Shown: one piece after another, positions 1-64,000 of the stretch
Numbering within the stretch: position 1 is the stretch's first letter
How the letters are laid out: every line of letters begins with the position of its first letter
Source: Clostridiales bacterium
GTDB taxonomy: Bacteria > Bacillota > Clostridia > Christensenellales > CAG-138
Direction of reading: 5' to 3'
NCBI GenBank assembly: GCA_918244965.1
Contig: CAKJYC010000002.1
Location: 28,197 to 92,196, forward strand
Length of the DNA: 64,000 bases
The notes under the pieces: generated by a model
Told to the model about the DNA's origin: nothing
Database searches by the model: none
What the model saw: only the letters and a program-made list of their open reading frames with translations
Translations under genes and position numbers: made by a program

Positions 1-1
1 A

Positions 2-1099
2 AAAAGAAAGGCGTTCATCACCGTCGGCTACATCTTATGGGGCGTGTCGATCCTTTGCTTTGCCGCGCTGCGCGTCGATTGGATCGCGGCGCTCTTCCCC
101 GCTGCCGCGCAGGACCTGACGAAGGCGATGTCGATCGGCGTTGCGCTCGTCATCGTGTTTGACTGCGTCATGACGTTCTTCGGCTCGACTGCAAACGACG
201 CGTGCTTCAACGCGTGGCTGACCGACAGCACCGACGAAACGAACCGCGGCAAGGCCGAGGGCGTCAACGCCATGATGCCGCTTATGGCGATCCTTGTCGT
301 GTTCGGCGGGACCATGTGGGCGGACGTCGAAAATCCGGCGCACTGGACGATCCTTTTCCTGATCATCGGCGGGATCGTTCTGCTCTCCGGCATTCTCGGC
401 TTCTTCCTGATCGACGAAACCGGCAAGCGCGAACCGAGTCCCGACGGGTATTTCAGGACGCTGTTCTACGGCTTCCGTCCGCACGTCATGCGGACAAACG
501 CAAAGCTGTATCTGTCGCTGCTGCTGTTCACGGTATTCGGGATTTCGATCCAGGTCTTTATGCCGTATCTGATCCTGTATTATCAGGTGACGCTGGAGCT
601 CCCTCAGTATGTGCTCATCATGGCGCCCGCGATCATCCTTGCCGCCGTCGCCACCGCATTCTACGGACGGCTGTACGATCGCTTCGGCTATCAAAAAACG
701 CTGCTGCCCGCGCTGCTTGTACTGCTGCTCGGCTATGCGATCCTGTATCTGTTCCGCGCCGTGCCGCTTGTGTTTATCGGCTCTCTTCTGATGATGTGCG
801 GCTACCTTTGCGGTATGGCCGTGTTCGGCGCGCGCATCCGCGACTGCACGCCGGAGGGTATGGCGGGCCGCTTTCAGGGGCTTCGCATCATCGGGCAGGT
901 GCTGATTCCCGGCGTGATCGGGCCGGAGATCGGTAAACTCGTACTGCGCAACGCAGAGACCGTTCCGAACAGCGACGGCACGGTTTCGTTTATCCCGAAC
1001 GAGAATATCTTTCTTTGGGCCGGGATCGTGCTCTTGCCGATCATCGCGTTCGTCGTGATCCGGTTGGTCCTGAACAGAAAGGCTGAACCGCATGCTTAA
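2..1099 (+). CDS. MFS-type sugar transporter (GPH/MFS_2-like), 5' end outside the window
   Basis: The frame is open from nt 2 (KRKAFITVGYILWG...), so the GTG at 44 in the ORF track is internal. The protein has many hydrophobic helices. Its stop overlaps the downstream GH2 start by 8 nt. Confidence 0.75.
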   Translation, partial: KRKAFITVGYILWGVSILCFAALRVDWIAALFPAAAQDLTKAMSIGVALVIVFDCVMTFFGSTANDACFNAWLTDSTDETNRGKAEGVNAMMPLMAILVVFGGTMWADVENPAHWTILFLIIGGIVLLSGILGFFLIDETGKREPSPDGYFRTLFYGFRPHVMRTNAKLYLSLLLFTVFGISIQVFMPYLILYYQVTLELPQYVLIMAPAIILAAVATAFYGRLYDRFGYQKTLLPALLVLLLGYAILYLFRAVPLVFIGSLLMMCGYLCGMAVFGARIRDCTPEGMAGRFQGLRIIGQVLIPGVIGPEIGKLVLRNAETVPNSDGTVSFIPNENIFLWAGIVLLPIIAFVVIRLVLNRKAEPHA

Positions 1100-2738
1100 C
1101 GCATATCCGCGCCCGCAGCTTCGGCGCGACAGCTTCATCAATCTGAACGGCGCTTGGGCGTTTGCCGTCACAAACGACGAGCCGCCCGCATCCTATCCCG
1201 ATACGATCGAGGTTCCCTATCCGCCCGAAGCGCCGCTGTCCGGCGTCGAACGGCGCATACAGCCGGGAGAAGCCATGTGGTATCGACGCACGTTCGCTGC
1301 GCCGGTACACACGGACGGGGAGCGCGTGCTGCTGCATTTTTGTGCGGTCGATCAGATTGCCGAGATCCTGCTGAACGGCATGCTTGTCGGCAGGCACGTC
1401 GGCGGCTATCTGCCGTTCTCTTTCGACGTCACGGAGCTTCTGCGGGCGAACAACGAGCTGATCGTGAACGCGGTCGACACGCTCGACCACACCTATCCAT
1501 GGGGCAAGCAAAAGCAAAAGCCCGGCGGCATGTGGTACACGCCGTTTTCCGGCATCGTCGGCACGGTCTGGATGGAGGTCGTTCCGACGTCTCATATCAC
1601 AGGTCTGACCCTTGTGCCGTCGCTCGACGCGATCACGGTCACCGTCGGGACGAACACGCCGTTTGCGTTCGCTCGGATCGAGATCGAAACGCTAAACGGG
1701 CCGCTCACGGTTGAAGCGACGGAGCCGACGGTTACGATCCGGATCCCCCATCCGGTCCTGTGGACGCCGGAAACGCCGCATCTGTATCCGTTGACCGTGC
1801 GCTGCGGCAACGATACGGTCCGGTCGTATTTCGGCTTACGGACCTTCTCAACAGCTTGTGTGAACGGGATCCCGCGCCTGCTGCTGAACGGCAAGCCGGT
1901 CTTTCTGCACGGGCTTCTGGATCAGGGGTACTGGCCGGACGGGCTTTGTCTGCCGCCCGACGACGGCGGATATGAGCGCGATATCCTTGCGGCTAAAGCG
2001 CAGGGCTTCAACACGATCCGCAAGCATATCCGGATCGAGCCGCTGCCGTTCTACGAAGCGTGCGACCGGCTCGGCATTCTTGTGATACAGGATTTTGTGA
2101 ACAACGGCTCCTACCGTTTTCTGCACGATACGCTGCTGCCGACGATCGGACTCAAGCGATTGCCGGATAAACGAACGAACCGCGATCCCAAAGCGCGCGC
2201 CGTGTTCCTTGAAACGGCAAAGGCAACGATCCGTCACCTGTACAATGCACCGTGCGTCGTCGGATGGACGGTATTCAATGAGGGCTGGGGACAGTTCTGT
2301 GCGGACGATGTGTACCGGAAGCTGAAGCCGCTCGATCCGACACGGTTTTTCGATACGACGTCCGGGTGGTTTCGGCAAAAAGAAAGCGACGTACAGAGCG
2401 AGCACGTTTATTTCAAACGATTTCAACCGAAACCCGGCAAAAAGCCGCTGCTGCTGTCCGAATTCGGCGGGTATGTTTTTACGGAAAATGCCGGAAAGAA
2501 GTACGGGTATCGCTTCTTTTCCAGCCGGGACGCCTACCGCGCGGCCGTTTTGAAGCTGTATCGGGAAGAGATTCTGCCCGCAATCCCGAAGGGCCTTTGC
2601 GGCGCGATCTATACGCAGCTGTCCGACGTCGAGCAGGAACGAAACGGGATCCTTACATATGACCGTACAGAAACCAAAACAGACGCGGCGGAAATGAAAG
2701 CGCTTGCCGACGCGCTGTATCGGGAAATCGGCAATTAA
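1092..2738 (+). CDS. Glycoside hydrolase family 2 (short beta-galactosidase/beta-glucuronidase-like form)
   Basis: N-terminal sugar-binding signature NGMLVGRHVGGYLPFSFDVT. Acid/base motif WTVFNEGWG and nucleophile motif LLLSEFGG. Translationally coupled to the MFS gene. Confidence 0.85.
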   Translation: MLNAYPRPQLRRDSFINLNGAWAFAVTNDEPPASYPDTIEVPYPPEAPLSGVERRIQPGEAMWYRRTFAAPVHTDGERVLLHFCAVDQIAEILLNGMLVGRHVGGYLPFSFDVTELLRANNELIVNAVDTLDHTYPWGKQKQKPGGMWYTPFSGIVGTVWMEVVPTSHITGLTLVPSLDAITVTVGTNTPFAFARIEIETLNGPLTVEATEPTVTIRIPHPVLWTPETPHLYPLTVRCGNDTVRSYFGLRTFSTACVNGIPRLLLNGKPVFLHGLLDQGYWPDGLCLPPDDGGYERDILAAKAQGFNTIRKHIRIEPLPFYEACDRLGILVIQDFVNNGSYRFLHDTLLPTIGLKRLPDKRTNRDPKARAVFLETAKATIRHLYNAPCVVGWTVFNEGWGQFCADDVYRKLKPLDPTRFFDTTSGWFRQKESDVQSEHVYFKRFQPKPGKKPLLLSEFGGYVFTENAGKKYGYRFFSSRDAYRAAVLKLYREEILPAIPKGLCGAIYTQLSDVEQERNGILTYDRTETKTDAAEMKALADALYREIGN

Positions 2739-2742
2739 ATAC

Positions 2743-2770
2743 AAAAAGGACCGCAAGATGCGGTCCTTTT
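2743..2770. terminator. Bidirectional rho-independent terminator between GH2 (+) and HU (-)
   Basis: Stem ggaccgc / gcggtcc with a 5-nt loop, flanked by A5 on the left and T4 on the right. Confidence 0.7.
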
Positions 2771-2785
2771 ATGTATTGAAAATGC

Positions 2786-3058
2786 TTAGTTCAGAGCGTC
2801 CTTGAGCGCCTTGCCGGCCTTGAACGATGCGGACTTAGACGCAGCGATTTCGATCTCCATGCCGGTTGCCGGGTTGTGGCCCTTGCGTGCCGGGCGGGTC
2901 TTGGTCTCAAAGGAACCGAAGCCTGCAACAGAAACCTTCTCGTCCGCCTTGAGTGCGTCGACGATGGTTGCAACAACCGCGTTCACGGCCTTCTCTGCGT
3001 CCTTCTTGGACAGTTCGCTCTTCTCTGCAACTGCAGCGATCAGATCAGTCTTATTCAT
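2786..3058 (-). CDS. hup: DNA-binding protein HU
   Basis: [29 protein letters not shown]...[21 protein letters not shown] is a classic HU sequence. The ATG at 3058 is preceded by GGAGGAATTA, so the 110-aa ORF-track version is over-extended. Confidence 0.95.
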
Positions 3059-3118
3059 TGTAATTCCTCCGTATATATATTTCAATTGTGTAGTGGTCCG
3101 TTTCAACGAACATTGCAT

Positions 3119-3147
3119 ATTGTAGCAATCAAATCCGTATCCGTCAA
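3119..3147 (-). promoter_or_regulatory. Sigma-A-type promoter for hup
   Basis: On the - strand, TTGACG-17 nt-TACAAT sits about 60 nt upstream of the HU start codon. Confidence 0.55.
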
Positions 3148-3163
3148 CCCCTAAATTTGAAAT

Positions 3164-4585
3164 TCATCCGATAAAATGGGATTTTTTTGCTTTTTCCCAA
3201 TAGAAATCCTGCTCCTTCAGCGTCAGTTTCGATAATTCGAAACCGTCTTCCCGTGCAAGCGTCTCCATCCTGCCAAATCGCTCGATAAACTTGTCCGATG
3301 CATCATGCAGGACCTGTTCGCTGTCAAGACCCAGGAGCCGGATCACATTGACCACGGCGAAGAGCAGATCCCCCGCTTCCTCCGGAACGCATCCGTCGCC
3401 TTGCATGGCGGCCTTCAGTTCGTCGATCTCCTCACTGACCTTCGGCATTGCCTCGTCGGCGTCATGCCAGTCAAAGCCGACCTTACGTGCGCGGTTCTGC
3501 ACCTTGCTCGCACGCATCAGCGCAGGAAACCGCTTCGGTACTGCGCAGAGAACTTCCTTTTGCGTTTTCTGGTTCTTTTCCTTTTGCTTAAGCTCGTCCC
3601 AGCGCACCAGCACGTCGGCGGCGCTTTCCGCCTTCTCCGTACCGAATACGTGCGGATGCCGGTAAACCATCTTTTTAACAATGCCGTCGGCAACATCGCG
3701 TTCGGTAAACCGTCCCTGCTCGTCCGCGATCGTCGAATGGAACACGACGTCCATCAGCACGTCGCCGAGCTCCTCGACAATGTGTGCATCGTCCCGCTCG
3801 TCGATCGCGTCGTTCAATTCGTAACACTCTTCAATGAGATCGCCCTTGAGGCTCTCGTGCGTCTGCTCGCGGTCCCAGGGACAGCCGCCCGGCGCGCGAA
3901 GCCGATGCATCACGGCGACAAGGTCATAATAGCCGTAGCGCGTGCGCTGTTCAAACGGTGCAGGCTTCACATATAGAACCGAGCCCGCAAAGAGCGTGCG
4001 GCGGCGATCCAGCTCCGACAGCGGGAACGTGCGGCAGGCATAATGCCCGTCCGGCTGCAGCGTTGCAAGCGTGACCGGCCATTCCTCCGGGTAGTATTCC
4101 GAAAGCAGCAGCTTGACCTCGCCCGCAATGATCGGATTGTCAATCTCCTGTACGAGAAGCGGTACATCCGGGTCGAGGCGCTTCGGCAATGTGCGCGCCG
4201 TAAAAAGCGTCGCATCCTGGATCGCCGGAAAAGCCGCCTTGGCATAGGAAACGCCGGGCAGCACGTCCACGCGGAAGCCCTTGCGTTTTGCGGCTGTTTC
4301 GATCGCAGGAAGCTGCGCAAAACAGCCGTCGCCCATGACGGCATACACGCAGTCCTCGCCAGACACAAGGCGGTCTGCAATTGCGTTGTTCAGCGCATCG
4401 TAATCCGATGCGGATTCATACAGATCATCCATGGAAACAAACGGCAGTTTGGCGTCGAGAACCGGTTTTGCCGAAGGATGCTCCGTCGTTTGCAGATACA
4501 GCGTTTTTGCGCACAAAACGGCGTCCCACGCGGCACGCGTCAGCGTTTTGGGCGTGGACAGCGGTGCGATCGTAATGGTTTTCAT
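3164..4585 (-). CDS. mazG: YabN-type fusion of an N-terminal tetrapyrrole-methylase-like domain and a C-terminal MazG NTP pyrophosphohydrolase
   Basis: The C-terminal half carries duplicated MazG EExGDxxxxV-like motifs (VEELGDVLMDVV, EEAGDLLFAVVNV). Start MKTITIAP at 4585 follows AAGGAGATAAC, so the upstream part of the track ORF is not supported. Confidence 0.88.
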   Translation of the reverse strand: MKTITIAPLSTPKTLTRAAWDAVLCAKTLYLQTTEHPSAKPVLDAKLPFVSMDDLYESASDYDALNNAIADRLVSGEDCVYAVMGDGCFAQLPAIETAAKRKGFRVDVLPGVSYAKAAFPAIQDATLFTARTLPKRLDPDVPLLVQEIDNPIIAGEVKLLLSEYYPEEWPVTLATLQPDGHYACRTFPLSELDRRRTLFAGSVLYVKPAPFEQRTRYGYYDLVAVMHRLRAPGGCPWDREQTHESLKGDLIEECYELNDAIDERDDAHIVEELGDVLMDVVFHSTIADEQGRFTERDVADGIVKKMVYRHPHVFGTEKAESAADVLVRWDELKQKEKNQKTQKEVLCAVPKRFPALMRASKVQNRARKVGFDWHDADEAMPKVSEEIDELKAAMQGDGCVPEEAGDLLFAVVNVIRLLGLDSEQVLHDASDKFIERFGRMETLAREDGFELSKLTLKEQDFYWEKAKKSHFIG

Positions 4586-4586
4586 G

Positions 4587-6224
4587 TTATCTCCTTGCAA
4601 AGCGGGCGAGCTTTCTGCCGCCCGGAATATAAGCCAGTTCGTCCTTTGTGAAGATGGCAAACAGCACCATGAACAGCAGGTAAACGACGATCGCAACAAG
4701 GATCGCGATCACCGCCGGAATACGCGCCATCATGCCGGATTGGAACAGAGACAGCTTGGACAGCAGCTCGTTCGTCCCCCATGCCGCACCGCCCATCAGC
4801 GCGGATGCAAGCGTTGGCTTGAGAAATGTATCCATGATGTTGATCTTCGCCTTTGTAATGCGCAGCAGCGCGACGGTATCGAGAATGCCCGCGATGCCGA
4901 AGCAGGCAAGATTCGAGATGACCGCCCCAAGGATGTTGACGCTCTTCATGGGAATGAAGATGAAGTTGACGGCGACCTTGGTGAGTCCGCCGATCAGCAG
5001 AAAATACATCGGAAGCCGGTGTTTGCCGGCGCCCTGCAGCGCGCCGGTTGCGGTTTGCACCAGTGAGATGAACACGACCGTGAAGGCGGCCACGCGCATC
5101 AACGGCTCGGCGATCGCAAGCGCATCCCAGAATTTCGGATCGCTGCGCATATACAGCAGCTTGATGATCGGTCCGGCCAGTACGGAGAGTCCGACTGCGC
5201 AGGGAATGCCGATCGCCATTGCGATTTTTAGGCTCAGAAGCGACAGGTGCTGTACGTCGCTGCGATCCTGCCGGATGCGCGCCGCAGAGATCGCCGGCAC
5301 GATCGACATGGCGACGCCGACCGTCAGCGTTGCGGGCAGGTTGATAACGGAACGCACATAGGTGCAGAGCGAAGTATAGCTGAGTTCGGCTGTCTCCTTC
5401 GTAAACCCGGCTTTCAGGAGAAGCTGCTCGATCATGGAGGAGTCGAGCATGTTGGCGATGGGCAGGATCGACGCGCCGAGCGTGATCGGGATCGCAATGA
5501 CGAGCATCGGGCCGATCACCTTCCCGTGCGGATCCGGATCCTCGATCAGTGCTTTGTATTCTTTGCGCGCGCGAAGATAGAAAACGATCATCACGATGAG
5601 CGCAAGGGCTTCGGAGATCGTAACGCCGAGAAGCAGTCCGGCTGCGCCTGCTGCATACTGAAACGCCGTTCCCTCATATTTGCGGAACAGCACCGATGCG
5701 AGCACCAGTCCGAATATGAATTTGAACACCTGCTCAGCAAGCTGCGATACGCTCGTACCGGTCATGCGCTGCAGGCCCTGCAGATAGCCGCGGTACGCGC
5801 AGATCACGGAGACGAACAGCAGCGCGGGCGCAAGTGCCATCAACGAATATTCGATGCCGTCCTTTGCGCCCAGAAGAACCGTTCCGATCCATCTTGCGCC
5901 GAAGAACATGAACGCGGATGTGACGGCGCCGATCAGCAGAAGCAGCAGGAGCGAACGATGAAAGACGCGCTTTGCACCATCATAATTGCCGACGGCGGCA
6001 CGCTCCGCAACCATGCGGGAGATCGCGGTCGGAATGCCGGAGCTTGCGATGATCAGAAGCCACGAGTATACCGGAAATACCTTTTCATAAAAGTACATGC
6101 CGTCCTCAAGGATCGTGCGGACCGCAAAAATGCGAATCAGTACGCCGATCACCTTGCAGACAAGCCCTGCGATCGTCAGAATGGCCGCGCCTTTGACAAA
6201 TGCTGTTTTCTTCGTCGTTTCCAT
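4587..6224 (-). CDS. MOP-superfamily polysaccharide/lipid II flippase (MurJ/SpoVB/YabM-like)
   Basis: About 14 hydrophobic helices. N-terminus FVKGAAILTIAGLVCKVIGVLIRIF...SSGIPTAISRMVAE is typical of SpoVB/YabM-type proteins. ATG at 6224 is preferred over GTG at 6230 (see the promoter feature). Confidence 0.85.
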   Translation of the reverse strand: METTKKTAFVKGAAILTIAGLVCKVIGVLIRIFAVRTILEDGMYFYEKVFPVYSWLLIIASSGIPTAISRMVAERAAVGNYDGAKRVFHRSLLLLLLIGAVTSAFMFFGARWIGTVLLGAKDGIEYSLMALAPALLFVSVICAYRGYLQGLQRMTGTSVSQLAEQVFKFIFGLVLASVLFRKYEGTAFQYAAGAAGLLLGVTISEALALIVMIVFYLRARKEYKALIEDPDPHGKVIGPMLVIAIPITLGASILPIANMLDSSMIEQLLLKAGFTKETAELSYTSLCTYVRSVINLPATLTVGVAMSIVPAISAARIRQDRSDVQHLSLLSLKIAMAIGIPCAVGLSVLAGPIIKLLYMRSDPKFWDALAIAEPLMRVAAFTVVFISLVQTATGALQGAGKHRLPMYFLLIGGLTKVAVNFIFIPMKSVNILGAVISNLACFGIAGILDTVALLRITKAKINIMDTFLKPTLASALMGGAAWGTNELLSKLSLFQSGMMARIPAVIAILVAIVVYLLFMVLFAIFTKDELAYIPGGRKLARFARR

Positions 6225-6230
6225 GCGCAC

Positions 6231-6259
6231 AGTATAGCAGATACGGTGCCGGTTTTCAA
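6231..6259 (-). promoter_or_regulatory. Sigma-A-type promoter with extended -10, placed for a leaderless transcript of the flippase gene
   Basis: On the - strand, TTGAAA-17 nt-TGcTATACT. Only 6 nt separate the -10 from ATG 6224, and no Shine-Dalgarno sequence is present. Confidence 0.45.
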
Positions 6260-6262
6260 GTA

Positions 6263-7537
6263 TCAGTCATATGACTGCAATGCAGCGGTGAAAATTCCTT
6301 CGTTTTCCGCATACAGCGAAAAAAGCGCAGTGATCGGCAGCGGATTCTCTCCCTTGCCTGCTTCGATCGTGAACGCCTTTTGGCCGAGTGCGCCGATCAC
6401 CCAGTCCTTGTAGCCCGCATAGCTGCTGCCCTGCGGCACGGTCGCGACGCGATACCCGGACGCTTCGGAAAACCGCCGTGCGAGCGCGTACGAGCCATCC
6501 GGCGCATAGCCCTGATACTCCCAATAAATCTCGCCGCCCTGTGTGTGGTAAGCGATCGCGCAGTCAAAGCGTTCCCTGCGTGTCAGTTCGTACATCGCAC
6601 GATCCTCCGGCGCCTCAAGCGGCGCAGTTCCGACATAATCGCGCGGACCCGGACGCGTATAGCCCTGCGCATACTTGATCGAGCGCGCATTCTCCCAACC
6701 GGCCGGATAGCCGAGGTTCAGGTCGACGCCGCGAATGTTCGACTTCCAGCCGGACGGAAACGGGATCGACGGATAAAACGCGGACAGAGCCTTTGCGCTT
6801 TCATAATAACTGTCGCCCTCCCCGATCGCGCCAGTCACCAAATCGACGCCGTCCGGATTCACCAGCGGCACCAACGTCAGCGTCGACTCCCGATACAGCT
6901 CTCGCGCGGACGCGCCGCTGATCGTGCCGTCGCCTGCATAACCTTTCGCGTACCGTTCCAGAAACAGCAGCACAAGCGGCGTCGTGATCCATTCGTTGGC
7001 ATGATGCGACGCGTTGATCCCGACGCGCCGCGTTCCCTCCCCGATCGTGATCGCTTCGATGCTGCGTCCCATGACGCTCGCTCCGATCACGGACCGCTTC
7101 ACAAACGGGTAGCGCAGGCAAAGGCCCTCCAACACGCAGGCGGTCAAAAAAGATGAATACGAAAGGTCTGTAAAGACGACGTCGAACGGCAGCGGCACGA
7201 CGATCTCCTCGCCCGCCGTCCATGTCGCCTCCGGATTGGCTGTACGAATCATCGCTGCGTCGGCGCCGAATCGTTCTGCAAGCGAGTCCGGCGTTTCGCC
7301 CTCTGAAAGCCGTGCAAACGTCACGCCGCACAGATACGGATAGAGCGCCGTCCATGTCATTCGATCGGTGACGCCTTCTGCGCGCAGGCCAAACCGCGTC
7401 TGAAAGCGTACAAGCGCGCGCTCGGTGCGCCGTCCGAAGATCCCGTCGATTTCTCCCGGCTCCTCCCCCGCGCGCAAAAGCGCGGCCTGCAAGTATTGTA
7501 CTAACAATCCCGTATCACCGAATCGAAGCGTCTGCAT
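6263..7537 (-). CDS. M14 zinc carboxypeptidase/gamma-D-glutamyl-meso-diaminopimelate peptidase-like protein with N-terminal peptidoglycan-binding and LysM-like modules
   Basis: PG_binding_1-like N-terminus (GDTGLLVQYLQAALL...DGIFGRRTERALVRFQ). LysM-like segment (GETPDSLAERFGADAAMIRTANP). Zinc motif HHANEW. RBS GGAGGAGACGAT precedes the ATG. Confidence 0.85.
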   Translation of the reverse strand: MQTLRFGDTGLLVQYLQAALLRAGEEPGEIDGIFGRRTERALVRFQTRFGLRAEGVTDRMTWTALYPYLCGVTFARLSEGETPDSLAERFGADAAMIRTANPEATWTAGEEIVVPLPFDVVFTDLSYSSFLTACVLEGLCLRYPFVKRSVIGASVMGRSIEAITIGEGTRRVGINASHHANEWITTPLVLLFLERYAKGYAGDGTISGASARELYRESTLTLVPLVNPDGVDLVTGAIGEGDSYYESAKALSAFYPSIPFPSGWKSNIRGVDLNLGYPAGWENARSIKYAQGYTRPGPRDYVGTAPLEAPEDRAMYELTRRERFDCAIAYHTQGGEIYWEYQGYAPDGSYALARRFSEASGYRVATVPQGSSYAGYKDWVIGALGQKAFTIEAGKGENPLPITALFSLYAENEGIFTAALQSYD

Positions 7538-7582
7538 ATCGTCTCCTCCGTCGTTTTTGCTATTCTATGCGCCGCAATGCAC

Positions 7583-7608
7583 AAAAAGCCCGCTCACGCG
7601 GAGCGGGT
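7583..7608 (-). terminator. Rho-independent terminator after the first S41-like gene
   Basis: Stem cccgctc / gagcggg with a 5-nt loop, followed by a T5 run on the - strand. Confidence 0.6.
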
Positions 7609-7622
7609 CTTGGATCGGTTGT

Positions 7623-9095
7623 TCAGTTTTCGGAGTCCAGGATGTATTTCAGAACGCTGTCGACGCCGTCGAGATAGTCGTCCCACGTCTCGTATATGAT
7701 GACCTCCGGCATGAGCGGTCCGTCGCCGTATTCCGGCCAGAAATCCGCGTAGAGCGTCGAGCACTTGAACGTTAAGCCGGAATTCGGCATCGTGTACACG
7801 GGCCCGTAGAAGAAGCGTACCGGCTGTCCGCCCGGCGTTCCGACCAGCTGCACCCGATCCACGCGGCGGCACAGCATGGAGGGCAGCGCGATCGCGCCGG
7901 AAAAGCTCTCATTGTTGATGAGGACATAAGCTTGCGCGCCGGACGCATTCAGGTAGTTCACAAGTCTGATATAGTTTCCGTTCAGATCCGGTAATCCTCC
8001 CGGATTGCTGCGCAGGTCGACGATGACCTTCCTCAGTTTTCCGGTCTCTCCCGCCTGCTCGAACGCATCGTCGAGCACCTTGCCGAAAGCGTCGTCCGCA
8101 TTGCATTCGTTAATCCTCAGATACAGCGCTTCTCCGTCCGCGAGCAGGCGGAACCACGCTGCGACGGTCCGATCGGATTCCGGCAAGTGGATATCGGCGT
8201 CGCCCGGTGCAACGTCCGGCAGATAATATGTTTGCGGCGCGCTGAGGTAATCGCCGATCACCGATACGATCTCGATCTCCGATTCCTCCCCATCGCGGGA
8301 AAGCACGGTCAGGCGGGCGGTATTCCCGCTGTCCATGACGCCGATATAGCGCAGTACGGAGCTCGACGAAAGAACACTGCTGCGGTATCCGACGACCAAA
8401 GCATCCAGCGCCGAATCCGTTTCATAATGCATGATCGGTTTCAACTTTTCCCGGATCTCCGGAAGCGCGAAGCCGTTGATGGCGATCAGGCGCTTGCCGA
8501 GAAGCGCATCCGTGTATTCCTCACTGCATGCGTCGATCACGCAGGCAATGCCGTCTTCTGATTGGATCTGCATAACCCAGAACGGCAGGTACTCGTTCCT
8601 CGCCGCGTCTGTTTGTCTGATGAATGCATGCAGATCCGGCAGCAGCGCAACAACCTCCCACAAGCCGAATATGATCTCTTCGTCCGTTCTTTCGGGAATC
8701 GAGAGAATGATCTCGTTGATCTTGTCGATGAACCGCGCCTTGAGCGCCGGATCGAAGAATTTCTGACTGCCGCTTGACGCGATCCGAAGCAGTGTCGAAT
8801 CATAGATGGTGGTCGTTTGGATCCGGTCCGAAATGAGCGCATGTCCGTTGTACGGATCGAGGTACATATTCGCAAAGTATACGATATCCTCCTCCCATTT
8901 CCGGTCGCGCTCGTCCGTCATGATATAGTTGTACGGCTTGCGGGCATCGACATACGGCGGTGAGGGTTCTTCGGTCGGCGCAGACGTATCCTGTCCGACG
9001 ATCGGCGCTGCGCTTGCAGATTCAGCCGTTTGCTGTATGCCGCAGCCGATCGGCAGCAGCATCAGCGCGAGCAGACAGATCAGAAACCGTTTCAT
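7623..9095 (-). CDS. S41-family (C-terminal processing peptidase-like) lipoprotein, paralog 1
   Basis: Lipobox MKRFLICLLALMLLPIGCG. PDZ-like LIAINGFALPEIRE. S41 signature VIVDLRSNPGG and NESFSGAI. Start at 9095 follows GGAAGGAG. Confidence 0.8.
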   Translation of the reverse strand: MKRFLICLLALMLLPIGCGIQQTAESASAAPIVGQDTSAPTEEPSPPYVDARKPYNYIMTDERDRKWEEDIVYFANMYLDPYNGHALISDRIQTTTIYDSTLLRIASSGSQKFFDPALKARFIDKINEIILSIPERTDEEIIFGLWEVVALLPDLHAFIRQTDAARNEYLPFWVMQIQSEDGIACVIDACSEEYTDALLGKRLIAINGFALPEIREKLKPIMHYETDSALDALVVGYRSSVLSSSSVLRYIGVMDSGNTARLTVLSRDGEESEIEIVSVIGDYLSAPQTYYLPDVAPGDADIHLPESDRTVAAWFRLLADGEALYLRINECNADDAFGKVLDDAFEQAGETGKLRKVIVDLRSNPGGLPDLNGNYIRLVNYLNASGAQAYVLINNESFSGAIALPSMLCRRVDRVQLVGTPGGQPVRFFYGPVYTMPNSGLTFKCSTLYADFWPEYGDGPLMPEVIIYETWDDYLDGVDSVLKYILDSEN

Positions 9096-9265
9096 AGTGT
9101 ACTCCTTCCCGGATTGCGGCTCGTCATATGAAACGTCCCCTTTGATTCTGTAATCAGTATGCCATTCTTTTCTTCGTTTGTACATGAACGGTTCCCCGGT
9201 TTACGCACGTATATTTCCGTATCATCAGCGAGATAGAAGGCCTGACGCCGCCAAATGCCGTCCGT

Positions 9266-10687
9266 TCAGTTCTTGTGCGTCAAAACATACCATAGAACAC
9301 TGTCGACGCCATTGATATAATCGAGCCATGTTTGTTTCACGATCACGTCCGGCATCAGTGTGTCGTCCTCATAATTCGGCCAGAAATCAACATATTCCGA
9401 GGAGCATTGACACTGAATGCAGGAGTACGGCAGCCGGAAGCTGTCTCCGCGAAAGAACCTTGTCGGCTGTCCGCCGAGCGTCCCTATGATCCTTGTGCCT
9501 TCCACGCGGCGGCGAAGCATCGCCGGGATGCCGATTGCCGCAGAAAAGCTGTTGCCGTCGATCAGGATCACAACCTTTGCTTCAATGGTGTCAAGATATT
9601 CAACGAGCTTCCGGAAGTTGCCCGACAAATCGCTGTAACCGCCCGAATTGTTGCGAAAATCCAAAATAACGGTCTGCAGCGCGCCGCCCTTCTCCGCAGC
9701 ATCGAACGCCCTGTCAAACAACGAGCCAACGGACTCGTCGACGACACAGCTGGTAAAACGCAGATACAGCACTTCCCCGTCCTTCATGATCCTGTACCAT
9801 ACGTTTTGATCCCCGGAATCCTTCAGGTATATGCCCGTATCGTCATATTCGTTTCCGATGCCGCCGTAGGCGGTAAAGCGCGTGGAATCGTCCGGATCGG
9901 ACACCCGGAAGAGCGTGACTTCGTGCCTGCTCTCCGTTCCGTCGATGCCGCGCACGGTGATCCATGCCGTTTCATCCTCGTCGTTCATGACGCCGACATG
10001 ACACAGCACGTCGCAATTCATAAGGAAATCATCCTGATAGGATATTGCTTCAAACGCTGCTTCGTTTTCACAGCTGATCATCGGCCGCATGCGTTCTCTG
10101 ATCTCGTCGATCGGTACGTCGTTGATTGCAAGCAGCTGCAAGCCGAGGAGGTCGGACAGCTCCGAACGGATCGCCCATATCGCGGCGATCGTTTTTCCGT
10201 GATCGTCGACCGGCACCACAAGGATCGGCAAGGCTTTGTCCGGTTTCAGAAAGCTGACGTAGGAATGCAGATCCTGCATCATCGCCGCCGCTTCCATCAA
10301 TCCGATATTCAATTCCCGATCGGTCGATTCCGGGATCGATCGGATCAGCGAATTGATTTTTGCGAGAAAGCGGGATTTGAGCGCGGAATCGTAATAGTTC
10401 ACCCAAGTGCTCTCCACGTATTGCATCAAGGTGTCGCTGAAGTAATATACGCTCGTCCAGCGGTCTGTCAGCAGCGGATGTCCGCGATCGGGATCCAGAT
10501 ATGTATTTGCGAAGGCAACGATGTCCTCCTCCCACCTGCGGTCGAGGCTGTCGGTCGTTGTATAGGTGTAAGGCATACCGAAGTCGGTATACGGGGTATC
10601 CGCAGATGATTGTGCCGTGCCGGTATTCGTTCCGCAGCCGAACGGCAGCAAAAGCAGAACCAGTATGAGGATCAACCGTTTTTTCAT
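9266..10687 (-). CDS. S41-family (C-terminal processing peptidase-like) lipoprotein, paralog 2
   Basis: Lipobox MKKRLILILVLLLLPFGCG. Collinear with paralog 1 along its whole length (RWEEDIVAFANTYLDP, LLAINDVPIDEIRE, ILDFRNNSGG, GNSFSAAI, GVDSVLWYVL). Confidence 0.8.
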   Translation of the reverse strand: MKKRLILILVLLLLPFGCGTNTGTAQSSADTPYTDFGMPYTYTTTDSLDRRWEEDIVAFANTYLDPDRGHPLLTDRWTSVYYFSDTLMQYVESTWVNYYDSALKSRFLAKINSLIRSIPESTDRELNIGLMEAAAMMQDLHSYVSFLKPDKALPILVVPVDDHGKTIAAIWAIRSELSDLLGLQLLAINDVPIDEIRERMRPMISCENEAAFEAISYQDDFLMNCDVLCHVGVMNDEDETAWITVRGIDGTESRHEVTLFRVSDPDDSTRFTAYGGIGNEYDDTGIYLKDSGDQNVWYRIMKDGEVLYLRFTSCVVDESVGSLFDRAFDAAEKGGALQTVILDFRNNSGGYSDLSGNFRKLVEYLDTIEAKVVILIDGNSFSAAIGIPAMLRRRVEGTRIIGTLGGQPTRFFRGDSFRLPYSCIQCQCSSEYVDFWPNYEDDTLMPDVIVKQTWLDYINGVDSVLWYVLTHKN

Positions 10688-10791
10688 ATAGGCCCCCTTT
10701 GCAATGACCGTCCCGATATATAGGTATTATACATGAATCCGCGCAGTTTGGAAACATTTTTGCGCATTTTGGCATCTTCGGTATTTTGCCC

Positions 10792-10820
10792 TTGTGGAAA
10801 CGAACGGAATATGGTAAAAT
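10792..10820 (+). promoter_or_regulatory. Sigma-A-type promoter with extended -10 for the DUF4364-like/pcrA/ligA transcription unit
   Basis: TTGTGG-17 nt-TGgTAAAAT, 23 nt upstream of ATG 10843. GGAGG RBS at 10832. Confidence 0.45.
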
Positions 10821-10842
10821 GTGATATCTATGGAGGTATGAA

Positions 10843-11388
10843 ATGCCATACTTTACACACGGTGAAACAAAGAACAAATTGATCCTTTTATATATTGCCG
10901 ACCGCGCTGCTGCCCTGCTCACGCGCGAGCAGCTGTACCGCACGGCGATCCTGAATTCCGAGATGGAATACTTCGCCTTCGAGGAAGCGCTGGGCGAGCT
11001 TTTGGAGGACGGGCTTCTGACCGAGGTGCCGAAGCCCTTCGGCGCAGGTCTGGGAATAACCGATCTCGGACGGGAAGCGCTGTCGCTCTTTGAGAAGAGC
11101 GTTCCGCAGAACGAGCGCGACCGGCTCGACGGCTACCTTGCGGCGCATCGCACGGATTTTCTGCGCGAAACGCAGATCTCCAGCCGGATCGAGAAAACGC
11201 CGACCGGCGTGATGCTGCATCTCATGCTGTCCGAGGCGGACCGTGTGATCCTGTTCGTTTCGCTTGCGGCCGCAGGCGAAGAGCAGGCGCTTGCGCTTCG
11301 CAGCCGTTGGGACGAAGCTGCCGATCCGATCTACAACTTCATTTGGGACGCGCTGAGCAATCGCCCGGAGGATCGCCATGGATCTTGA
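10843..11388 (+). CDS. Small cytoplasmic protein, winged-helix-like (resembles the DUF4364 family)
   Basis: Good RBS and coding-like composition. Overlaps pcrA by 11 nt. The family name rests on memory of the N-terminal pattern (KLILLYIADR...LTREQLY) and is not verified. Confidence 0.65.
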   Translation: MPYFTHGETKNKLILLYIADRAAALLTREQLYRTAILNSEMEYFAFEEALGELLEDGLLTEVPKPFGAGLGITDLGREALSLFEKSVPQNERDRLDGYLAAHRTDFLRETQISSRIEKTPTGVMLHLMLSEADRVILFVSLAAAGEEQALALRSRWDEAADPIYNFIWDALSNRPEDRHGS

Positions 11389-13615
11389 AAAGCTGAATCC
11401 GCCGCAGCGCGAGGCTGTCACTACGACCGAGGGACCGCTTTTGATCCTTGCGGGCGCAGGCAGCGGCAAAACGCGCGTGCTGACGCACCGTATTGCATAT
11501 CTAATCGAAGAAAAGGGTGTGTCGCCCTATCGCATTCTTGCGCTGACCTTTACGAACAAGGCCGCGAAGGAGATGCGCGAGCGCGTCGATTCGCTGGTCG
11601 AAACCGATGCGAGCCGTATCTGGGTCGCGACGTTTCACGGCTTCTGCGCACGGCTTTTGTCGATGGAGATCGACCGGCTCGGCTACGGCAAATCATTCAT
11701 CATCTACGATGAGCAGGACCAGCAATCGCTGATCGGGCATATCATCAAGGATATGAACCTGAACGACAAGGTGTTTTCTAAGCGCATGCTTGCCGGGATC
11801 TTCTCGAACGCAAAGAACCACTCCCTCTCCCCGCTCGCGTTTTTACGGGAAACGGGTCAGCCGATCCAGGTGCTCGAAGCCTTCAAGCTCTACGAAAAGC
11901 GGCTGAAGGATGCGAACGCGCTGGACTTCGACGATCTCCTGCTGTGTACGATCCGTCTGTTTGAAGAGAACCCGGACGTGCTGGAAAAGTATCAGGGACG
12001 GTTCCAATATATTCTCGTCGACGAGTATCAGGATACGAACCTTGCGCAGTACCATATCGTGAACCTGCTTGCAAAGACGCACAGGAATCTCTGCGTGGTC
12101 GGCGACGACGATCAGAGCATCTATGCCTGGCGCGGCGCGGACATTCGCAACATTCTCGAATTTGAGAAGGACTTTTCGGGCTGCAGGGTCATCCGGCTTG
12201 AGCAGAACTACCGCTCGACCGAAAAAATCCTCAACGCCGCAAACGCCGTCATCCGCAACAACCGCGGCCGCAAGGAAAAGCAGCTCTGGACTGCTGAAAA
12301 GGGCGGCGATCCGATCGACGTGCACGAAGCGAACGACGAACGCGACGAGGCATACTATATTTGTTCGCGCATTGCAAGCGGCGTTCGTTCCGGCGCGCGC
12401 TACGACGATTTTGCGATCCTCTACCGCACGCATGCGCAAAGCCGCGTGCTCGAAATGATGCTGAAGAGCTTTCTGATCCCGTATCGCGTCTACGGCGGCG
12501 TATCGTTCTTCTCGCGCGCGGAGGTCAAGGACATCCTCGCTTACCTGCGTCTGGTGCTGAATCCCGCCGACGACGAAGCGTTTTTGCGCACGGTCAATCT
12601 TCCGCCGCGCGGCATCGGCGCAACGAGCATTGCGCAGCTTGCCGACAGCGCAAGACGGCGCGGGATCCCGCTTTTGTCCGCGGTCATCTCTCCCGGCGAT
12701 CTGCCGCCGCGCACTGCTGCGAAGTTCACGCCGTTTCTCAATCTGTTCCAATTGCTCTATGAGCTGTTGGACACGATGTCCCTTGCGGCCTTTACGCGCG
12801 AGCTTATAGAACGGATCGGCTATGACGCGTATCTTCGGGACGACAAAAAGGAGAACTATGAGACGCGCGCCGAGGTCGTCGAGGAGCTTCTGGGCTACAT
12901 CGAGGAGTTCGAGGAAAGCTATACGGAAAACGACGGCAATGTGCTGCAGGCATTCCTGACGAACGTCGCGCTGTTTTCGCAGGCGGACAATGTGGACGAA
13001 ACGAACGGCTGCGTGAACCTGATGACGCTGCATGCCGCGAAGGGACTGGAGTTTCCGAACGTGTTTCTGTGCGGACTTGAAGAAGGGCTCTTCCCCTCCC
13101 GTCAGTCGTCCGGCGACGATGAAAAGCTGGAGGAGGAACGCAGGCTGTGCTACGTCGGCGTGACGCGCGCGAAAAAGCGGCTGTATTTGTCGTATGCGCG
13201 GGAACGCACGCTGTACGGACAGACGGAACCCGCTCTGCCCTCGCGATTCCTGAACGAAATGGGCGATACGATCTCCCTGCCGGAGAACCGGTACAGCCGC
13301 CGCGCCGCGCCGGAGCGTCGATGGGACGGTTCCTCCCGTTCGTCGTTCGGCTCCTCCGCCTCCCTCTTCAATGCGCCGATCCAGAAGCCGTCTCAGCCGG
13401 CGAAACCCGCTGTGGGCACGAAGCCGGAGCCGCCGAGGAAGGCGCAGACATTCACCGGAACCGTCGGCAGCCGCGTGCGCCACAAGCTGTTCGGCGAAGG
13501 GACCGTGATCGGGCTTGACGGCGCAGGCGCCGCGATGATCGTTCAGATTCGCTTCGACAACGGAGCCGTAAAAAAACTGGCGGCAGGCTTTGCCCCGCTG
13601 GAAGTATTGGAGTAA
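11378..13615 (+). CDS. pcrA: ATP-dependent DNA helicase PcrA (UvrD family)
   Basis: Walker A AGAGSGKT, motif II VDEYQDTN, TLHAAKGLEF, RRLCYVGVTRAK. Confidence 0.95.
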   Translation: MDLEKLNPPQREAVTTTEGPLLILAGAGSGKTRVLTHRIAYLIEEKGVSPYRILALTFTNKAAKEMRERVDSLVETDASRIWVATFHGFCARLLSMEIDRLGYGKSFIIYDEQDQQSLIGHIIKDMNLNDKVFSKRMLAGIFSNAKNHSLSPLAFLRETGQPIQVLEAFKLYEKRLKDANALDFDDLLLCTIRLFEENPDVLEKYQGRFQYILVDEYQDTNLAQYHIVNLLAKTHRNLCVVGDDDQSIYAWRGADIRNILEFEKDFSGCRVIRLEQNYRSTEKILNAANAVIRNNRGRKEKQLWTAEKGGDPIDVHEANDERDEAYYICSRIASGVRSGARYDDFAILYRTHAQSRVLEMMLKSFLIPYRVYGGVSFFSRAEVKDILAYLRLVLNPADDEAFLRTVNLPPRGIGATSIAQLADSARRRGIPLLSAVISPGDLPPRTAAKFTPFLNLFQLLYELLDTMSLAAFTRELIERIGYDAYLRDDKKENYETRAEVVEELLGYIEEFEESYTENDGNVLQAFLTNVALFSQADNVDETNGCVNLMTLHAAKGLEFPNVFLCGLEEGLFPSRQSSGDDEKLEEERRLCYVGVTRAKKRLYLSYARERTLYGQTEPALPSRFLNEMGDTISLPENRYSRRAAPERRWDGSSRSSFGSSASLFNAPIQKPSQPAKPAVGTKPEPPRKAQTFTGTVGSRVRHKLFGEGTVIGLDGAGAAMIVQIRFDNGAVKKLAAGFAPLEVLE

Positions 13616-13618
13616 ACT

Positions 13619-15571
13619 ATGGATCGTCAGCATGAATTGGTAAACATTCTGAATCGCTACGCCGCCGCTTACTATGAGCAGGACGCGCCGCTTGTGTCCG
13701 ATGCGGAATACGACCGGCTGTACGACGAGCTTCTGGCGCTCGAAGCCGATAGCGGCGTTGTGCTGCCCGACAGTCCCACGCTGCGCGTCGGCGGCTCGCC
13801 GCTCAAAAAGTTCGAGGAGCACCGGCATCTCGGCCGGCTCTGGAGTCTTGACAAGGTGCGCACGCCGGAGGGACTCAAGGACTTTGTGCGCAAGGTCACC
13901 GCAGCGTCGCCCGAACCGCCGACGTTTGCGCTTGAATATAAATTCGACGGACTGACCGTCAATCTGACCTATGACAACGGCGTGCTCGTACAGGGCGCGA
14001 CGCGCGGCAACGGCGTCGTCGGCGAGGCGATCCTGCCGCAAATGCGCACGATCCGCTCGATCCCGCTCACCATCCCGTTCAAGGGGCGCATGGAGGTGCA
14101 GGGCGAATGCATCATGCGTCTTTCCGTGCTGGAAGCGTACAACCGCACAGCGACCGAACCGCTGAAAAATGCGCGCAACGCGGCCGCAGGCGCGCTCCGC
14201 AACCTCGATCCGGCCGTGACGGCCGCGCGAAAGCTCGACGTCTTCTGCTACAACGTCGGCTATATCGAAGGAAAAACGCTGACAAATCAGAAGGAAATGC
14301 TCGATTTCCTCAAGGAAAACGGCTTCCCCGTCTGTCCGTATGTGCGCTGGCTTCATACGCCCGACGAGATCATGGACGAGATCGACAAGGCCGAAACGAT
14401 GCGCGATACGCTCGATTTTCTGATAGACGGCATGGTCGTCAAGGTGACGGACTTTGCGCTGCGCGAGAAGCTCGGCGCAACCGAAAAGTTCCCGCGCTGG
14501 GCCATGGCGTACAAGTTCGCCGCCGAAGAGCTGACGGCGACGATCCTCGACGTCACCTGGGAGGTCGGACGGACCGGCAAGCTGACGCCGCTTGCGCACA
14601 TTGAGCCGGTCGAGTTTTCCGGCGTGACCGTGAAGAAGGCGACGCTGAACAACTGGGACGATGTGCAGAGAAAGCGCGTCGGGATCGGTTCGCGCGTATT
14701 TATCCGCCGCAGCAACGACGTGATCCCGGAGATCCTCGGCGCCGTGCCCGACGACAAACCGGAACGTCCGGTCGAAAAGCCCGTCGTCTGTCCGCAGTGC
14801 GGCGCGCACGTCGAACTGCGCGGCGCGCACCTCTACTGCACCAACTCGCTCTCCTGTCGTCCGCAGATCGCGGCGCGGCTGTCGCATTACGCGTCCCGCG
14901 ACGCCATGGACATCGACACGTTCGCCGGAAAGACCGCCGAACAGCTGATCGACGCGTTCGGCATCAGCACGATCCCGGAGCTGTATGCGCTGTCGCACGA
15001 GCAGCTCAAGGCGCTCGATCGCTTCGGTGCGAAGAAGGCGCAGAACCTTCTGGACGCATTGGAGGCGAGCAAGCACCGGCCGCTCGCCGCGTTCCTGTAC
15101 GCGCTCGGCATTCCGAACGTCGGCACCAAAACCGCAAAGGACCTTACGCGGCGCTTCGGTACGCTGGACGCCGTGCGGCACGCAACGCGTGAGGAGCTGT
15201 CCGCGATCGACGACGTCGGCGACGTGGTCGCGAACGACATCGTGACGTTCTTCTCCGACACGCGCATTGCGGATCAGATCGACCGGCTTTTAGAGCTCGG
15301 CGTGCATCCGGAGGAAATGCAAAAGCGCGACGGCGGTCCTCTGCCGCTTTCCGGAATGACGGTCGTGATCACCGGCACGCTTGCAACGCTTTCACGGCGC
15401 GAAGCCGAGGCGCTGGTCGAGCAGAACGGCGGCAAGGCGGCCGGAAGCGTATCGAAGAATACGTCGTTTGTGGTCGTCGGCGAAAACGCAGGCAGCAAGG
15501 CGGACAAGGCGCAATCGCTCGGCATTCCGATGCTGAACGAGGCAGAGTTTTTGCAAAGGCTCGGAAAATGA
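13619..15571 (+). CDS. ligA: NAD-dependent DNA ligase
   Basis: Adenylation motif EYKFDGL, zinc finger CPQCGAHVELRGAHLYCTNSLSC, HhH repeats and a C-terminal BRCT-like segment. Confidence 0.97.
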   Translation: MDRQHELVNILNRYAAAYYEQDAPLVSDAEYDRLYDELLALEADSGVVLPDSPTLRVGGSPLKKFEEHRHLGRLWSLDKVRTPEGLKDFVRKVTAASPEPPTFALEYKFDGLTVNLTYDNGVLVQGATRGNGVVGEAILPQMRTIRSIPLTIPFKGRMEVQGECIMRLSVLEAYNRTATEPLKNARNAAAGALRNLDPAVTAARKLDVFCYNVGYIEGKTLTNQKEMLDFLKENGFPVCPYVRWLHTPDEIMDEIDKAETMRDTLDFLIDGMVVKVTDFALREKLGATEKFPRWAMAYKFAAEELTATILDVTWEVGRTGKLTPLAHIEPVEFSGVTVKKATLNNWDDVQRKRVGIGSRVFIRRSNDVIPEILGAVPDDKPERPVEKPVVCPQCGAHVELRGAHLYCTNSLSCRPQIAARLSHYASRDAMDIDTFAGKTAEQLIDAFGISTIPELYALSHEQLKALDRFGAKKAQNLLDALEASKHRPLAAFLYALGIPNVGTKTAKDLTRRFGTLDAVRHATREELSAIDDVGDVVANDIVTFFSDTRIADQIDRLLELGVHPEEMQKRDGGPLPLSGMTVVITGTLATLSRREAEALVEQNGGKAAGSVSKNTSFVVVGENAGSKADKAQSLGIPMLNEAEFLQRLGK

Positions 15572-16548
15572 AGATAGGCAAGCTGGACAACGATACTTTA
15601 GAGAGACTGATCCTCGATCGGTTTCATCATACGCGCAGCGAATCCTTCGGCGCACCGCGCATCGGCATGGACTGTGCCATGCTGGATTTTTCGGGCGATC
15701 TGATCGTAACAAGCTGCGATCCGATCACCTCGGCCGACGCGCGGCATATCGGCGCGCTGTCGGTGCATGTCAACTGCAACGACGCGGCGGCCAGCGGCGC
15801 GGAACCCGTGGCGCTGCTTGTGACGCTTCTGCTGCCGCCCGACGCGACCGAGGACACGGTTGCAATGATCGCCGAGGATTTAGAGGATGCGGCAGAGCGC
15901 GCAGGCGTCGATATCATCGGCGGGCATACCGAGGTGACCGACGCCGTGACCCGCGTTACGACCTGCACGACGGTGCTGGCGAGAACGCCGAAGGCAAGGA
16001 TGCTCTGCGGCGCAAAGGCGGGCGACGCGATCGTGATGACAAAATGGGCCGGACTCGAAGGAACTATGCTGATCGCGTGCGATCACGCGGATCGGCTGCA
16101 GGCCGTTCCTCATGCGTTGATCGCGCAGGCAAAGGCGCTCAATCAGCATCTGTCCGTGGTGCCGGAAAGCCGTATTGCGATGCAGCACGGCGCGCACGCC
16201 ATGCATGACGTCACCGAGGGCGGCGTGCTCGGCGCGGTATGGGAGCTTGCGGCGCAGTCGCAACTGGGCGCGGTCGTCGATCGGGACGCGATCCCGGTCC
16301 TCCCGGAAACAAAAGCGATCACGGATGCGGTCAACATCGACCCGTACCGGCTGATGGCAAGCGGTTCCATGCTGATCGCGTGCGAACACGGTGACAAAAT
16401 GGCTGCCGCGCTGAACGAAGCCGGGATCCCCGCCGCGGTGATCGGACGCATTACAGAAAACGGATTCTGTTTTTCGGACGGGTCCCCGCTCGATTCGCCG
16501 GGTCCGGACGAACTGTACCGTCTGTTTTCTCCCGAAAATGAAAAATAA
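15568..16548 (+). CDS. AIR synthase-related protein (PurM/ThiL/HypE superfamily, COG0309-like)
   Basis: N-terminal DCAMLDF...VTSCDPIT...NDAAASGAEP and GGHTEVT motifs. ATGA overlap with the ligA stop. Confidence 0.8.
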   Translation: MKIGKLDNDTLERLILDRFHHTRSESFGAPRIGMDCAMLDFSGDLIVTSCDPITSADARHIGALSVHVNCNDAAASGAEPVALLVTLLLPPDATEDTVAMIAEDLEDAAERAGVDIIGGHTEVTDAVTRVTTCTTVLARTPKARMLCGAKAGDAIVMTKWAGLEGTMLIACDHADRLQAVPHALIAQAKALNQHLSVVPESRIAMQHGAHAMHDVTEGGVLGAVWELAAQSQLGAVVDRDAIPVLPETKAITDAVNIDPYRLMASGSMLIACEHGDKMAAALNEAGIPAAVIGRITENGFCFSDGSPLDSPGPDELYRLFSPENEK

Positions 16549-16562
16549 TCCGTCTTCCGGGC

Positions 16563-16592
16563 TTGTGTTTTCCATACGGAATATGGTATACT
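16563..16592 (+). promoter_or_regulatory. Sigma-A-type promoter with extended -10 for the yicC-remA-gmk-rpoZ unit
   Basis: TTGTGT-18 nt-TGgTATACT, 22 nt upstream of ATG 16615. GGAGG RBS. Confidence 0.45.
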
Positions 16593-16614
16593 TTGTATTT
16601 GCGGAGGTAAGGGT

Positions 16615-17490
16615 ATGAAAAGCATGACCGGATATGGAAAGGGCGTCGTCCAAAAGGACGGACGCGAGCTGACCGTCGAACTGAAAAGCGTGAACCATCG
16701 CTTTCTGGACGTCTCGATGCGTCTGCCCCGCGTGCTTTCCTGTATCGAGGACACGCTTCGCTCGACGATCGCCGCGCGGCTTGCCCGCGGACACGTCGAT
16801 GTGTTCGTGAATTACCGCAACACGCGCAGCGACGCGAAATCCGTTCGCATTGACGAAGATCTGCTCCATGCATATATCGTCGCTGCATCCGAAGCGAATG
16901 AGAAGCTGAACCTTACCTACGATCTGACGCTTTCAAATGCGCTGCGGCTCCCGGACGTGACGGAGATCGTTCCCGCCGATGAAGACAATGACGCGCTGAT
17001 CGCGCTTGCGAGGGATGCGACAAATCTTGCGCTCGACGCGCTGATCGAAATGCGGATCGCCGAAGGCGACAGGCTGAAGATCGCGCTGAACGCAGGCGTC
17101 GACGCCATGGACACGTATCGCGAGCAGATCCTTGCCCGCGCGCCGTTCGTGGCTGAGGAGTACCGTCGAAAGCTCAACGAACGTATTGAGGCGGTACTTT
17201 CCGATACGGAGATCGACCGTGCACGGCTTGCGACCGAGGTCGCGCTGTTTGCGGACCGCTGCTGCATCGACGAGGAGCTTGTCCGGCTGAAAAGCCATAT
17301 CGCGCAGTTCCGTACGTATCTCGATACGAACGAACCGGTCGGGCGGAACATGGACTTTATCGTGCAGGAAATGAACCGCGAATGCAACACGATCGGCAGC
17401 AAAGCAAACGACGCCGGGTTGACAAAGGCCGTGCTTGCATGCAAGGCGGAGATCGAAAAGCTTCGCGAACAGATCCAGAATGTGGAGTGA
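16615..17490 (+). CDS. yicC: YicC/YloC family stress-induced protein
   Basis: [10 protein letters not shown]...[11 protein letters not shown] signature and C-terminal [13 protein letters not shown]. Confidence 0.9.
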
Positions 17491-17494
17491 CGGT

Positions 17495-17758
17495 ATGAAG
17501 GACAATGCGGCTTTGGTATCGGTCGGATTCGGCAACATCGTCTCCGGCGCGCGGATCATTGCGGTCGTCACTCCGGATTCCGCGCCGGTCAAGCGGCTCA
17601 TTCAGGACGCACGCGACCGGCGGCTACTGATCGATGCAAGCTGCGGTCGCAAAACGCGCGCCGTGCTTGTGATGGACAGCGGACACGTCGTTCTGTCGGC
17701 GCTGCAGTCCGAGACGATTGCAAAGCGGCTGAACGCCGAATGGAACACAGAAGGATAA
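17495..17758 (+). CDS. remA: RemA/YlzA (DUF370) regulator
   Basis: [47 protein letters not shown] matches the RemA core. The internal ATG at 17495 is preferred over the track start. Confidence 0.9.
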
Positions 17759-17768
17759 GGAGCGTACT

Positions 17769-18395
17769 ATGGCAAGAAAACGAAAAGGCCTTTTGCTCGT
17801 GGTTTCCGGACCTGCCGGCGTCGGAAAAGGCACGGTCAACGCAATGCTGATGCAGCGTCACCCCGAAATCAAGATGTCGGTATCGGTGACCACGCGCGCG
17901 CCGCGTCCCGGCGAGATCGACGGCGTACACTACTTCTTCCGCACAAAGGAAGAATTCGACCGTATGATCGAGGAGAACGCGTTTCTGGAATACATGCACG
18001 TCTTCGGCATGAACTACTACGGAACACCGCGGTCATTCGTCGAAGCCGAGCGCGAGAAAGGCAACCACGTCATCCTTGAGATCGACGTGCAGGGCGCGAT
18101 GAAGGTCAAGGAGGCCTGTCCGGACGCGGTGATGGTGTTTATCGCTCCCCCGTCCCTTGCGATCCTGAAAAGCCGTCTGGTCGGCCGCGGCACGGAAACG
18201 CAGGAATCCATCGACGTCCGCACCGCGACGGCGCTGAACGAGCTGAAAATGCTGCCGCAATACGATTACATGGTTATCAACGACGTGCTTGAAGAGGCCG
18301 TCGGCGAAATGGAATCCATACTGACCTCGGAGCTACTGCGCACCGAACGGAATACAACGCTTATTGAGAAATTGACAGGAGGCGAAACCATATGA
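17769..18395 (+). CDS. gmk: Guanylate kinase
   Basis: P-loop SGPAGVGKGT, TTRAPRPGEIDGVHYFF, EIDVQGA. Confidence 0.97.
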   Translation: MARKRKGLLLVVSGPAGVGKGTVNAMLMQRHPEIKMSVSVTTRAPRPGEIDGVHYFFRTKEEFDRMIEENAFLEYMHVFGMNYYGTPRSFVEAEREKGNHVILEIDVQGAMKVKEACPDAVMVFIAPPSLAILKSRLVGRGTETQESIDVRTATALNELKMLPQYDYMVINDVLEEAVGEMESILTSELLRTERNTTLIEKLTGGETI

Positions 18396-18586
18396 TGAAT
18401 TATCCTTCTTTGAACGAGCTGGTCAAAAAAGCCGGATGCCGCTACATGCTCGTGACTGCAGTCGCGAACCGTGCAAGACAGCTCCAGGACCATCCCGAAA
18501 AGCTCGGCACGAACAAGCCGGTTTCCATGGCTGTGGATGAGCTCTACCATGACCGATTGATTCTGAACGCACCGAAAGATAACTGA
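18392..18586 (+). CDS. rpoZ: DNA-directed RNA polymerase subunit omega
   Basis: 64 aa. YMLVTAVANRARQL core. ATGA overlap with gmk. Conserved position after gmk. Confidence 0.88.
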   Translation: MMNYPSLNELVKKAGCRYMLVTAVANRARQLQDHPEKLGTNKPVSMAVDELYHDRLILNAPKDN

Positions 18587-18598
18587 CGCGTTGTTTTT

Positions 18599-18629
18599 CG
18601 CCCGCTGCGTTTTGCACGGGCGTTTTTTT
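18599..18629 (+). terminator. Rho-independent terminator after rpoZ
   Basis: Stem cgcccg / cgggcg followed by T7. Confidence 0.6.
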
Positions 18630-18640
18630 ACAAACGAAAG

Positions 18641-20878
18641 ATGTTTGCCGAAGTGATCGTTGACATTGCGCATACCGCCGTGGACCGCAGGTTCACCTAT
18701 CGCATTCCGGACGATCTTCCCGTCACGCAGGGACACCATGTGTTCGTCCCGTTCGGACAGGGAGACCATATGAAGGAAGGCTTTGTCGTTGCGCTGAAAC
18801 ACACTTCGGACTATCCGGAGATCAAGGACATCGCAAGGATCATCGAGCCGTATCCCGTGCTTTTGCAGGAACAGATCGCGCTTGCGGAATGGATGAAGGA
18901 CGCATATCACTGTCTGTTCGTCGACGCGCTCCGGCTGATGATCCCCGCCCAGCTGCGCGGTATGCGCATCAAGGAAAAGAAGGTCCGCACCGTCGCGCTT
19001 GCAGACGGCGTCGATCCGGAAGCCGCGCTGACCGCGCTTGAAAAAGCGCCGGTACAAAAGCGCATCCTTGAGATCATCGCAAGGATCGGCGCGGAAGCCT
19101 CGGTCCCGGACCTGAACCGGTTCTGCCCCGGCTGCACGCCCGCCGTGAACGCGCTGATCAAGAAAGGATTCCTGACCGAGCAGAGTGAAACAGTCTTTCG
19201 CCGTCCTGCAAAGTACCGCATCCATACGCCGGACTACGCGCTGACCGACGCGCAAAGCATTGCGGCTGACGCGGTCAAAGCGGCGGTCGAAGCCGGACAG
19301 GGCAATGTGTTGCTGCTGCACGGCGTCACCGGCAGCGGCAAAACGGAGGTCTATCTCCATGCGATCGCGGACTGTCTTGCGCTCGGCAAGCAGGCGATCG
19401 TACTGGTGCCGGAGATTTCGCTGACGCCGCAGACCGTCGGTCGATTCACCGACCGGTTCGGAGAGCGGATCGCCGTACTGCACAGCCATCTTTCCGCAGG
19501 CGAACGGTTCGATGAATGGCGGCGTATCCGGCTCGGTCTTGCGGACATCGTGATCGGCGCGCGCAGCGCCGTCTTCGCGCCGGTGGAGCGGCTCGGTTTG
19601 ATCATCATCGACGAGGAGCACGAATCAAGCTATCAGAGCGAATCACAGCCGCCCTACCTTGCGACCGAGATCGCAGCAAAGCGCGTGAAAGCGCTCGGCG
19701 GCGCGCTTCTTTTGGGCAGCGCTACCCCGTCGCTTCTGAGCTATTCGCGCGCGCTGTCCGGAAAGTATACGCTTCTCACACTGCCCGACCGGATCGCCGG
19801 ACGACCGCTGCCGACGGTGGAGACCGTCAACATGCGCGACGAGCTTCTGATGGGGAACAACAGCATCTTTTCCGATAAGCTGACCGAGCGTCTTTCCGAA
19901 TGTATTGCCGTCGGACAGCAGGCAATGCTGTTCATCAACCGGCGCGGGTATGCAACCTTTGTGAGCTGCCGCAGCTGCGGATATGTCCTGAAATGCGACA
20001 ACTGCGATATTTCGATGACATACCATAAGTCCGAGCTGCGCACACGCTGTCACTACTGCGGCGCGACAAAGCCTCTGCCGAAGGAGTGTCCGAACTGCAA
20101 AAAGCCGTTTATCAAGCAGTTCGGCGTCGGTACCGAGCAGGTCGAGGAGGCCGTACACCGGCTCTTCCCCTCGGTACGCACGCTGCGCATGGACACGGAC
20201 ACGATGCGCGAGAAGGGCAGTTATGAAAAGCTGCTTTCCGCATTTCACCGCGGCGACGCGCAGGTGCTGATCGGCACGCAGATGATTGCAAAGGGGCACG
20301 ACTTTCCGAACGTCACGCTGGTCGGCATCGTCGCGGCCGACACAACGCTGAATCTGCCGGATTACCGGTCGCCGGAACGGACGTTCCAGCTGCTGACACA
20401 GGTTGCCGGACGTGCCGGACGCGACAATCTGCCCGGACGCGTCGTGCTGCAGACGTACGAGCCGAACCATCCGATCATCCGGTTTGCGAAGGCGCAGGAT
20501 TACGTCGGCTTCTACCACTATGAGATCATGGAGCGAAAAAAGCTCCTGTACCCTCCGTTTTCGCTCTTTCTTCGCATCGTGTTTACCGATCGCGATGAAA
20601 ACAAAGCGGAACAGGGATGTCTTGAATACGCCAAAACGCTGGAGGCCGTGCTAAAGGAAACGCTCGGCGACGAAGGCGAACAGGACCTTTTGCTGCTGGT
20701 CGCCGCACAGGCGCCGATTGCAAGAATCTCCGGGTATTCACGATACCAGATCGTCATCAAGCTGCTGCGGACGAGACGTCTGCCCGCAGCAGTCAAGGCG
20801 ATTACCTCCTTCCACGACCTTCACCGGGATAAATGCGGCGAGGTCCGGCTTGAAATCAATCCTCAGGAGATGTTTTGA
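18641..20878 (+). CDS. priA: Primosomal replication restart helicase PriA
   Basis: Walker A GVTGSGKT, IIDEEH, Cys-rich zinc region CRSCGYVLKCDNCD...CHYCG...CPNC. Confidence 0.95.
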   Translation: MFAEVIVDIAHTAVDRRFTYRIPDDLPVTQGHHVFVPFGQGDHMKEGFVVALKHTSDYPEIKDIARIIEPYPVLLQEQIALAEWMKDAYHCLFVDALRLMIPAQLRGMRIKEKKVRTVALADGVDPEAALTALEKAPVQKRILEIIARIGAEASVPDLNRFCPGCTPAVNALIKKGFLTEQSETVFRRPAKYRIHTPDYALTDAQSIAADAVKAAVEAGQGNVLLLHGVTGSGKTEVYLHAIADCLALGKQAIVLVPEISLTPQTVGRFTDRFGERIAVLHSHLSAGERFDEWRRIRLGLADIVIGARSAVFAPVERLGLIIIDEEHESSYQSESQPPYLATEIAAKRVKALGGALLLGSATPSLLSYSRALSGKYTLLTLPDRIAGRPLPTVETVNMRDELLMGNNSIFSDKLTERLSECIAVGQQAMLFINRRGYATFVSCRSCGYVLKCDNCDISMTYHKSELRTRCHYCGATKPLPKECPNCKKPFIKQFGVGTEQVEEAVHRLFPSVRTLRMDTDTMREKGSYEKLLSAFHRGDAQVLIGTQMIAKGHDFPNVTLVGIVAADTTLNLPDYRSPERTFQLLTQVAGRAGRDNLPGRVVLQTYEPNHPIIRFAKAQDYVGFYHYEIMERKKLLYPPFSLFLRIVFTDRDENKAEQGCLEYAKTLEAVLKETLGDEGEQDLLLLVAAQAPIARISGYSRYQIVIKLLRTRRLPAAVKAITSFHDLHRDKCGEVRLEINPQEMF

Positions 20879-20880
20879 GT

Positions 20881-22698
20881 ATGAAGAAATATGATCGATA
20901 TAAACCGCTGTTCCTTCCCGCACTGAAGGGTGCAGGCAAGTATTTCCTGCTCAGTGCGGTCGAGGTCGTTCTTGCAATCTTTGCGCTGTACTGCGCCTCG
21001 ATCGTAACGAGCTATACGCTTGACTGGGTCCTTCTCGGTCAGAATCCATCTATCCCCGCGCCGCTCTTTCAATGGCTGAAGTCGCTCGGTCCGCTCGGCC
21101 GCAGCTACTGGCTCTGCGGTCTCGCCTTCCTGCTGTTCACGATGCTGAACGGTTTGTTTACGCTGCTCCGGCGAACGCATGTCGCGAAGGGTGCCGAGCA
21201 CATGGCCAAGGTCATGCGCGATACGCTTTATCGCAAGCTGAACGCCGTCCCGTACGATTATCACAAGCATGTCTCGACCGGCGACCTCGTACAGCGCTGT
21301 ACATCCGATGTGGATACGGTGCGCAAGTTCGTCACGAACCAGCTGATCGAAATCGTCCGGGTCATCGTGATGTTTGTCGTCGCGGCGGCGCTGATGTTCG
21401 CGATCCGTTGGGAAATGGCGCTGATTTCCATGGCGGTCATGCCGATCCTGACTGTTTCGAGCTTTCTCTATTTCCGTTATGTGCGCAAGTACTTCACCGA
21501 GGTCGACGAGGCCGAAGGCGCGCTTTCCACCGCCGTGCAGGAGAATCTGACCGGTGTGCGCGTGGTTCGCGCGTTCGGACAGCAGCGCGCCGAATACGAC
21601 AAGTTCACAAGACTGAATCAGGATTTCTGCAAGAAGAACATCCGGCTTGTGAAACTGCTGGGCTTATACTGGGGCAGCTCGGATGCGATCGGCTATCTGC
21701 AGATCGCGCTGTCGCTGGTGCTCGGCGTTCTGTTCTATGTCAAAACGCGCGGCACGGCACATCCGTTTTCGCTCGGCGATATCTACCTGTTCCTTGCGCT
21801 GACGAGCCGCCTGACATGGCCGGTGCGTCAACTCGGCCGTGTGCTTGCCGACATGGGCAAGGCGACGGTCTCGCTGGACCGTCTCAACGAGATCATGAAC
21901 GCGGACAATGAAACCGAGCCCGGCAAGGCGAAGACGAACTGCGATCTGAACGGCGATATCGTGTTTACAGACGTCACCTTCGGCTATGACAAGCCGAACG
22001 ACGTACTGGACGGGATCAGCTTCACGGCCAAGGCCGGTCAGACGATCGGCATTTTGGGCAGCACCGGCAGCGGAAAGAGCTCGCTGGTACAGCTTCTGCA
22101 AAGGCTCTACCCCGTTACGGGCGGCGAGATCACCATCAACGGTACGCCGATCAACGACATTGACCACCACCTGCTGCGTAAAAACATTGCGATCGTGCTG
22201 CAGGAACCGTTCCTGTACTCGCGATCCATCCGGGAAAACATCATGCTGACCGCGCCGGATGCGACCGAAGCGGAGCTGTTCGAGGCTGCGCGCGAAGCAG
22301 CCGTGCATGACGTCATCGAGAAGTTTGCGGACGGCTACGAAACCGTCGTCGGCGAACGCGGCGTGACGCTTTCGGGCGGACAGCAGCAGCGCGTCGCCAT
22401 TGCACGTGCGCTGATGCAGAAAGCGCCGATCATGATCTTTGACGATTCCATGAGCGCCGTCGACACCGAGACCGATGCAAAGATCCGTACCGCCTTGCGG
22501 AGCCATCACGGCAACGGGATCCTGTTCATTATCTCGCACCGCATCACAACGCTGCACGAGGCGGACCGGATCCTGGTCCTTGATCACGGCAAGCTGGTCC
22601 AGAACGGGACACATGACGAACTGATTCGCGAGGAGGGCCTGTACCGGCGCATTGCCGAGATCCAGGATTACCGCGCGGAAGGAGGTGAACAGGCATGA
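20881..22698 (+). CDS. ABC exporter permease/ATPase fusion, subunit with a degenerate Walker B
   Basis: Six-helix TMD followed by an NBD. Walker A GSTGSGKSS, signature LSGGQQQR, Walker B IMIFDDS (Asp where the catalytic Glu is expected). ATG at 20881 with AGGAGA upstream is preferred over TTG at 20875. Confidence 0.9.
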   Translation: MKKYDRYKPLFLPALKGAGKYFLLSAVEVVLAIFALYCASIVTSYTLDWVLLGQNPSIPAPLFQWLKSLGPLGRSYWLCGLAFLLFTMLNGLFTLLRRTHVAKGAEHMAKVMRDTLYRKLNAVPYDYHKHVSTGDLVQRCTSDVDTVRKFVTNQLIEIVRVIVMFVVAAALMFAIRWEMALISMAVMPILTVSSFLYFRYVRKYFTEVDEAEGALSTAVQENLTGVRVVRAFGQQRAEYDKFTRLNQDFCKKNIRLVKLLGLYWGSSDAIGYLQIALSLVLGVLFYVKTRGTAHPFSLGDIYLFLALTSRLTWPVRQLGRVLADMGKATVSLDRLNEIMNADNETEPGKAKTNCDLNGDIVFTDVTFGYDKPNDVLDGISFTAKAGQTIGILGSTGSGKSSLVQLLQRLYPVTGGEITINGTPINDIDHHLLRKNIAIVLQEPFLYSRSIRENIMLTAPDATEAELFEAAREAAVHDVIEKFADGYETVVGERGVTLSGGQQQRVAIARALMQKAPIMIFDDSMSAVDTETDAKIRTALRSHHGNGILFIISHRITTLHEADRILVLDHGKLVQNGTHDELIREEGLYRRIAEIQDYRAEGGEQA

Positions 22699-24563
22699 GT
22701 TACGAAAACGAGGTCGAATTCAATCAGAAAGAAAAGATGGATTCCAAGCTGTGGAAGCGTCTGTTCGGTTATGCGATGCGCAACCGTGCTTTGTTCGTCC
22801 GCATCCTGGTCAGTATGCTGATCGTTGCGATCATCGACGCGCTCTACCCCATCCTGACGCGATATGCGATCGACCGGTTCGTGCGACCGGACGCCGCGCC
22901 GAGCACAGACGGCATTTGGGTGTTCTTCGCCGTCTATGCAGCGCTCGTTCTCCTGCAGGGCTTCTGCACGATGCGGTTTATCGGACGGTCCGGCGAAATG
23001 GAGATGGCGATCTCCTATGCGATCCGTCAGGAAGCGTATCGCAAGCTGCAGACGCTGTCGTTCTCGTTCTATGACAAGACCTCCGCAGGCTACCTGATGG
23101 CGCGCATGGTCAGCGACGTTGCAAGGCTGTCCGACATGATCGCATGGAGCATCACGGACTTTTTATGGTGCGGGTTCTATATGCTGTTCTGCTTTGCCGC
23201 GATGTTCTGGTTCAACTGGAAGCTGGCGCTGATCGTCATGGCTGTCATTCCGCCGCTTGCGATCGTCAGCCTGTATCTGCAAAAACGAATCCTTCGCTAT
23301 CAGCGTGTGGCGAGAAAGCACAATTCCCGCATCACAAGTGCGTTCAACGAAGGGATCATGGGCGCAATGACGACCAAAACGCTGGTCCGCGAGGAGAAGA
23401 ACGCCGCCGAATTTGAAACGATCACGTCGGATATGCGAAAGGCAAGCGTAAAGGCGTCCGTGCTGTCCGCAACGTTTTTCCCGCTGGTGATTTCGCTCGG
23501 CGCGGTCGGAACGAGCTTTGCTCTGATCTTCGGCGGCGCGGGCGTGCAGGCAACGCTCGGCGGATCGGAAACCTTCCTCGGCATCATCACAGCCGGTACG
23601 CTTGTATCGTTTATCAACTATGCGTCGAGCCTGTTCGACCCGATCCAGCAGCTTGCCGGCATCTTTGCCGACATGCAGAGCGCGCAGGCGAGCGCGGAGC
23701 GTGTGCTGAGCCTTCTGGATACGGAATCCGAGGTGCAGGACACGCCGGAGGCCGAAGCAAAATACGGGACGTCCATGGATCCGAAACGCGAGAACTGGGA
23801 GCCGATCAACGGTGAGATCACATTTGATCACGTCGATTTCTTCTATAAGGAATCGGAACCGCTTCTCAGAGATTTCAATCTGCACATCCGCGCAGGCGAA
23901 ACCGTCGCGTTGGTCGGTGAGACCGGCGCCGGCAAGAGCACGATCGTCAACCTGATCTGCCGCTTCTATGAGCCCAAAAAAGGCCGGATCCTGATCGACG
24001 GCAAGGATTATCGCGAACGTTCGCAGCTTTGGCTGCAGTCCTCGCTCGGCTATGTTTTGCAGCAGCCCCACCTGTTCTCCGGTACGATCCGTGACAACAT
24101 CCGCTTCGGACGACCCGATGCTGACGATACAAGCGTCCACCGCGCAGCCGCGATGGTGCACGCAGATGCGTTCATCGAGCGACAGCAGAAGGGCTACGAT
24201 ACCGAGGTCGGCGAAGGCGGCGTTCGCCTTTCGACCGGTCAGAAACAGCTGATCTCCTTTGCGCGCGTGATCCTGGCTGACCCGCAGATCTTTGTGCTTG
24301 ACGAAGCGACCAGCTCCATCGACACGGAAACCGAACAGCTGATCCAAAGCGCGATCACAGAGGTTCTGCGCGGCCGTACAAGCATCGTCGTGGCGCACCG
24401 TCTTTCGACGATCCGCAATGCCGACCGCATCCTTGTGATCCGCCGCAACGGTGCGATCGTCGAAGAGGGCGATCACGAGACGCTGCTGAAAAAGGGCGGA
24501 TACTATCACGATCTGTACATGCATCAGTATCAGGAGGATGCGATGCAGGAAGCGCTGAAATAA
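22695..24563 (+). CDS. ABC exporter permease/ATPase fusion, subunit with a consensus Walker B and a degenerate signature
   Basis: Walker A GETGAGKST, signature LSTGQKQL (non-canonical), Walker B IFVLDEATS. ATGA overlap with the upstream ABC gene. RBS GGAAGGAGG. Confidence 0.9.
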   Translation: MSYENEVEFNQKEKMDSKLWKRLFGYAMRNRALFVRILVSMLIVAIIDALYPILTRYAIDRFVRPDAAPSTDGIWVFFAVYAALVLLQGFCTMRFIGRSGEMEMAISYAIRQEAYRKLQTLSFSFYDKTSAGYLMARMVSDVARLSDMIAWSITDFLWCGFYMLFCFAAMFWFNWKLALIVMAVIPPLAIVSLYLQKRILRYQRVARKHNSRITSAFNEGIMGAMTTKTLVREEKNAAEFETITSDMRKASVKASVLSATFFPLVISLGAVGTSFALIFGGAGVQATLGGSETFLGIITAGTLVSFINYASSLFDPIQQLAGIFADMQSAQASAERVLSLLDTESEVQDTPEAEAKYGTSMDPKRENWEPINGEITFDHVDFFYKESEPLLRDFNLHIRAGETVALVGETGAGKSTIVNLICRFYEPKKGRILIDGKDYRERSQLWLQSSLGYVLQQPHLFSGTIRDNIRFGRPDADDTSVHRAAAMVHADAFIERQQKGYDTEVGEGGVRLSTGQKQLISFARVILADPQIFVLDEATSSIDTETEQLIQSAITEVLRGRTSIVVAHRLSTIRNADRILVIRRNGAIVEEGDHETLLKKGGYYHDLYMHQYQEDAMQEALK

Positions 24564-24574
24564 GCCAAAACGAC

Positions 24575-24604
24575 AAACCGGCCGGGGATTTCCCGGCCGG
24601 TTTT
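24575..24604. terminator. Bidirectional rho-independent terminator between the ABC pair (+) and the XRE regulator (-)
   Basis: 9-bp stem ccggccggg / cccggccgg with a 5-nt loop, flanked by A3 upstream and T4 downstream. Confidence 0.7.
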
Positions 24605-24617
24605 CTGTTGTACCGAT

Positions 24618-25685
24618 TTACAGGTATTTGACCTGCAGTGAACCGAAGTTCACGTCCGCGCGGATGATGATCGTCTGCGATGCGTCGGGATCCGGATCGC
24701 CGGTGACCGTGACGGCTGCAAACGATGTATCGGACGATTTGACGAGCCGTACGCTGCGCGGCAGAAGGACCGTGATGTTGCCGAAGTTCTGATCGACCTT
24801 CAGAAGACAATCCTGCGCGAAGGTGATGACGTTGCGCAGATCGACCGTGTAGTCGCCGAAGTTGGAATCTATGCTGCCGCCGCAGAGCACGTCGCGCTCA
24901 TAGGTGATGACGCCGTTGCCGAAGCTCATTTCCGCGTCCAGATAGTTGTTGTCGTCCGAATACTGCATGGTCGGCGTGTGATCGGAATGGGCGCTGCACT
25001 TTGAGGCGTGCTTCGATTTTCTTCTGATAAAGTGCTTTTTCCCTATGATCACCATCACAAGCCCGACGATCGCAAAGAACAGCACCACATAGTACCAGCG
25101 GATCGCGGGAAGCTCGCAGACCTGATAGCCGATCAGGACGCGGCGGACGAATTCATAGCCGCCGAACGCCATCAGCGTTACAGAGAATGTGATGCTGGAC
25201 GTCAGACTGGAAAAGCCAAGCGTAAATACCAGCAGCGGCCAGATGTAGTTCCAGCCCTTCAGGGTCATCGTTTCGCTTTCGATGTACGGGAAGATCGTGT
25301 TCGGCGCAATGCTGTGCAGCAGCATGAACAGGCAGATGACGATCGCGCCGATGCAGAACGCGATGGTCGACCAGCGGCCGCTGCGCTTGTTCCACTCGAA
25401 GCTGAAGCTGCCGTTGCGCTTCTTTTCGCTCTTGGGCGTTTCATCCTTATCCAATATAATGACGTGCGGTTCGACCGGCTTGACGCCTAAAAGCTCGTCC
25501 ACCGATACGTCGAACAGATCGGCAAGCAGCGGCAGGAGCGTAATGTCCGGACAGCTGACGTCGTTCTCCCACTTGCTGACTGCCTGCGCGGAGACGCCGA
25601 CCTTTTCAGCGAGCTGTTCCTGTGTAAGTCCTTTTTCTTTTCTGAGTCTGGCAATGCGCTTGCCAAGCGTTTCTTTTTGTTCCAT
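24618..25685 (-). CDS. Membrane-anchored XRE-family transcriptional regulator with a C-terminal LiaF-like (DUF2154/toast-rack type) domain
   Basis: N-terminal HTH LGKRIARLRKEKGLTQEQLAEKVGVSAQAVSKWEN, about four hydrophobic helices, and a beta-rich C-terminus (FGDYTVDLRNV...FGNITVLLP...VNFGSLQVKYL). Start at 25685 follows AAAGGAGGAAACAC. Confidence 0.85.
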   Translation of the reverse strand: MEQKETLGKRIARLRKEKGLTQEQLAEKVGVSAQAVSKWENDVSCPDITLLPLLADLFDVSVDELLGVKPVEPHVIILDKDETPKSEKKRNGSFSFEWNKRSGRWSTIAFCIGAIVICLFMLLHSIAPNTIFPYIESETMTLKGWNYIWPLLVFTLGFSSLTSSITFSVTLMAFGGYEFVRRVLIGYQVCELPAIRWYYVVLFFAIVGLVMVIIGKKHFIRRKSKHASKCSAHSDHTPTMQYSDDNNYLDAEMSFGNGVITYERDVLCGGSIDSNFGDYTVDLRNVITFAQDCLLKVDQNFGNITVLLPRSVRLVKSSDTSFAAVTVTGDPDPDASQTIIIRADVNFGSLQVKYL

Positions 25686-25716
25686 GAAAGTGTTTCCTCC
25701 TTTTTTCGATGGCTGT

Positions 25717-25745
25717 ATCGTACCAGATTTTCCCTGCAAAAGCAA
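25717..25745 (-). promoter_or_regulatory. Candidate sigma-A-type promoter for the XRE regulator gene
   Basis: On the - strand, TTGCTT-17 nt-TACGAT. The -35 overlaps the first unit of the 32-bp repeat array. Confidence 0.3.
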
Positions 25746-25869
25746 TCGACCTTCGGTTGTATTTGTCATTTTTTCTCTACACATGCGGTTGAATTGTAAT
25801 AAACGCCTCTCCACATTCGGTTGTATGCGCTTGTTTTACTCTCTACGTGCAGTTGTTTCACAGCTTTTG
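25742..25869. repeat. Four direct repeat units with exact 32-bp phasing (consensus core CTCTnCACnTnCGGTTGnAT)
   Basis: The core CGGTTG/CAGTTG starts at 25754, 25786, 25818 and 25850. Units 2-4 also share an upstream CTCT(A/C)(C/T)AC block. Confidence 0.7.
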
Positions 25870-25890
25870 ACAGTTATTTTATCGTTTTTG

Positions 25891-25919
25891 TTTACAAAGG
25901 TCAAGAAAAACTGTATAAT
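25891..25919 (+). promoter_or_regulatory. Sigma-A-type promoter for def-fmt and downstream genes
   Basis: TTTACA-17 nt-TATAAT, 24 nt upstream of ATG 25944. GGAGGAAG RBS. Confidence 0.55.
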
Positions 25920-25943
25920 AATATGTTGAAATGGAGGAAGTAT

Positions 25944-26405
25944 ATGGCATTACGAATCATTCGCAAAAATGACGATCCCGTTCTGTACAAGGTATGCAAG
26001 GAAGTCAGGAAATTTGACGCGCGCCTTTCCGAACTGATTGATGATATGATTGAAACAATGAACGACGCGGACGGAGTCGGCCTTGCTGCGCCGCAGGTCG
26101 GCGTGCTCAAGCGTGTCGCCGTCATCGACGTCGGCGACGGTCCCGTTGAGATGGTGAATCCCGTCATTCTCGATTCCTCCGGTGAGCAGGGCGGCATGGA
26201 AGGCTGTCTGAGCTTCCCCGGCGAGAGCGGTTATGTCGTTCGTCCGAATTGGGTCAAGGTCGAAGCGTACGACCGTCACGGCGATCTGTATGAATACGAG
26301 GGCGAAGGGCTCTTTGCCCGCGCCGTCTTTCACGAGACCGACCACCTTGACGGCAAGGTATATCTGCGTCTCAGAACGGAACCGCCGAAGGATTTCAAGG
26401 AGTAA
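25944..26405 (+). CDS. def: Peptide deformylase
   Basis: Motifs GVGLAAPQ, EGCLSFPG, HETDHLDG. The internal ATG at 25944 has a strong RBS, and the upstream track extension is AT-rich non-coding sequence. Confidence 0.95.
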   Translation: MALRIIRKNDDPVLYKVCKEVRKFDARLSELIDDMIETMNDADGVGLAAPQVGVLKRVAVIDVGDGPVEMVNPVILDSSGEQGGMEGCLSFPGESGYVVRPNWVKVEAYDRHGDLYEYEGEGLFARAVFHETDHLDGKVYLRLRTEPPKDFKE

Positions 26406-26408
26406 CGC

Positions 26409-27329
26409 ATGCGCATCGCTTTTCTCGGAACACCTGAATTCGCTCTTCCCTCCCTTGCTGCGCTGATCGCGCGCGGGGAGACGCTTTGCGTGTTCACACA
26501 GCCGGATCGGCCGGTCGGACGAAAAGCAATCCTGACGCCGCCGCCGGTCAAGGTGCTTGCTGAGCAAAACGGCATTCCCGTGTTCCAGTTTGAGCGTATC
26601 CATTCATCGGAAGGACTCGAAGCGATGCGTGCGTTCGGTCCCGATCTCGTTGTGACCGCAGCGTTCGGACAGCTGTTCTCCGCAAAGAATCTCGAAATCC
26701 CGCCGCTCGGCACGATCAATGTCCATGGCTCGCTTCTGCCGAAATACCGCGGCGCATCGCCGATCCAGAGTGCGATCATTGCGGGTGAAGCGGAAACCGG
26801 CGTGACGACCATGCTGACCGCGATCGGTATGGACACCGGTGACATTCTTCTGCAGGCTGCGACGCCGATCGAACCGGACGAAACCTACGGTCAGCTTTCC
26901 GACCGTCTTGCCGCCATTGGCGCGGATCTGCTGTTGAAAACGCTTGACGCGCTCGAAACCGGAACGCTCAACCGCACGCCGCAGGACCCGGACAAAGCGA
27001 CCGTTTGCCACATGCTGACCAAGCAGGACGGTCATATCGACGCATTGCATTCGGCAAAGGCCGTTCATGACCTTGTGCGCGGTACGAATCCGTGGCCCGG
27101 CGCATTCGTTCTGCTCGACGGTCAGCCGCTGAAGATCTATGAAACAAAGCGCACGGACACCGTCTTTTCCGATGCGCCCGGTACGCTTCGTACGTCGGAC
27201 GGCAAGCTGTACCTCTGTTGTGCCAACGGCGCGCTTGAGATCGTGTCGCTGCAGGCCAGCGGAAAAAAGCGGATGGACGCCGGCGTATTCCTGCGCGGCT
27301 GCCCGCTGGACGGGAAAACGGTATGCTGA
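26409..27329 (+). CDS. fmt: Methionyl-tRNA formyltransferase
   Basis: MRIAFLGTPEFALPSL, INVHGSLLPKYRGASPIQ. Confidence 0.97.
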   Translation: MRIAFLGTPEFALPSLAALIARGETLCVFTQPDRPVGRKAILTPPPVKVLAEQNGIPVFQFERIHSSEGLEAMRAFGPDLVVTAAFGQLFSAKNLEIPPLGTINVHGSLLPKYRGASPIQSAIIAGEAETGVTTMLTAIGMDTGDILLQAATPIEPDETYGQLSDRLAAIGADLLLKTLDALETGTLNRTPQDPDKATVCHMLTKQDGHIDALHSAKAVHDLVRGTNPWPGAFVLLDGQPLKIYETKRTDTVFSDAPGTLRTSDGKLYLCCANGALEIVSLQASGKKRMDAGVFLRGCPLDGKTVC

Positions 27330-28567
27330 CCGTTCGTCGTGCCGCGCTTAATACGCTGATCCGGATTTTAGAGGACGGCGCCTATGCGAATCTGTCGCTC
27401 AAGGAAGCGTCTGCATCCGTTGACAGAAAGGATGTTCCGTTTCTCTACGCGCTCGTCAACGAAACGATCGCCGAGGCATCCTACCTAGATTACGTTTATT
27501 CGCACTGGTGCAAACGGCAAAAGCGCGCGGTGCGAAATCTGCTACGCATGGCCGGCACCGAGCTGTTGTTTCTGGACACGCCCACTCATGCTGCAATCGA
27601 CGAAGCCGTAACGCTTTGCCGCGCAATCGGCAAACCTGACAGCTGCGGTCTCGTCAATGCGATCCTTCATCGGCTGGACAGGGAACGGGATACCCTTCCC
27701 CCGCTGCCCGCCGACCCGGTCCTTCGGCTTTCGATCCGCTACGGGGTCGCGCCGTTTCTGATCCGGGAATGGCTCGACGCATACGGACCGGAAGAGACCG
27801 ACGTTATGCTGTCGCATCCGCCGCTCGGCACCGTGGTACGCGCGCAGTATCCGTTTACGACAGAGGAGCTGCAGAACGCACTGCCTGTCGCAAGCAGAGC
27901 TTGTCGACACGATCCGAACGGTTTGCTTCTGTCGGAGGGATTTGACATTGCACATCATCCGCTGTTTGTCGACGGTCGGCTTGCGATACAGGGCGAAGGC
28001 GCAATGCTGATCTGCCGTGCGCTCGGCGATGTACGCGGAAAATGCATTCTGGACGCGTGCGCCGCGCCCGGCGGGAAATCGGCATACATTGCTTCGCTGT
28101 CGCAAAACACGGCGAAGATCACGGCATGGGAGCTGCATCCGCATCGCGCGGAGCTGATGCGTACCGCATTCCGACGGCTGCATGTTGACGCAACGATCGA
28201 GTGCCGCGATGCATCGGTGTTCGATCCCGGCCTTCGGGACGCGTTCGACGCCGTCCTGCTCGATGTTCCGTGCAGCGGGTTCGGTCTGCTTTCGGAAAAG
28301 CCGGACGTGCGGCTGCACAAGACCGCGGAAACGGTCGACGCGCTGACGGGCGTACAGGATGCGATCCTGAATGCCTGCGCGCCGTATGTTCGCCGGGACG
28401 GCGTGCTCGTTTACGCGACGTGCACGATCGTGAGGCGTGAGAACGGCGAGCGCGTGCAAGTGTTTTTATCGACACATCCGGACTTTTCTCTCGAAGAGGA
28501 ACGACAGCTTCTGCCGCTTCGCGACGGGACGGACGGATTCTATTACGCAAGAATGAGAAGGAGCTGA
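27323..28567 (+). CDS. rsmB: 16S rRNA (cytosine967-C5)-methyltransferase RsmB/Sun
   Basis: NusB-like N-terminus, SAM motif DACAAPGGK, catalytic DVPCSG and YATCT. Confidence 0.9.
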   Translation: MLTVRRAALNTLIRILEDGAYANLSLKEASASVDRKDVPFLYALVNETIAEASYLDYVYSHWCKRQKRAVRNLLRMAGTELLFLDTPTHAAIDEAVTLCRAIGKPDSCGLVNAILHRLDRERDTLPPLPADPVLRLSIRYGVAPFLIREWLDAYGPEETDVMLSHPPLGTVVRAQYPFTTEELQNALPVASRACRHDPNGLLLSEGFDIAHHPLFVDGRLAIQGEGAMLICRALGDVRGKCILDACAAPGGKSAYIASLSQNTAKITAWELHPHRAELMRTAFRRLHVDATIECRDASVFDPGLRDAFDAVLLDVPCSGFGLLSEKPDVRLHKTAETVDALTGVQDAILNACAPYVRRDGVLVYATCTIVRRENGERVQVFLSTHPDFSLEEERQLLPLRDGTDGFYYARMRRS

Positions 28568-28571
28568 ACCG

Positions 28572-29615
28572 ATGTACTGGATGGACATGACCGAACAGGA
28601 GATCGCCGACGCCGTCGGCGCGTTCGGCGTACCGAAGTTCCGCGTTCGTCAGGTCACGGAATGGCTCCGAAAGGGCGTGCGACCCGCCGAGATGCACAAC
28701 CTGCCGAAGGATCTGCGCGAACAGCTTTCGACGATCCCGTTCGGCGGCGCGACCATCTATCAAAAACGTGTTTCATCTAAGGACGGAACGATCAAGTACC
28801 TGTTTGAGCTGGAGGACGGCAACCTCGTGGAGGGCGTGCTGATGCGCTACTCCTACGGCAATACGGTGTGTCTTTCCACGCAGGTCGGCTGCAATATGGG
28901 CTGTAAATTCTGCGCAAGCACACTGGAAGGCTGCGTTCGCTCGCTGCGGCCGGGCGAGATGCTCTCCTTCATTGCCGAGATCGAACGCGACGAGCCGCCC
29001 GCCGAAGGCAAGCCCCGGACGGTCACAAACATCGTCCTGATGGGCAGCGGCGAACCGCTCGACAATTACGACAATGTCGTGACGTTTTTACGCCGCGTCA
29101 CAAGCGAGCAGGGACCGAATATCAGCGCGCGAAACATCTCGCTGTCCACCTGTGGGATCGTACCGAAGATCTACCGGCTGATTGAGGATGCGCCGCACGT
29201 GACGCTGTCCATTTCGCTGCATGCGCACTCGAACGAGGTCCGCTCCGCGCTGATGCCGGTCAACCGTGCGTACCCGATCGAGCAGGTGCTGGAGGCGGCG
29301 AAAGCATATGCCGACAGGACCGGCCGGCGTGTCGTCTTTGAATACGCGCTGATCGGCGGAACGAACGACGCCGAAGCGGACGCCGACGCGCTTGCCGCAA
29401 GGCTCAAGGGCATGCTCTGTCACGTCAATCTGATCCCGCTGAATCCGGTGAAGGAGCGCGGTCTGAACGGCGTTACGAGAGCGCATGCCCAGCAATTCCG
29501 GGAATGGCTGGAAAAAAGACATATTTCCGCAACCGTACGACGGGAAATGGGCGCCGATATCGAAGGCGCATGCGGTCAATTACGAAGGAGGGTCCTCAAT
29601 GAGATTCACGGGTAA
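28572..29615 (+). CDS. rlmN: 23S rRNA/tRNA (adenine-C2)-methyltransferase RlmN (radical SAM)
   Basis: Radical SAM motif CNMGCKFC, MGSGEPLDNY, and C-terminal ACGQL. Confidence 0.95.
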   Translation: MYWMDMTEQEIADAVGAFGVPKFRVRQVTEWLRKGVRPAEMHNLPKDLREQLSTIPFGGATIYQKRVSSKDGTIKYLFELEDGNLVEGVLMRYSYGNTVCLSTQVGCNMGCKFCASTLEGCVRSLRPGEMLSFIAEIERDEPPAEGKPRTVTNIVLMGSGEPLDNYDNVVTFLRRVTSEQGPNISARNISLSTCGIVPKIYRLIEDAPHVTLSISLHAHSNEVRSALMPVNRAYPIEQVLEAAKAYADRTGRRVVFEYALIGGTNDAEADADALAARLKGMLCHVNLIPLNPVKERGLNGVTRAHAQQFREWLEKRHISATVRREMGADIEGACGQLRRRVLNEIHG

Positions 29616-30321
29616 AACGGAAACCGGTCTGCGTCCGCAGAACGAAGACAGCTATATGCTTTTGCATACGGATTCCATCGACGCCGTCGCCGTTTCCGAC
29701 GGTATGGGCGGTCACAATGCCGGTGAAGTGGCAAGCCGTCTCTCTGTGGAGACGCTGGAACGCTGCCTTTCGGAAAGCCGTGTGATTCCCGAAGCGACGC
29801 TGATAACCGCTTTTTCCGAGGCAAACCGCGTTGTGCACGCGCTTGCCGCCGAGAACGACGATATGTACGGCATGGGCTGTACGCTTGTTGCGGCGATTCT
29901 GGAACCCGATCGCTTTATTGCGGCGAACATCGGCGATTCGCGGTTGTATTATTTTGACGGTCAGTCGCTTCACCGCATCACGCACGATCACTCTTTTGTT
30001 GCGGAGCTGGTACGTCGCGGCGCGATCACCGAGGAAGAAGCGAAAACGCATCCTCGCCGCAACCTGATCACACGCGCCGTCGGCACGGAAGCGCGTGTTT
30101 CCGCCGATGTTTTCTGCCACGAATGGAAGCACGGCGATCTGCTTCTGCTTTGCTCCGACGGACTTTGCGGCGTACTCGACGATGCGGAAACCGCAGCCGT
30201 TCTTCGCGGATGCACCGATCTTGATGCAGCCTGCGCCGAACTGATCGAACGCGCCCTGGCCGCAGGCAGCCGTGACAATATCACCGTTGTGCTGGCGTAC
30301 AACGACGGAGGCAATGCATGA
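29599..30321 (+). CDS. stp: PP2C-family Ser/Thr phosphatase (Stp/PrpC)
   Basis: RPQNEDS, AVSDGMGGH, CSDGL, DNITVV. ATG at 29599 follows GAAGGAGGG. Confidence 0.9.
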   Translation: MRFTGKTETGLRPQNEDSYMLLHTDSIDAVAVSDGMGGHNAGEVASRLSVETLERCLSESRVIPEATLITAFSEANRVVHALAAENDDMYGMGCTLVAAILEPDRFIAANIGDSRLYYFDGQSLHRITHDHSFVAELVRRGAITEEEAKTHPRRNLITRAVGTEARVSADVFCHEWKHGDLLLLCSDGLCGVLDDAETAAVLRGCTDLDAACAELIERALAAGSRDNITVVLAYNDGGNA

Positions 30322-32117
30322 TCGGAACGGTACTCGATCGAAAATACCGGATCCTTGAGCTGATCGGCAGCGGCGGCATGGCAAACGTCTATAAAGCGGT
30401 CAACATGAGCAACCGCCGCACAGTCGCCGTCAAGATGCTCAAGGATGAATATAAGGACGATGCGGAGTTTTTGCGTCGGTTTTCGCGCGAGGCGAACGCG
30501 ATTCTGACGCTGTCGCATGAAAACATCGTTCGCGCATACGGAACGGGCACACACAACGGCATGCCCTATCTTGTCATGGAATACGTCGAAGGGCATACGC
30601 TAAAGGATCTGATCACCAAAAACGGCGCGCTGCCCTTCCGTACCGCGATCGGTATCACCTGTCAGATCCTCGACGCGCTCTCCGCGGCGCATGCGCACGG
30701 CATCATTCACCGTGACGTCAAGCCGCAGAACGTGATCGTCACCGATAAAGGCCGCGTGAAGCTCGCCGACTTCGGCATTGCCCGCGAATCCAAAGCGTCG
30801 ACCGTGACCTTCTCCGGGCAGAAGATGCTCGGTTCCGTGCATTATATCTCGCCGGAGCAGGCAAAGGGTACGCTTGCGACCGAACAGAGCGATCTGTACT
30901 CCGTCGGCGTTTGCCTGTATGAGATGCTGACCGGAACCGTTCCGTTTGATGCGGATGCCGCTGTCAGTGTAGCGCTGATGCATCTGCAGGATAAACCGGT
31001 CCCGCCCATCGAGATTGAGCCTTCAATCCCGAAGTCCCTGAACGACGTGGTTCTGAAAGCGCTGGAAAAGGATTCCGCCGCGCGTTATCAGACTGCGCGT
31101 GCCATGCGTTCGGATCTTGTTCGTTCGCTGTCCGACCCGAACGGGAACTTTGTCAACGAGCCGGAGGAAAAAAAGCAAAAGAATACGCGTCGTCCGTCGG
31201 TGTATATCCTGATCGCGATGTGTATCTTCGCACCGATCATTCTGATCGGCATATTTGTACTGATCTATGCGACGTCCTGCCGCGCGGAGCTTCCGGAGAC
31301 AAAGGACGAAGAGATCGTCGATGCGGTTCCGATCCCCGATACGCCGGCGGCAACCGAAGCTGCCGCTTCCTCCGTTCCCGAAACAGCGTACAGTCAGGTT
31401 CCGAATCTGATCGGATATACGCTTGACGATGCATTGCATGAACTGTATGTCGAAAACGGGTTCACGAATCTGATCGTAACCTTTACAAAGCAGGCGCCCG
31501 AAGGGACGAAGCTCAATACGATCGTCGATATCTCGGTCAGCGACGGCAGTCAGCAGCTGCATTATGTTCCGGAACCGACTCTGCCGGCGACGGAAGCGCC
31601 TGTTGAAACGCCGGAATGGACCCCGGAAGCAAGCGATACGCCCGTTCCGGGAGATTCCGAAACCATCGTTGCGCAAACGCCGGATTCGCCGAGCGAGGAG
31701 ACCGTTCCCGTTGTGACCGCACCGGCTACCGTCTATTCGATCGATTCGCTGACCATCACGCCTTCCCCGGAACATTCACCGCGTCCGGTCCGGTCCGATG
31801 CGCAGTTTGCCTGCAATACCGCGATCCGCATTACCGTGTACCGGAAAACGCTCGGCTCATACAAGGCGGATATCTCCTTTACGCTTTCGCTGAACACGCA
31901 AAAGGAGATCAATCTGGTTGAGATCGGATATGAGACCGCAAATTGTGAAAACATTCCGTATCGTCTGATCCTCATCGCAAAGGAACGCCGCAGCGAGACG
32001 ATTGAGATCACCGAAAAGGCAACGGTGTACGCATATGATCCTGTCACGCGCATGCTGTATCTGTATGTCAACGGAGAGGTTTACGGTCAGCCTCAGTCCG
32101 TCACGTTTGCAAAATGA
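30318..32117 (+). CDS. prkC: Transmembrane Ser/Thr protein kinase (PrkC-like) with an atypical ectodomain
   Basis: Hanks kinase motifs GSGGMANVYKA, HRDVKPQN, DFGIA, SPEQ. One TM helix, one PASTA-like unit, a P/T/E-rich linker and an unassigned C-terminal domain. Confidence 0.9.
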   Translation: MIGTVLDRKYRILELIGSGGMANVYKAVNMSNRRTVAVKMLKDEYKDDAEFLRRFSREANAILTLSHENIVRAYGTGTHNGMPYLVMEYVEGHTLKDLITKNGALPFRTAIGITCQILDALSAAHAHGIIHRDVKPQNVIVTDKGRVKLADFGIARESKASTVTFSGQKMLGSVHYISPEQAKGTLATEQSDLYSVGVCLYEMLTGTVPFDADAAVSVALMHLQDKPVPPIEIEPSIPKSLNDVVLKALEKDSAARYQTARAMRSDLVRSLSDPNGNFVNEPEEKKQKNTRRPSVYILIAMCIFAPIILIGIFVLIYATSCRAELPETKDEEIVDAVPIPDTPAATEAAASSVPETAYSQVPNLIGYTLDDALHELYVENGFTNLIVTFTKQAPEGTKLNTIVDISVSDGSQQLHYVPEPTLPATEAPVETPEWTPEASDTPVPGDSETIVAQTPDSPSEETVPVVTAPATVYSIDSLTITPSPEHSPRPVRSDAQFACNTAIRITVYRKTLGSYKADISFTLSLNTQKEINLVEIGYETANCENIPYRLILIAKERRSETIEITEKATVYAYDPVTRMLYLYVNGEVYGQPQSVTFAK

Positions 32118-32989
32118 CGGAGCGGGGATTGCTGATCAAAGGCGTCGGCAGCTTTTACGAGGTGCTGACGGAATCCGGTGAAACGGTAACGTCGAAGGCG
32201 CGCGGCGCGTTCCGGCGCGAAGGGCTTGTCCCCACCGTCGGTGATCACGTGATCGTTGAGCGCAAGGAGCAAGGCTATGCACAACTGTGCGAGATTCTTC
32301 CGCGCAGGAATCTCATGGTACGGCCGCCGGTCGCAAACGTGGATCAGCTGCTGATCGTCGTATCGGCAGGCGTTCCCGAACCGGACTGGCTGCTGCTCGA
32401 CCGGCTGATCATTGCGGCAAAGCGCATGAGGATCGTTCCTGTCCCGGTGCTGAACAAGATCGACGATGCGAGCGGACAGATTGCAAAAACGTTTGCCGAA
32501 GAGTATCGCGCGTTCGATACGCTGTCCGTCAGCGCTGTCACGCGGGAAGGAATCGACCGTCTGAAGGACATGATGAGAGGCAAGGTGACCTGCCTTGCCG
32601 GGCAGTCGGCGGTCGGGAAATCCTCACTGCTGAACGCGCTGATACCGGACCTGCATCTGGAAACGGGCGATCTGTCCCGCAAAACCGAGCGCGGACGGCA
32701 CACCACACGACACGCCGAGCTTTGGCCGTTTGAAGGCGGCGCAGTGCTCGATACACCCGGGTTCTCCATGTTTGAGACGGATTGTCTGGAACAGGACGAG
32801 CTCGACGCTTGCTATCCGGAGTTTGCCGACGCAGCTCCCTGCCGTTTTCCCGGATGCATCCATATCAGCGAGCCGGACTGCGGCGTAAAACCGCTGCTCG
32901 CATCCGGCGCGCTGTCCGAGGGACGATATGAACGATACTGCGAAATCGCGCAGGAATACCAATACAGGAGGAAACACCGATATGATTAA
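32114..32989 (+). CDS. rsgA: Ribosome small subunit-dependent GTPase A
   Basis: Circularly permuted GTPase: NKIDD then GQSAVGKSSLLN. Zinc knuckle CRFPGCIHISEPDC. Confidence 0.93.
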   Translation: MTERGLLIKGVGSFYEVLTESGETVTSKARGAFRREGLVPTVGDHVIVERKEQGYAQLCEILPRRNLMVRPPVANVDQLLIVVSAGVPEPDWLLLDRLIIAAKRMRIVPVPVLNKIDDASGQIAKTFAEEYRAFDTLSVSAVTREGIDRLKDMMRGKVTCLAGQSAVGKSSLLNALIPDLHLETGDLSRKTERGRHTTRHAELWPFEGGAVLDTPGFSMFETDCLEQDELDACYPEFADAAPCRFPGCIHISEPDCGVKPLLASGALSEGRYERYCEIAQEYQYRRKHRYD

Positions 32990-33629
32990 GATCGCACCGT
33001 CGATCCTCTCCGCCAACTTCGCCGCCATGGGCGAAGCGGTCGAAAAGCTCTCGGCACAGGGAGCCGATTGGGTCCATTTTGACGTCATGGACGGCAATTT
33101 CGTACCGAACATCACCTTCGGTCCCGAAATGTGCAAGGCGCTCCGTCCGCTGACCGATCTTCCGCTGGACGTACATCTGATGGTCGAGCATCCTTGCGAC
33201 TGGATCGAGCCGTTCAGGCAGGCCGGCGCGGATATCCTTACGATCCATGTTGAATCGTCGGAACGACATCTGCACCGTGCGCTGCAGGCGATCCATGCCG
33301 CCGGAATGAAGGCCGGCGTCGTGCTGAATCCCGCAACGCCGATCGAGGCCTGCATCCATTTGCTGCCGGAATGTGATCTGGTGCTTCTGATGAGCGTCAA
33401 TCCCGGCTTCGGCGGGCAGTCGTTCATTCCGGAAACGCTTGCAAAGATCCGTACGCTGCGCAGGGAAATCGACGCGCGCGGGCTGAACGTTCTGATCGAG
33501 GTCGATGGCGGCGTCAATCCGGAAACCGCGAAACAGTGTATCGACGCAGGCGCGGATGTGCTCGTTGCCGGAAGCGCGGTGTTCAAGGCTGCAGATCCGG
33601 CCGCCATGATCCGCATGCTGCGAGGATAA
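32982..33629 (+). CDS. rpe: Ribulose-phosphate 3-epimerase
   Basis: MIKIAPSILSANF, HFDVMDGNFVPN, MSVNPGFGGQ. The internal ATG at 32982 is preferred. Confidence 0.95.
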   Translation: MIKIAPSILSANFAAMGEAVEKLSAQGADWVHFDVMDGNFVPNITFGPEMCKALRPLTDLPLDVHLMVEHPCDWIEPFRQAGADILTIHVESSERHLHRALQAIHAAGMKAGVVLNPATPIEACIHLLPECDLVLLMSVNPGFGGQSFIPETLAKIRTLRREIDARGLNVLIEVDGGVNPETAKQCIDAGADVLVAGSAVFKAADPAAMIRMLRG

Positions 33630-33644
33630 GATCCATAACAAACA

Positions 33645-33680
33645 GGCTGCTGCGTTTTTCAAGCGCAGCAGCCGTTTTTT
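33645..33680. terminator. Rho-independent terminator after rpe, shared with the convergent gene
   Basis: 10-bp stem ggctgctgcg / cgcagcagcc followed by T6. Confidence 0.7.
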
Positions 33681-34182
33681 ATTTCTTTGGGAATGTGACG
33701 CCCCAGATCCGATAGACATGTTCCTTCTTCTTCCGGATATGCGCAAGGAAATCTGTGAGCTTCATCGAATGCGGATTTTGGAACTGATTATACCAGGTGT
33801 ACGTTCCGTCTCCGTTTGCAATGCCGGCAACATAATGCGCGCCGAAGAAGAACCAGTACAGTACGATCACGCCGTCGAACGGCTTCGCCTCCCCCGCCTG
33901 CTTCGGCTTGATGCGGGTCACTTGATAGTCTTTTTTTGCCAGATTCTTCGGAACGGAGGACGAGCGCGTGCCCATCAGGCCAAACAGGTTGGTTTTGATC
34001 GACTTGCGCGCATCATAGAACGGTTCAAACCGCGTTGTACTGTCCGAAGCGCGCATGATGTTGTACAGTGCGATCATGCCGCAGCCATTCTTTGCAACCG
34101 TTCCGAAGCGCCCGTACGGACGTCCCCCGAAGCGCGGATCCTCCTGTGTGTTCAAAAGCCCGTAATCCGAATCCTTTTGCAT
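33679..34182 (-). CDS. Stand-alone papain-fold (peptidase C39-like) protein, function unknown
   Basis: 167 aa with no signal peptide. Candidate nucleophile context KNGCGMIALYNIM and His context FFGAHYVAGI resemble C39-like Cys/His motifs. Confidence 0.6.
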   Translation of the reverse strand: MQKDSDYGLLNTQEDPRFGGRPYGRFGTVAKNGCGMIALYNIMRASDSTTRFEPFYDARKSIKTNLFGLMGTRSSSVPKNLAKKDYQVTRIKPKQAGEAKPFDGVIVLYWFFFGAHYVAGIANGDGTYTWYNQFQNPHSMKLTDFLAHIRKKKEHVYRIWGVTFPKK

Positions 34183-34198
34183 CGCGTTTCTCCACAGA

Positions 34199-36079
34199 TC
34201 AGTTGAAATCGACGATCACTTCGTTGAACTTCTTGTCGTTGAAGTAATTGATCGCCCATGCCGAGCTGCTTCCGTATGTGCCGGTCGGCCCGTATGGCTG
34301 TGTGAAGTTTTTGACCTTGTCGTACCCGAACGTCTTTGCGACCTTGATTGCAAGATCCTGTACCCGGTCGAGCATGGTGAGATATTTCTGCCCGATGGAG
34401 TTCAGAGAATTGCTCTTGCTGTTGCGGTATTTGTTGGCTTCCTTGTCTGCTTCCTTATGCAAATTGTCAAGGTCCTCTACCGCTTGTTTATACTCCTCAA
34501 AGAGCGCGCGCTGTTCTTCGGTATACTTCCGGGTCTCGCCGGCTGCACCTGCAAAGAGAATGCCTCTCGGCGCTGTCACGCCGAAGCCGTTGGAATCGCC
34601 GCCTTCTCCGGGGGGGTCGGTCGGATCGGGTTCCTTTGTCGGCGGCTGTGTCGGCGGATCGGTCGGCGGCGGTGTAACGACCGGCTCGGTCGTTGCGGGA
34701 GGCGTCGGCGTTTCCGGTTCAAGCGTCGGTTCAAGTGTTTCGGCAGGCAGCAGATCGTCCGCATCGATCAGCTTCTGCACGTATTTCGTGAGCGGCGTCA
34801 AAAGCCCGGTATAGTGTTCATACAGCATATCGCACCAGCGGTACCGGGCGTAGGTCAGCGTATACTGTCCATGGGACTTGACCTTAACGCCGTAGATCTT
34901 TTGAATGAGGTCAACACGGTCCGACTGATTCGTGAACGTGAAATTCCACTGGAACAGCGAATGTGAGCTGCCGCCCATGGAGTACATGCCGATGTTGTTC
35001 GGATCGAGGTTGTAAGCGAACGCAGCAAGCGCCGCCGTCTGCGCAAACGTGCAGTTTGTATACAGCTCTCCGTCAAACGTATTGATCAGATCCGGCGCCT
35101 TGGTGATCAGGCGATCGGCCTTCAGTTGCTTGAAGAACGCAACCAGCATGCGCTTCTGCCGCTCGACGCGCTTGACGTCGGTATCCTCGCTGGAGGACAG
35201 GCCGTTCTTGGTCTTGCGGACGCGGCAATAATCCAGAAACGCCTGTCCGTTGATGTGCTGCAGGCCCTTCTCATACGACCTGCCCTGAATATGGAACTTG
35301 ATATCCATGTCGTATTCAAAGCCGCCGAACACGTCGACAAGCTCCTTCAGCGAGGTCATCGTGACCGCGTAGTAATAATCGACGTCGATGCCGCCGAGCA
35401 TCCACTCCGCAGCCTCGCAAACCTTATCAAGGCCCCTCGGATTGACCGAGCCATCGGCATTATACAGACCGCCTCCGCAGTTCAGCGACGCGTTCAGTTT
35501 ATAGATGCCTTTGACGCCGGGGATCTCCGCATACGTGTCGCGCGGAAGCGAGATCAGGTCGACGCGGTTTTCATCAAAGTTGACGGCCATGACCATCATG
35601 ACGTCGGAATGGAAGTCCTTATTCTTCCATTTTTCGCGTTCCGGAGAATAGTCGACGCCGATCAGAAGGATATTGACGATGTCCTTCATCATGGACGTAT
35701 CTGCCTTCTCCATCAGTTCCTGATAGGGATCGACCGGAGGCTCTGTCGGCGCATCAACGGGCGCGGAAGAACCGGCCGTCGGAGAAACGACCTGATCTGC
35801 CGGCGACGTCTGCGTGTCATCCGGACCCGGTGTTCTGAAGATGATCTCATCGGAATCGGGATCGGGTTCTCCTGTAACGGACGCCTGGCGATTCGCCGAT
35901 CCGGAGCATGCGCAGGAGCCGGCTTTTCGGAACGAATCTCCTGTGCCGAGCGAGCTGAAGATCAGCGCGACGGCAATGCCGAGCACGATCGCGCATGCAG
36001 CGATCGTCGAAATGAGAATGATCCGTTTCTTTTTATCCATTGATATCGCAATCCTTTCGGAGCTTGTTTGTATCATCAT
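34199..36079 (-). CDS. LytR-CpsA-Psr (LCP) family glycopolymer transferase with a long C-terminal extension
   Basis: N-terminal TM anchor. LCP core NILLIGVDYS...HSDVMMVMAVN...LISLPRDTY. P/T-rich linker (PTPPATTEPVVTPPPTDPPTQPP), then an unassigned domain of about 140 aa. Alternative start MDKKK at 36040. Confidence 0.85.
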   Translation of the reverse strand: MMIQTSSERIAISMDKKKRIILISTIAACAIVLGIAVALIFSSLGTGDSFRKAGSCACSGSANRQASVTGEPDPDSDEIIFRTPGPDDTQTSPADQVVSPTAGSSAPVDAPTEPPVDPYQELMEKADTSMMKDIVNILLIGVDYSPEREKWKNKDFHSDVMMVMAVNFDENRVDLISLPRDTYAEIPGVKGIYKLNASLNCGGGLYNADGSVNPRGLDKVCEAAEWMLGGIDVDYYYAVTMTSLKELVDVFGGFEYDMDIKFHIQGRSYEKGLQHINGQAFLDYCRVRKTKNGLSSSEDTDVKRVERQKRMLVAFFKQLKADRLITKAPDLINTFDGELYTNCTFAQTAALAAFAYNLDPNNIGMYSMGGSSHSLFQWNFTFTNQSDRVDLIQKIYGVKVKSHGQYTLTYARYRWCDMLYEHYTGLLTPLTKYVQKLIDADDLLPAETLEPTLEPETPTPPATTEPVVTPPPTDPPTQPPTKEPDPTDPPGEGGDSNGFGVTAPRGILFAGAAGETRKYTEEQRALFEEYKQAVEDLDNLHKEADKEANKYRNSKSNSLNSIGQKYLTMLDRVQDLAIKVAKTFGYDKVKNFTQPYGPTGTYGSSSAWAINYFNDKKFNEVIVDFN

Positions 36080-36213
36080 ACTCTCCTTTTTTGAAAAAAG
36101 CTACGGAAACGCAGAATCGTTACGAACATTTTACAAAAACAACGCATTTCATTCTTCAGGAAAATGAAGTTGCGTCTTTTCCGTGTCAGAATTGTAAAAA
36201 TCCGCGAAAAATC

Positions 36214-36242
36214 CTTTTCTTTCCGCTGAATTGTGGTATACT
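36214..36242 (+). promoter_or_regulatory. Candidate promoter with extended -10 for the GT2-GtrA operon
   Basis: TGgTATACT at 36234-36242 with a weak -35 (CTTTTC), 29 nt upstream of ATG 36272. Confidence 0.35.
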
Positions 36243-36271
36243 CTATTATGAGTGATTTTGGAGGTTTCGGC

Positions 36272-37342
36272 ATGGTCGTCGTTATTCCCGCGTATGAACC
36301 AGATGAAAAACTGATCGGCGTATTGAAGGATTTTACCGAACAAACGTCTTTCTCGATCGTTGTCGTCAACGACGGCAGCAGCGAAAGGTGCCGTCCGGTC
36401 TTTGACGCCGTGCAGCGCTTCGACCGCGTTACGCTTCTCACGCACGAGGTCAACAAGGGAAAAGGCGCGGCGATGAAAACGGCGTTCCGCTATATCGGCG
36501 AACACTTTCCCAAGGATGAATTCGTTATGACCGTCGACGCCGACGGTCAGCACCTTGTGTCGGACGCGCTTCGCGTTGCCGAACGTTTGAAGGACAATCC
36601 GGACGCGCTCGTGATCGGTTCGCGCAAGTTTACCGGCAACGTCCCGTTCAAGAGCCGCGCAGGCAACGCGATCACACGCGGCGTCTTTCATTTCTGCACC
36701 GGCGTGCGCGTACACGATACACAGACCGGGCTTCGCGCGTTCTCCGCATCCCGCATTCCGGAGATGTGTGCGCTGAAAGGCGATCGCTATGAATACGAGA
36801 TCAATCAGCTGATCCACTGCACCAAGCAGCAGATCGACATCGTTGAGGTATGGATCGACACCGTCTATATTGAGGAAAACAAATCCTCGCATTTCCATGC
36901 CGTGAAGGATTCGTTCCGCATCTATAAGGTGCTGCTTTCCAGCTCCTCCATCATGCGTTTCATCGGCGTTTCAATCCTCAGCTTTCTGATCGACGCCGCG
37001 ATCTATTACGGTATCCTCTGGCTTTGTTCCGGGTTTGCGCTTCATGACAATGTACAAGTCCTGATTGCCAGGATCGTTTCGCGTACGACGTCGTCGATCT
37101 GCAATTATCTGATGAACCGTTACTGGGTGTTCGACGCGAAGAACGCGCATCAGTCCTTCCCGAAATATGTCCTGCTTGCGGCTGTCATTTTGGGCATCTC
37201 CTACGGCATAGACCTGCTTGCCATGGCAATCGGCATCAGCAAGTGGGTGCTTTACATCCCGGTACAGATCATCGTCTACCCGGTGTCCTATCTGCTGCAG
37301 CGCGCGTTTGTTTTCCGCGACCGCCGCAAAAAAGAGGCGTGA
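36272..37342 (+). CDS. Family 2 glycosyltransferase fused to a GtrA-like membrane domain (polyprenyl-phosphate sugar synthase type)
   Basis: VVVIPAYEPDEK, VVVNDGS, TVDADGQH, THDTQTGLRAF. The C-terminal four helices carry a GtrA-like motif (NYLMNRYWVF). GGAGG lies 8 nt before ATG 36272. Confidence 0.88.
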   Translation: MVVVIPAYEPDEKLIGVLKDFTEQTSFSIVVVNDGSSERCRPVFDAVQRFDRVTLLTHEVNKGKGAAMKTAFRYIGEHFPKDEFVMTVDADGQHLVSDALRVAERLKDNPDALVIGSRKFTGNVPFKSRAGNAITRGVFHFCTGVRVHDTQTGLRAFSASRIPEMCALKGDRYEYEINQLIHCTKQQIDIVEVWIDTVYIEENKSSHFHAVKDSFRIYKVLLSSSSIMRFIGVSILSFLIDAAIYYGILWLCSGFALHDNVQVLIARIVSRTTSSICNYLMNRYWVFDAKNAHQSFPKYVLLAAVILGISYGIDLLAMAIGISKWVLYIPVQIIVYPVSYLLQRAFVFRDRRKKEA

Positions 37343-37349
37343 CGCCGAT

Positions 37350-38738
37350 ATGACTGAAAAGCGCTCCGTTCTGTCCAAAAAAGCACAGCGCGTGATCCAT
37401 GTGATCGCCGCCGTACTCCTGAACCTCGGAATCGTGTTTTCCGCGGTCTATATTCTGTTCCATCTTTTGGAATACTACAATCCGCACACCTTTATCTTCC
37501 CGAACCTGCCGTGGCTGCCGATCGCGATCCCGGTCCTGTTCATTCTATCCGTACTGCTGTACGACCTGCTGTGGGTCGACGGTGCCTTCAAAAAGCATGG
37601 CTTCCAGAAACGGCGCATGTGGCTGATTATCCTATGCGATCTCATTCTGTTTGCGGCGCTTTCGCTGACGCTGTATCTGAAAACCTGCACGAACCCGCTG
37701 GTTGAGCACAACAGCATCAAGGAGTTTCAGCTGCCGACGCCGGTCGCAACCGATGCGCCGATGCCGCCCCCCGATGAACAACACGGCTCGGATCCGGAAG
37801 GTACGCCGGACGGAACGCTTTCCGAATCCTCCCCCGATCCCTCTTCGACGCCGCTGCAGGAGGATGATTACGGCGATGATCTCCTTCGCGGGAAGTATGC
37901 CGACAAATTTGCCGATCCGCCCATTGAACAGGTCTTCGACACATCGAATGTGGTCGAAAGACTGCCCGACGACGGTAAAAAATCGCTGATCTATGCTTAT
38001 TACGGACGCAACGCCGCGATTGAAATCTATTATTATAAAAAGCACAAGCTGGAGTATCAGTTTGCCGATATCTATGTGAAAAACCTGGATTGCTTCAAAA
38101 CGGCGTATTCGGACGCTCGCCGGGAGAATGTCAAGACGCAGGAATATGCACAGCGAATCAATGCGATCCTCGCGACAAACGGAGACAACTTTAATTCCGG
38201 CAAGATCACAGACGGACTTGTGATACGCAACGGCGCGCAGCTCTATCCCGGCGAGGGGCGGAAGCCTGACAAATACACGCGCGATATGTGCGTGTTGTAT
38301 CACGACGGTACGATCCGCGTCTACGACTGTGTGCTGGACAAGATTGATTATGATGAGATCCTGTCCAACTATCCGCAGCAGGTATTCTATTTCGGTCCGA
38401 AGCTCCTGAACGACGACGGAACAGCGCGCACAAAGTTCAATTCGGTGCTGTCGAAGGCGAATCCGCGTACGGTCCTCGGTTATTACGAGCCCGGCCATTA
38501 CGGTCTTGTCGTGGTGCTCGGCACGCGTGAAATGATCGACTACAACGGCAGCAACCACGGAAACGGCAAATCGCGCGGCATGACGCTCACCGATCTCTCC
38601 GAGCTGTGTGTGGAACTTGGATTCACGGCAGCCTACAACCTGGACGGCGGCGGATCATCCAGCATGGTCTGGAATAAGACGGTATTCGGTCACAACGACC
38701 GGACCCACGCGGATATCCTCGCCGTTCTGGATCCATAA
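37350..38738 (+). CDS. Membrane-anchored phosphodiester glycosidase family protein (DUF2233/NAGPA-like)
   Basis: N-terminal TM helices and a P/D/S-rich linker. C-terminal AYNLDGGGSSSMVW motif is typical of the family. Confidence 0.8.
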   Translation: MTEKRSVLSKKAQRVIHVIAAVLLNLGIVFSAVYILFHLLEYYNPHTFIFPNLPWLPIAIPVLFILSVLLYDLLWVDGAFKKHGFQKRRMWLIILCDLILFAALSLTLYLKTCTNPLVEHNSIKEFQLPTPVATDAPMPPPDEQHGSDPEGTPDGTLSESSPDPSSTPLQEDDYGDDLLRGKYADKFADPPIEQVFDTSNVVERLPDDGKKSLIYAYYGRNAAIEIYYYKKHKLEYQFADIYVKNLDCFKTAYSDARRENVKTQEYAQRINAILATNGDNFNSGKITDGLVIRNGAQLYPGEGRKPDKYTRDMCVLYHDGTIRVYDCVLDKIDYDEILSNYPQQVFYFGPKLLNDDGTARTKFNSVLSKANPRTVLGYYEPGHYGLVVVLGTREMIDYNGSNHGNGKSRGMTLTDLSELCVELGFTAAYNLDGGGSSSMVWNKTVFGHNDRTHADILAVLDP

Positions 38739-38747
38739 GGAGGACGC

Positions 38748-39119
38748 ATGAAAAAACGGTTACGCATCATTGCATTGATTCTTGCGCATCTCGGCGTGCT
38801 TCTGTCGATCCTGTATCTCGGTTTCTTTCTGATCATCCGTGCCCGTGCAAATCGCATCACGCGCGATGAATCGGTCAGCGAAACGGACCTGTACCTCGCG
38901 CAGGCGCTTTCCGAGCGTGATTTCTCCGTCTTTTCCGTCGGAAGAGCGCTGTCGGACGAATCCGATTCGGCGAAGGAAAACCTGTATATGGCACTCGATC
39001 TTGTCATTCCCGTTCTGTTTCTGTCATCCGGCGTGCTTCTGCAGATCGCCGTGACGCGAACGCGCCGCAAAGCAATCCATCAGCCAATACAATCATCACA
39101 TACCAGGAGGGAACTATGA
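38748..39119 (+). CDS. Small two-helix membrane protein, unknown function
   Basis: Two hydrophobic helices flank an acidic loop. Stop/start ATGA overlap with the downstream aminopeptidase gene. Confidence 0.55.
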   Translation: MKKRLRIIALILAHLGVLLSILYLGFFLIIRARANRITRDESVSETDLYLAQALSERDFSVFSVGRALSDESDSAKENLYMALDLVIPVLFLSSGVLLQIAVTRTRRKAIHQPIQSSHTRREL

Positions 39120-40426
39120 ACCAATCCGATCTTGATCGTACCAATGCGCTGCTCGATTTCATCGAGCGCTCCCCCGTCTGTTTTGCCGCCGTCCGTGAAG
39201 CGGAGCGGCAGCTCTCCGATGCAGGCTTTGTCCGGCTGTCCTTCCAGTCGACATGGGATCTGGCCCCCGGCGGACGCTACTTCATCACGCGCAACGGCTC
39301 GTCGCTGATCGCTTTTGTCGTCCCCGAAAACCCGCAGTCCGGTTTCATGATCGCGGCAAGCCACAGCGATTCCCCCTGTTGGAAGCTCAAAACCGACAGC
39401 GAGATCGTCATGTTCGATCGCTATCTGAAGCTCAATACCGAGGGCTACGGCGGCATGATCGTATCAAGCTGGTTCGACCGTCCTTTGTCGCTCGCCGGCC
39501 GCGCGATCGTCAAAAACGGCGATGCGTTTGAGACCCATGTCGTGACCTTCGATCGCGACCTTTGCCTGATCCCGAATGTGTGCATCCACTTCAATCGCGA
39601 GATCAACAGCGGATATAAGTACAACAACGCTGTCGATCCGCTGCCGCTGCTTTCCAATACAAAGGAAAAGGGTGCGATAAAGCAGCTGATTGCCGAACGG
39701 CTCGGTGTCGAATCCGACACAGTCGTTTCATACGATCTGTACGTCATCAACCGCACACGCGGCTCGGTTTTCGGCGCCGACGACGCATTCTTCTGCGCGC
39801 CGCGCATCGACGACCTGCAGTGCGCCTATACGACGCTTGCAGCGCTGCTCGAAGCAGAATCCTTCAAGGCGATCCCTGTCTATGCGCTGTTTGACAACGA
39901 GGAGGTTGGCAGCGGGACAAAACAGGGCGCGGCAAGCATGTTCCTGTACGACGTCGCAGCGCGCATCGCCGCGCACTACGGCCGCACGCTTTCCGAGATG
40001 CTGCCCGCGTCTTTGATGCTCTCCTGCGACAACGGACATGCCATGCACCCGAACCACCCGGAGCTCTCCGATGCAAGGAATGCGCCGCATATGAACGGCG
40101 GCGTCGTCATCAAGCACAACGCGAACCAGCGCTATACGACCGACGCGCTGTCCGAAGCGTTGTTCGCCGAGATCTGCCGTCGCGCGGGAGTTCCTGTTCA
40201 GCACTTTGCAAACCGCAGCGACATCGCGGGCGGTGGAACGCTCGGCAGCATCAGCAACACGCGCGTTTCGATGAAGACCGTCGACATCGGCCTCGCGCAG
40301 CTTGCCATGCACTCTGCGGTCGAGACCGGCGGCGTCATGGACACGGACTACATGGTCCGCGCCTGCAAGGCATTTTACGAAAGCGCACTTGTCATCACCG
40401 ACACCGGCGCGATCGCCGTACAATAA
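39116..40426 (+). CDS. M18-family aminopeptidase
   Basis: ASHSDSPCWKLK motif, DNEEVGS, and HPNHPE region typical of M18 aspartyl aminopeptidase-like enzymes. Confidence 0.9.
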   Translation: MNQSDLDRTNALLDFIERSPVCFAAVREAERQLSDAGFVRLSFQSTWDLAPGGRYFITRNGSSLIAFVVPENPQSGFMIAASHSDSPCWKLKTDSEIVMFDRYLKLNTEGYGGMIVSSWFDRPLSLAGRAIVKNGDAFETHVVTFDRDLCLIPNVCIHFNREINSGYKYNNAVDPLPLLSNTKEKGAIKQLIAERLGVESDTVVSYDLYVINRTRGSVFGADDAFFCAPRIDDLQCAYTTLAALLEAESFKAIPVYALFDNEEVGSGTKQGAASMFLYDVAARIAAHYGRTLSEMLPASLMLSCDNGHAMHPNHPELSDARNAPHMNGGVVIKHNANQRYTTDALSEALFAEICRRAGVPVQHFANRSDIAGGGTLGSISNTRVSMKTVDIGLAQLAMHSAVETGGVMDTDYMVRACKAFYESALVITDTGAIAVQ

Positions 40427-40441
40427 ACCTACCGAACGCGA

Positions 40442-40473
40442 ACGGGAGAAGGCAAACGCCCTCTCCCGTTTTT
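40442..40473 (+). terminator. Rho-independent terminator after the aminopeptidase gene
   Basis: Stem acgggaga(agg) / (ccc)tctcccgt followed by T5. Confidence 0.6.
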
Positions 40474-40489
40474 CTTGTGTCAATCCGGA

Positions 40490-41989
40490 TCAATAGCCTC
40501 TCCACGGGTCGATCCAGCTGCCGTCGATCGCGTTGATTGAAAGTAACGGCCGTCTGCTGCGTTCTTCATCGCTGTCGACAGTCCTCTGTTCGCCGGTTGT
40601 CTTGTGCGTTTCGGTCTTGTGCCGCACGCCCCAAAAATTCCATACCGGGACCAGCATGCCGGAATCAAAGCGGTTCGGTTCCATTACACGCTGCAGCGAA
40701 AGCGTGATCCGCGTCACCTCGAAATCGAGTCCTGTCGTACAGAAGCCTTGCTCGTCGCCGCCCGCCGATGCAAGATCGGTTACAAGCCACACTCCATTTT
40801 CCGTCCACATCTGATCCGTGAAAGAAGTAAGAATCTTCTCGTACGGTTGCAGCTTCGTCGCTTCCAAAAGCGTTTCGGTTACGCGAATCGGATTGACCCA
40901 TGTGAATCCGTAGATGCCCTTTTCGTCGATGCACAGCTCAATCTCCTCATAGCTCCACTCCGGCGCAAAACGTTCGCTTTGAATCGCTCCGGTTGCGTAT
41001 TCGCCGCTGAGGCTTGCCACATTGATCCCGTCAACGCTGCGCACACAGGTGATCCGATAGCCGTACGCCGTTTTCGTGCCGTCGAAGCAGAGCGCGATCG
41101 AATCCGGCACGATCTCCGGACATCCGATCTCCTCAAAAAACCGTTCTGCGTACCTGAGCGCCTGCGCGGGCAGGTATGCGATCTCAGGATATGCGTCGAG
41201 CTCGGCCGGATCGTTCGCGTCCCGAATGACCACGCTCGTCTGCCCGTCGCTGCCGCGCGCGCGGTTCCGGTCATCCATAAAGTAAAGGTTCATGCTTTTG
41301 ATCGCATCTTTGCCGTTTTCCGTCGTATTCGGATTATCTGGGTCGGTGATGTTCACATAAAACGTCTGCGGCGGAAGCCCGTCATTTGTTTGCAATCGTA
41401 ACCCGTAGCGCAGGAACGTCGGCGAATCCGGACTGTTCTGACACGGATAGGAGTACATCGTACCGTCGCAGGCGACAAGCTCGTCTGCGGAATCCGGTGC
41501 GTTCGGAAACTGCGCTTTCAGCGCTTCGATATGTTCTTCATAGAACGTGCGCGTCGAATCATCCAAAGACGGATTATCAAGCATTTCTTCCATCTCCGTA
41601 ATGCTTTCTGCAATCTGCGTTTTGGTCATGCTGCTGTCACCGGCGCGATAGAGTGTTCGTCCGGTGGTCAGTCGGTTGAGAATCTTTGTGATGGTACTCT
41701 GATCCGGAATATCGCGTTCCACGCGCAGGATCGGGATCGCTTTTGTGTCCGGAACTTCTATATGCGCATTGATGCGGACCGTAAACGTGCCGTCAGCAAA
41801 CGCCGTCTCGTCACGCATCGTCTCCGGGATGCCGTATTGCTCCCGGATCGGTATATCGGGCGTCTCGTCCGGCTCTGCCTTGCCGAGCATTTCATCGACA
41901 TCCTTATGCGTGACAAACTCCTCCTCCGGCGTCGCCTGACAGGCGGCAAGAAGAACCAGCGACAGCAGAATCAGTATGGCTTTTTTCAA
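40490..41989 (-). CDS. Large lipoprotein of unknown function
   Basis: Lipobox MKKAILILLSLVLLAACQ. 499 aa with no recognisable catalytic motif. Has a truncated paralog at 45868. Confidence 0.8.
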   Translation of the reverse strand: MKKAILILLSLVLLAACQATPEEEFVTHKDVDEMLGKAEPDETPDIPIREQYGIPETMRDETAFADGTFTVRINAHIEVPDTKAIPILRVERDIPDQSTITKILNRLTTGRTLYRAGDSSMTKTQIAESITEMEEMLDNPSLDDSTRTFYEEHIEALKAQFPNAPDSADELVACDGTMYSYPCQNSPDSPTFLRYGLRLQTNDGLPPQTFYVNITDPDNPNTTENGKDAIKSMNLYFMDDRNRARGSDGQTSVVIRDANDPAELDAYPEIAYLPAQALRYAERFFEEIGCPEIVPDSIALCFDGTKTAYGYRITCVRSVDGINVASLSGEYATGAIQSERFAPEWSYEEIELCIDEKGIYGFTWVNPIRVTETLLEATKLQPYEKILTSFTDQMWTENGVWLVTDLASAGGDEQGFCTTGLDFEVTRITLSLQRVMEPNRFDSGMLVPVWNFWGVRHKTETHKTTGEQRTVDSDEERSRRPLLSINAIDGSWIDPWRGY

Positions 41990-42088
41990 AAAAATGCACC
42001 TCCCTTATCATGCTTTCAGCATAGCAGGGAGATGCAAAATAGTTGCGTTATTGCAATGAACGAAATGCGGAATTTGTATGAACAACTG

Positions 42089-42886
42089 CTAACGCTGTTT
42101 CAGAACGGCGCGGATCGCAAATAGTTTCAGCTTTTGGGGGAGGATCCCATAGAGACGCAGCAGCGGATTGCGGTTCAGGGAATACGCGAAGCGCGGGTGC
42201 TTCTTTTTCAGAACGCGGTCGATCTTTTTTGCAACGCGTTCGGGCGGGACGGCCTTCGCCTCGACCGAGTTTGTCACGCCTAAAAACTTTGCGGCAATGC
42301 CCGGATACCGTTTTGTGCGCGAGGTGAACGCTTCGATGCTTTTGACCGAACCGCCCAATAGCGGCGTCTCCACCGCGCCGGGACGGATGACCGAAACGGA
42401 AATGCCCAGCAGCTGCAGCTCCATTGCAAGCGAGAATGCGTACTTGTCCAGCGTGCCCTTGGTGATCCCGTACAGGCCCGTAAACGGCAGCGGATCGAGG
42501 TCCGCAAGCTCGCTTGTGACAAGCACGATCCGCGCGCCCTTATGGAGCAGCGGCAGGAAGGTCTTGACCGTGCGGTATGCGCCGAATACGTTGATCCCGA
42601 AAATGCGGCGCATCCTCGCCTCGTCGATCTCGACGAGCGAATCCGCGTCATAGACGCCCGCCGCGTACACAATTGCGTCGATCGCGTCCGTCACGGCCTT
42701 AGCCGCGTCAAACGCCGCCGTGACTGCATCCGGGTCGGTGACGTCCGCAAACAGCGGAACAACGCCCTCCGGCAGCACGGCGCCGGGGCGATCCATGCCA
42801 AGCACGGTATGTCCCTGCTGCAAAAACAAACGCGCGCAGGCAGAGCCCATTCCTCCGCCTGCGCCGATCAGCAGAATCGTTTTCAT
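42089..42886 (-). CDS. Short-chain dehydrogenase/reductase (SDR)
   Basis: GAGGGMGSA dinucleotide motif and YGITK active-site motif. ATGA overlap with the trpS stop. Confidence 0.9.
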
Positions 42887-43995
42887 TGCAGCTTTGCCGC
42901 TTTCAAAAGCGTTTCCCATTCCTTCACGATCGAGCGGTCGTTGAAGTAGTTGATGCGCATCGCGGCGCGCACGCGTTCAAGCGTTTCGTTGGTGATCTCC
43001 ACCGCTCGCTTCGTGCCTTCGCGCAGCACGTCATAGACCGCGTCGATGTCGGCCTCCCACTTTGCGCGCTCCGCGCGGATCGGACCGAGCTCGGTTTCGA
43101 GCACGTTGATGAGAAACTTCTTGCAGGTCCCGTCACCAAGTCCGCCGCGGCAGTAATGCGCCTTCATTTCGCCAAGGTTCGCGTACTCCGGCAAAAATGC
43201 CGCAAAGTGCGCGTCGGTCGCAAGCGCGTCCAGATACGTGAACACAACGTTGCCCTCAAGGTGTCCCGGATCCTCGATGCGAAGGTGCTGCGGATCGGTA
43301 AACATTTTGCCGTTGACCTGCTTTTTGACGGTCTTAGCGTCGTCGGACAGATAGATGCAGTTGCCGAGCGACTTGGACATCTTTGCCTTGCCGTCGACGC
43401 CGGGCAGCCTGCGCTGCGTCTCGTTTTCCGGGATCAGCGCCTTCGGGAAAACCAGCGTTTCGCCGTAGATGCGGTTGAACTTTTCGACGATCTCGCGCGT
43501 CTGTTCGATCATCGGAAGCTGATCCTCGCCGACTGGGACGACGGTCGCGTTGAACGCGGTGATGTCCGCCGCCTGCGAGACCGGATAGCTGAAAAAGCCT
43601 GCCGGAAGGCCCTCGTCCGCAAAGCCGCGCATCTGGATCTCCGCCTTGACGGTGGGGTTTCTGGACAGCCTTGCGGTCGTGACAAGGTTCATATAGTAGA
43701 ACGTCAGCGCATGCAGCGCGGGCAGCGCGGACTGGATGCAGATCGTGGACTTGTTCGGGTCAATGCCGACCGAAAGATAGTCCAGCGCGACCTGCACGAT
43801 GTTGTCGCGGATCTTTGCGGGGTTGTCCGCATTGTCGGTCAGCGCCTGATCGTCTGCGATCAGGATGTTGATCGCGTCGAATCTGCCGGAGTTCTGCAGC
43901 TCGACACGGCGTTTCAACGAACCGACATAATGCCCGAGGTGCAGTCTGCCGGTCGGGCGGTCGCCGGTCAGGATGATGTTCTTTTCGTTTGCCAT
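42883..43995 (-). CDS. trpS: Tryptophan--tRNA ligase (long, about 370 aa form)
   Basis: HLGH (HIGH) and KMSKS motifs. [16 protein letters not shown]-terminus. RBS GGAGGCAACC. Confidence 0.95.
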
Positions 43996-44098
43996 GGTTG
44001 CCTCCGTAAAGGGTACTTATTGCGATACATTATATCGCATTGTGTGTCGCTCGTCCATAGCTTTTTTCAGATTCGGCGCGTTCTCTTTCCGGTTTCGG

Positions 44099-44127
44099 TT
44101 GCCGCATGCGTCGCGCTGTGCTATACT
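44099..44127 (+). promoter_or_regulatory. Sigma-A-type promoter with extended -10 for the cupin/oxidoreductase pair
   Basis: TTGCCG-17 nt-TGcTATACT, 29 nt upstream of ATG 44157. Confidence 0.45.
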
Positions 44128-44156
44128 GAATACAAATGAGGCCGTGAGGTGGTACG

Positions 44157-44663
44157 ATGACAAAGGAAGACGTGATCAAAGCACTCGGCATGGAGCCGTT
44201 GCCAAACGAGGGCGGGCTGTACAAAAAGATGTTCCGAAGCGACGAGGTCTATCCCGATGGATTGCTTCCGGGCCGGATCGGGCCGCACGTCGTTTACGGA
44301 TCCATTCTGTATCTGCTGACACAGGATTCCGTTTCGCGCATGCACCGTCTGCCGACTGACGAGATCTGGCATTTTTACATGGGCGCGTCGTGTGAAACGA
44401 CGGTGCTGTGTCCCGACGGGTCCGGTTATGTGAACCGACTCGGCAACGATCTGATGCGCGGCGAATGCGTCACGGCGCTCGTGCCGCGCGGCTGCTGGCA
44501 AGGAACGCGCATCATCGGCGAAGGCGATTGGGCGCTGCTCGGCACGACGATGGCTCCTGACTATGAGGATTGCGATTATACGGACGGCGACGATACGCTG
44601 CTCGACGCCTACCCCGCCTTCTCGGACGCGCTGCACATTCTGTTGAAACGACCGGAGGATTGA
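44157..44663 (+). CDS. Cupin-fold protein (DUF985/cupin_5-like)
   Basis: N-terminal LGMEPLPNEGGLYKKMFRS and SILYLL...S.MHRL..DEIWHFY pattern. Confidence 0.75.
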   Translation: MTKEDVIKALGMEPLPNEGGLYKKMFRSDEVYPDGLLPGRIGPHVVYGSILYLLTQDSVSRMHRLPTDEIWHFYMGASCETTVLCPDGSGYVNRLGNDLMRGECVTALVPRGCWQGTRIIGEGDWALLGTTMAPDYEDCDYTDGDDTLLDAYPAFSDALHILLKRPED

Positions 44664-44667
44664 ACCG

Positions 44668-45714
44668 ATGGACAGTATTCTGATCGGCTGCGGGCAGATC
44701 GCCTGCACGCACCTTCTCGCACTGAACAGGCTCGGCCATTCCGTTTCATGGGTCGTCGGGCGCGATCTCAAGCGCACGGAAGCGTTTGCAAGGGAATTCG
44801 GCATCGCATACGCAACGACCGATCTCAACGAAGCGTTGTCATCCGATGCGCGGGTCGTACATGTCTGTACGCCGCCGACCAACCATTATCAGACGATCTG
44901 CGCCTGCCTTGATGCCGGCAAGCATGTCGTCTCCGAAAAGCCGCTCTGCATCTCCGTGCAGGAAGCCGAAACGCTCTCCCGCCGCGCAGCGGAAACGGAT
45001 CGGATCACCGTGCTTTGCTGCAATGTGCGCTGTTATCCCGCGAACGTGGAAGCGGCGCGGCGCATCCGCAGCGGCGAGATCGGCCGTCCGCTGATCGTCA
45101 GTGGCTCGTATCTGCAGGAATTCCATGCGCCGCCCCATGACGACGGCTGGCGATTCGATCCGACGCAGTCCGGGAACCAGCGCGCGATCAGCGAGATCGG
45201 CACGCATTGGATCGACCTTGCCTACGCATGGACCGGGACGCGCATCGTCGCCGTCTGCGCCGCGCTCGGCAACTGGTACCCCGTCCGCTACCGCAAGGGC
45301 GGTCGGCTTTCCGCCGTTCCCGAAGGCGAACCGGTCCGTGTCGAAACCGAGGACGCCGCCGCGATCGCGCTGCGCTTTGCGGACGGCGCGATCGGCACGC
45401 TGATGCTGTCCGAGCTTTCCCGCGGGCATTTCAATGACCTTTCGATCGAGGTCAACGGGACCGGCGGCACGCTGCGCTGGGACGAGTGCGCGCCGAATGC
45501 CCTGCTGCGGTCCGAAGGCGCGTCGATGCAGCCGCAGACCGTGTCCGAAACGGACCGCGAGCACACGTTTGACGCGCTGTTTGCCTCCGTGTACGCCGCG
45601 ATCGACGGCACGCCGCACGATCCGTTTCCCACCTTCGAGGACGGCGCGTACATTGCGCGCGTTTGCGACGCGATCCGAAAAAGCGGCGTGACCGGCGAAT
45701 GGGTCGAAGTCTGA
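44668..45714 (+). CDS. Gfo/Idh/MocA family oxidoreductase
   Basis: N-terminal Rossmann ILIGCGQIA, EKPL motif (VVSEKPLC), and a C-terminal alpha/beta domain. Confidence 0.9.
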   Translation: MDSILIGCGQIACTHLLALNRLGHSVSWVVGRDLKRTEAFAREFGIAYATTDLNEALSSDARVVHVCTPPTNHYQTICACLDAGKHVVSEKPLCISVQEAETLSRRAAETDRITVLCCNVRCYPANVEAARRIRSGEIGRPLIVSGSYLQEFHAPPHDDGWRFDPTQSGNQRAISEIGTHWIDLAYAWTGTRIVAVCAALGNWYPVRYRKGGRLSAVPEGEPVRVETEDAAAIALRFADGAIGTLMLSELSRGHFNDLSIEVNGTGGTLRWDECAPNALLRSEGASMQPQTVSETDREHTFDALFASVYAAIDGTPHDPFPTFEDGAYIARVCDAIRKSGVTGEWVEV

Positions 45715-45867
45715 TTCGGCTATCCGCAATCTGGCTTTCGGATTTCGATCGAATTCCACTGCATACAAGTCATAACGCAAAACCATTACATTGTCATTAT
45801 AGTTTCATGAAGTTTTTCCCGGTCGGATGCGGTATCATAGACGCAGAACCCGAATGGATGTGATTCC

Positions 45868-46276
45868 ATGAAACGAATGATGCTTGTTCTCCTTGCGAGT
45901 CTGTTTCTTGCTGCCTGCGTACCGACGCCGGACGAGTCGATCGTGATCGGCAAGGACAACGAGGCGATGATCGAAAAATCGAAGGCGACCGATGCGCCTG
46001 CGTCTGCCGGGATCGCATTGCGGGAACAGCTCGGCTGTCCGGAGGTATTCTCCGTTGCATATACAGACGAGACGAAGAAGATTCAAATTACCGGCGACGC
46101 CGGGGTGATCCTGCCTGACACGGACGGCGTGCCTCTCTTATACGTGGAAGCGGACCGGTTCCGTCAGGAGACGGTGTACGCCTTTTTGTATCCAAAAAAG
46201 GACCGTTCCCTGCTTGGAACGATCCTTTGCGATCTATACCAGAAAGTCTTTCAGTTTTCGGTGTGCCTTTTTCGGT

Positions 46277-46296
<20 letters not shown>
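45868..46296 (+). pseudogene. Truncated paralog (N-terminal ~105 aa only) of the 499-aa lipoprotein at 40490-41989
   Basis: The lipobox LFLAAC and the collinear blocks TP(D/E)E..V..KD, REQ.G.PE, PDT...P.L.VE match the full-length gene. From about 46190 the frame reads through the rpoD terminator hairpin and the rpoD 3' end. Confidence 0.45.
46194..46225 (-). terminator. Rho-independent terminator of the dnaG-rpoD operon
   Basis: 10-bp stem (one mismatch) ggatcgttcc / ggaacggtcc on the - strand, followed by T6. Confidence 0.65.
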
Positions 46297-47710
<1,414 letters not shown>

Positions 47711-47721
47711 GTCCCGTCTCC

Positions 47722-49479
47722 TTATTTATTTGCCCGTATGCGTTCTGTGATCTCTTTCAAAACGGCGTTCCGTTCCTCCGCCGTTAAATCCGTTCTGTTC
47801 AGCCGTTTCTGCAGTGTTGAGATCCTGTCGGCTTCGTCCTCGCGGTTCATGCGGCGAATGCAGTCCGCGACCGTCTCAACCGGGTTCTGCACTGCGTCCT
47901 CCTCCTTGAGCACCGCCGAAGCAATCTCTGCGTCCTTTCCGTCCAGCTCGCCGATATACTTGACTGCCGAAAAAGCGCTGCCTTGCTCTTGCATTGCGTT
48001 CATCATCGCCGCAAAGACGGCGTTTTTGAGCAGCTGCCCGGCGTTTTCACGCGATGCGTATGCAAGCGCATTCTTATCCGTCAGGCACGCAAGGACCAGC
48101 GTCCGCTCGATGACGTCGCGCGGATCTTCGCCGGCGTCGATCCGTCTGCGGAATCCGCCGCGGACCGGCGTCTGATTCGGCTCGGTGTAGATCCCGCCGC
48201 TGCGCATGCCCTGCGCCTTTAACGCGTCGAGCGCATAGCCCGTCTTTTTGGCGATCAGCTTATAGTAACGCTCCTGCTCGATCGGCTGCAGACCCGCCAC
48301 GAATGCGCATGCCGTCTTTGCATAACGCTCACGGCCGTTTTCGTCGTTCATGTCGTAGCCCTTCGCCATCGTTTCGAGCTTGAAGGCGTTCAGCGACAGC
48401 GCGTTGTCCTTAAGCCGGTCGAAACCTTCCTTGCCGTAGATCTGCACGTATTCGTCCGGATCGAGATCGTCCGGAAACGTGATGACGCGTACCTCAAGCC
48501 CTTCGGCTTTCAGAATATCGAGGCCGCGCACCATGGCGTTCTGTCCCGCCGCGTCGCCGTCATAGGCAATGTAAACCTTCTCGACATAGCGTTTCAGCAG
48601 TCTTGCCTGCTGCTGTGTCAGTGCCGTTCCGAGGCTTGCGACGGCATTCTTCACGCCCGCCTTATAGAGCCCGATGACGTCCATATAGCCCTCGACCATA
48701 ATAAGATCGTCGAGCTTTTCGTTCCGATGCAGGTACAGGCCGTACAGATTGTTGCGCTTGTTGTAGACAGGTGTATCGCCCGTGTTGATATACTTCGGTT
48801 TTTCATCGCCCATCACGCGCGCGCCGAAGCCGAGCACCTGACCGTTGACGCCGAGGATCGGAAAGATCAGCCGCCCGCGAAACGCGTCGTATACCGAGCC
48901 GCGCTCCGCATTGTGCACGAGCAGTCCCGCGTCAACAAGCTCCTTCTCGGAATAGCCCTTGCCCTTCAGGAGCTTGAGAAGCGAATCCCACGTGTCCGGC
49001 GCATATCCGATGCCGAACCGTGTGACGATCTCTGCGTTCAATCCGCGTTTTGCGGCGTATTTTTGCGCGTCCCTGCCCGTTTCCGGATCGAGGAAGCACC
49101 GGCTGTAATACCGCGCAGCCTCTGTATTCGCTTCGATCATGCGCTTCTTGTACGCACGCTGTCGCTGCATCTCGCGATCGTTGATTTCGTTCGGCAGCTC
49201 CATGCCGACGCGGTTCGCCAGGTTCTGTACCGCCTCATAGAACGTCAGCCGCTCCATATCCATCACAAACTGGATCACGGTGCCGCCGGCGTGACAGCCA
49301 AAACAGTAAAAAAGCTGCTTGTCCGGCGAAACGGAGAACGACGGCGTCTTTTCGCCGTGCAGCGGACAGCATGCCCAGAGCTTGCGGCCCTTCGGCTTCA
49401 GCTCGACATATTCCGAAACGACGGATACAATATCGTTTTTGTGCAACAGCTCATCGAGCCATGCGCTCGGAAACGCCAT
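47722..49479 (-). CDS. dnaG: DNA primase
   Basis: Zinc finger [13 protein letters not shown]...[10 protein letters not shown] and TOPRIM EGYMDV. ATG at 49479 follows GGAAAGGAGGACAGAGG. Confidence 0.95.
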
Positions 49480-49516
49480 CCTCTGTCCTCCTTTCCGCAA
49501 ACATAACAGAAACCGT

Positions 49517-50524
49517 TCAGCTCCAGCTCTTCGGAACGAACAAATGCTCGTAGGTGCTGATCGCGTAGATATCGCTCATGCCGGCGATGAAGTCCGCGAC
49601 CGCCCGTTCCCTGCCTTCGCGTTCAAGCGTCAGGCGGAACTCGTCGTCCAGAAGCTCCGGATGTGAGAAATAGTATTCATACAGCGCGCGCACGACGCCC
49701 TTCGCCTTTCCCTCCTCGCTCTTGGCGAGCGGGTTCAGGTATACGCGATCGAACATGAACTTGCGAAGCACCTTGAACTCCTCGGCAAATTCCGTCGAAA
49801 AGCGGATCTCGCTGCTGTTCCGGCTGTTTTCGATCACGTTGATGATCAGGCTGTTGATGCGCTTTGAATGCGTCGGCCCGAACAGCTCGATGCAGGAGCT
49901 CGGCAGGTCCTCCTCCGAGAGAACGCCGGCACGCATGGCGTCGTCGATGTCGTGATTGATGTAGGCGATGCGATCCGCAAGTGAGACGACCTTGCCCTCT
50001 GTCGTTGCAGGACGGCCGCTGCTGGTGTGATTAACAATGCCGTCGCGCACCTCCCATGTCAGGTTCAGGCCCTTGCCGTCGTATTCCAGCTTTTCCACGA
50101 CGCGCAGGCTCTGCTCGTTGTGCTTGAAGCCGAACGGCAGAAGATCGTTCAGCACATCCTCGCCCGCGTGTCCGAACGGCGTATGGCCGAGGTCATGCCC
50201 CATGGCGATCGCCTCAGCAAGATCCTCGTTGAGCCGCAGCGCACGCGCGATCGTCCGCGCGATCTGCGAAACTTCGAGCGTATGCGTCAGACGCGTGCGG
50301 TAGTGGTCTCCCTTCGGCGCCAAAAACACCTGTGTTTTATGCTTCAGACGGCGAAACGATTTGCTGTGCAGGATGCGGTCGCGGTCACGGACGAAGTCCG
50401 TACGCACAGGACAGGGATCCATCGGAACGTCTCTGCCGTGCGTATTGACCGAAAGCGTCGCATACGGGGAAAGCATCTGTTTCTCCCATTCTTCCCGCAT
50501 TTTTCGGACCGATCCGTCTTCCAT
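49517..50524 (-). CDS. dGTP triphosphohydrolase-like HD-domain protein
   Basis: HSKSFRRLKHKTQVF, RLTHTLEV, GHDLGHTPFGH motifs. Sits immediately upstream of dnaG. Confidence 0.9.
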   Translation of the reverse strand: MEDGSVRKMREEWEKQMLSPYATLSVNTHGRDVPMDPCPVRTDFVRDRDRILHSKSFRRLKHKTQVFLAPKGDHYRTRLTHTLEVSQIARTIARALRLNEDLAEAIAMGHDLGHTPFGHAGEDVLNDLLPFGFKHNEQSLRVVEKLEYDGKGLNLTWEVRDGIVNHTSSGRPATTEGKVVSLADRIAYINHDIDDAMRAGVLSEEDLPSSCIELFGPTHSKRINSLIINVIENSRNSSEIRFSTEFAEEFKVLRKFMFDRVYLNPLAKSEEGKAKGVVRALYEYYFSHPELLDDEFRLTLEREGRERAVADFIAGMSDIYAISTYEHLFVPKSWS

Positions 50525-50542
50525 AGTCGCCTCCGCGAAAGT

Positions 50543-50572
50543 ATTCTATATATTTATACGCCAAAACTCCAA
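50543..50572 (-). promoter_or_regulatory. Candidate sigma-A-type promoter for the dGTPase-dnaG-rpoD unit
   Basis: On the - strand, TTGGAG-18 nt-TAGAAT, 18 nt upstream of the ATG. GGAGG RBS. Confidence 0.4.
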
Positions 50573-50618
50573 AAAATCCTTTTTTTCTTTTCAAAGAATC
50601 CCGATCTTTTTAGACAGC

Positions 50619-50644
50619 AAAAGGCGGGAGATCGCTCTCCCGCC
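50619..50644 (-). terminator. Rho-independent terminator of the hydrogenase operon
   Basis: 9-bp stem ggcgggaga / tctcccgcc with a 4-nt loop, followed by T4 on the - strand, 17 nt after the hydA stop. Confidence 0.65.
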
Positions 50645-50660
50645 CTCTGTGTCGAATGGA

Positions 50661-52403
50661 TTATTTGTACAAGCCGCGCTCGGTGTAATGCGTGTGCAGC
50701 AGCTCGTGCGCCTTGTGGCTGTTCGGCTCACCGAGGTAGTCGCGATAGAGCACCTGGACCTCAGGATTCTCATGGCTCTTGCGCAGCGGCATGTTGGCAT
50801 CTTCGCCATACAGGCCTGCCGCACGCTTTGCGCGCAGATCCACGAAGTTGCGAACGTAGCCGGGCTGAATCGGCTGGCCGCCGCCGTTGACGCAGCCGCC
50901 GGGGCACGCCATGACTTCGACGAACTCATACTGCTTCTCGCCGCTCTTGATCATGTCGAGCAGCTTTCTCGCATTCTCGAGGCCGCTGGTGACCGCAACA
51001 CGCACCTTGACGCCGTTGAGATCGTACTCCGCTTCCTTGATGGCTTCGGTGCCGCGGACCGCATGGAAATCGACCTTCTCGAGCGTCTTGCCGGTGACGA
51101 CCTCATATGCGGTACGCAGAGCAGCTTCCATAACGCCGCCGGTCGCGCCGAAGATGTGACCTGCGCCGGACGCCTGGCCGAGCATCGGATCGCAAACCTC
51201 TTCGGGCAGATCCTCGAACTTGATGCCCGCACGACGGATCATGCGCGCAAGCTCGCGGGTCGTAAGGGAAACGTCGACGTCGGGTCTGCCGTCCGTGCCG
51301 AGCTCCGGACGCTGCACCTCAAACTTCTTCGCGGTGCACGGCATGATGGAGACGACGAAGATCTTCTTCGGGTCGATGCCCATCTTCTCGGCATAGTAGG
51401 ACTTGACGAGTGCGCCGAACATGCCCTGCGGCGATTTGCAGGTGGACAGGTTCGGAATGAACTCCGGATAGTAGTGCTCGCAGAACTTGATCCAGCCGGG
51501 GCTGCAGCTCGTGATCAGCGGGAGCTTGCCGCCCTTGGTGAGACGGCTGATCAGCTCGGTGCCTTCCTCCATGATCGTGACGTCAGCAGCGTTGTCGACG
51601 TCAAAGACCTTGTCGAAGCCGAGTCTGCGCAGTGCAGCGATCATCTTGCCCTCGACATTCGTGCCGATCGGCATGCCGAACTCTTCGCCGAGCTGTACGC
51701 GGACGGACGGTGCGGGACCGACGACAACATGCATATCGGGATCGGAGAGCGCCTTCCACACCTTGCCGGTGTCGTCACGCTCGGTGAGCGCGCCGGTCGG
51801 GCAGACGCTGATGCACTGACCGCAGTTGACACAGGACGTAGTGGCCAGCGGCAGATCGAATGCGCTTGCGATATGGGTCTTGAAGCCGCGCTCGTTTGCG
51901 CCGATGACGTTGCAGTGCTGGTTGTACTTGCAGACAGCCACGCAGCGACGGCAAAGGATGCACTTCGAGTTGTCGCGGATGAGGTGGATCGCGGAATCGT
52001 CGATGTCGGGCTCGGTCGGCGCGCCGTCGAACTTATGCGCATCGCAGCCGTATTCCTGAGACAGCGCCTGCAGCTCGCAGTTGCCGCTGCGCACGCAGCT
52101 CAGACAATCCATACGGTGGTTCGACAGCATCAGTTCGAGCGTCATCTTGCGGGATGCGCGAAGCGCGGGCGTGTTCGTCTGCACTTCCATGCCTTCGGCG
52201 ACCTGCATCAGGCACGCAACGGGGTTCGAACGCGCGCCCTTGACCTCGACCACGCACATACGGCACGCGCCGATGGCGTTGATCTGCTTCATGTAGCAAA
52301 GGGTCGGAATCCGGATACCGGCCAGCTCCGCCGCTTCCAGAATCGTGGAACCCGCGGGGACTTCGATCTCCATTCCGTTGATTTTCATTTTAACTGTATC
52401 CAT
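50661..52403 (-). CDS. hydA: [FeFe]-hydrogenase catalytic subunit, M3 architecture (group A, trimeric/bifurcating type HydA/HndD)
   Basis: N-terminal 2Fe-2S fold, His-ligated cluster HRMDCLSCVRSGNC, two ferredoxin CxxCxxCxxxC motifs. H-cluster motifs TSCSPGW, MPCTAKKFE, EVMACPGGCVNGGGQP. Confidence 0.95.
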   Translation of the reverse strand: MDTVKMKINGMEIEVPAGSTILEAAELAGIRIPTLCYMKQINAIGACRMCVVEVKGARSNPVACLMQVAEGMEVQTNTPALRASRKMTLELMLSNHRMDCLSCVRSGNCELQALSQEYGCDAHKFDGAPTEPDIDDSAIHLIRDNSKCILCRRCVAVCKYNQHCNVIGANERGFKTHIASAFDLPLATTSCVNCGQCISVCPTGALTERDDTGKVWKALSDPDMHVVVGPAPSVRVQLGEEFGMPIGTNVEGKMIAALRRLGFDKVFDVDNAADVTIMEEGTELISRLTKGGKLPLITSCSPGWIKFCEHYYPEFIPNLSTCKSPQGMFGALVKSYYAEKMGIDPKKIFVVSIMPCTAKKFEVQRPELGTDGRPDVDVSLTTRELARMIRRAGIKFEDLPEEVCDPMLGQASGAGHIFGATGGVMEAALRTAYEVVTGKTLEKVDFHAVRGTEAIKEAEYDLNGVKVRVAVTSGLENARKLLDMIKSGEKQYEFVEVMACPGGCVNGGGQPIQPGYVRNFVDLRAKRAAGLYGEDANMPLRKSHENPEVQVLYRDYLGEPNSHKAHELLHTHYTERGLYK

Positions 52404-52414
52404 GGTCGCCCTCC

Positions 52415-54208
52415 TTATTTCTTGATGATGGCCGAGAACTTACAGCCTTCCATGCAGGCGCCGCACTTGATGCACTTCGACTGGTCGATGACATGCGGTT
52501 CCTTGACCTTGCCGGTGATCGCGCCTGCGGGGCACTTGCGTGCGCAGAGCGTGCAGCCGCGGCACTTGTCGGGCTGGATCTCATAATGCATGAGGTTCTT
52601 GCAGACGCCCGCCGGGCAGCGCTTTTCGACGACGTGTGCCTCGTACTCGTCGCGGAAATACTTCAGCGTGGACAGAACCGGGTTCGGCGCCGTCTGACCG
52701 AGTGCACACATTGCGTTCGCCTTGATGTAGTTGCACAGCTCCTCCATCTTGTCAAGATCTTCAAGCGTGCCGTTGCCGGACGTGATCTTGTCAAGCATTT
52801 CGAGAAGGCGTCTCGTGCCGATGCGGCACGGGGTGCACTTGCCGCAGCTCTCGTCAACCGTGAAGTCGAGGAAGAAGCGTGCGACGTCGACCATGCACGT
52901 CGTTTCGTCCATGACGATCATACCGCCGGAGCCCATCATGGCGCCGATCTTGATCAGGTTGTCATAGTCGATCGGCAGGTCGAGGTATTCCGCCGGAATG
53001 CAGCCGCCGGACGGACCGCCGGTCTGCACGGCCTTGAACTTCTTGCCGTTCGGGATGCCGCCGCCGATGTCGTAGATGATCTCGCGGAGCGTCGTGCCCA
53101 TCGGGATCTCAACGAGGCCGGTGTTGACGATCTTGCCGCCGAGCGCAAAGACCTTGGTGCCCTTGCTGCGCTCGGTGCCCATGGATGCGAACCACTCGGC
53201 GCCCTTCAGGATGATCTGCGGGATGTTGGCGAGCGTTTCGACGTTGTTGATGATCGTCGGCTGACCGAACAGACCCTTGTTCGCCGGGAACGGGGGCTTG
53301 TTTCTCGGCTCGCCGCGGTTGCCCTCGATGGAGGTCAGAAGCGCGGTCTCTTCGCCGCAGACGAACGCGCCTGCGCCGAGACGAACTTCGATGTCGAAAT
53401 CAAAGCCGGTGCCGAAGATGTCCTTGCCGAGCAGGTTGTATTCACGCGCCTGGCCGATTGCGATCTCAAGACGCTTGACCGCGATCGGGTACTCTGCACG
53501 AACATAGATGAAGCCCTTGTTTGCGCCGATCGCATAGCCTGCGATCGCCATTGCTTCGAGGACTGCATGCGGGTCGCCTTCGAGAACGGAACGGTCCATG
53601 AACGCGCCGGGGTCGCCCTCGTCCGCGTTGCAGACGACGTACTTCTGCGGAACCTTATTGCGCGCCGCGAAGTCCCACTTCATGCCGGTCGGGAAGCCTG
53701 CGCCGCCTCTGCCGCGAAGGCCGGAATCCTTCATGACCTGAATGACTTCTTCCGGGGTCATTTCGGTGAGCACCTTGCCGAGTGCGGCATAGCCGTCCAT
53801 CGCGATGTACTCGTCGATCTGTTCCGGGTTGATGACGCCGCAGTTGCGAAGCGCAACACGCATCTGCGTCTTGTAGAAGCCGGTTTCCTGCAGGGACGGA
53901 ACCTCGACCTTCTCCTCGCCCTCGGTCTCACGATAGACGAGACGATCGACCACACGGCCCTTTAAGAAATGCTCGGAAACGAGTTCGGGAACGTCTTCGA
54001 GCTTGACACGGCTATAGAACGTTCCCTCCGGGTAAACGATCATAACCGGACCCAATGCGCAAAGGCCGAAGCAGCCGGTGCGCACGACCTTTACTTCCTC
54101 AGCAAGGCCGTTTTTTGCGATTTCTTCCTCAAGCGCGTCGGCAATCTTGACGCTGCCGGAAGAGGTACAACCCGTACCGCCGCAAATCAGAACATGCGTG
54201 CGAATCAT
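52415..54208 (-). CDS. hydB: NADH-binding flavoprotein subunit (NuoF-like HydB/HndC) with an N-terminal thioredoxin-like 2Fe-2S domain and C-terminal 2x[4Fe-4S]
   Basis: GRGGAGFPTG, ESCGKCTPCR, and C-terminal CRGCTLCARKCP / CIKCGACMEGC. Confidence 0.95.
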   Translation of the reverse strand: MIRTHVLICGGTGCTSSGSVKIADALEEEIAKNGLAEEVKVVRTGCFGLCALGPVMIVYPEGTFYSRVKLEDVPELVSEHFLKGRVVDRLVYRETEGEEKVEVPSLQETGFYKTQMRVALRNCGVINPEQIDEYIAMDGYAALGKVLTEMTPEEVIQVMKDSGLRGRGGAGFPTGMKWDFAARNKVPQKYVVCNADEGDPGAFMDRSVLEGDPHAVLEAMAIAGYAIGANKGFIYVRAEYPIAVKRLEIAIGQAREYNLLGKDIFGTGFDFDIEVRLGAGAFVCGEETALLTSIEGNRGEPRNKPPFPANKGLFGQPTIINNVETLANIPQIILKGAEWFASMGTERSKGTKVFALGGKIVNTGLVEIPMGTTLREIIYDIGGGIPNGKKFKAVQTGGPSGGCIPAEYLDLPIDYDNLIKIGAMMGSGGMIVMDETTCMVDVARFFLDFTVDESCGKCTPCRIGTRRLLEMLDKITSGNGTLEDLDKMEELCNYIKANAMCALGQTAPNPVLSTLKYFRDEYEAHVVEKRCPAGVCKNLMHYEIQPDKCRGCTLCARKCPAGAITGKVKEPHVIDQSKCIKCGACMEGCKFSAIIKK

Positions 54209-54223
54209 ACTGTCTTTCCTCCG

Positions 54224-54595
54224 TTATCCTTCCACCGCACCGATGGTATATTTTGTGACGGGCTTGCCGCCGATCAAGTGCTCCTTGATAATTTCGGGAA
54301 CCATTTCGGGCTTGACCTTCACATAGGTCACGCGCTCCTTGTCGCCCTCGAACACTTCGACGATCGGCTCAAAGCGGCACATGCCGATGCAGCCGGTCTG
54401 GGTGACGGTCACGCGATCACCGATGTTCTGCTCCGCGACCTGTTCGACGAACGCGTTCAGGACCGGACGCGCGCCTGCCGCGATGCCGCAGGTTGCCATG
54501 CCGACGACCACACGGATCTCGCCGGAGCCTTCGCGAAGAGCGACCTTGTTTTTCATTCTTTCACGAATTTCTGCAAGTTCTTTCAATGATTTCAT
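54224..54595 (-). CDS. Thioredoxin-like [2Fe-2S] ferredoxin (HndB-like)
   Basis: 123 aa. Cys pairs in MATCGIAAGA and TGCIGMCRFEP. Confidence 0.85.
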   Translation of the reverse strand: MKSLKELAEIRERMKNKVALREGSGEIRVVVGMATCGIAAGARPVLNAFVEQVAEQNIGDRVTVTQTGCIGMCRFEPIVEVFEGDKERVTYVKVKPEMVPEIIKEHLIGGKPVTKYTIGAVEG

Positions 54596-54634
54596 GAGTT
54601 TGATCCTTTCATTTGTAGATTTTTCAGAATATCT

Positions 54635-55189
54635 TCAAGCCTCCGAAGCATACTGCTCCGTCAGCATATCCCGGATCCATGCGAGGACTTCGTATTCGTC
54701 AAGCGGTACGTCGTCCCCTAAAACCTGTCGTATCTCGCGCGTGTCGAGTTCGACCGTGCGATCCGGCAGCGTGTGCCGGAAAACAAAATCCGTCTGTGCG
54801 CTTCCGCGAATCAAAAGGATGATGGTGGAGATCACATCGCCGAGCGGCGTGAAATCCAGATGCGTCTTGAAGAACGTCGCGGACGTTTCCGTGCCGCAAT
54901 GCTCCGGATCGACTGCCCTCTCCGTCGAGCGGATGGTAAGCGTGCCCCCCGTCTGTTCCGCCGCCAGCTTCAGAAGCGGGATCCCCATGCCGACCTTGCG
55001 CGTGGTGCGCGTGGTGGAAAACGGATCGACAACGGTTTTCAGAAAGTCCTCCGACATGCCGTAGCCGTTATCCCGGATCGTGATCTTCAGCGTCGTCTCC
55101 GTCTCGTCCAGCAGGATCTCGATGAGCGTCGCTTCGGCGCGGATCGAGTTCTGGGCGATGTCGAGAATGTTCAGACTGAGTTCCTTCAC
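54635..55189 (-). CDS. Stand-alone GHKL/HATPase_c ATP-binding protein
   Basis: N box LNILDIAQNS, G1 RDNGYGM, G2 GMGIPLL. The GTG start at 55189 follows GGGAGGGG and overlaps the PHP gene stop (GTGA). The upstream part of the track ORF is out of context. Confidence 0.75.
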   Translation of the reverse strand: MKELSLNILDIAQNSIRAEATLIEILLDETETTLKITIRDNGYGMSEDFLKTVVDPFSTTRTTRKVGMGIPLLKLAAEQTGGTLTIRSTERAVDPEHCGTETSATFFKTHLDFTPLGDVISTIILLIRGSAQTDFVFRHTLPDRTVELDTREIRQVLGDDVPLDEYEVLAWIRDMLTEQYASEA

Positions 55190-55905
55190 AGTTTCCCCTC
55201 CCGCAGCTTCTGAAACAGTTCGTGCCGCACCGCTTCCGGCGCGGTATCGTCGGTTTCGAGCGTCAGCGTGCCGCCTGCCTCGCCGATCTCCCACAGCCTG
55301 TGCGCATCCGAGCAGACAACGACCGTGCGTCCCTCCGCAAGCTTTCGGTTCTCCCGATCCCGAAGCTCCGCAATGCGAAACACCGGTTCCGGCGGAAATG
55401 TGCCGAGCACAGCCAGCAGTCCGTTTGCGTCGCGGTCGATGTGCGCCGGCCAGCAGACGCCGTGAAATGCTTCGACCAGAGCGGCCGCCGATTCGAGATC
55501 GAGATCCGTTGCGGCGGGCAGAAAGTACGGGTCCTCCCCGATCTGTTCGTCCCGCTCATTCAGGATCGCCTGATCGCCGAAGATCTCCCTGCGATTTTTG
55601 ATCCGCATACGATGCGTCTTGACCTCCGCCCCGAACGCAAGCGCGTCGTCGAGCGTTTCAAACACGCACAGCAGGTGGATATCCTCCGCCGTCGTCAGCT
55701 CCATGCCGGCGATCGGAACGATCCCGTACTCCTCACACGCCTTGAAGAAGGCCGGACAGTTGTCGACCGAATTATGGTCGGTCAGCGCAACGATGCCGAG
55801 CTCGTTCAGGTGCGCCATCCCCGCAATGTTGCAGGGCGTCATGTCCATGTCCCCGCACGGAGACAGACACGAATGCAGATGCAGATCGTAGCCGACCGTC
55901 CTCAT
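55186..55905 (-). CDS. PHP-domain metal-dependent phosphoesterase
   Basis: YDLHLHSCLSPCGD, ALTDHNS, and HLLCVF motifs of the PHP family. Confidence 0.85.
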   Translation of the reverse strand: MRTVGYDLHLHSCLSPCGDMDMTPCNIAGMAHLNELGIVALTDHNSVDNCPAFFKACEEYGIVPIAGMELTTAEDIHLLCVFETLDDALAFGAEVKTHRMRIKNRREIFGDQAILNERDEQIGEDPYFLPAATDLDLESAAALVEAFHGVCWPAHIDRDANGLLAVLGTFPPEPVFRIAELRDRENRKLAEGRTVVVCSDAHRLWEIGEAGGTLTLETDDTAPEAVRHELFQKLREGKL

Positions 55906-56243
55906 TTGAGCAGTGCGCCGACCTCGACGCAGATCTCAAATGTGGACTTTTCGGACAGCAGCATGTTCAACCCGTGCAGCCTTGCCGCGTTGACCGCAGC
56001 CTCGTCCGGCCGGACGCCCTCGGAAAACACGATGCAAGCGCAGTCTGTCAGCTGACCGACCGCCGCCACGTTCACATTGGACATGATCGTGACCCAGCAG
56101 TCGCCGCTGTCGGCGCGTCCCATGACCCAGCTCAGAAGATCCCCCGCATAGCCTCCGGTGACCTCCCGGTCGCCGTCGGACAGCAGCAGCGGTTCGTATC
56201 CGGTTTTTTCGATCAGTTGGGAAACCGTCATTATCTTTCTCAC
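55902..56243 (-). CDS. DRTGG-domain protein
   Basis: 113 aa. REVTGGYAGDLLSWVM and a CBS-partner-like fold pattern. ATGA overlaps on both sides. Confidence 0.75.
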   Translation of the reverse strand: MRKIMTVSQLIEKTGYEPLLLSDGDREVTGGYAGDLLSWVMGRADSGDCWVTIMSNVNVAAVGQLTDCACIVFSEGVRPDEAAVNAARLHGLNMLLSEKSTFEICVEVGALLK

Positions 56244-57523
56244 TTTCCGTCGTCGTGCTCCAACTCTCTGAGATGCTCGCGCATGCGAATGACGCAGTCA
56301 TCCAGCTTGGATTCGCCCTTTACGACGTCCTCCGCGTGCGCACGGCACGTCGGCGCGCCGCAGGAGCCGCAGTCCATTCCGGGCAGCAGGTTGCGGATCC
56401 GCTCGATCTCCGACATCATGCGGAACGAACGCATCCGGTCCGCGTCGAGAATCTCCGCCGAGCTGTATTCGCCCGGCTCAACGGTCATGAATTCACGCGG
56501 GATCGGTTCGTCGTCGGTCAATACGACGTGGTTCTGCGCGACCGGCATATACCGCTGCAGCGAGCGAATGCGCACGCGTGCGATATACGGGTTCTCGACC
56601 GCCATGACGCCGCCGACGCAGCCGCCGGGACATGCGTTCATCTCGACGAATTTCAGATCGGGGAAATGTCCCATTTCGATGTCGTCGAGCACGCGGATGA
56701 TGTTCTCAATGCCGTCCGCCGCCAGATAGTGATCGTTCATGAGCGCGCTTGCCTCGCCGCCGGACGACGACCAGCTCATGCCGATCATGCCGGATTCGGA
56801 GGTAATTTCGGGAACCTTTGCGCGGTCCATTTTGGACAGGACCCGGAAATAGATATCGCTCATGGAGACCACGTAATCCACGTAGCACTCCTTATCCGCG
56901 GGCGTATTCTTGACCCAGCTGACCTTCGCGGGACACGGGGAGATGAACACGGTTTTGATCTCGTCGGGCTTCAGTTCCGGATGCTCCTTCAGTGCGCGCT
57001 CCTTTGCGAGCTTGCCCGCCACCTCGATGGGCGGCGAGATCGGGACCATCTTGTTCCGGAGCGTCGGGAACCGCAGCGAAATGAGCCGTACCACGACCGG
57101 ACATGCCGTGCTGATGAACGGCGCATGCGCCATTCCCTTGCGCTTCATGTACGTCCGGGTGTAGTCCGTAACGATCTCCGCGGCCTTCGCGACCTCAAAC
57201 ACATCGTCAAAGCCGAGATTCTTGAGTCCCTGCAGCAGGTAGTCCGTATCGTCCAGATTGGCAAACTGACCGAAGATCGAGGGCGCGGGGAGCGCGATCA
57301 GATACTTCGAGTGATCGATCGAATCCCATTCGTCGAAGCTCGCGCGCTTCGCCTTATACGGGCAATGGCGGATGCATTCGCCGCAGTCGATGCACAGCTG
57401 CGGATTGATACAAGCCTTTCCGTCGCGAATGCGGATCGCCTGCGTAGGACAGCGGCGCAAGCAGGTGGTACACCCCTTGCACTTTGCCGGGTCAAGCGAA
57501 ACGGAATGCTTGTATACGATCAT
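56240..57523 (-). CDS. Sensor-like [FeFe]-hydrogenase paralog (H-cluster domain without the proton-relay Cys), with an N-terminal 2x[4Fe-4S] ferredoxin and a C-terminal CxxCxxxxC Fe-S domain
   Basis: CKGCTTCLRRCP / CIDCGECIRHCP. H-domain motifs STACPVV (Ala-Cys instead of Cys-Cys), SPCPAK, EMNACPGGCVGG. C-terminal MDCGSCGAPTCRAHAEDV. Confidence 0.88.
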   Translation of the reverse strand: MIVYKHSVSLDPAKCKGCTTCLRRCPTQAIRIRDGKACINPQLCIDCGECIRHCPYKAKRASFDEWDSIDHSKYLIALPAPSIFGQFANLDDTDYLLQGLKNLGFDDVFEVAKAAEIVTDYTRTYMKRKGMAHAPFISTACPVVVRLISLRFPTLRNKMVPISPPIEVAGKLAKERALKEHPELKPDEIKTVFISPCPAKVSWVKNTPADKECYVDYVVSMSDIYFRVLSKMDRAKVPEITSESGMIGMSWSSSGGEASALMNDHYLAADGIENIIRVLDDIEMGHFPDLKFVEMNACPGGCVGGVMAVENPYIARVRIRSLQRYMPVAQNHVVLTDDEPIPREFMTVEPGEYSSAEILDADRMRSFRMMSEIERIRNLLPGMDCGSCGAPTCRAHAEDVVKGESKLDDCVIRMREHLRELEHDDGK

Positions 57524-57532
57524 GCTTCCTCC

Positions 57533-57961
57533 TTATGCCGACTTGAATTTCATCTCGATCGTCGTGCCGACGCCGACGACGGAATCGATCTTGAGCTCAT
57601 CCGAATACCGTTTCATGTTCGGCAGGCCCATGCCTGCTCCGAAGCCGAGCGAACGGATGTTGTCCGGCGCGGTCGAATATCCCTCCTGCATGGCAAGATT
57701 GATATCCTTGATACCGGGGCCGACGTCCTTCAGAATCACCGTGATGCAGTCCGGCGTAACATACACATCCGCATCCCCGCCCTTTGCGTGGATGACCATG
57801 TTGATCTCGCCTTCGTACATCGCAACGGAGATCCTGCGGATCAGATCGGGATGGTATCCCATCTGCCGGAGCGTCCGTTTGACCTGTACCGAAGCCTCGC
57901 CTGCGGACGTGAAGTTGTTTCCGTCCACATCGTAGTGGAAATGGAGCGCGTCGCCTGTCAT
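57533..57961 (-). CDS. Anti-sigma-factor-like Ser/Thr kinase (SpoIIAB/RsbW-type GHKL ATPase)
   Basis: 142 aa. EGEINMVIHA (N box), DVGPGI (G1), GFGAGMGLPN (G2). The ATG at 57961 overlaps the upstream DRTGG stop (ATGA). Confidence 0.8.
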   Translation of the reverse strand: MTGDALHFHYDVDGNNFTSAGEASVQVKRTLRQMGYHPDLIRRISVAMYEGEINMVIHAKGGDADVYVTPDCITVILKDVGPGIKDINLAMQEGYSTAPDNIRSLGFGAGMGLPNMKRYSDELKIDSVVGVGTTIEMKFKSA

Positions 57962-58296
57962 CGTCCCAAACCGCCTTCGTACAGTCTGCCGCTCGCCTCG
58001 TACATCGTCATCTGGGTCTCCATCAGAACGATGTCGTTTTGCGCGGCGAGGGTTTTGATCTCCGGCGTTGCGGTCTTTCCGCGAACGATGATAATGCACT
58101 GCATGTCAAGCATATGCGCCGTACGCACGATCTGCGGGTTCAAAAGCCCGGTCAGAAGCACGTCGCGATTCTCCGCAAACGCAAGCACGTCGCTCATCAT
58201 GTCGCTGCCGAACGCGCCGGTCAGATCCTCGTCCAGCCGATCGGGATCGGCGTATACGACTGCATTGATTCGTTCGGCGATCTCCCGGATTGTCAT
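57958..58296 (-). CDS. DRTGG-domain protein
   Basis: 112 aa. DVLLTGLLNPQIVRTA...IIIVRGK pattern. Second copy of this domain in the operon. Confidence 0.75.
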   Translation of the reverse strand: MTIREIAERINAVVYADPDRLDEDLTGAFGSDMMSDVLAFAENRDVLLTGLLNPQIVRTAHMLDMQCIIIVRGKTATPEIKTLAAQNDIVLMETQMTMYEASGRLYEGGLGR

Positions 58297-58312
58297 ACCT
58301 GCTTCCTTTCGA

Positions 58313-58810
58313 TTATGCGCGGAATTTGTCTACGATGCCCTTGACGTCGGCGGGAACGAGCCGACCGAAAACGTCGTCATCCACCGTCATGACCGGAGCG
58401 AGGCCGCAGCAGCCAAGGCAGCGCGTCGCTTCGAGCGTGAACTTACCGTCCGGCGTGGTGTGGCCGGCCTTGATGCCGAGCTGACGTTCGAGCTCTGCAA
58501 GGATATCTGCAGATCCCTTGACGTAGCACGCGGTACCGAGACAGACGCGGATCAGGTGCTCGCCCTTCGGTTCGAGCGTGAACCACGAATAGAACGTGGA
58601 AACGCCGTACACCTGCTCAAGCGATACGCCGAGTCCTTCGGCGACCATCGTCTGCACTTCGATCGGCAGATAGCCGTAGATCTCCTGCGCCTTCTGGAGC
58701 ACAGGCATCATTGCGTCGCTGTGGCCCTTATGCTGTGCAATGACCTCTTTCAGTTGGGCTTCCTGTTCGGGCGTACCCCGGAACGGGATTTCGGTAATTT
58801 TGTTCGTCAT
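58313..58810 (-). CDS. hydC: NuoE-like [2Fe-2S] subunit (HydC/HndA)
   Basis: CLGTACYVKG and CLGCCGLAP cluster motifs, with a thioredoxin-like fold pattern. Confidence 0.93.
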   Translation of the reverse strand: MTNKITEIPFRGTPEQEAQLKEVIAQHKGHSDAMMPVLQKAQEIYGYLPIEVQTMVAEGLGVSLEQVYGVSTFYSWFTLEPKGEHLIRVCLGTACYVKGSADILAELERQLGIKAGHTTPDGKFTLEATRCLGCCGLAPVMTVDDDVFGRLVPADVKGIVDKFRA

Positions 58811-58848
58811 ACATCCTCCTTAATAGAATAGATTCTTGACCATCGAAT

Positions 58849-58877
58849 ATTATAGCATACCGTTCCCGCAATTTCCA
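58849..58877 (-). promoter_or_regulatory. Candidate promoter with extended -10 for the hydrogenase operon
   Basis: On the - strand, TGGAAA-17 nt-TGcTATAAT, 38 nt upstream of the hydC ATG. AAGGAGGATG RBS. Confidence 0.35.
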
Positions 58878-59052
58878 TATCTTTTTCACACATCTTTTCT
58901 TATATTTTGCATTTCTTTGGGCTTACGGCGGACTCTTCATAAAAATTCCGCAAAAATTTAGCAAAAAATTCGATTTGCGGGCTTTTCTTTTTGCGCGAAA
59001 TCGTGTATGATAGGTATACGCAAAGGAATATCTTTATGGAAGGAGATTCTTT

Positions 59053-59934
59053 ATGGCAAAGAAACTCAAATTCAAGCCCACACCCGCCGGGATCATGTTC
59101 CTGTCCGCGATCGCCGTTCTGCTGATCGCGATCATCATTATTACGATCGTGCTGGCAAAGAACTGCAGCAAAAACAGATCGAACGATCCGACGCCTGCCA
59201 GTGAGCAGCCGGTCGAAAGCACCGAGTCCACGATCGAGCCGACCAAGGAGGCTTCCCTCACTACGCCCGATCCGCTGGACACGCCCGATCCGGACGCAAC
59301 GATTGATCCTGATGCGACGATCGATCCGAACGCGACCGTCAATCCCAGCGACACCTCCGGCCCCGGCCCGATCGTGATCACCACACCCGGAACCTCGCCG
59401 GCCAGTTCCGCATCGCCGGGCACCAGCGCTTCGCCGAGTCCTTCCTATTACACTACGCCGACCTCGCACATGAAGAACCATTCGCAGAAGGGCTACGTCA
59501 ATGCGGACAGCGTCAACATGCGCGCAGAACCTAAGAAGACCGCAAAGGTCGTCACTTCCAAGATCCCGAAGTATACGGCCGTCACGCTCTATGTCGAGCA
59601 GGAGGGCTGGTGGTTCTTGAAGTGCGGCGATAAGTACGGCTACATCATCGGTGACTACATCACCAAGGGCACCGCACCCGCCGAAGCCGGCGACGGCAGC
59701 GCTACCGGCAAGGTTGCCGTCCAGAACGACAACGTCATCGCGCTCCGCAAGGGCCCCGGCAAGAGCTACACCTGCATCAAGGAGTACAAGAACGGTACCG
59801 AGGTCACCGTCTACCATTCCGAAAAGGATAAGGACGGCAGAAAGTGGTACTACGTCAAGACGCCCGACGGCAAGAAGGGCTACATGTTTGCAAGCTACGT
59901 GAAGATCACCAAGGGCAAGGTCCCCGCAAAGTAA
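59053..59934 (+). CDS. Membrane-anchored protein with two bacterial SH3-like domains
   Basis: One N-terminal TM helix. P/T/D/S-rich linker with a DPDATI pentapeptide-type repeat. Two YVNADSVNMRAEP / VQNDNVIALRKGPG SH3_3-like units, each ending in GY(I/M) motifs. Confidence 0.85.
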   Translation: MAKKLKFKPTPAGIMFLSAIAVLLIAIIIITIVLAKNCSKNRSNDPTPASEQPVESTESTIEPTKEASLTTPDPLDTPDPDATIDPDATIDPNATVNPSDTSGPGPIVITTPGTSPASSASPGTSASPSPSYYTTPTSHMKNHSQKGYVNADSVNMRAEPKKTAKVVTSKIPKYTAVTLYVEQEGWWFLKCGDKYGYIIGDYITKGTAPAEAGDGSATGKVAVQNDNVIALRKGPGKSYTCIKEYKNGTEVTVYHSEKDKDGRKWYYVKTPDGKKGYMFASYVKITKGKVPAK

Positions 59935-59949
59935 ACATCCAAACACACA

Positions 59950-59978
59950 GACCCGCGATCACTCGCGGGTCTTTTTTT
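59950..59978 (+). terminator. Rho-independent terminator after the SH3 gene
   Basis: 8-bp stem gacccgcg / cgcgggtc with a 6-nt loop, followed by T7. Confidence 0.75.
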
Positions 59979-59993
59979 CGTCTTTTTACAACG

Positions 59994-60062
59994 CTGTTAC
60001 CACTTCGGTAACCTGTTGCAACTCTGTTACAAGTCTGTGATGACTCTGTTACAAGTTCTGTT
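59994..60062. repeat. Cluster of CTGTT(A/G)C motifs, including a 14-nt direct repeat and a short inverted repeat
   Basis: ACTCTGTTACAAGT at 60021-60034 and 60043-60056 (22-bp offset). CTGTTAC at 59994 and CTGTTGC at 60013. Inverted repeat GTTACC-5 nt-GGTAAC at 59996-60012. Confidence 0.6.
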
Positions 60063-60126
60063 TTATCCTATGAGCAGAAACCGAAAGCGGAAAGGATGCG
60101 GATGTATGACAAACTGCGATCTGTCG

Positions 60127-60618
60127 TTACGCTGTCCTTCCCGATTGCATAAGATACCCTTCATGAACAGCCGCTGCCGTTGCAACGGCACAGATGACCG
60201 CTGCGCCGTATTGAAAATCGATACATGCAAGCGTCAGCGGGAAAACGAACAGCAGCGCTCCGGTCACCCTGTTCATCACGGAATGCACCGTCAGAAACGC
60301 TTTTTGCCGGATATATCCGGCTGCAATGTTCGCCGCCTTTATGAAAGCGATGACGGCGATCCATACATAGAGCCATATCGGAACATCCAGTACCGGCAGT
60401 AGTTTTATGAGGCATGCCGCAGCGAATACGATATCCGCAGCCGTATCGAGCCTTGCGCCGAACGCGCTGACCGTACCGGTCTTCCTTGCCACGGCGCCGT
60501 CGATCATATCGGTGATTCCGGCAGCGATATACAGCGCATAGAACGTCGGCGAGAATGCCGGAAAAAACAGCAAAGCGGCGCTGAGGACGATTCTGCTGCC
60601 GGTGACAGCATTTGCCAT
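60127..60618 (-). CDS. CDP-alcohol phosphatidyltransferase family protein (small, PgsA-like)
   Basis: Full signature D-x2-DG-x2-AR-x8-G-x3-D-x3-D in DMIDGAVARKTGTVSAFGARLDTAAD. Five to six hydrophobic helices. Confidence 0.88.
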   Translation of the reverse strand: MANAVTGSRIVLSAALLFFPAFSPTFYALYIAAGITDMIDGAVARKTGTVSAFGARLDTAADIVFAAACLIKLLPVLDVPIWLYVWIAVIAFIKAANIAAGYIRQKAFLTVHSVMNRVTGALLFVFPLTLACIDFQYGAAVICAVATAAAVHEGYLMQSGRTA

Positions 60619-60619
60619 T

Positions 60620-60982
60620 TTACATCGGCGTCCCCACTTCGATCAGATTCCCGTCCGGATCGTAAAAGCGTATGACCCTCTGTCCCCAGCTGTGCGTCAT
60701 GAGCCTGTTGACGTATTTTACTTCCGGATAATACTGTTCAAGCCTTTCGATAAAACGATCCAGGTCGGATTCCTCAAAATAAAGCTCGCAAGAGTTGTTC
60801 TCCGGAATGATATCTTTTCCTAGGAACTCCTTCCAGTATGTCTCCTCCTGAAGAACCAATCCATCCGTCAGGACCATATTTCCGTCATTGTCAAGAATCG
60901 TCTCAAGGCCGAACAGATCCCGGTAGAACCGTCGGGATCTCTCAATATCTTTCACGACGATCAGCACATTTTTCAGTTTCAT
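60620..60982 (-). CDS. VOC-family (glyoxalase/bleomycin-resistance fold) protein
   Basis: 120 aa. VVKDIERSRRFYRDLFGLE N-terminal beta-alpha-beta-beta-beta motif and C-terminal FYDPDGNLIEV. Confidence 0.88.
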   Translation of the reverse strand: MKLKNVLIVVKDIERSRRFYRDLFGLETILDNDGNMVLTDGLVLQEETYWKEFLGKDIIPENNSCELYFEESDLDRFIERLEQYYPEVKYVNRLMTHSWGQRVIRFYDPDGNLIEVGTPM

Positions 60983-61170
60983 CGTTTTCCCCTTTTCACA
61001 CCCAATATCTCCGATCCTGCCGAAAAGCCGGAATCGTCAGTATCGGTCTCCGTATTCCTTCCGTGCTTCCGCCGCCCGTTTCAGGACAACGGTCGACCCG
61101 GTATCCGCACAAGCATGATTCAATCAGTCCCTGCCGTATACGGTCTGCTCTTTTTGCGACGGGCTGACCG

Positions 61171-62145
61171 TTATGCAAGGTTCTCCGGCTTGAGATAGCC
61201 GGAAAGCAGCGTGCGCAGGGCGTTGAACGCGTCCATACCGTTTTCGGGCATGGCCTCGGAGCTGACGCGGTACAGGCACCCTTCCTCGTCGAATCTGACG
61301 ACATGGATCGCGCCGTCGAGCGATTCGGGATTTTCAAGGCTGTTCCAGCCGTTCATGCCGGCCTCATAGATGATGCGCAGCGCTTCGTTCAGGACGTCCT
61401 TCGGCACGCGGTAGCGCGTTACGCGTTCGTCGGCCTTGCCGCCGTCGACGTACTCCTCCAGCAACAGCAGCTCTTCGCCGTCGTCATAGAGCACCAGCTC
61501 ATAATAGCCGTCCTCTTTCCCGTCGACCGGCTCCGTCGCCACGGCCTTTGTGTAATAATCGACCTTCAGGACCGGCTCGGCCGCCGAAATGTTCCTTGCG
61601 GCGACCGTAACCGTGACGTCCTCAGCGGGCATCACGAACGCAAAGTACAGATAGTCGCTGTCCGGTCCGGAGGTCTGCTGCACCGGTTCGCCGTTCACGA
61701 AAACCTCGGTGATCTCGTCAAAAACCGGATGCAGCTGCAGCGTCACCGTTTCGCCCGGATAAGCCCATTCCGGCGGATCGACGATCTGCAGCTTGCCGCT
61801 TTCATACACGATCTGATACCGCATTGCCATCATATCACTCCCTCCGAGAGAAAACTCCACCCTGACGTCGTGCGCGGGCATTGTAAACGCATAGACCAGA
61901 TAATCGTAGCCGTCCACGCGCGGCGAAAGACGTTCGCCGTCGACAGTGACCGTCGGGGACGCGTCCATGACGATATAGGTTTTCAGCTCGACGCGCTCAC
62001 CCGCCGCATAGGCGTCCTTTGCGTCAATGAACGCGCCCTTGTTGGCGTATTCGATCTTGTACAGTTCTTTCTTTGTGCATCCGAACAGCATCGTCATCAC
62101 CAGCAGCGCAATCAGCGCAAGGATCGGAATTCGTTTTGTACGCAT
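61171..62145 (-). CDS. Lipoprotein of unknown function with an internal domain duplication
   Basis: Lipobox LVMTMLFGCT. Two ~60-aa repeats end in YAFTMPAHDVRVEF and FAFVMPAEDVTVTV. Confidence 0.75.
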   Translation of the reverse strand: MRTKRIPILALIALLVMTMLFGCTKKELYKIEYANKGAFIDAKDAYAAGERVELKTYIVMDASPTVTVDGERLSPRVDGYDYLVYAFTMPAHDVRVEFSLGGSDMMAMRYQIVYESGKLQIVDPPEWAYPGETVTLQLHPVFDEITEVFVNGEPVQQTSGPDSDYLYFAFVMPAEDVTVTVAARNISAAEPVLKVDYYTKAVATEPVDGKEDGYYELVLYDDGEELLLLEEYVDGGKADERVTRYRVPKDVLNEALRIIYEAGMNGWNSLENPESLDGAIHVVRFDEEGCLYRVSSEAMPENGMDAFNALRTLLSGYLKPENLA

Positions 62146-62157
62146 CGTCGTGTCCTC

Positions 62158-62604
62158 TCAAAGATCGGACAGGCGGTACAGCGCGTCCGGGTTCTTCTTG
62201 GGCTCCCTGAGATGCAGGATCTGCGCGTCCTTGAAGCGCTCCTTGAGCTTTACCGTCGCCTTCGGCGCGTCGCCGCTGCCGGAATACAGCACAAACGTCA
62301 GCTTCTTGCCGTCGAACACCGTTTCCTTCAAGGCCGTATTAATCGGGCAGGACAGCCGCCCGTTCCAGATCGGCGAGCCGATCACGATCTCATCATATGC
62401 GGACACGTCGGCGTCGTAATTCTTCAGGGGTTCGCAGTAATTGCGGCCCGCATTGAAGCCGCACTTCATGATCTGAAAGAAGAACGCCTTCGGCGGTTTC
62501 TTTGCCGATTCGACCTTGCGGACGTCATACCCCTTCTCCCTGAGCTTATCCGCGACCGCGTCGCCGTTTCCGGAAAGGCTGTAATAGAGGAACAGCTTTT
62601 TCAT
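62158..62604 (-). CDS. Flavodoxin-family protein
   Basis: MKKLFLYYSLSGNG phosphate-binding loop pattern and IVIGSPIWNG. Confidence 0.85.
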   Translation of the reverse strand: MKKLFLYYSLSGNGDAVADKLREKGYDVRKVESAKKPPKAFFFQIMKCGFNAGRNYCEPLKNYDADVSAYDEIVIGSPIWNGRLSCPINTALKETVFDGKKLTFVLYSGSGDAPKATVKLKERFKDAQILHLREPKKNPDALYRLSDL

Positions 62605-63695
62605 GCGACCGTCTCCTTTGCCAGCAGGACGAAGTGCATCTCGACCGGGTTGTGGTCGGAATACGCAAACTGCGTGTCGATGACGTCGGCAAACATTACC
62701 TCTACGTTGTTCGTCACAAGGAAGCCGTCGATCGTCAGCGTATACTGCCCCTCGTGATACGGACCGTCGGCGTTGCGGCAGCTCGGAACCGGGTTGCTAT
62801 CGTCGAGCGGCGCGGCAAGCATGACGCTGTAGCCGTCGAACATGCCGTCCGGGATCGGCTGCGCCCATGTGTATTCCTGATCGGCCTTGCCGAAATACTT
62901 CGAGGAATCGCCGAGCAGGTCCTTGTTGAAGTCGCCGCCCGCGATGCAGTAATTGCCCTTTTCATATTCGGCCTGCATGTCGTCGAGCAGCAGCTTCAGC
63001 TGATCGTTTGCGATCTTGCCGTCGGAGGTATAGGCGGACAGATGCAGGTTGTACAGAACGAGCTGGTCGCCACTCGCAAGCGGGATGCGGTTCTTGCTGT
63101 AGCAGCGGTCGAGGTCGAGGAATTTCGTGAGTCCCGTTTCGATCGGCAGCTCGATGCGCTCACCGGAGGCGATCGGCGCAGTCGAGAAGGTCAGAAGGCC
63201 CGAACGCGACTTGCCGTGCGGCTGGAAGATCGGATAGAACAGGAACGGCGAATCGTAGTTCTGCGCGAACGTGTAGGAATTGCCGGAGAGCGCGCCGACA
63301 AGATACGTGCGCTCGTCGACATGATAGCTGCGGGTCGAGTTGATGTCGACCTCCTGCACGATCGTCAGGTCGGCGTTCTGTTCCTTCAGAAACGCTGCGA
63401 TATTCAGGAGGTTCTTGTCGAGCCGTTCCTTCGACCACGCCCACGAACGGTCGCCGCCGTCCATGAAGAAGCCGAAGTCGGATTCGTACGCGCCGAAGCC
63501 GATGTTGTACGAGACGATCTTGTATTCCTCGCCGGTCGTCAACGTGCCGGTCGCAGTTCCTTCGGCGGTCAGCGTCTGATTGCCGATGCGGTGGTAGCTG
63601 AGGAATACATAGGCGAAGTAGCCGACGCCGATCAGCAGGACGACCGCAAGGACGATCGCCGTGATCTTGAGGATCTTTTTCAATACTTTTTTCAT
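62601..63695 (-). CDS. Membrane-anchored endonuclease/exonuclease/phosphatase (EEP) family protein
   Basis: N-terminal TM helix. VSYNIG, LTIVQEVD and YSDHNPV motifs. ATGA overlap with the flavodoxin gene. Confidence 0.85.
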   Translation of the reverse strand: MKKVLKKILKITAIVLAVVLLIGVGYFAYVFLSYHRIGNQTLTAEGTATGTLTTGEEYKIVSYNIGFGAYESDFGFFMDGGDRSWAWSKERLDKNLLNIAAFLKEQNADLTIVQEVDINSTRSYHVDERTYLVGALSGNSYTFAQNYDSPFLFYPIFQPHGKSRSGLLTFSTAPIASGERIELPIETGLTKFLDLDRCYSKNRIPLASGDQLVLYNLHLSAYTSDGKIANDQLKLLLDDMQAEYEKGNYCIAGGDFNKDLLGDSSKYFGKADQEYTWAQPIPDGMFDGYSVMLAAPLDDSNPVPSCRNADGPYHEGQYTLTIDGFLVTNNVEVMFADVIDTQFAYSDHNPVEMHFVLLAKETVA

Positions 63696-63713
63696 AAGCT
63701 GTTCCTTTCCGTG

Positions 63714-64000
63714 TCAGTGATTCTTGAAGTTCTCGGACCAGATCTTTTTTGCAAGCGCGGGTGAACCGAAATCGACGACGATCCAGCCGTTCAGCGCTCC
63801 GTCATAGGACAGCAAATTCCTGTTCAGCGTCTTGGCAAGGCTGTACGGATGCCCGAACGCGGACGTGCCCTTGGTCGACAGGAAGTGGATCGAAAGCGCA
63901 TCCGCGCCGGTCTGATTCGCGGCCTGTCCCGAAAGGAACGCGTTCCATTTGTCGTCCGTGCCGTATTCATAGCGATCCTGCACGGTCAGTGTGAAGCTGC
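63714..64000 (-). CDS. PI-PLC X-domain-like phosphodiesterase, C-terminal part only (5' end outside the window)
   Basis: The frame is open to the window edge. The C-terminal pattern FLS..GTSAF..PY..A..LN......GW.VVDF resembles the C-terminus of bacterial phosphatidylinositol-specific phospholipase C. Confidence 0.55.
   Translation of the reverse strand, partial: SFTLTVQDRYEYGTDDKWNAFLSGQAANQTGADALSIHFLSTKGTSAFGHPYSLAKTLNRNLLSYDGALNGWIVVDFGSPALAKKIWSENFKNH

Follow-up and report, generated by a model that had tools for sequence, protein, structure and literature searches.

A putative sensory [FeFe] hydrogenase and its conserved accessory gene set within an electron-bifurcating hydrogenase operon

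The operon of a HydABC-type electron-bifurcating hydrogenase carries, inserted between hydC and a HydD-like gene, the accessory set typical of group D HydS proteins, whose products we consider, with a probability of roughly 0.55, to form a putative complex that responds to H2 and regulates the bifurcating enzyme encoded alongside. The neighbourhood itself is already known and the gene arrangement is widespread; M2e HydS genes with kinase-like neighbours, lying upstream of bifurcating hydrogenases, have been described (Carere 2012, PMC3561251; Land 2020, PMC8163306), the former bearing out the expectation, from a sequence-only reading of this DNA, that comparable neighbourhoods occur in thermophilic Firmicutes. 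That reading also held that no biochemical output had been published for the DRTGG/GHKL/PHP combination; our literature search found no published biochemistry for this set, and a 2026 paper (PMC13104023) describes the partners of group D HydS as yet to be identified. New here are the retention of the gene order across some 90 loci, in which HydS identity falls as low as 28%, the fusions of DRTGG1, GHKL1 and DRTGG2 to HydS, the presence of the module ahead of [NiFe]-HydABCSL-like and formate-dehydrogenase-type relatives, the predicted fold of DRTGG (not STAS) and likely kinship of the PHP protein with nucleotide/nucleic-acid phosphoesterases, and the findings that GHKL2 travels with hydC/hydD and that its model can be matched to MutL-type ATPases from end to end.

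Ten minus-strand genes make up one apparent operon (50661–58810 of the window, the whole 64,000-nucleotide stretch of DNA analysed; all features below lie on the minus strand), in the order hydC, DRTGG1, GHKL1, HydS, DRTGG2, PHP, GHKL2, HydD-like thioredoxin-fold gene, hydB and hydA. The six further genes that had been proposed between hydC and a ‘ferredoxin’ gene are all present at the positions first given for them, although for both GHKL genes the mechanical open reading frame extends beyond the real gene. Four junctions (DRTGG1/GHKL1, HydS/DRTGG2, DRTGG2/PHP and PHP/GHKL2) have 4-nt overlaps (ATGA or GTGA). The sole strong promoter-like site on the operon's minus strand is sigma-70-like (TGGAAA-17-TATAAT with a TG extension; 58849..58877) and lies ~38 nt upstream of hydC; no terminator-like sites were found on this strand from hydC to hydA, and the accessory set thus appears to be co-transcribed with the bifurcating hydrogenase genes. 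Plus-strand open reading frames overlapping the operon genes gave no Pfam match. HMM searches confirmed the Fe_hyd_lg_C, HATPase_c, HATPase_c_2, DRTGG, PHP and PF04060 assignments, the DRTGG match being just under the Pfam cut-off for DRTGG1 and weak for DRTGG2.

The structural genes encode a NuoE-like thioredoxin-type [2Fe-2S] subunit (hydC, 58313..58810, 165 aa; PF01257, E=4.7e-53), with an AGGAGG ribosome-binding site ahead of its ATG, a NuoF-like FMN/NAD(H) subunit (hydB, 52415..54208, 597 aa; Complex1_51K, E=1e-48; NADH_4Fe-4S, E=5e-36) and a catalytic group A [FeFe] hydrogenase (hydA, 50661..52403, 580 aa; Fe_hyd_lg_C, E=3.7e-102; Fe_hyd_SSU, Fer2_4 and NADH-G_4Fe-4S_3). An rpoD gene lies downstream of hydA in the window. 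A gene between GHKL2 and hydB is indeed present where a 2Fe-2S ferredoxin had been proposed, but its 123-aa product (54224..54595) has three of the four canonical cysteines (C36, C69 and C73, its only ones) and, from its conservation and closest solved sequences, is a HydD-like thioredoxin-fold protein. In NuoF-like B subunits the latter sequences form the N-terminal domain (8oh5_B, E=1.7e-21; 9bov_B, 9n5u_B and 7t2r_B), and 17 residues in the block R28–L46 are at least 95% conserved.

HydS (56240..57523, 427 aa; Fe_hyd_lg_C, E=2.8e-33; PF04060 FeS, E=1.9e-13) comprises two N-terminal [4Fe-4S] (Fer4) motifs, the H-domain and a C-terminal Cx2Cx4Cx16C Fe-S domain, and its gene adjoins those of a group A bifurcating enzyme. 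The H-cluster cysteines and CN-contacting lysine first noticed in the ACP, PCPAK and CPGGC motifs are all present (STACP, A140 and C141; SPCPAK, C197 and K200; ACPGGCVGG, C298 and C302), the four cysteine ligands being invariant in the family. Ala occupies the position of CpI-C299, as had been noted, and the proton-relay Cys is absent family-wide; the M353 position is Ser, with Ser/Thr in 34 of 39 family representatives. The extra C-terminal domain (C385, C388 and C393, joined by C410) is likewise real and its cysteine pattern is invariant in the family; HydS has no PAS domain. Judged by sequence, HydS thus has every feature used to define group D/M2e (Land et al. 2020, PMC8163306), which supports its earlier assignment to the putative sensory rather than the catalytic type. 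TamHydS, a biochemically characterised group D member, binds an H-cluster and combines high H2 affinity with low turnover and CO tolerance (PMC8163306); its C-terminal cluster stays unreduced under 1 atm H2, a result that its authors see as challenging earlier ideas on signal transduction (PMC13104023).

GHKL1 (57533..57961, 142 aa; HATPase_c_2, E=2.2e-8) starts at ATG 57961, overlapping the DRTGG1 stop (ATGA). Among PDB entries SpoIIAB is its best relative (1th8, E=9e-7); the match to TIGR01925 (E=1.7e-15) is below the cut-off, with a score of 57 bits, far under the NCBIfam SpoIIAB cut-off of 135. Its nucleotide-binding motifs are all intact, and the N-box (E50, E52, N54 and H58), D79-x-G-x-G83 and G106–G112 are at least 95% conserved, as are the catalytic/ligand residues of GHKL1, GHKL2 and PHP alike.

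Both DRTGG assignments stand, the first by a model fold match and the second by a weak Pfam match together with homology to the first. DRTGG1 (57958..58296, 112 aa) is a single-domain protein whose PF07085 match (E=2.9e-5) is just under the Pfam cut-off; its AF2 model (pLDDT 94.6) matches AF1212/2ioj with a TM of 0.79. The modelled fold is not that of a STAS protein; Foldseek matched it to 2ioj and 3l31, both DRTGG folds. DRTGG2 (55902..56243, ~110 aa; E=0.005) starts at GTG 56243, overlapping the HydS stop, or at ATG 56231, and is clearly homologous to DRTGG1 (jackhmmer, alignment). The two represent different subtypes, DRTGG1 having conserved TG-x-N-x-Q-xx-RT and V-R-G-K loops, and DRTGG2 having GDLLSWVM and W-x-TIM-x-N and lacking the basic loop residues of DRTGG1. 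A Ser is conserved in both, but as its counterpart in AF1212 is the generic ‘AMS’ Ser, it does not specifically point to a phospho-acceptor.

The PHP-family metal-dependent phosphoesterase (55186..55905, 239 aa), its ATG overlapping the DRTGG2 stop, was correctly recognised, as PF02811 and its invariant residues (H9, H11, D43, H44, E69, H77, H155, D200 and H202) attest. Its closest solved relatives are RNase AM (7ug9), EndoQ, 3e0f, Cv1693 (2yb1) and TM0559, and CpsB/YwqE-type protein phosphatases are not among the nearest; it therefore appears to resemble nucleotide/nucleic-acid phosphoesterases more than known PHP protein phosphatases.

GHKL2 (54635..55189, 184 aa), starting at GTG 55189 and overlapping the PHP stop, is an orphan Bergerat-fold ATPase, in agreement with its first description as a second GHKL ATPase (HATPase_c, E=1.6e-12; also HATPase_c_3); it has a conserved C-terminal alpha/beta domain of ~85 aa, and a HisKA/DHp (His-containing dimerisation) domain is absent. 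By sequence its nearest relatives are histidine-kinase CA domains, but these match just ~105 residues of its AF2 model (pLDDT 88.6), which over its whole length is matched best by N-terminal fragments of MutL/PMS2 (TMq ~0.53). An Asp stands four residues ahead of the N-box Asn. The modelled protein looks at least as MutL/Hsp90-type ATPase-like as kinase-like.

In a comparison of gene neighbourhoods some 90 independent loci showed this gene set in this order, and the arrangement is thus not chance. Synteny was counted over 92 loci, 80 of them from one dominant clade (HydS identity 52–64%): GHKL1 is directly upstream of HydS in 82/84 loci, a DRTGG gene is upstream in 80/84 and directly downstream in 78/81, PHP is kept in 79/81, and GHKL2 with the HydD-like gene in 59/61. 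The complete set is retained at 28–31% HydS identity. DRTGG1, GHKL1 and DRTGG2 each occur separately as natural fusions to HydS. DRTGG2 is joined to the HydS C-terminus, directly after the Fe-S domain, in several families, one of which (533 aa) has 80 cluster members on contigs of up to 515 kb; GHKL1::HydS occurs as a 607-aa protein with five full-length members and as one of 609 aa; and DRTGG1::HydS, with DRTGG1 N-terminal, is a 534-aa protein of other lineages, a named isolate included. In one locus (L092) CBS domains are fused to GHKL1; CBS domains bind adenine nucleotides. The conserved synteny and fusions together support the accessory genes forming a coherent unit with HydS. Elsewhere the module lies ahead of a [NiFe]-HydABCSL-like operon and of formate-dehydrogenase-type (FdhA-type) relatives; GHKL2 and the HydD-like gene accompany hydC and hydB with any of the three kinds of catalytic subunit ([FeFe], [NiFe] or Fdh), and in variant loci GHKL2 lies between hydC and the HydD-like gene. 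The six genes initially grouped as one module do recur together, but are better seen as two units, a sensor core (DRTGG1-GHKL1-HydS-DRTGG2-PHP) and GHKL2.

These observations are consistent with a four-step mechanism. From its group D membership and the properties of TamHydS, HydS would bind an H-cluster and report the H2/redox state, carrying no flux. Its partners in a complex would be DRTGG1, GHKL1 and DRTGG2, a view suggested by the strict adjacency of the genes, by their translational coupling and most of all by the natural fusions. GHKL1 may be an ATP-binding switch or serine kinase of the SpoIIAB type that follows the state of HydS; a DRTGG protein, in a STAS-like partner-switching role, would either be acted on by GHKL1 or hold it, with the PHP metallo-phosphoesterase resetting the system; this switch and reset step is the weakest of the four. 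The output is probably not an operon-encoded transcription factor, and its likeliest target would be the neighbouring NuoE/NuoF-type bifurcating enzyme, in its activity or assembly, since DNA-binding genes are lacking and since this enzyme family is accompanied by the module in its [FeFe], [NiFe] and formate-dehydrogenase forms alike. GHKL2 and the HydD-like protein, which both travel with hydC and hydB, may lie on the route to it.

Transcriptional control through an unlinked factor, which we think unlikely, would have GHKL1 as an anti-sigma factor/kinase, DRTGG as its antagonist and PHP as phosphatase, such that H2 sensed by HydS alters transcription of hyd, and perhaps of fermentation genes, via a sigma factor or regulator whose gene is not linked to the operon. 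The nearest solved relatives of GHKL1, SpoIIAB and RsbW, with its conserved N, G1 and G2 boxes, fit this scheme. An AraC-family regulator flanks the TamHydS gene (PMC8163306), so that some species may have a transcriptional output; regulation at this level was proposed earlier, from the analogy with Ralstonia (PMC3492117), and NADH-dependent hydrogenase activity in T. tengcongensis drops fourfold at high H2 (cited in PMC3492117). However, the domain search found no sigma, STAS, receiver or HTH domains in any of the ten operon products, upholding the first impression that the operon lacks such functions, and no sigma, STAS or DNA-binding domains were found between DRTGG1 and hydA in Pfam-annotated distant loci; rpoD is not a conserved neighbour, and the predicted DRTGG fold is unrelated to STAS.

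Slightly less likely still is a role in assembly, maturation or repair, in which GHKL2, PHP, DRTGG and the HydD-like protein would assemble or re-activate the NuoE/NuoF-type module and HydS would give low-rate H2-derived electrons or serve as a checkpoint. The MutL/PMS2-like model, N-box Asp and HATPase_c_3 match of GHKL2 would suit such a function, as would its constant company, with the HydD-like gene, of hydC/hydB; the A. woodii authors kept both ‘assembly or signalling’ possible, and the A. mobile hisK and hydD products are absent from the holoenzyme. Yet the TMq is just ~0.5 and the GHKL2 sequence is nearest to histidine-kinase CA domains, the HydS active site is sensor-like to judge from the published affinity, rate and CO tolerance (PMC8163306), and a SpoIIAB-like protein fused to HydS is left unexplained. 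That HydS is a second, slow catalytic hydrogenase sharing HydBC, with the small genes as passengers or a nucleotide-handling set, is improbable: reversible H+/H2 interconversion by TamHydS (PMC8163306), the nucleotide- and nucleic-acid-directed PHP relatives and the CBS fusion could be read this way, but the family lacks the proton-relay Cys, passengers would not be expected to stay together down to 28% identity with three of the set fused to HydS, and the module is also found with enzymes that have a catalytic subunit other than an [FeFe] hydrogenase.

The likeness of GHKL1 to SpoIIAB/RsbW kinases, proposed from the outset, holds for its nearest PDB relative, but the analogy with SpoIIAB partner switching is incomplete, the operon having no STAS, PP2C or sigma factor. 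GHKL2 is the positional counterpart of A. woodii ‘HydE’ and A. mobile ‘hisK’, and DRTGG2 takes, in the fusions, the position held by the PAS domain in group C HydS.

HydS, a 427-aa [FeFe] hydrogenase paralogue, shares its strand and an apparent operon with hydC, hydB and hydA, the structural genes of a group A multimeric (bifurcating) hydrogenase. Ten genes follow one another on the minus strand: hydC (58313-58810, NuoE-like), DRTGG1 (57958-58296, 112 aa), GHKL1 (57533-57961, 142 aa), the HydS-like paralogue (56240-57523), DRTGG2 (55902-56243, ~110 aa), PHP (55186-55905, 239 aa), GHKL2 (54635-55189, 184 aa), a small HydD-like protein of thioredoxin fold (54224-54595, 123 aa), hydB (52415-54208, 597 aa) and hydA (50661-52403, 580 aa). 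Gene boundaries were set by reading the reverse complement of 54150-59000 alongside the ORF list and Pfam matches; the mechanical ORFs of GHKL1 and GHKL2 begin too early, the true starts being ATG at 57961 and GTG at 55189, respectively. Overlaps of 4 nt with the preceding stop codon are present at GHKL1 and GHKL2, as well as at the HydS/DRTGG2 and DRTGG2/PHP junctions. A single sigma-70-like promoter with an extended -10 element is located directly 5′ of hydC, and no terminator-like site was found on the minus strand within the ten genes.

Pfam assigns an H-domain and a small-subunit domain to HydA, FMN/NADH and Fe-S domains to the NuoF-like HydB, and a NuoE-like fold to HydC; this is the make-up of a HydABC-type (Bfu) enzyme, for which bifurcation itself is predicted. 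The HMM searches proposed by the sequence-only reading gave domain support for all ten genes, and its coordinates, gene list and quoted motifs proved correct against the ORFs, the Pfam matches and the reverse complement. Plus-strand ORFs of up to 858 aa opposite these genes have no Pfam match and are shadows of high-GC coding sequence (G+C of the window ~58%).

Directly 3′ of hydA, on the same strand (46277-50524), are an HD-domain dGTPase-like gene (dgt), dnaG and the housekeeping sigma factor gene rpoD; among the loci compared, this adjacency is common only to the closest relative (L001), and a link of dgt-dnaG-rpoD to the module was therefore rejected as coincidental. On the 5′ side (59053-59934, plus strand, and 60127-63695, minus strand) the six listed products have no link to hydrogenase function: a CDP-alcohol phosphatidyltransferase and, encoded on the opposite strand to it, a membrane-anchored protein containing bacterial SH3 domains (both by Pfam); and, read from the sequence or from their L001 counterparts, glyoxalase-like, flavodoxin-like and endonuclease/exonuclease/phosphatase-family proteins and a lipoprotein without a Pfam match.

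HydS comprises two N-terminal 4Fe-4S motifs (Fer4 family matches over residues 8-58), the [FeFe] large-subunit domain and, at the C-terminus, an Fe-S domain of family PF04060 (E=1.9e-13). We aligned it to the Desulfovibrio enzyme (DdH) and 38 diverse relatives, giving 39 sequences including that of the window. The H-cluster ligands C141, C197, C298 and C302 (C300, C355, C499 and C503 in the catalytic reference enzyme CpI) are invariant in all 39 and align to those of DdH, as are the C-terminal cysteines in the arrangement C385-x2-C388-x4-C393-x16-C410 among the 39 family members; of the N-terminal cysteines, C15, C21, C25, C44, C47, C50 and C54 are invariant and C18 is present in 35/39. The position of the proton-relay cysteine (CpI C299) is occupied by A140 in the window and by A, T, S, F, N or other residues in the family, never by Cys. 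At the CpI M353 position there is S195, with Ser/Thr in 34/39 representatives, and at the CpI M497 position Asn296; the lysine three residues past C197, retained in the window, occurs in only 24/39 sequences. No PAS domain was matched in HydS by either Pfam or NCBIfam, and the protein ends 17 residues past its last cysteine. Absence of PAS is what separates group D from group C/M2f.

These features correspond exactly to those by which Land et al. 2020 (PMC8163306) delimit M2e/group D, in agreement with the earlier proposal that the paralogue is of sensory type, and on these published sequence criteria HydS is a group D (M2e) member. The characterised member of the group, TamHydS, binds an H-cluster, turns over slowly with a high affinity for H2, tolerates CO unusually well and has been called putatively sensory (PMC8163306). 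H-cluster binding and a low-turnover, high-affinity reaction with H2 have been demonstrated for TamHydS only and are putative for the HydS of the window. The family is large, with >8000 clusters at 90% identity (E<=1e-20) and 405 clusters at 50% identity (E<=1e-30); sequence searches of the PDB returned no group C or D hydrogenase structure and no close homologue of any accessory protein.

Among proteins of solved structure, SpoIIAB (1th8, E=9e-7) is the closest to GHKL1 and is similar to it in size, and the GHKL1 N-box (E50, E52, N54, H58), G1 (D79-x-G-x-G83) and G2 (G106-G112) motifs are >=95% conserved across 84 homologues. Against the NCBIfam SpoIIAB model TIGR01925 it scores 57 bits, with a cut-off of 135, and none of the accessory proteins reaches a curated NCBIfam cut-off.

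The two DRTGG proteins score weakly against PF07085, at or below the Pfam cut-off. The AlphaFold2 model of DRTGG1 (pLDDT 94.6) superposes on AF1212, a solved DRTGG-fold protein (2ioj), with a TM-score of 0.79, and a Foldseek search matched it to 3l31, the DRTGG domain of a CBS-pyrophosphatase, at 0.78; the N-terminal domain of HPr kinase is also matched, less well. A combined profile of DRTGG1 and DRTGG2 recovers 2ioj with E=3e-4. No STAS structure is among the Foldseek matches of the DRTGG1 model and Pfam detects no STAS domain in the operon. DRTGG1 and DRTGG2 are homologous but represent distinct subtypes, with a basic loop (R58, R72, K74) in DRTGG1 that is absent from DRTGG2. The case for the conserved Ser35 (DRTGG1) and Ser38 (DRTGG2) as specific phospho-acceptors is weakened by their alignment with the generic 'AMS' serine of AF1212.

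In PHP, the metal-ligand pattern of the family (HxH ... DH ... E ... H ... H ... DxH) is complete, with H9, H11, D43, H44, E69, H77, H155, D200 and H202 each invariant or >=95% conserved. As to substrate class, protein or nucleotide/nucleic acid, the solved proteins nearest to it are RNase AM, EndoQ, Cv1693 and TM0559, with E-values of 1e-7 to 1e-5 and alignments mostly confined to 80-100 residues at the N-terminus, and no PHP protein tyrosine phosphatase of the CpsB/YwqE type is found among its solved relatives.

GHKL2 is an orphan ATP-binding domain with its motifs intact, followed by ~85 conserved C-terminal residues for which no sequence match was found. It was compared with GHL ATPases of the MutL/Hsp90/GyrB type, which combine a Bergerat fold, an acidic general base four positions ahead of the N-box Asn and a second 'transducer' domain; in GHKL2, D10 and N14 are invariant. 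The best whole-length Foldseek matches of its model (pLDDT 88.6) are N-terminal fragments of MutL/PMS2, with a TMq of only ~0.53; histidine-kinase catalytic (CA) domains cover only the first ~105 residues of the model and score higher by sequence. The HydD-like protein, initially taken for a 2Fe-2S ferredoxin, has three cysteines (C36, C69, C73), compared with the four of thioredoxin-like [2Fe-2S] proteins, and a 17-residue block (R28-L46) that is >=95% conserved across 77 homologues. Its closest solved relatives are the N-terminal domains of the NuoF-like subunits of bifurcating enzymes (8oh5_B, 9bov_B, 9n5u_B, 7t2r_B).

A family-alignment scan of species-representative genomes matched >597 places, of which the best 80 loci were analysed by searching their ORFs with the ten proteins of the window; all 80 are from Oscillospirales-type MAGs, with HydS identities of 52-64%. 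The gene order of the window is the rule in this set, with 39 complete loci and most of the others ending at contig ends. The only local peculiarity of the window, namely that its sensor genes separate hydC from the hydD-like gene, is the norm for its clade. Five loci of this set have the variant order DRTGG1, GHKL1, HydS, DRTGG2, PHP, HydC, GHKL2, HydD-like, HydB, HydA; the loci listed with it are L011, L023, L033, L058, L082 and the distant L090. Uncultured Clostridia MAGs encode proteins with 98% identity to the HydS of the window; to those of the best 80 of the >597 loci, all of gut or rumen origin, it is <=64% identical, and its source species or genus may be absent from those 80.

Diversity beyond this clade was sampled by ten single look-ups of distant family representatives; the neighbour counts cover 92 loci in all. 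Counting the loci able to show each feature, GHKL1 is directly upstream of HydS in 82/84, a DRTGG gene is upstream in 80/84 and directly downstream in 78/81, PHP is near HydS in 79/81, and GHKL2 together with the HydD-like gene is near HydS in 59/61; a single clade predominates in these counts, and the depth of conservation rests on the distant loci. Three of these (L089, L090, L091) retain the full gene set at 28% and 31% HydS identity. With the same order recurring in ~90 loci, as the gene-neighbourhood comparison suggested earlier has revealed, and domain support for all ten genes, chance or artefact is ruled out as the origin of the arrangement.

The distant loci also differ in the enzyme accompanied. 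In L091 (8213-19341), all of DRTGG1-GHKL1-HydS-DRTGG-PHP-GHKL2 is present, the sensor being of [FeFe] type, and is followed by a NiFe-HydABCSL-like operon encoding HydC, a HydD-like protein, HydB, a HydA-like protein without an H-domain, FlpD, and the NiFe small and large subunits. L092 (122-9552) has the full set ahead of a relative of FdhA type, its GHKL1 bearing two CBS domains as an N-terminal fusion; in L088 (3-7629) a reduced DRTGG1-GHKL1-HydS trio is found beside a molybdopterin enzyme of formate-dehydrogenase type. Smaller departures were also observed: Hdr-like genes upstream in L091, two DRTGG-like genes after HydS in L092, a second HydC-like/HydB-like pair inserted between hydB and hydA in L090 (9662-13542), an additional, incomplete HydS-like ORF in L020 (1639-2448), ~6 kb upstream of its usual cluster, and, in L070 (57-1382), a full-length HydS homologue near the contig start with the usual genes absent from the 6 kb downstream.

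Natural fusions inform on the likely partners of HydS. Extra domains occur in 9 of the best 150 HydS-family representatives at 50% identity: in six, a DRTGG domain follows the C-terminal Fe-S domain after ~12 residues; in two, a DRTGG domain is N-terminal; and in one a GHKL1-type domain is N-terminal. Profile scoring identifies the N-terminal DRTGG domains as DRTGG1 type and the C-terminal ones as DRTGG2 type or ambiguous, so that the order of the fused domains is that of the genes in the window. DRTGG2 takes the place held by the PAS domain in group C HydS. Assembly error as the source of the fusions is ruled out by the numbers of cluster members and by the independent and long contigs on which they occur: HydS::DRTGG2 (533 aa) has 80 cluster members on many contigs of up to 515 kb; GHKL1::HydS (607 aa) has five, with a sixth of 609 aa, on contigs of up to 347 kb; DRTGG1::HydS (534 aa) has a named isolate among its carriers; and a 545-aa fusion is present on independent NCBI and JGI contigs. 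The fusions are the strongest available evidence on the matter and suggest that DRTGG1, GHKL1 and DRTGG2 physically bind HydS.

Taken as a whole, the observation made from the sequence was confirmed and its cautious interpretation supported: the module most likely encodes an H2- or redox-responsive regulatory complex. DRTGG1, GHKL1, HydS and DRTGG2 would form the sensor core, with PHP as its putative reset enzyme, whilst GHKL2 and the HydD-like protein would constitute a second unit belonging with the NuoE/NuoF-type module. Direct control of the enzyme, at the level of activity or assembly, is favoured over transcriptional control because the operon encodes no DNA-binding protein and because three catalytic types of one bifurcating family are accompanied by the set. 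In its most developed form, this reading describes a novel signalling device in which DRTGG1, GHKL1, DRTGG2 and PHP would act with a group D HydS, DRTGG domains replacing STAS/PAS and PHP replacing PP2C, to pass a direct post-translational H2/redox signal to NuoE/NuoF-type bifurcating enzymes ([FeFe], [NiFe] and formate dehydrogenase), with GHKL2 and HydD on the receiving side and the fusions naming the missing partners. We regard this extended version as tentative, with a chance of roughly three in ten.

The serious rival is a transcriptional output through an unlinked factor. An AraC-type regulator adjoins the TamHydS genes; in the operon of the window Pfam finds no sigma factor, STAS, receiver or DNA-binding domain, as had been noted by eye. 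A further rival is a role in assembly, for GHKL2 especially. In the Acetobacterium woodii operon, the gene for a histidine-kinase-like protein, 'HydE', separates hydC from hydD; this protein is absent from the purified enzyme and has been described as 'involved in assembly or signalling' (PMC3315566).

Canonical partner switching of the SpoIIAB/RsbW type was rejected as a matter of membership: the operon has no STAS protein, no PP2C phosphatase (its sole phosphoesterase is of the PHP family) and, by Pfam, no cognate sigma factor or other defined target. Since three of the four defining parts are absent, the SpoIIAB analogy makes no claim of membership and may describe a way of working. A two-component system was likewise rejected, GHKL1 and GHKL2 being ATP-binding domains without HisKA and Pfam detecting no Response_reg domain in the operon. 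Anti-phage defence, conceivable for a GHKL and PHP pair, has no PADLOC support: the Fer4 region gives a marginal match to BrxP (E=0.009) and the GHKL N-box one to MzaB (E=0.001), and these were the only two.

Fermenting and syntrophic anaerobes, in guts, the rumen, digesters and biofuel strains, have their H2/NADH/ferredoxin balance set by electron-bifurcating hydrogenases, and how H2 is sensed and these enzymes tuned is a recognised gap in knowledge. As late as 2024, group D was described as functionally undefined (PMC11216029), and a 2026 study, in which the C-terminal cluster of TamHydS was not reduced under H2, considered identification of interaction partners critical (PMC13104023). Full-text literature searches found no paper tying DRTGG proteins to hydrogenases or describing the signalling chemistry, and nothing relevant on HydS partner switching or TamHydS signalling partners; no published biochemistry for the DRTGG/GHKL/PHP set came to light in them, in line with the sequence-only reading. 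The comparison across loci names three candidate binding partners of HydS, backed by natural fusions, and sets GHKL2 and HydD apart as a unit that goes with the NuoE/NuoF module, whilst the occurrence of the same sensor set beside [NiFe] and formate-dehydrogenase relatives suggests regulation of the bifurcating module that these enzymes have in common. The fusions and the several enzyme types make the open signalling question easier to test, and the interest lies there, not in the copy in the window, which offers nothing new in kind and typifies a widespread gene set, already known and mechanistically unsolved.

Among the closest known systems is that of TamHydS from Thermoanaerobacter mathranii: domain order, the missing relay cysteine, a hydroxyl residue at M353 and the lack of PAS are shared, a GHKL ATPase gene adjoins, and the genes either precede a bifurcating HydABC operon or form part of it. 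It differs in that its sensor genes lie wholly upstream, whereas those of the window separate hydC from the hydD-like gene, in the adjacent AraC-type regulator, which the window lacks, and in the M497 position, which is Leu in TamHydS and Asn in the window. Comparable neighbourhoods in thermophilic Firmicutes, mentioned in the sequence-only reading, are tabulated by Carere et al. 2012 (PMC3561251) for Caldicellulosiruptor, Caldanaerobacter, C. thermocellum, C. phytofermentans and Thermoanaerobacter, where 'protein kinases' separate the M2e gene from an A1 TR(M3) bifurcating hydrogenase, whose first listed gene lies five genes downstream (for example, TTE0887 with TTE0892-0894 in Caldanaerobacter and Cthe_0335 with Cthe_0340-0342 in C. 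thermocellum). This spacing fits the variant gene order, and we infer the match of these locus tags to module genes from spacing alone; the tables name the hydrogenase genes and 'kinases' only, and DRTGG and PHP are undiscussed.

GHKL2 and the HydD-like protein occupy, in loci of the variant order, the same places as the A. woodii 'HydE' (Awo_c27000) and hydD and as the hisK and hydD genes of the A. mobile NiFe-Hyd operon, neither of which is represented in the holoenzyme (PMC9304861). By position and description GHKL2 is a candidate equivalent of 'HydE' and 'hisK', and in the window it comes after PHP, not hydC. The group C (M2f) systems, namely HydS of T. maritima and of R. albus and Thermoanaerobacterium HfsB with its PP2C-type phosphatase HfsC, share with the window a sensor-type H-domain, the same C-terminal Fe-S domain and a tie to Ser/Thr phospho-signalling proteins and hydrogenase genes. 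They have fused PAS domains and PP2C phosphatases, whereas the window has neither: DRTGG takes the PAS position (as a separate protein here, fused in other lineages) and the phosphoesterase is of PHP type.

The SpoIIAB-SpoIIAA-SpoIIE and RsbW-RsbV-RsbU systems resemble the module in having a ~140-aa GHKL kinase-type protein with intact ATP-binding motifs, an overlapping gene for a small alpha/beta partner and a phosphoesterase nearby. In the window the partner has a DRTGG fold in place of STAS, the phosphoesterase is PHP rather than PP2C, GHKL1 falls under the family cut-offs and there is no sigma factor. The Ralstonia eutropha system consists of the regulatory [NiFe] hydrogenase HoxBC, the histidine kinase HoxJ and the regulator HoxA. 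The likeness here is one of logic, with a low-activity hydrogenase, complexed with a kinase-family protein, reporting H2 in order to control other hydrogenases; the [NiFe] sensor is unrelated, and HoxJ, a genuine histidine kinase with PAS, works with a response regulator, whereas HisKA, receiver and DNA-binding domains are all missing from the window.
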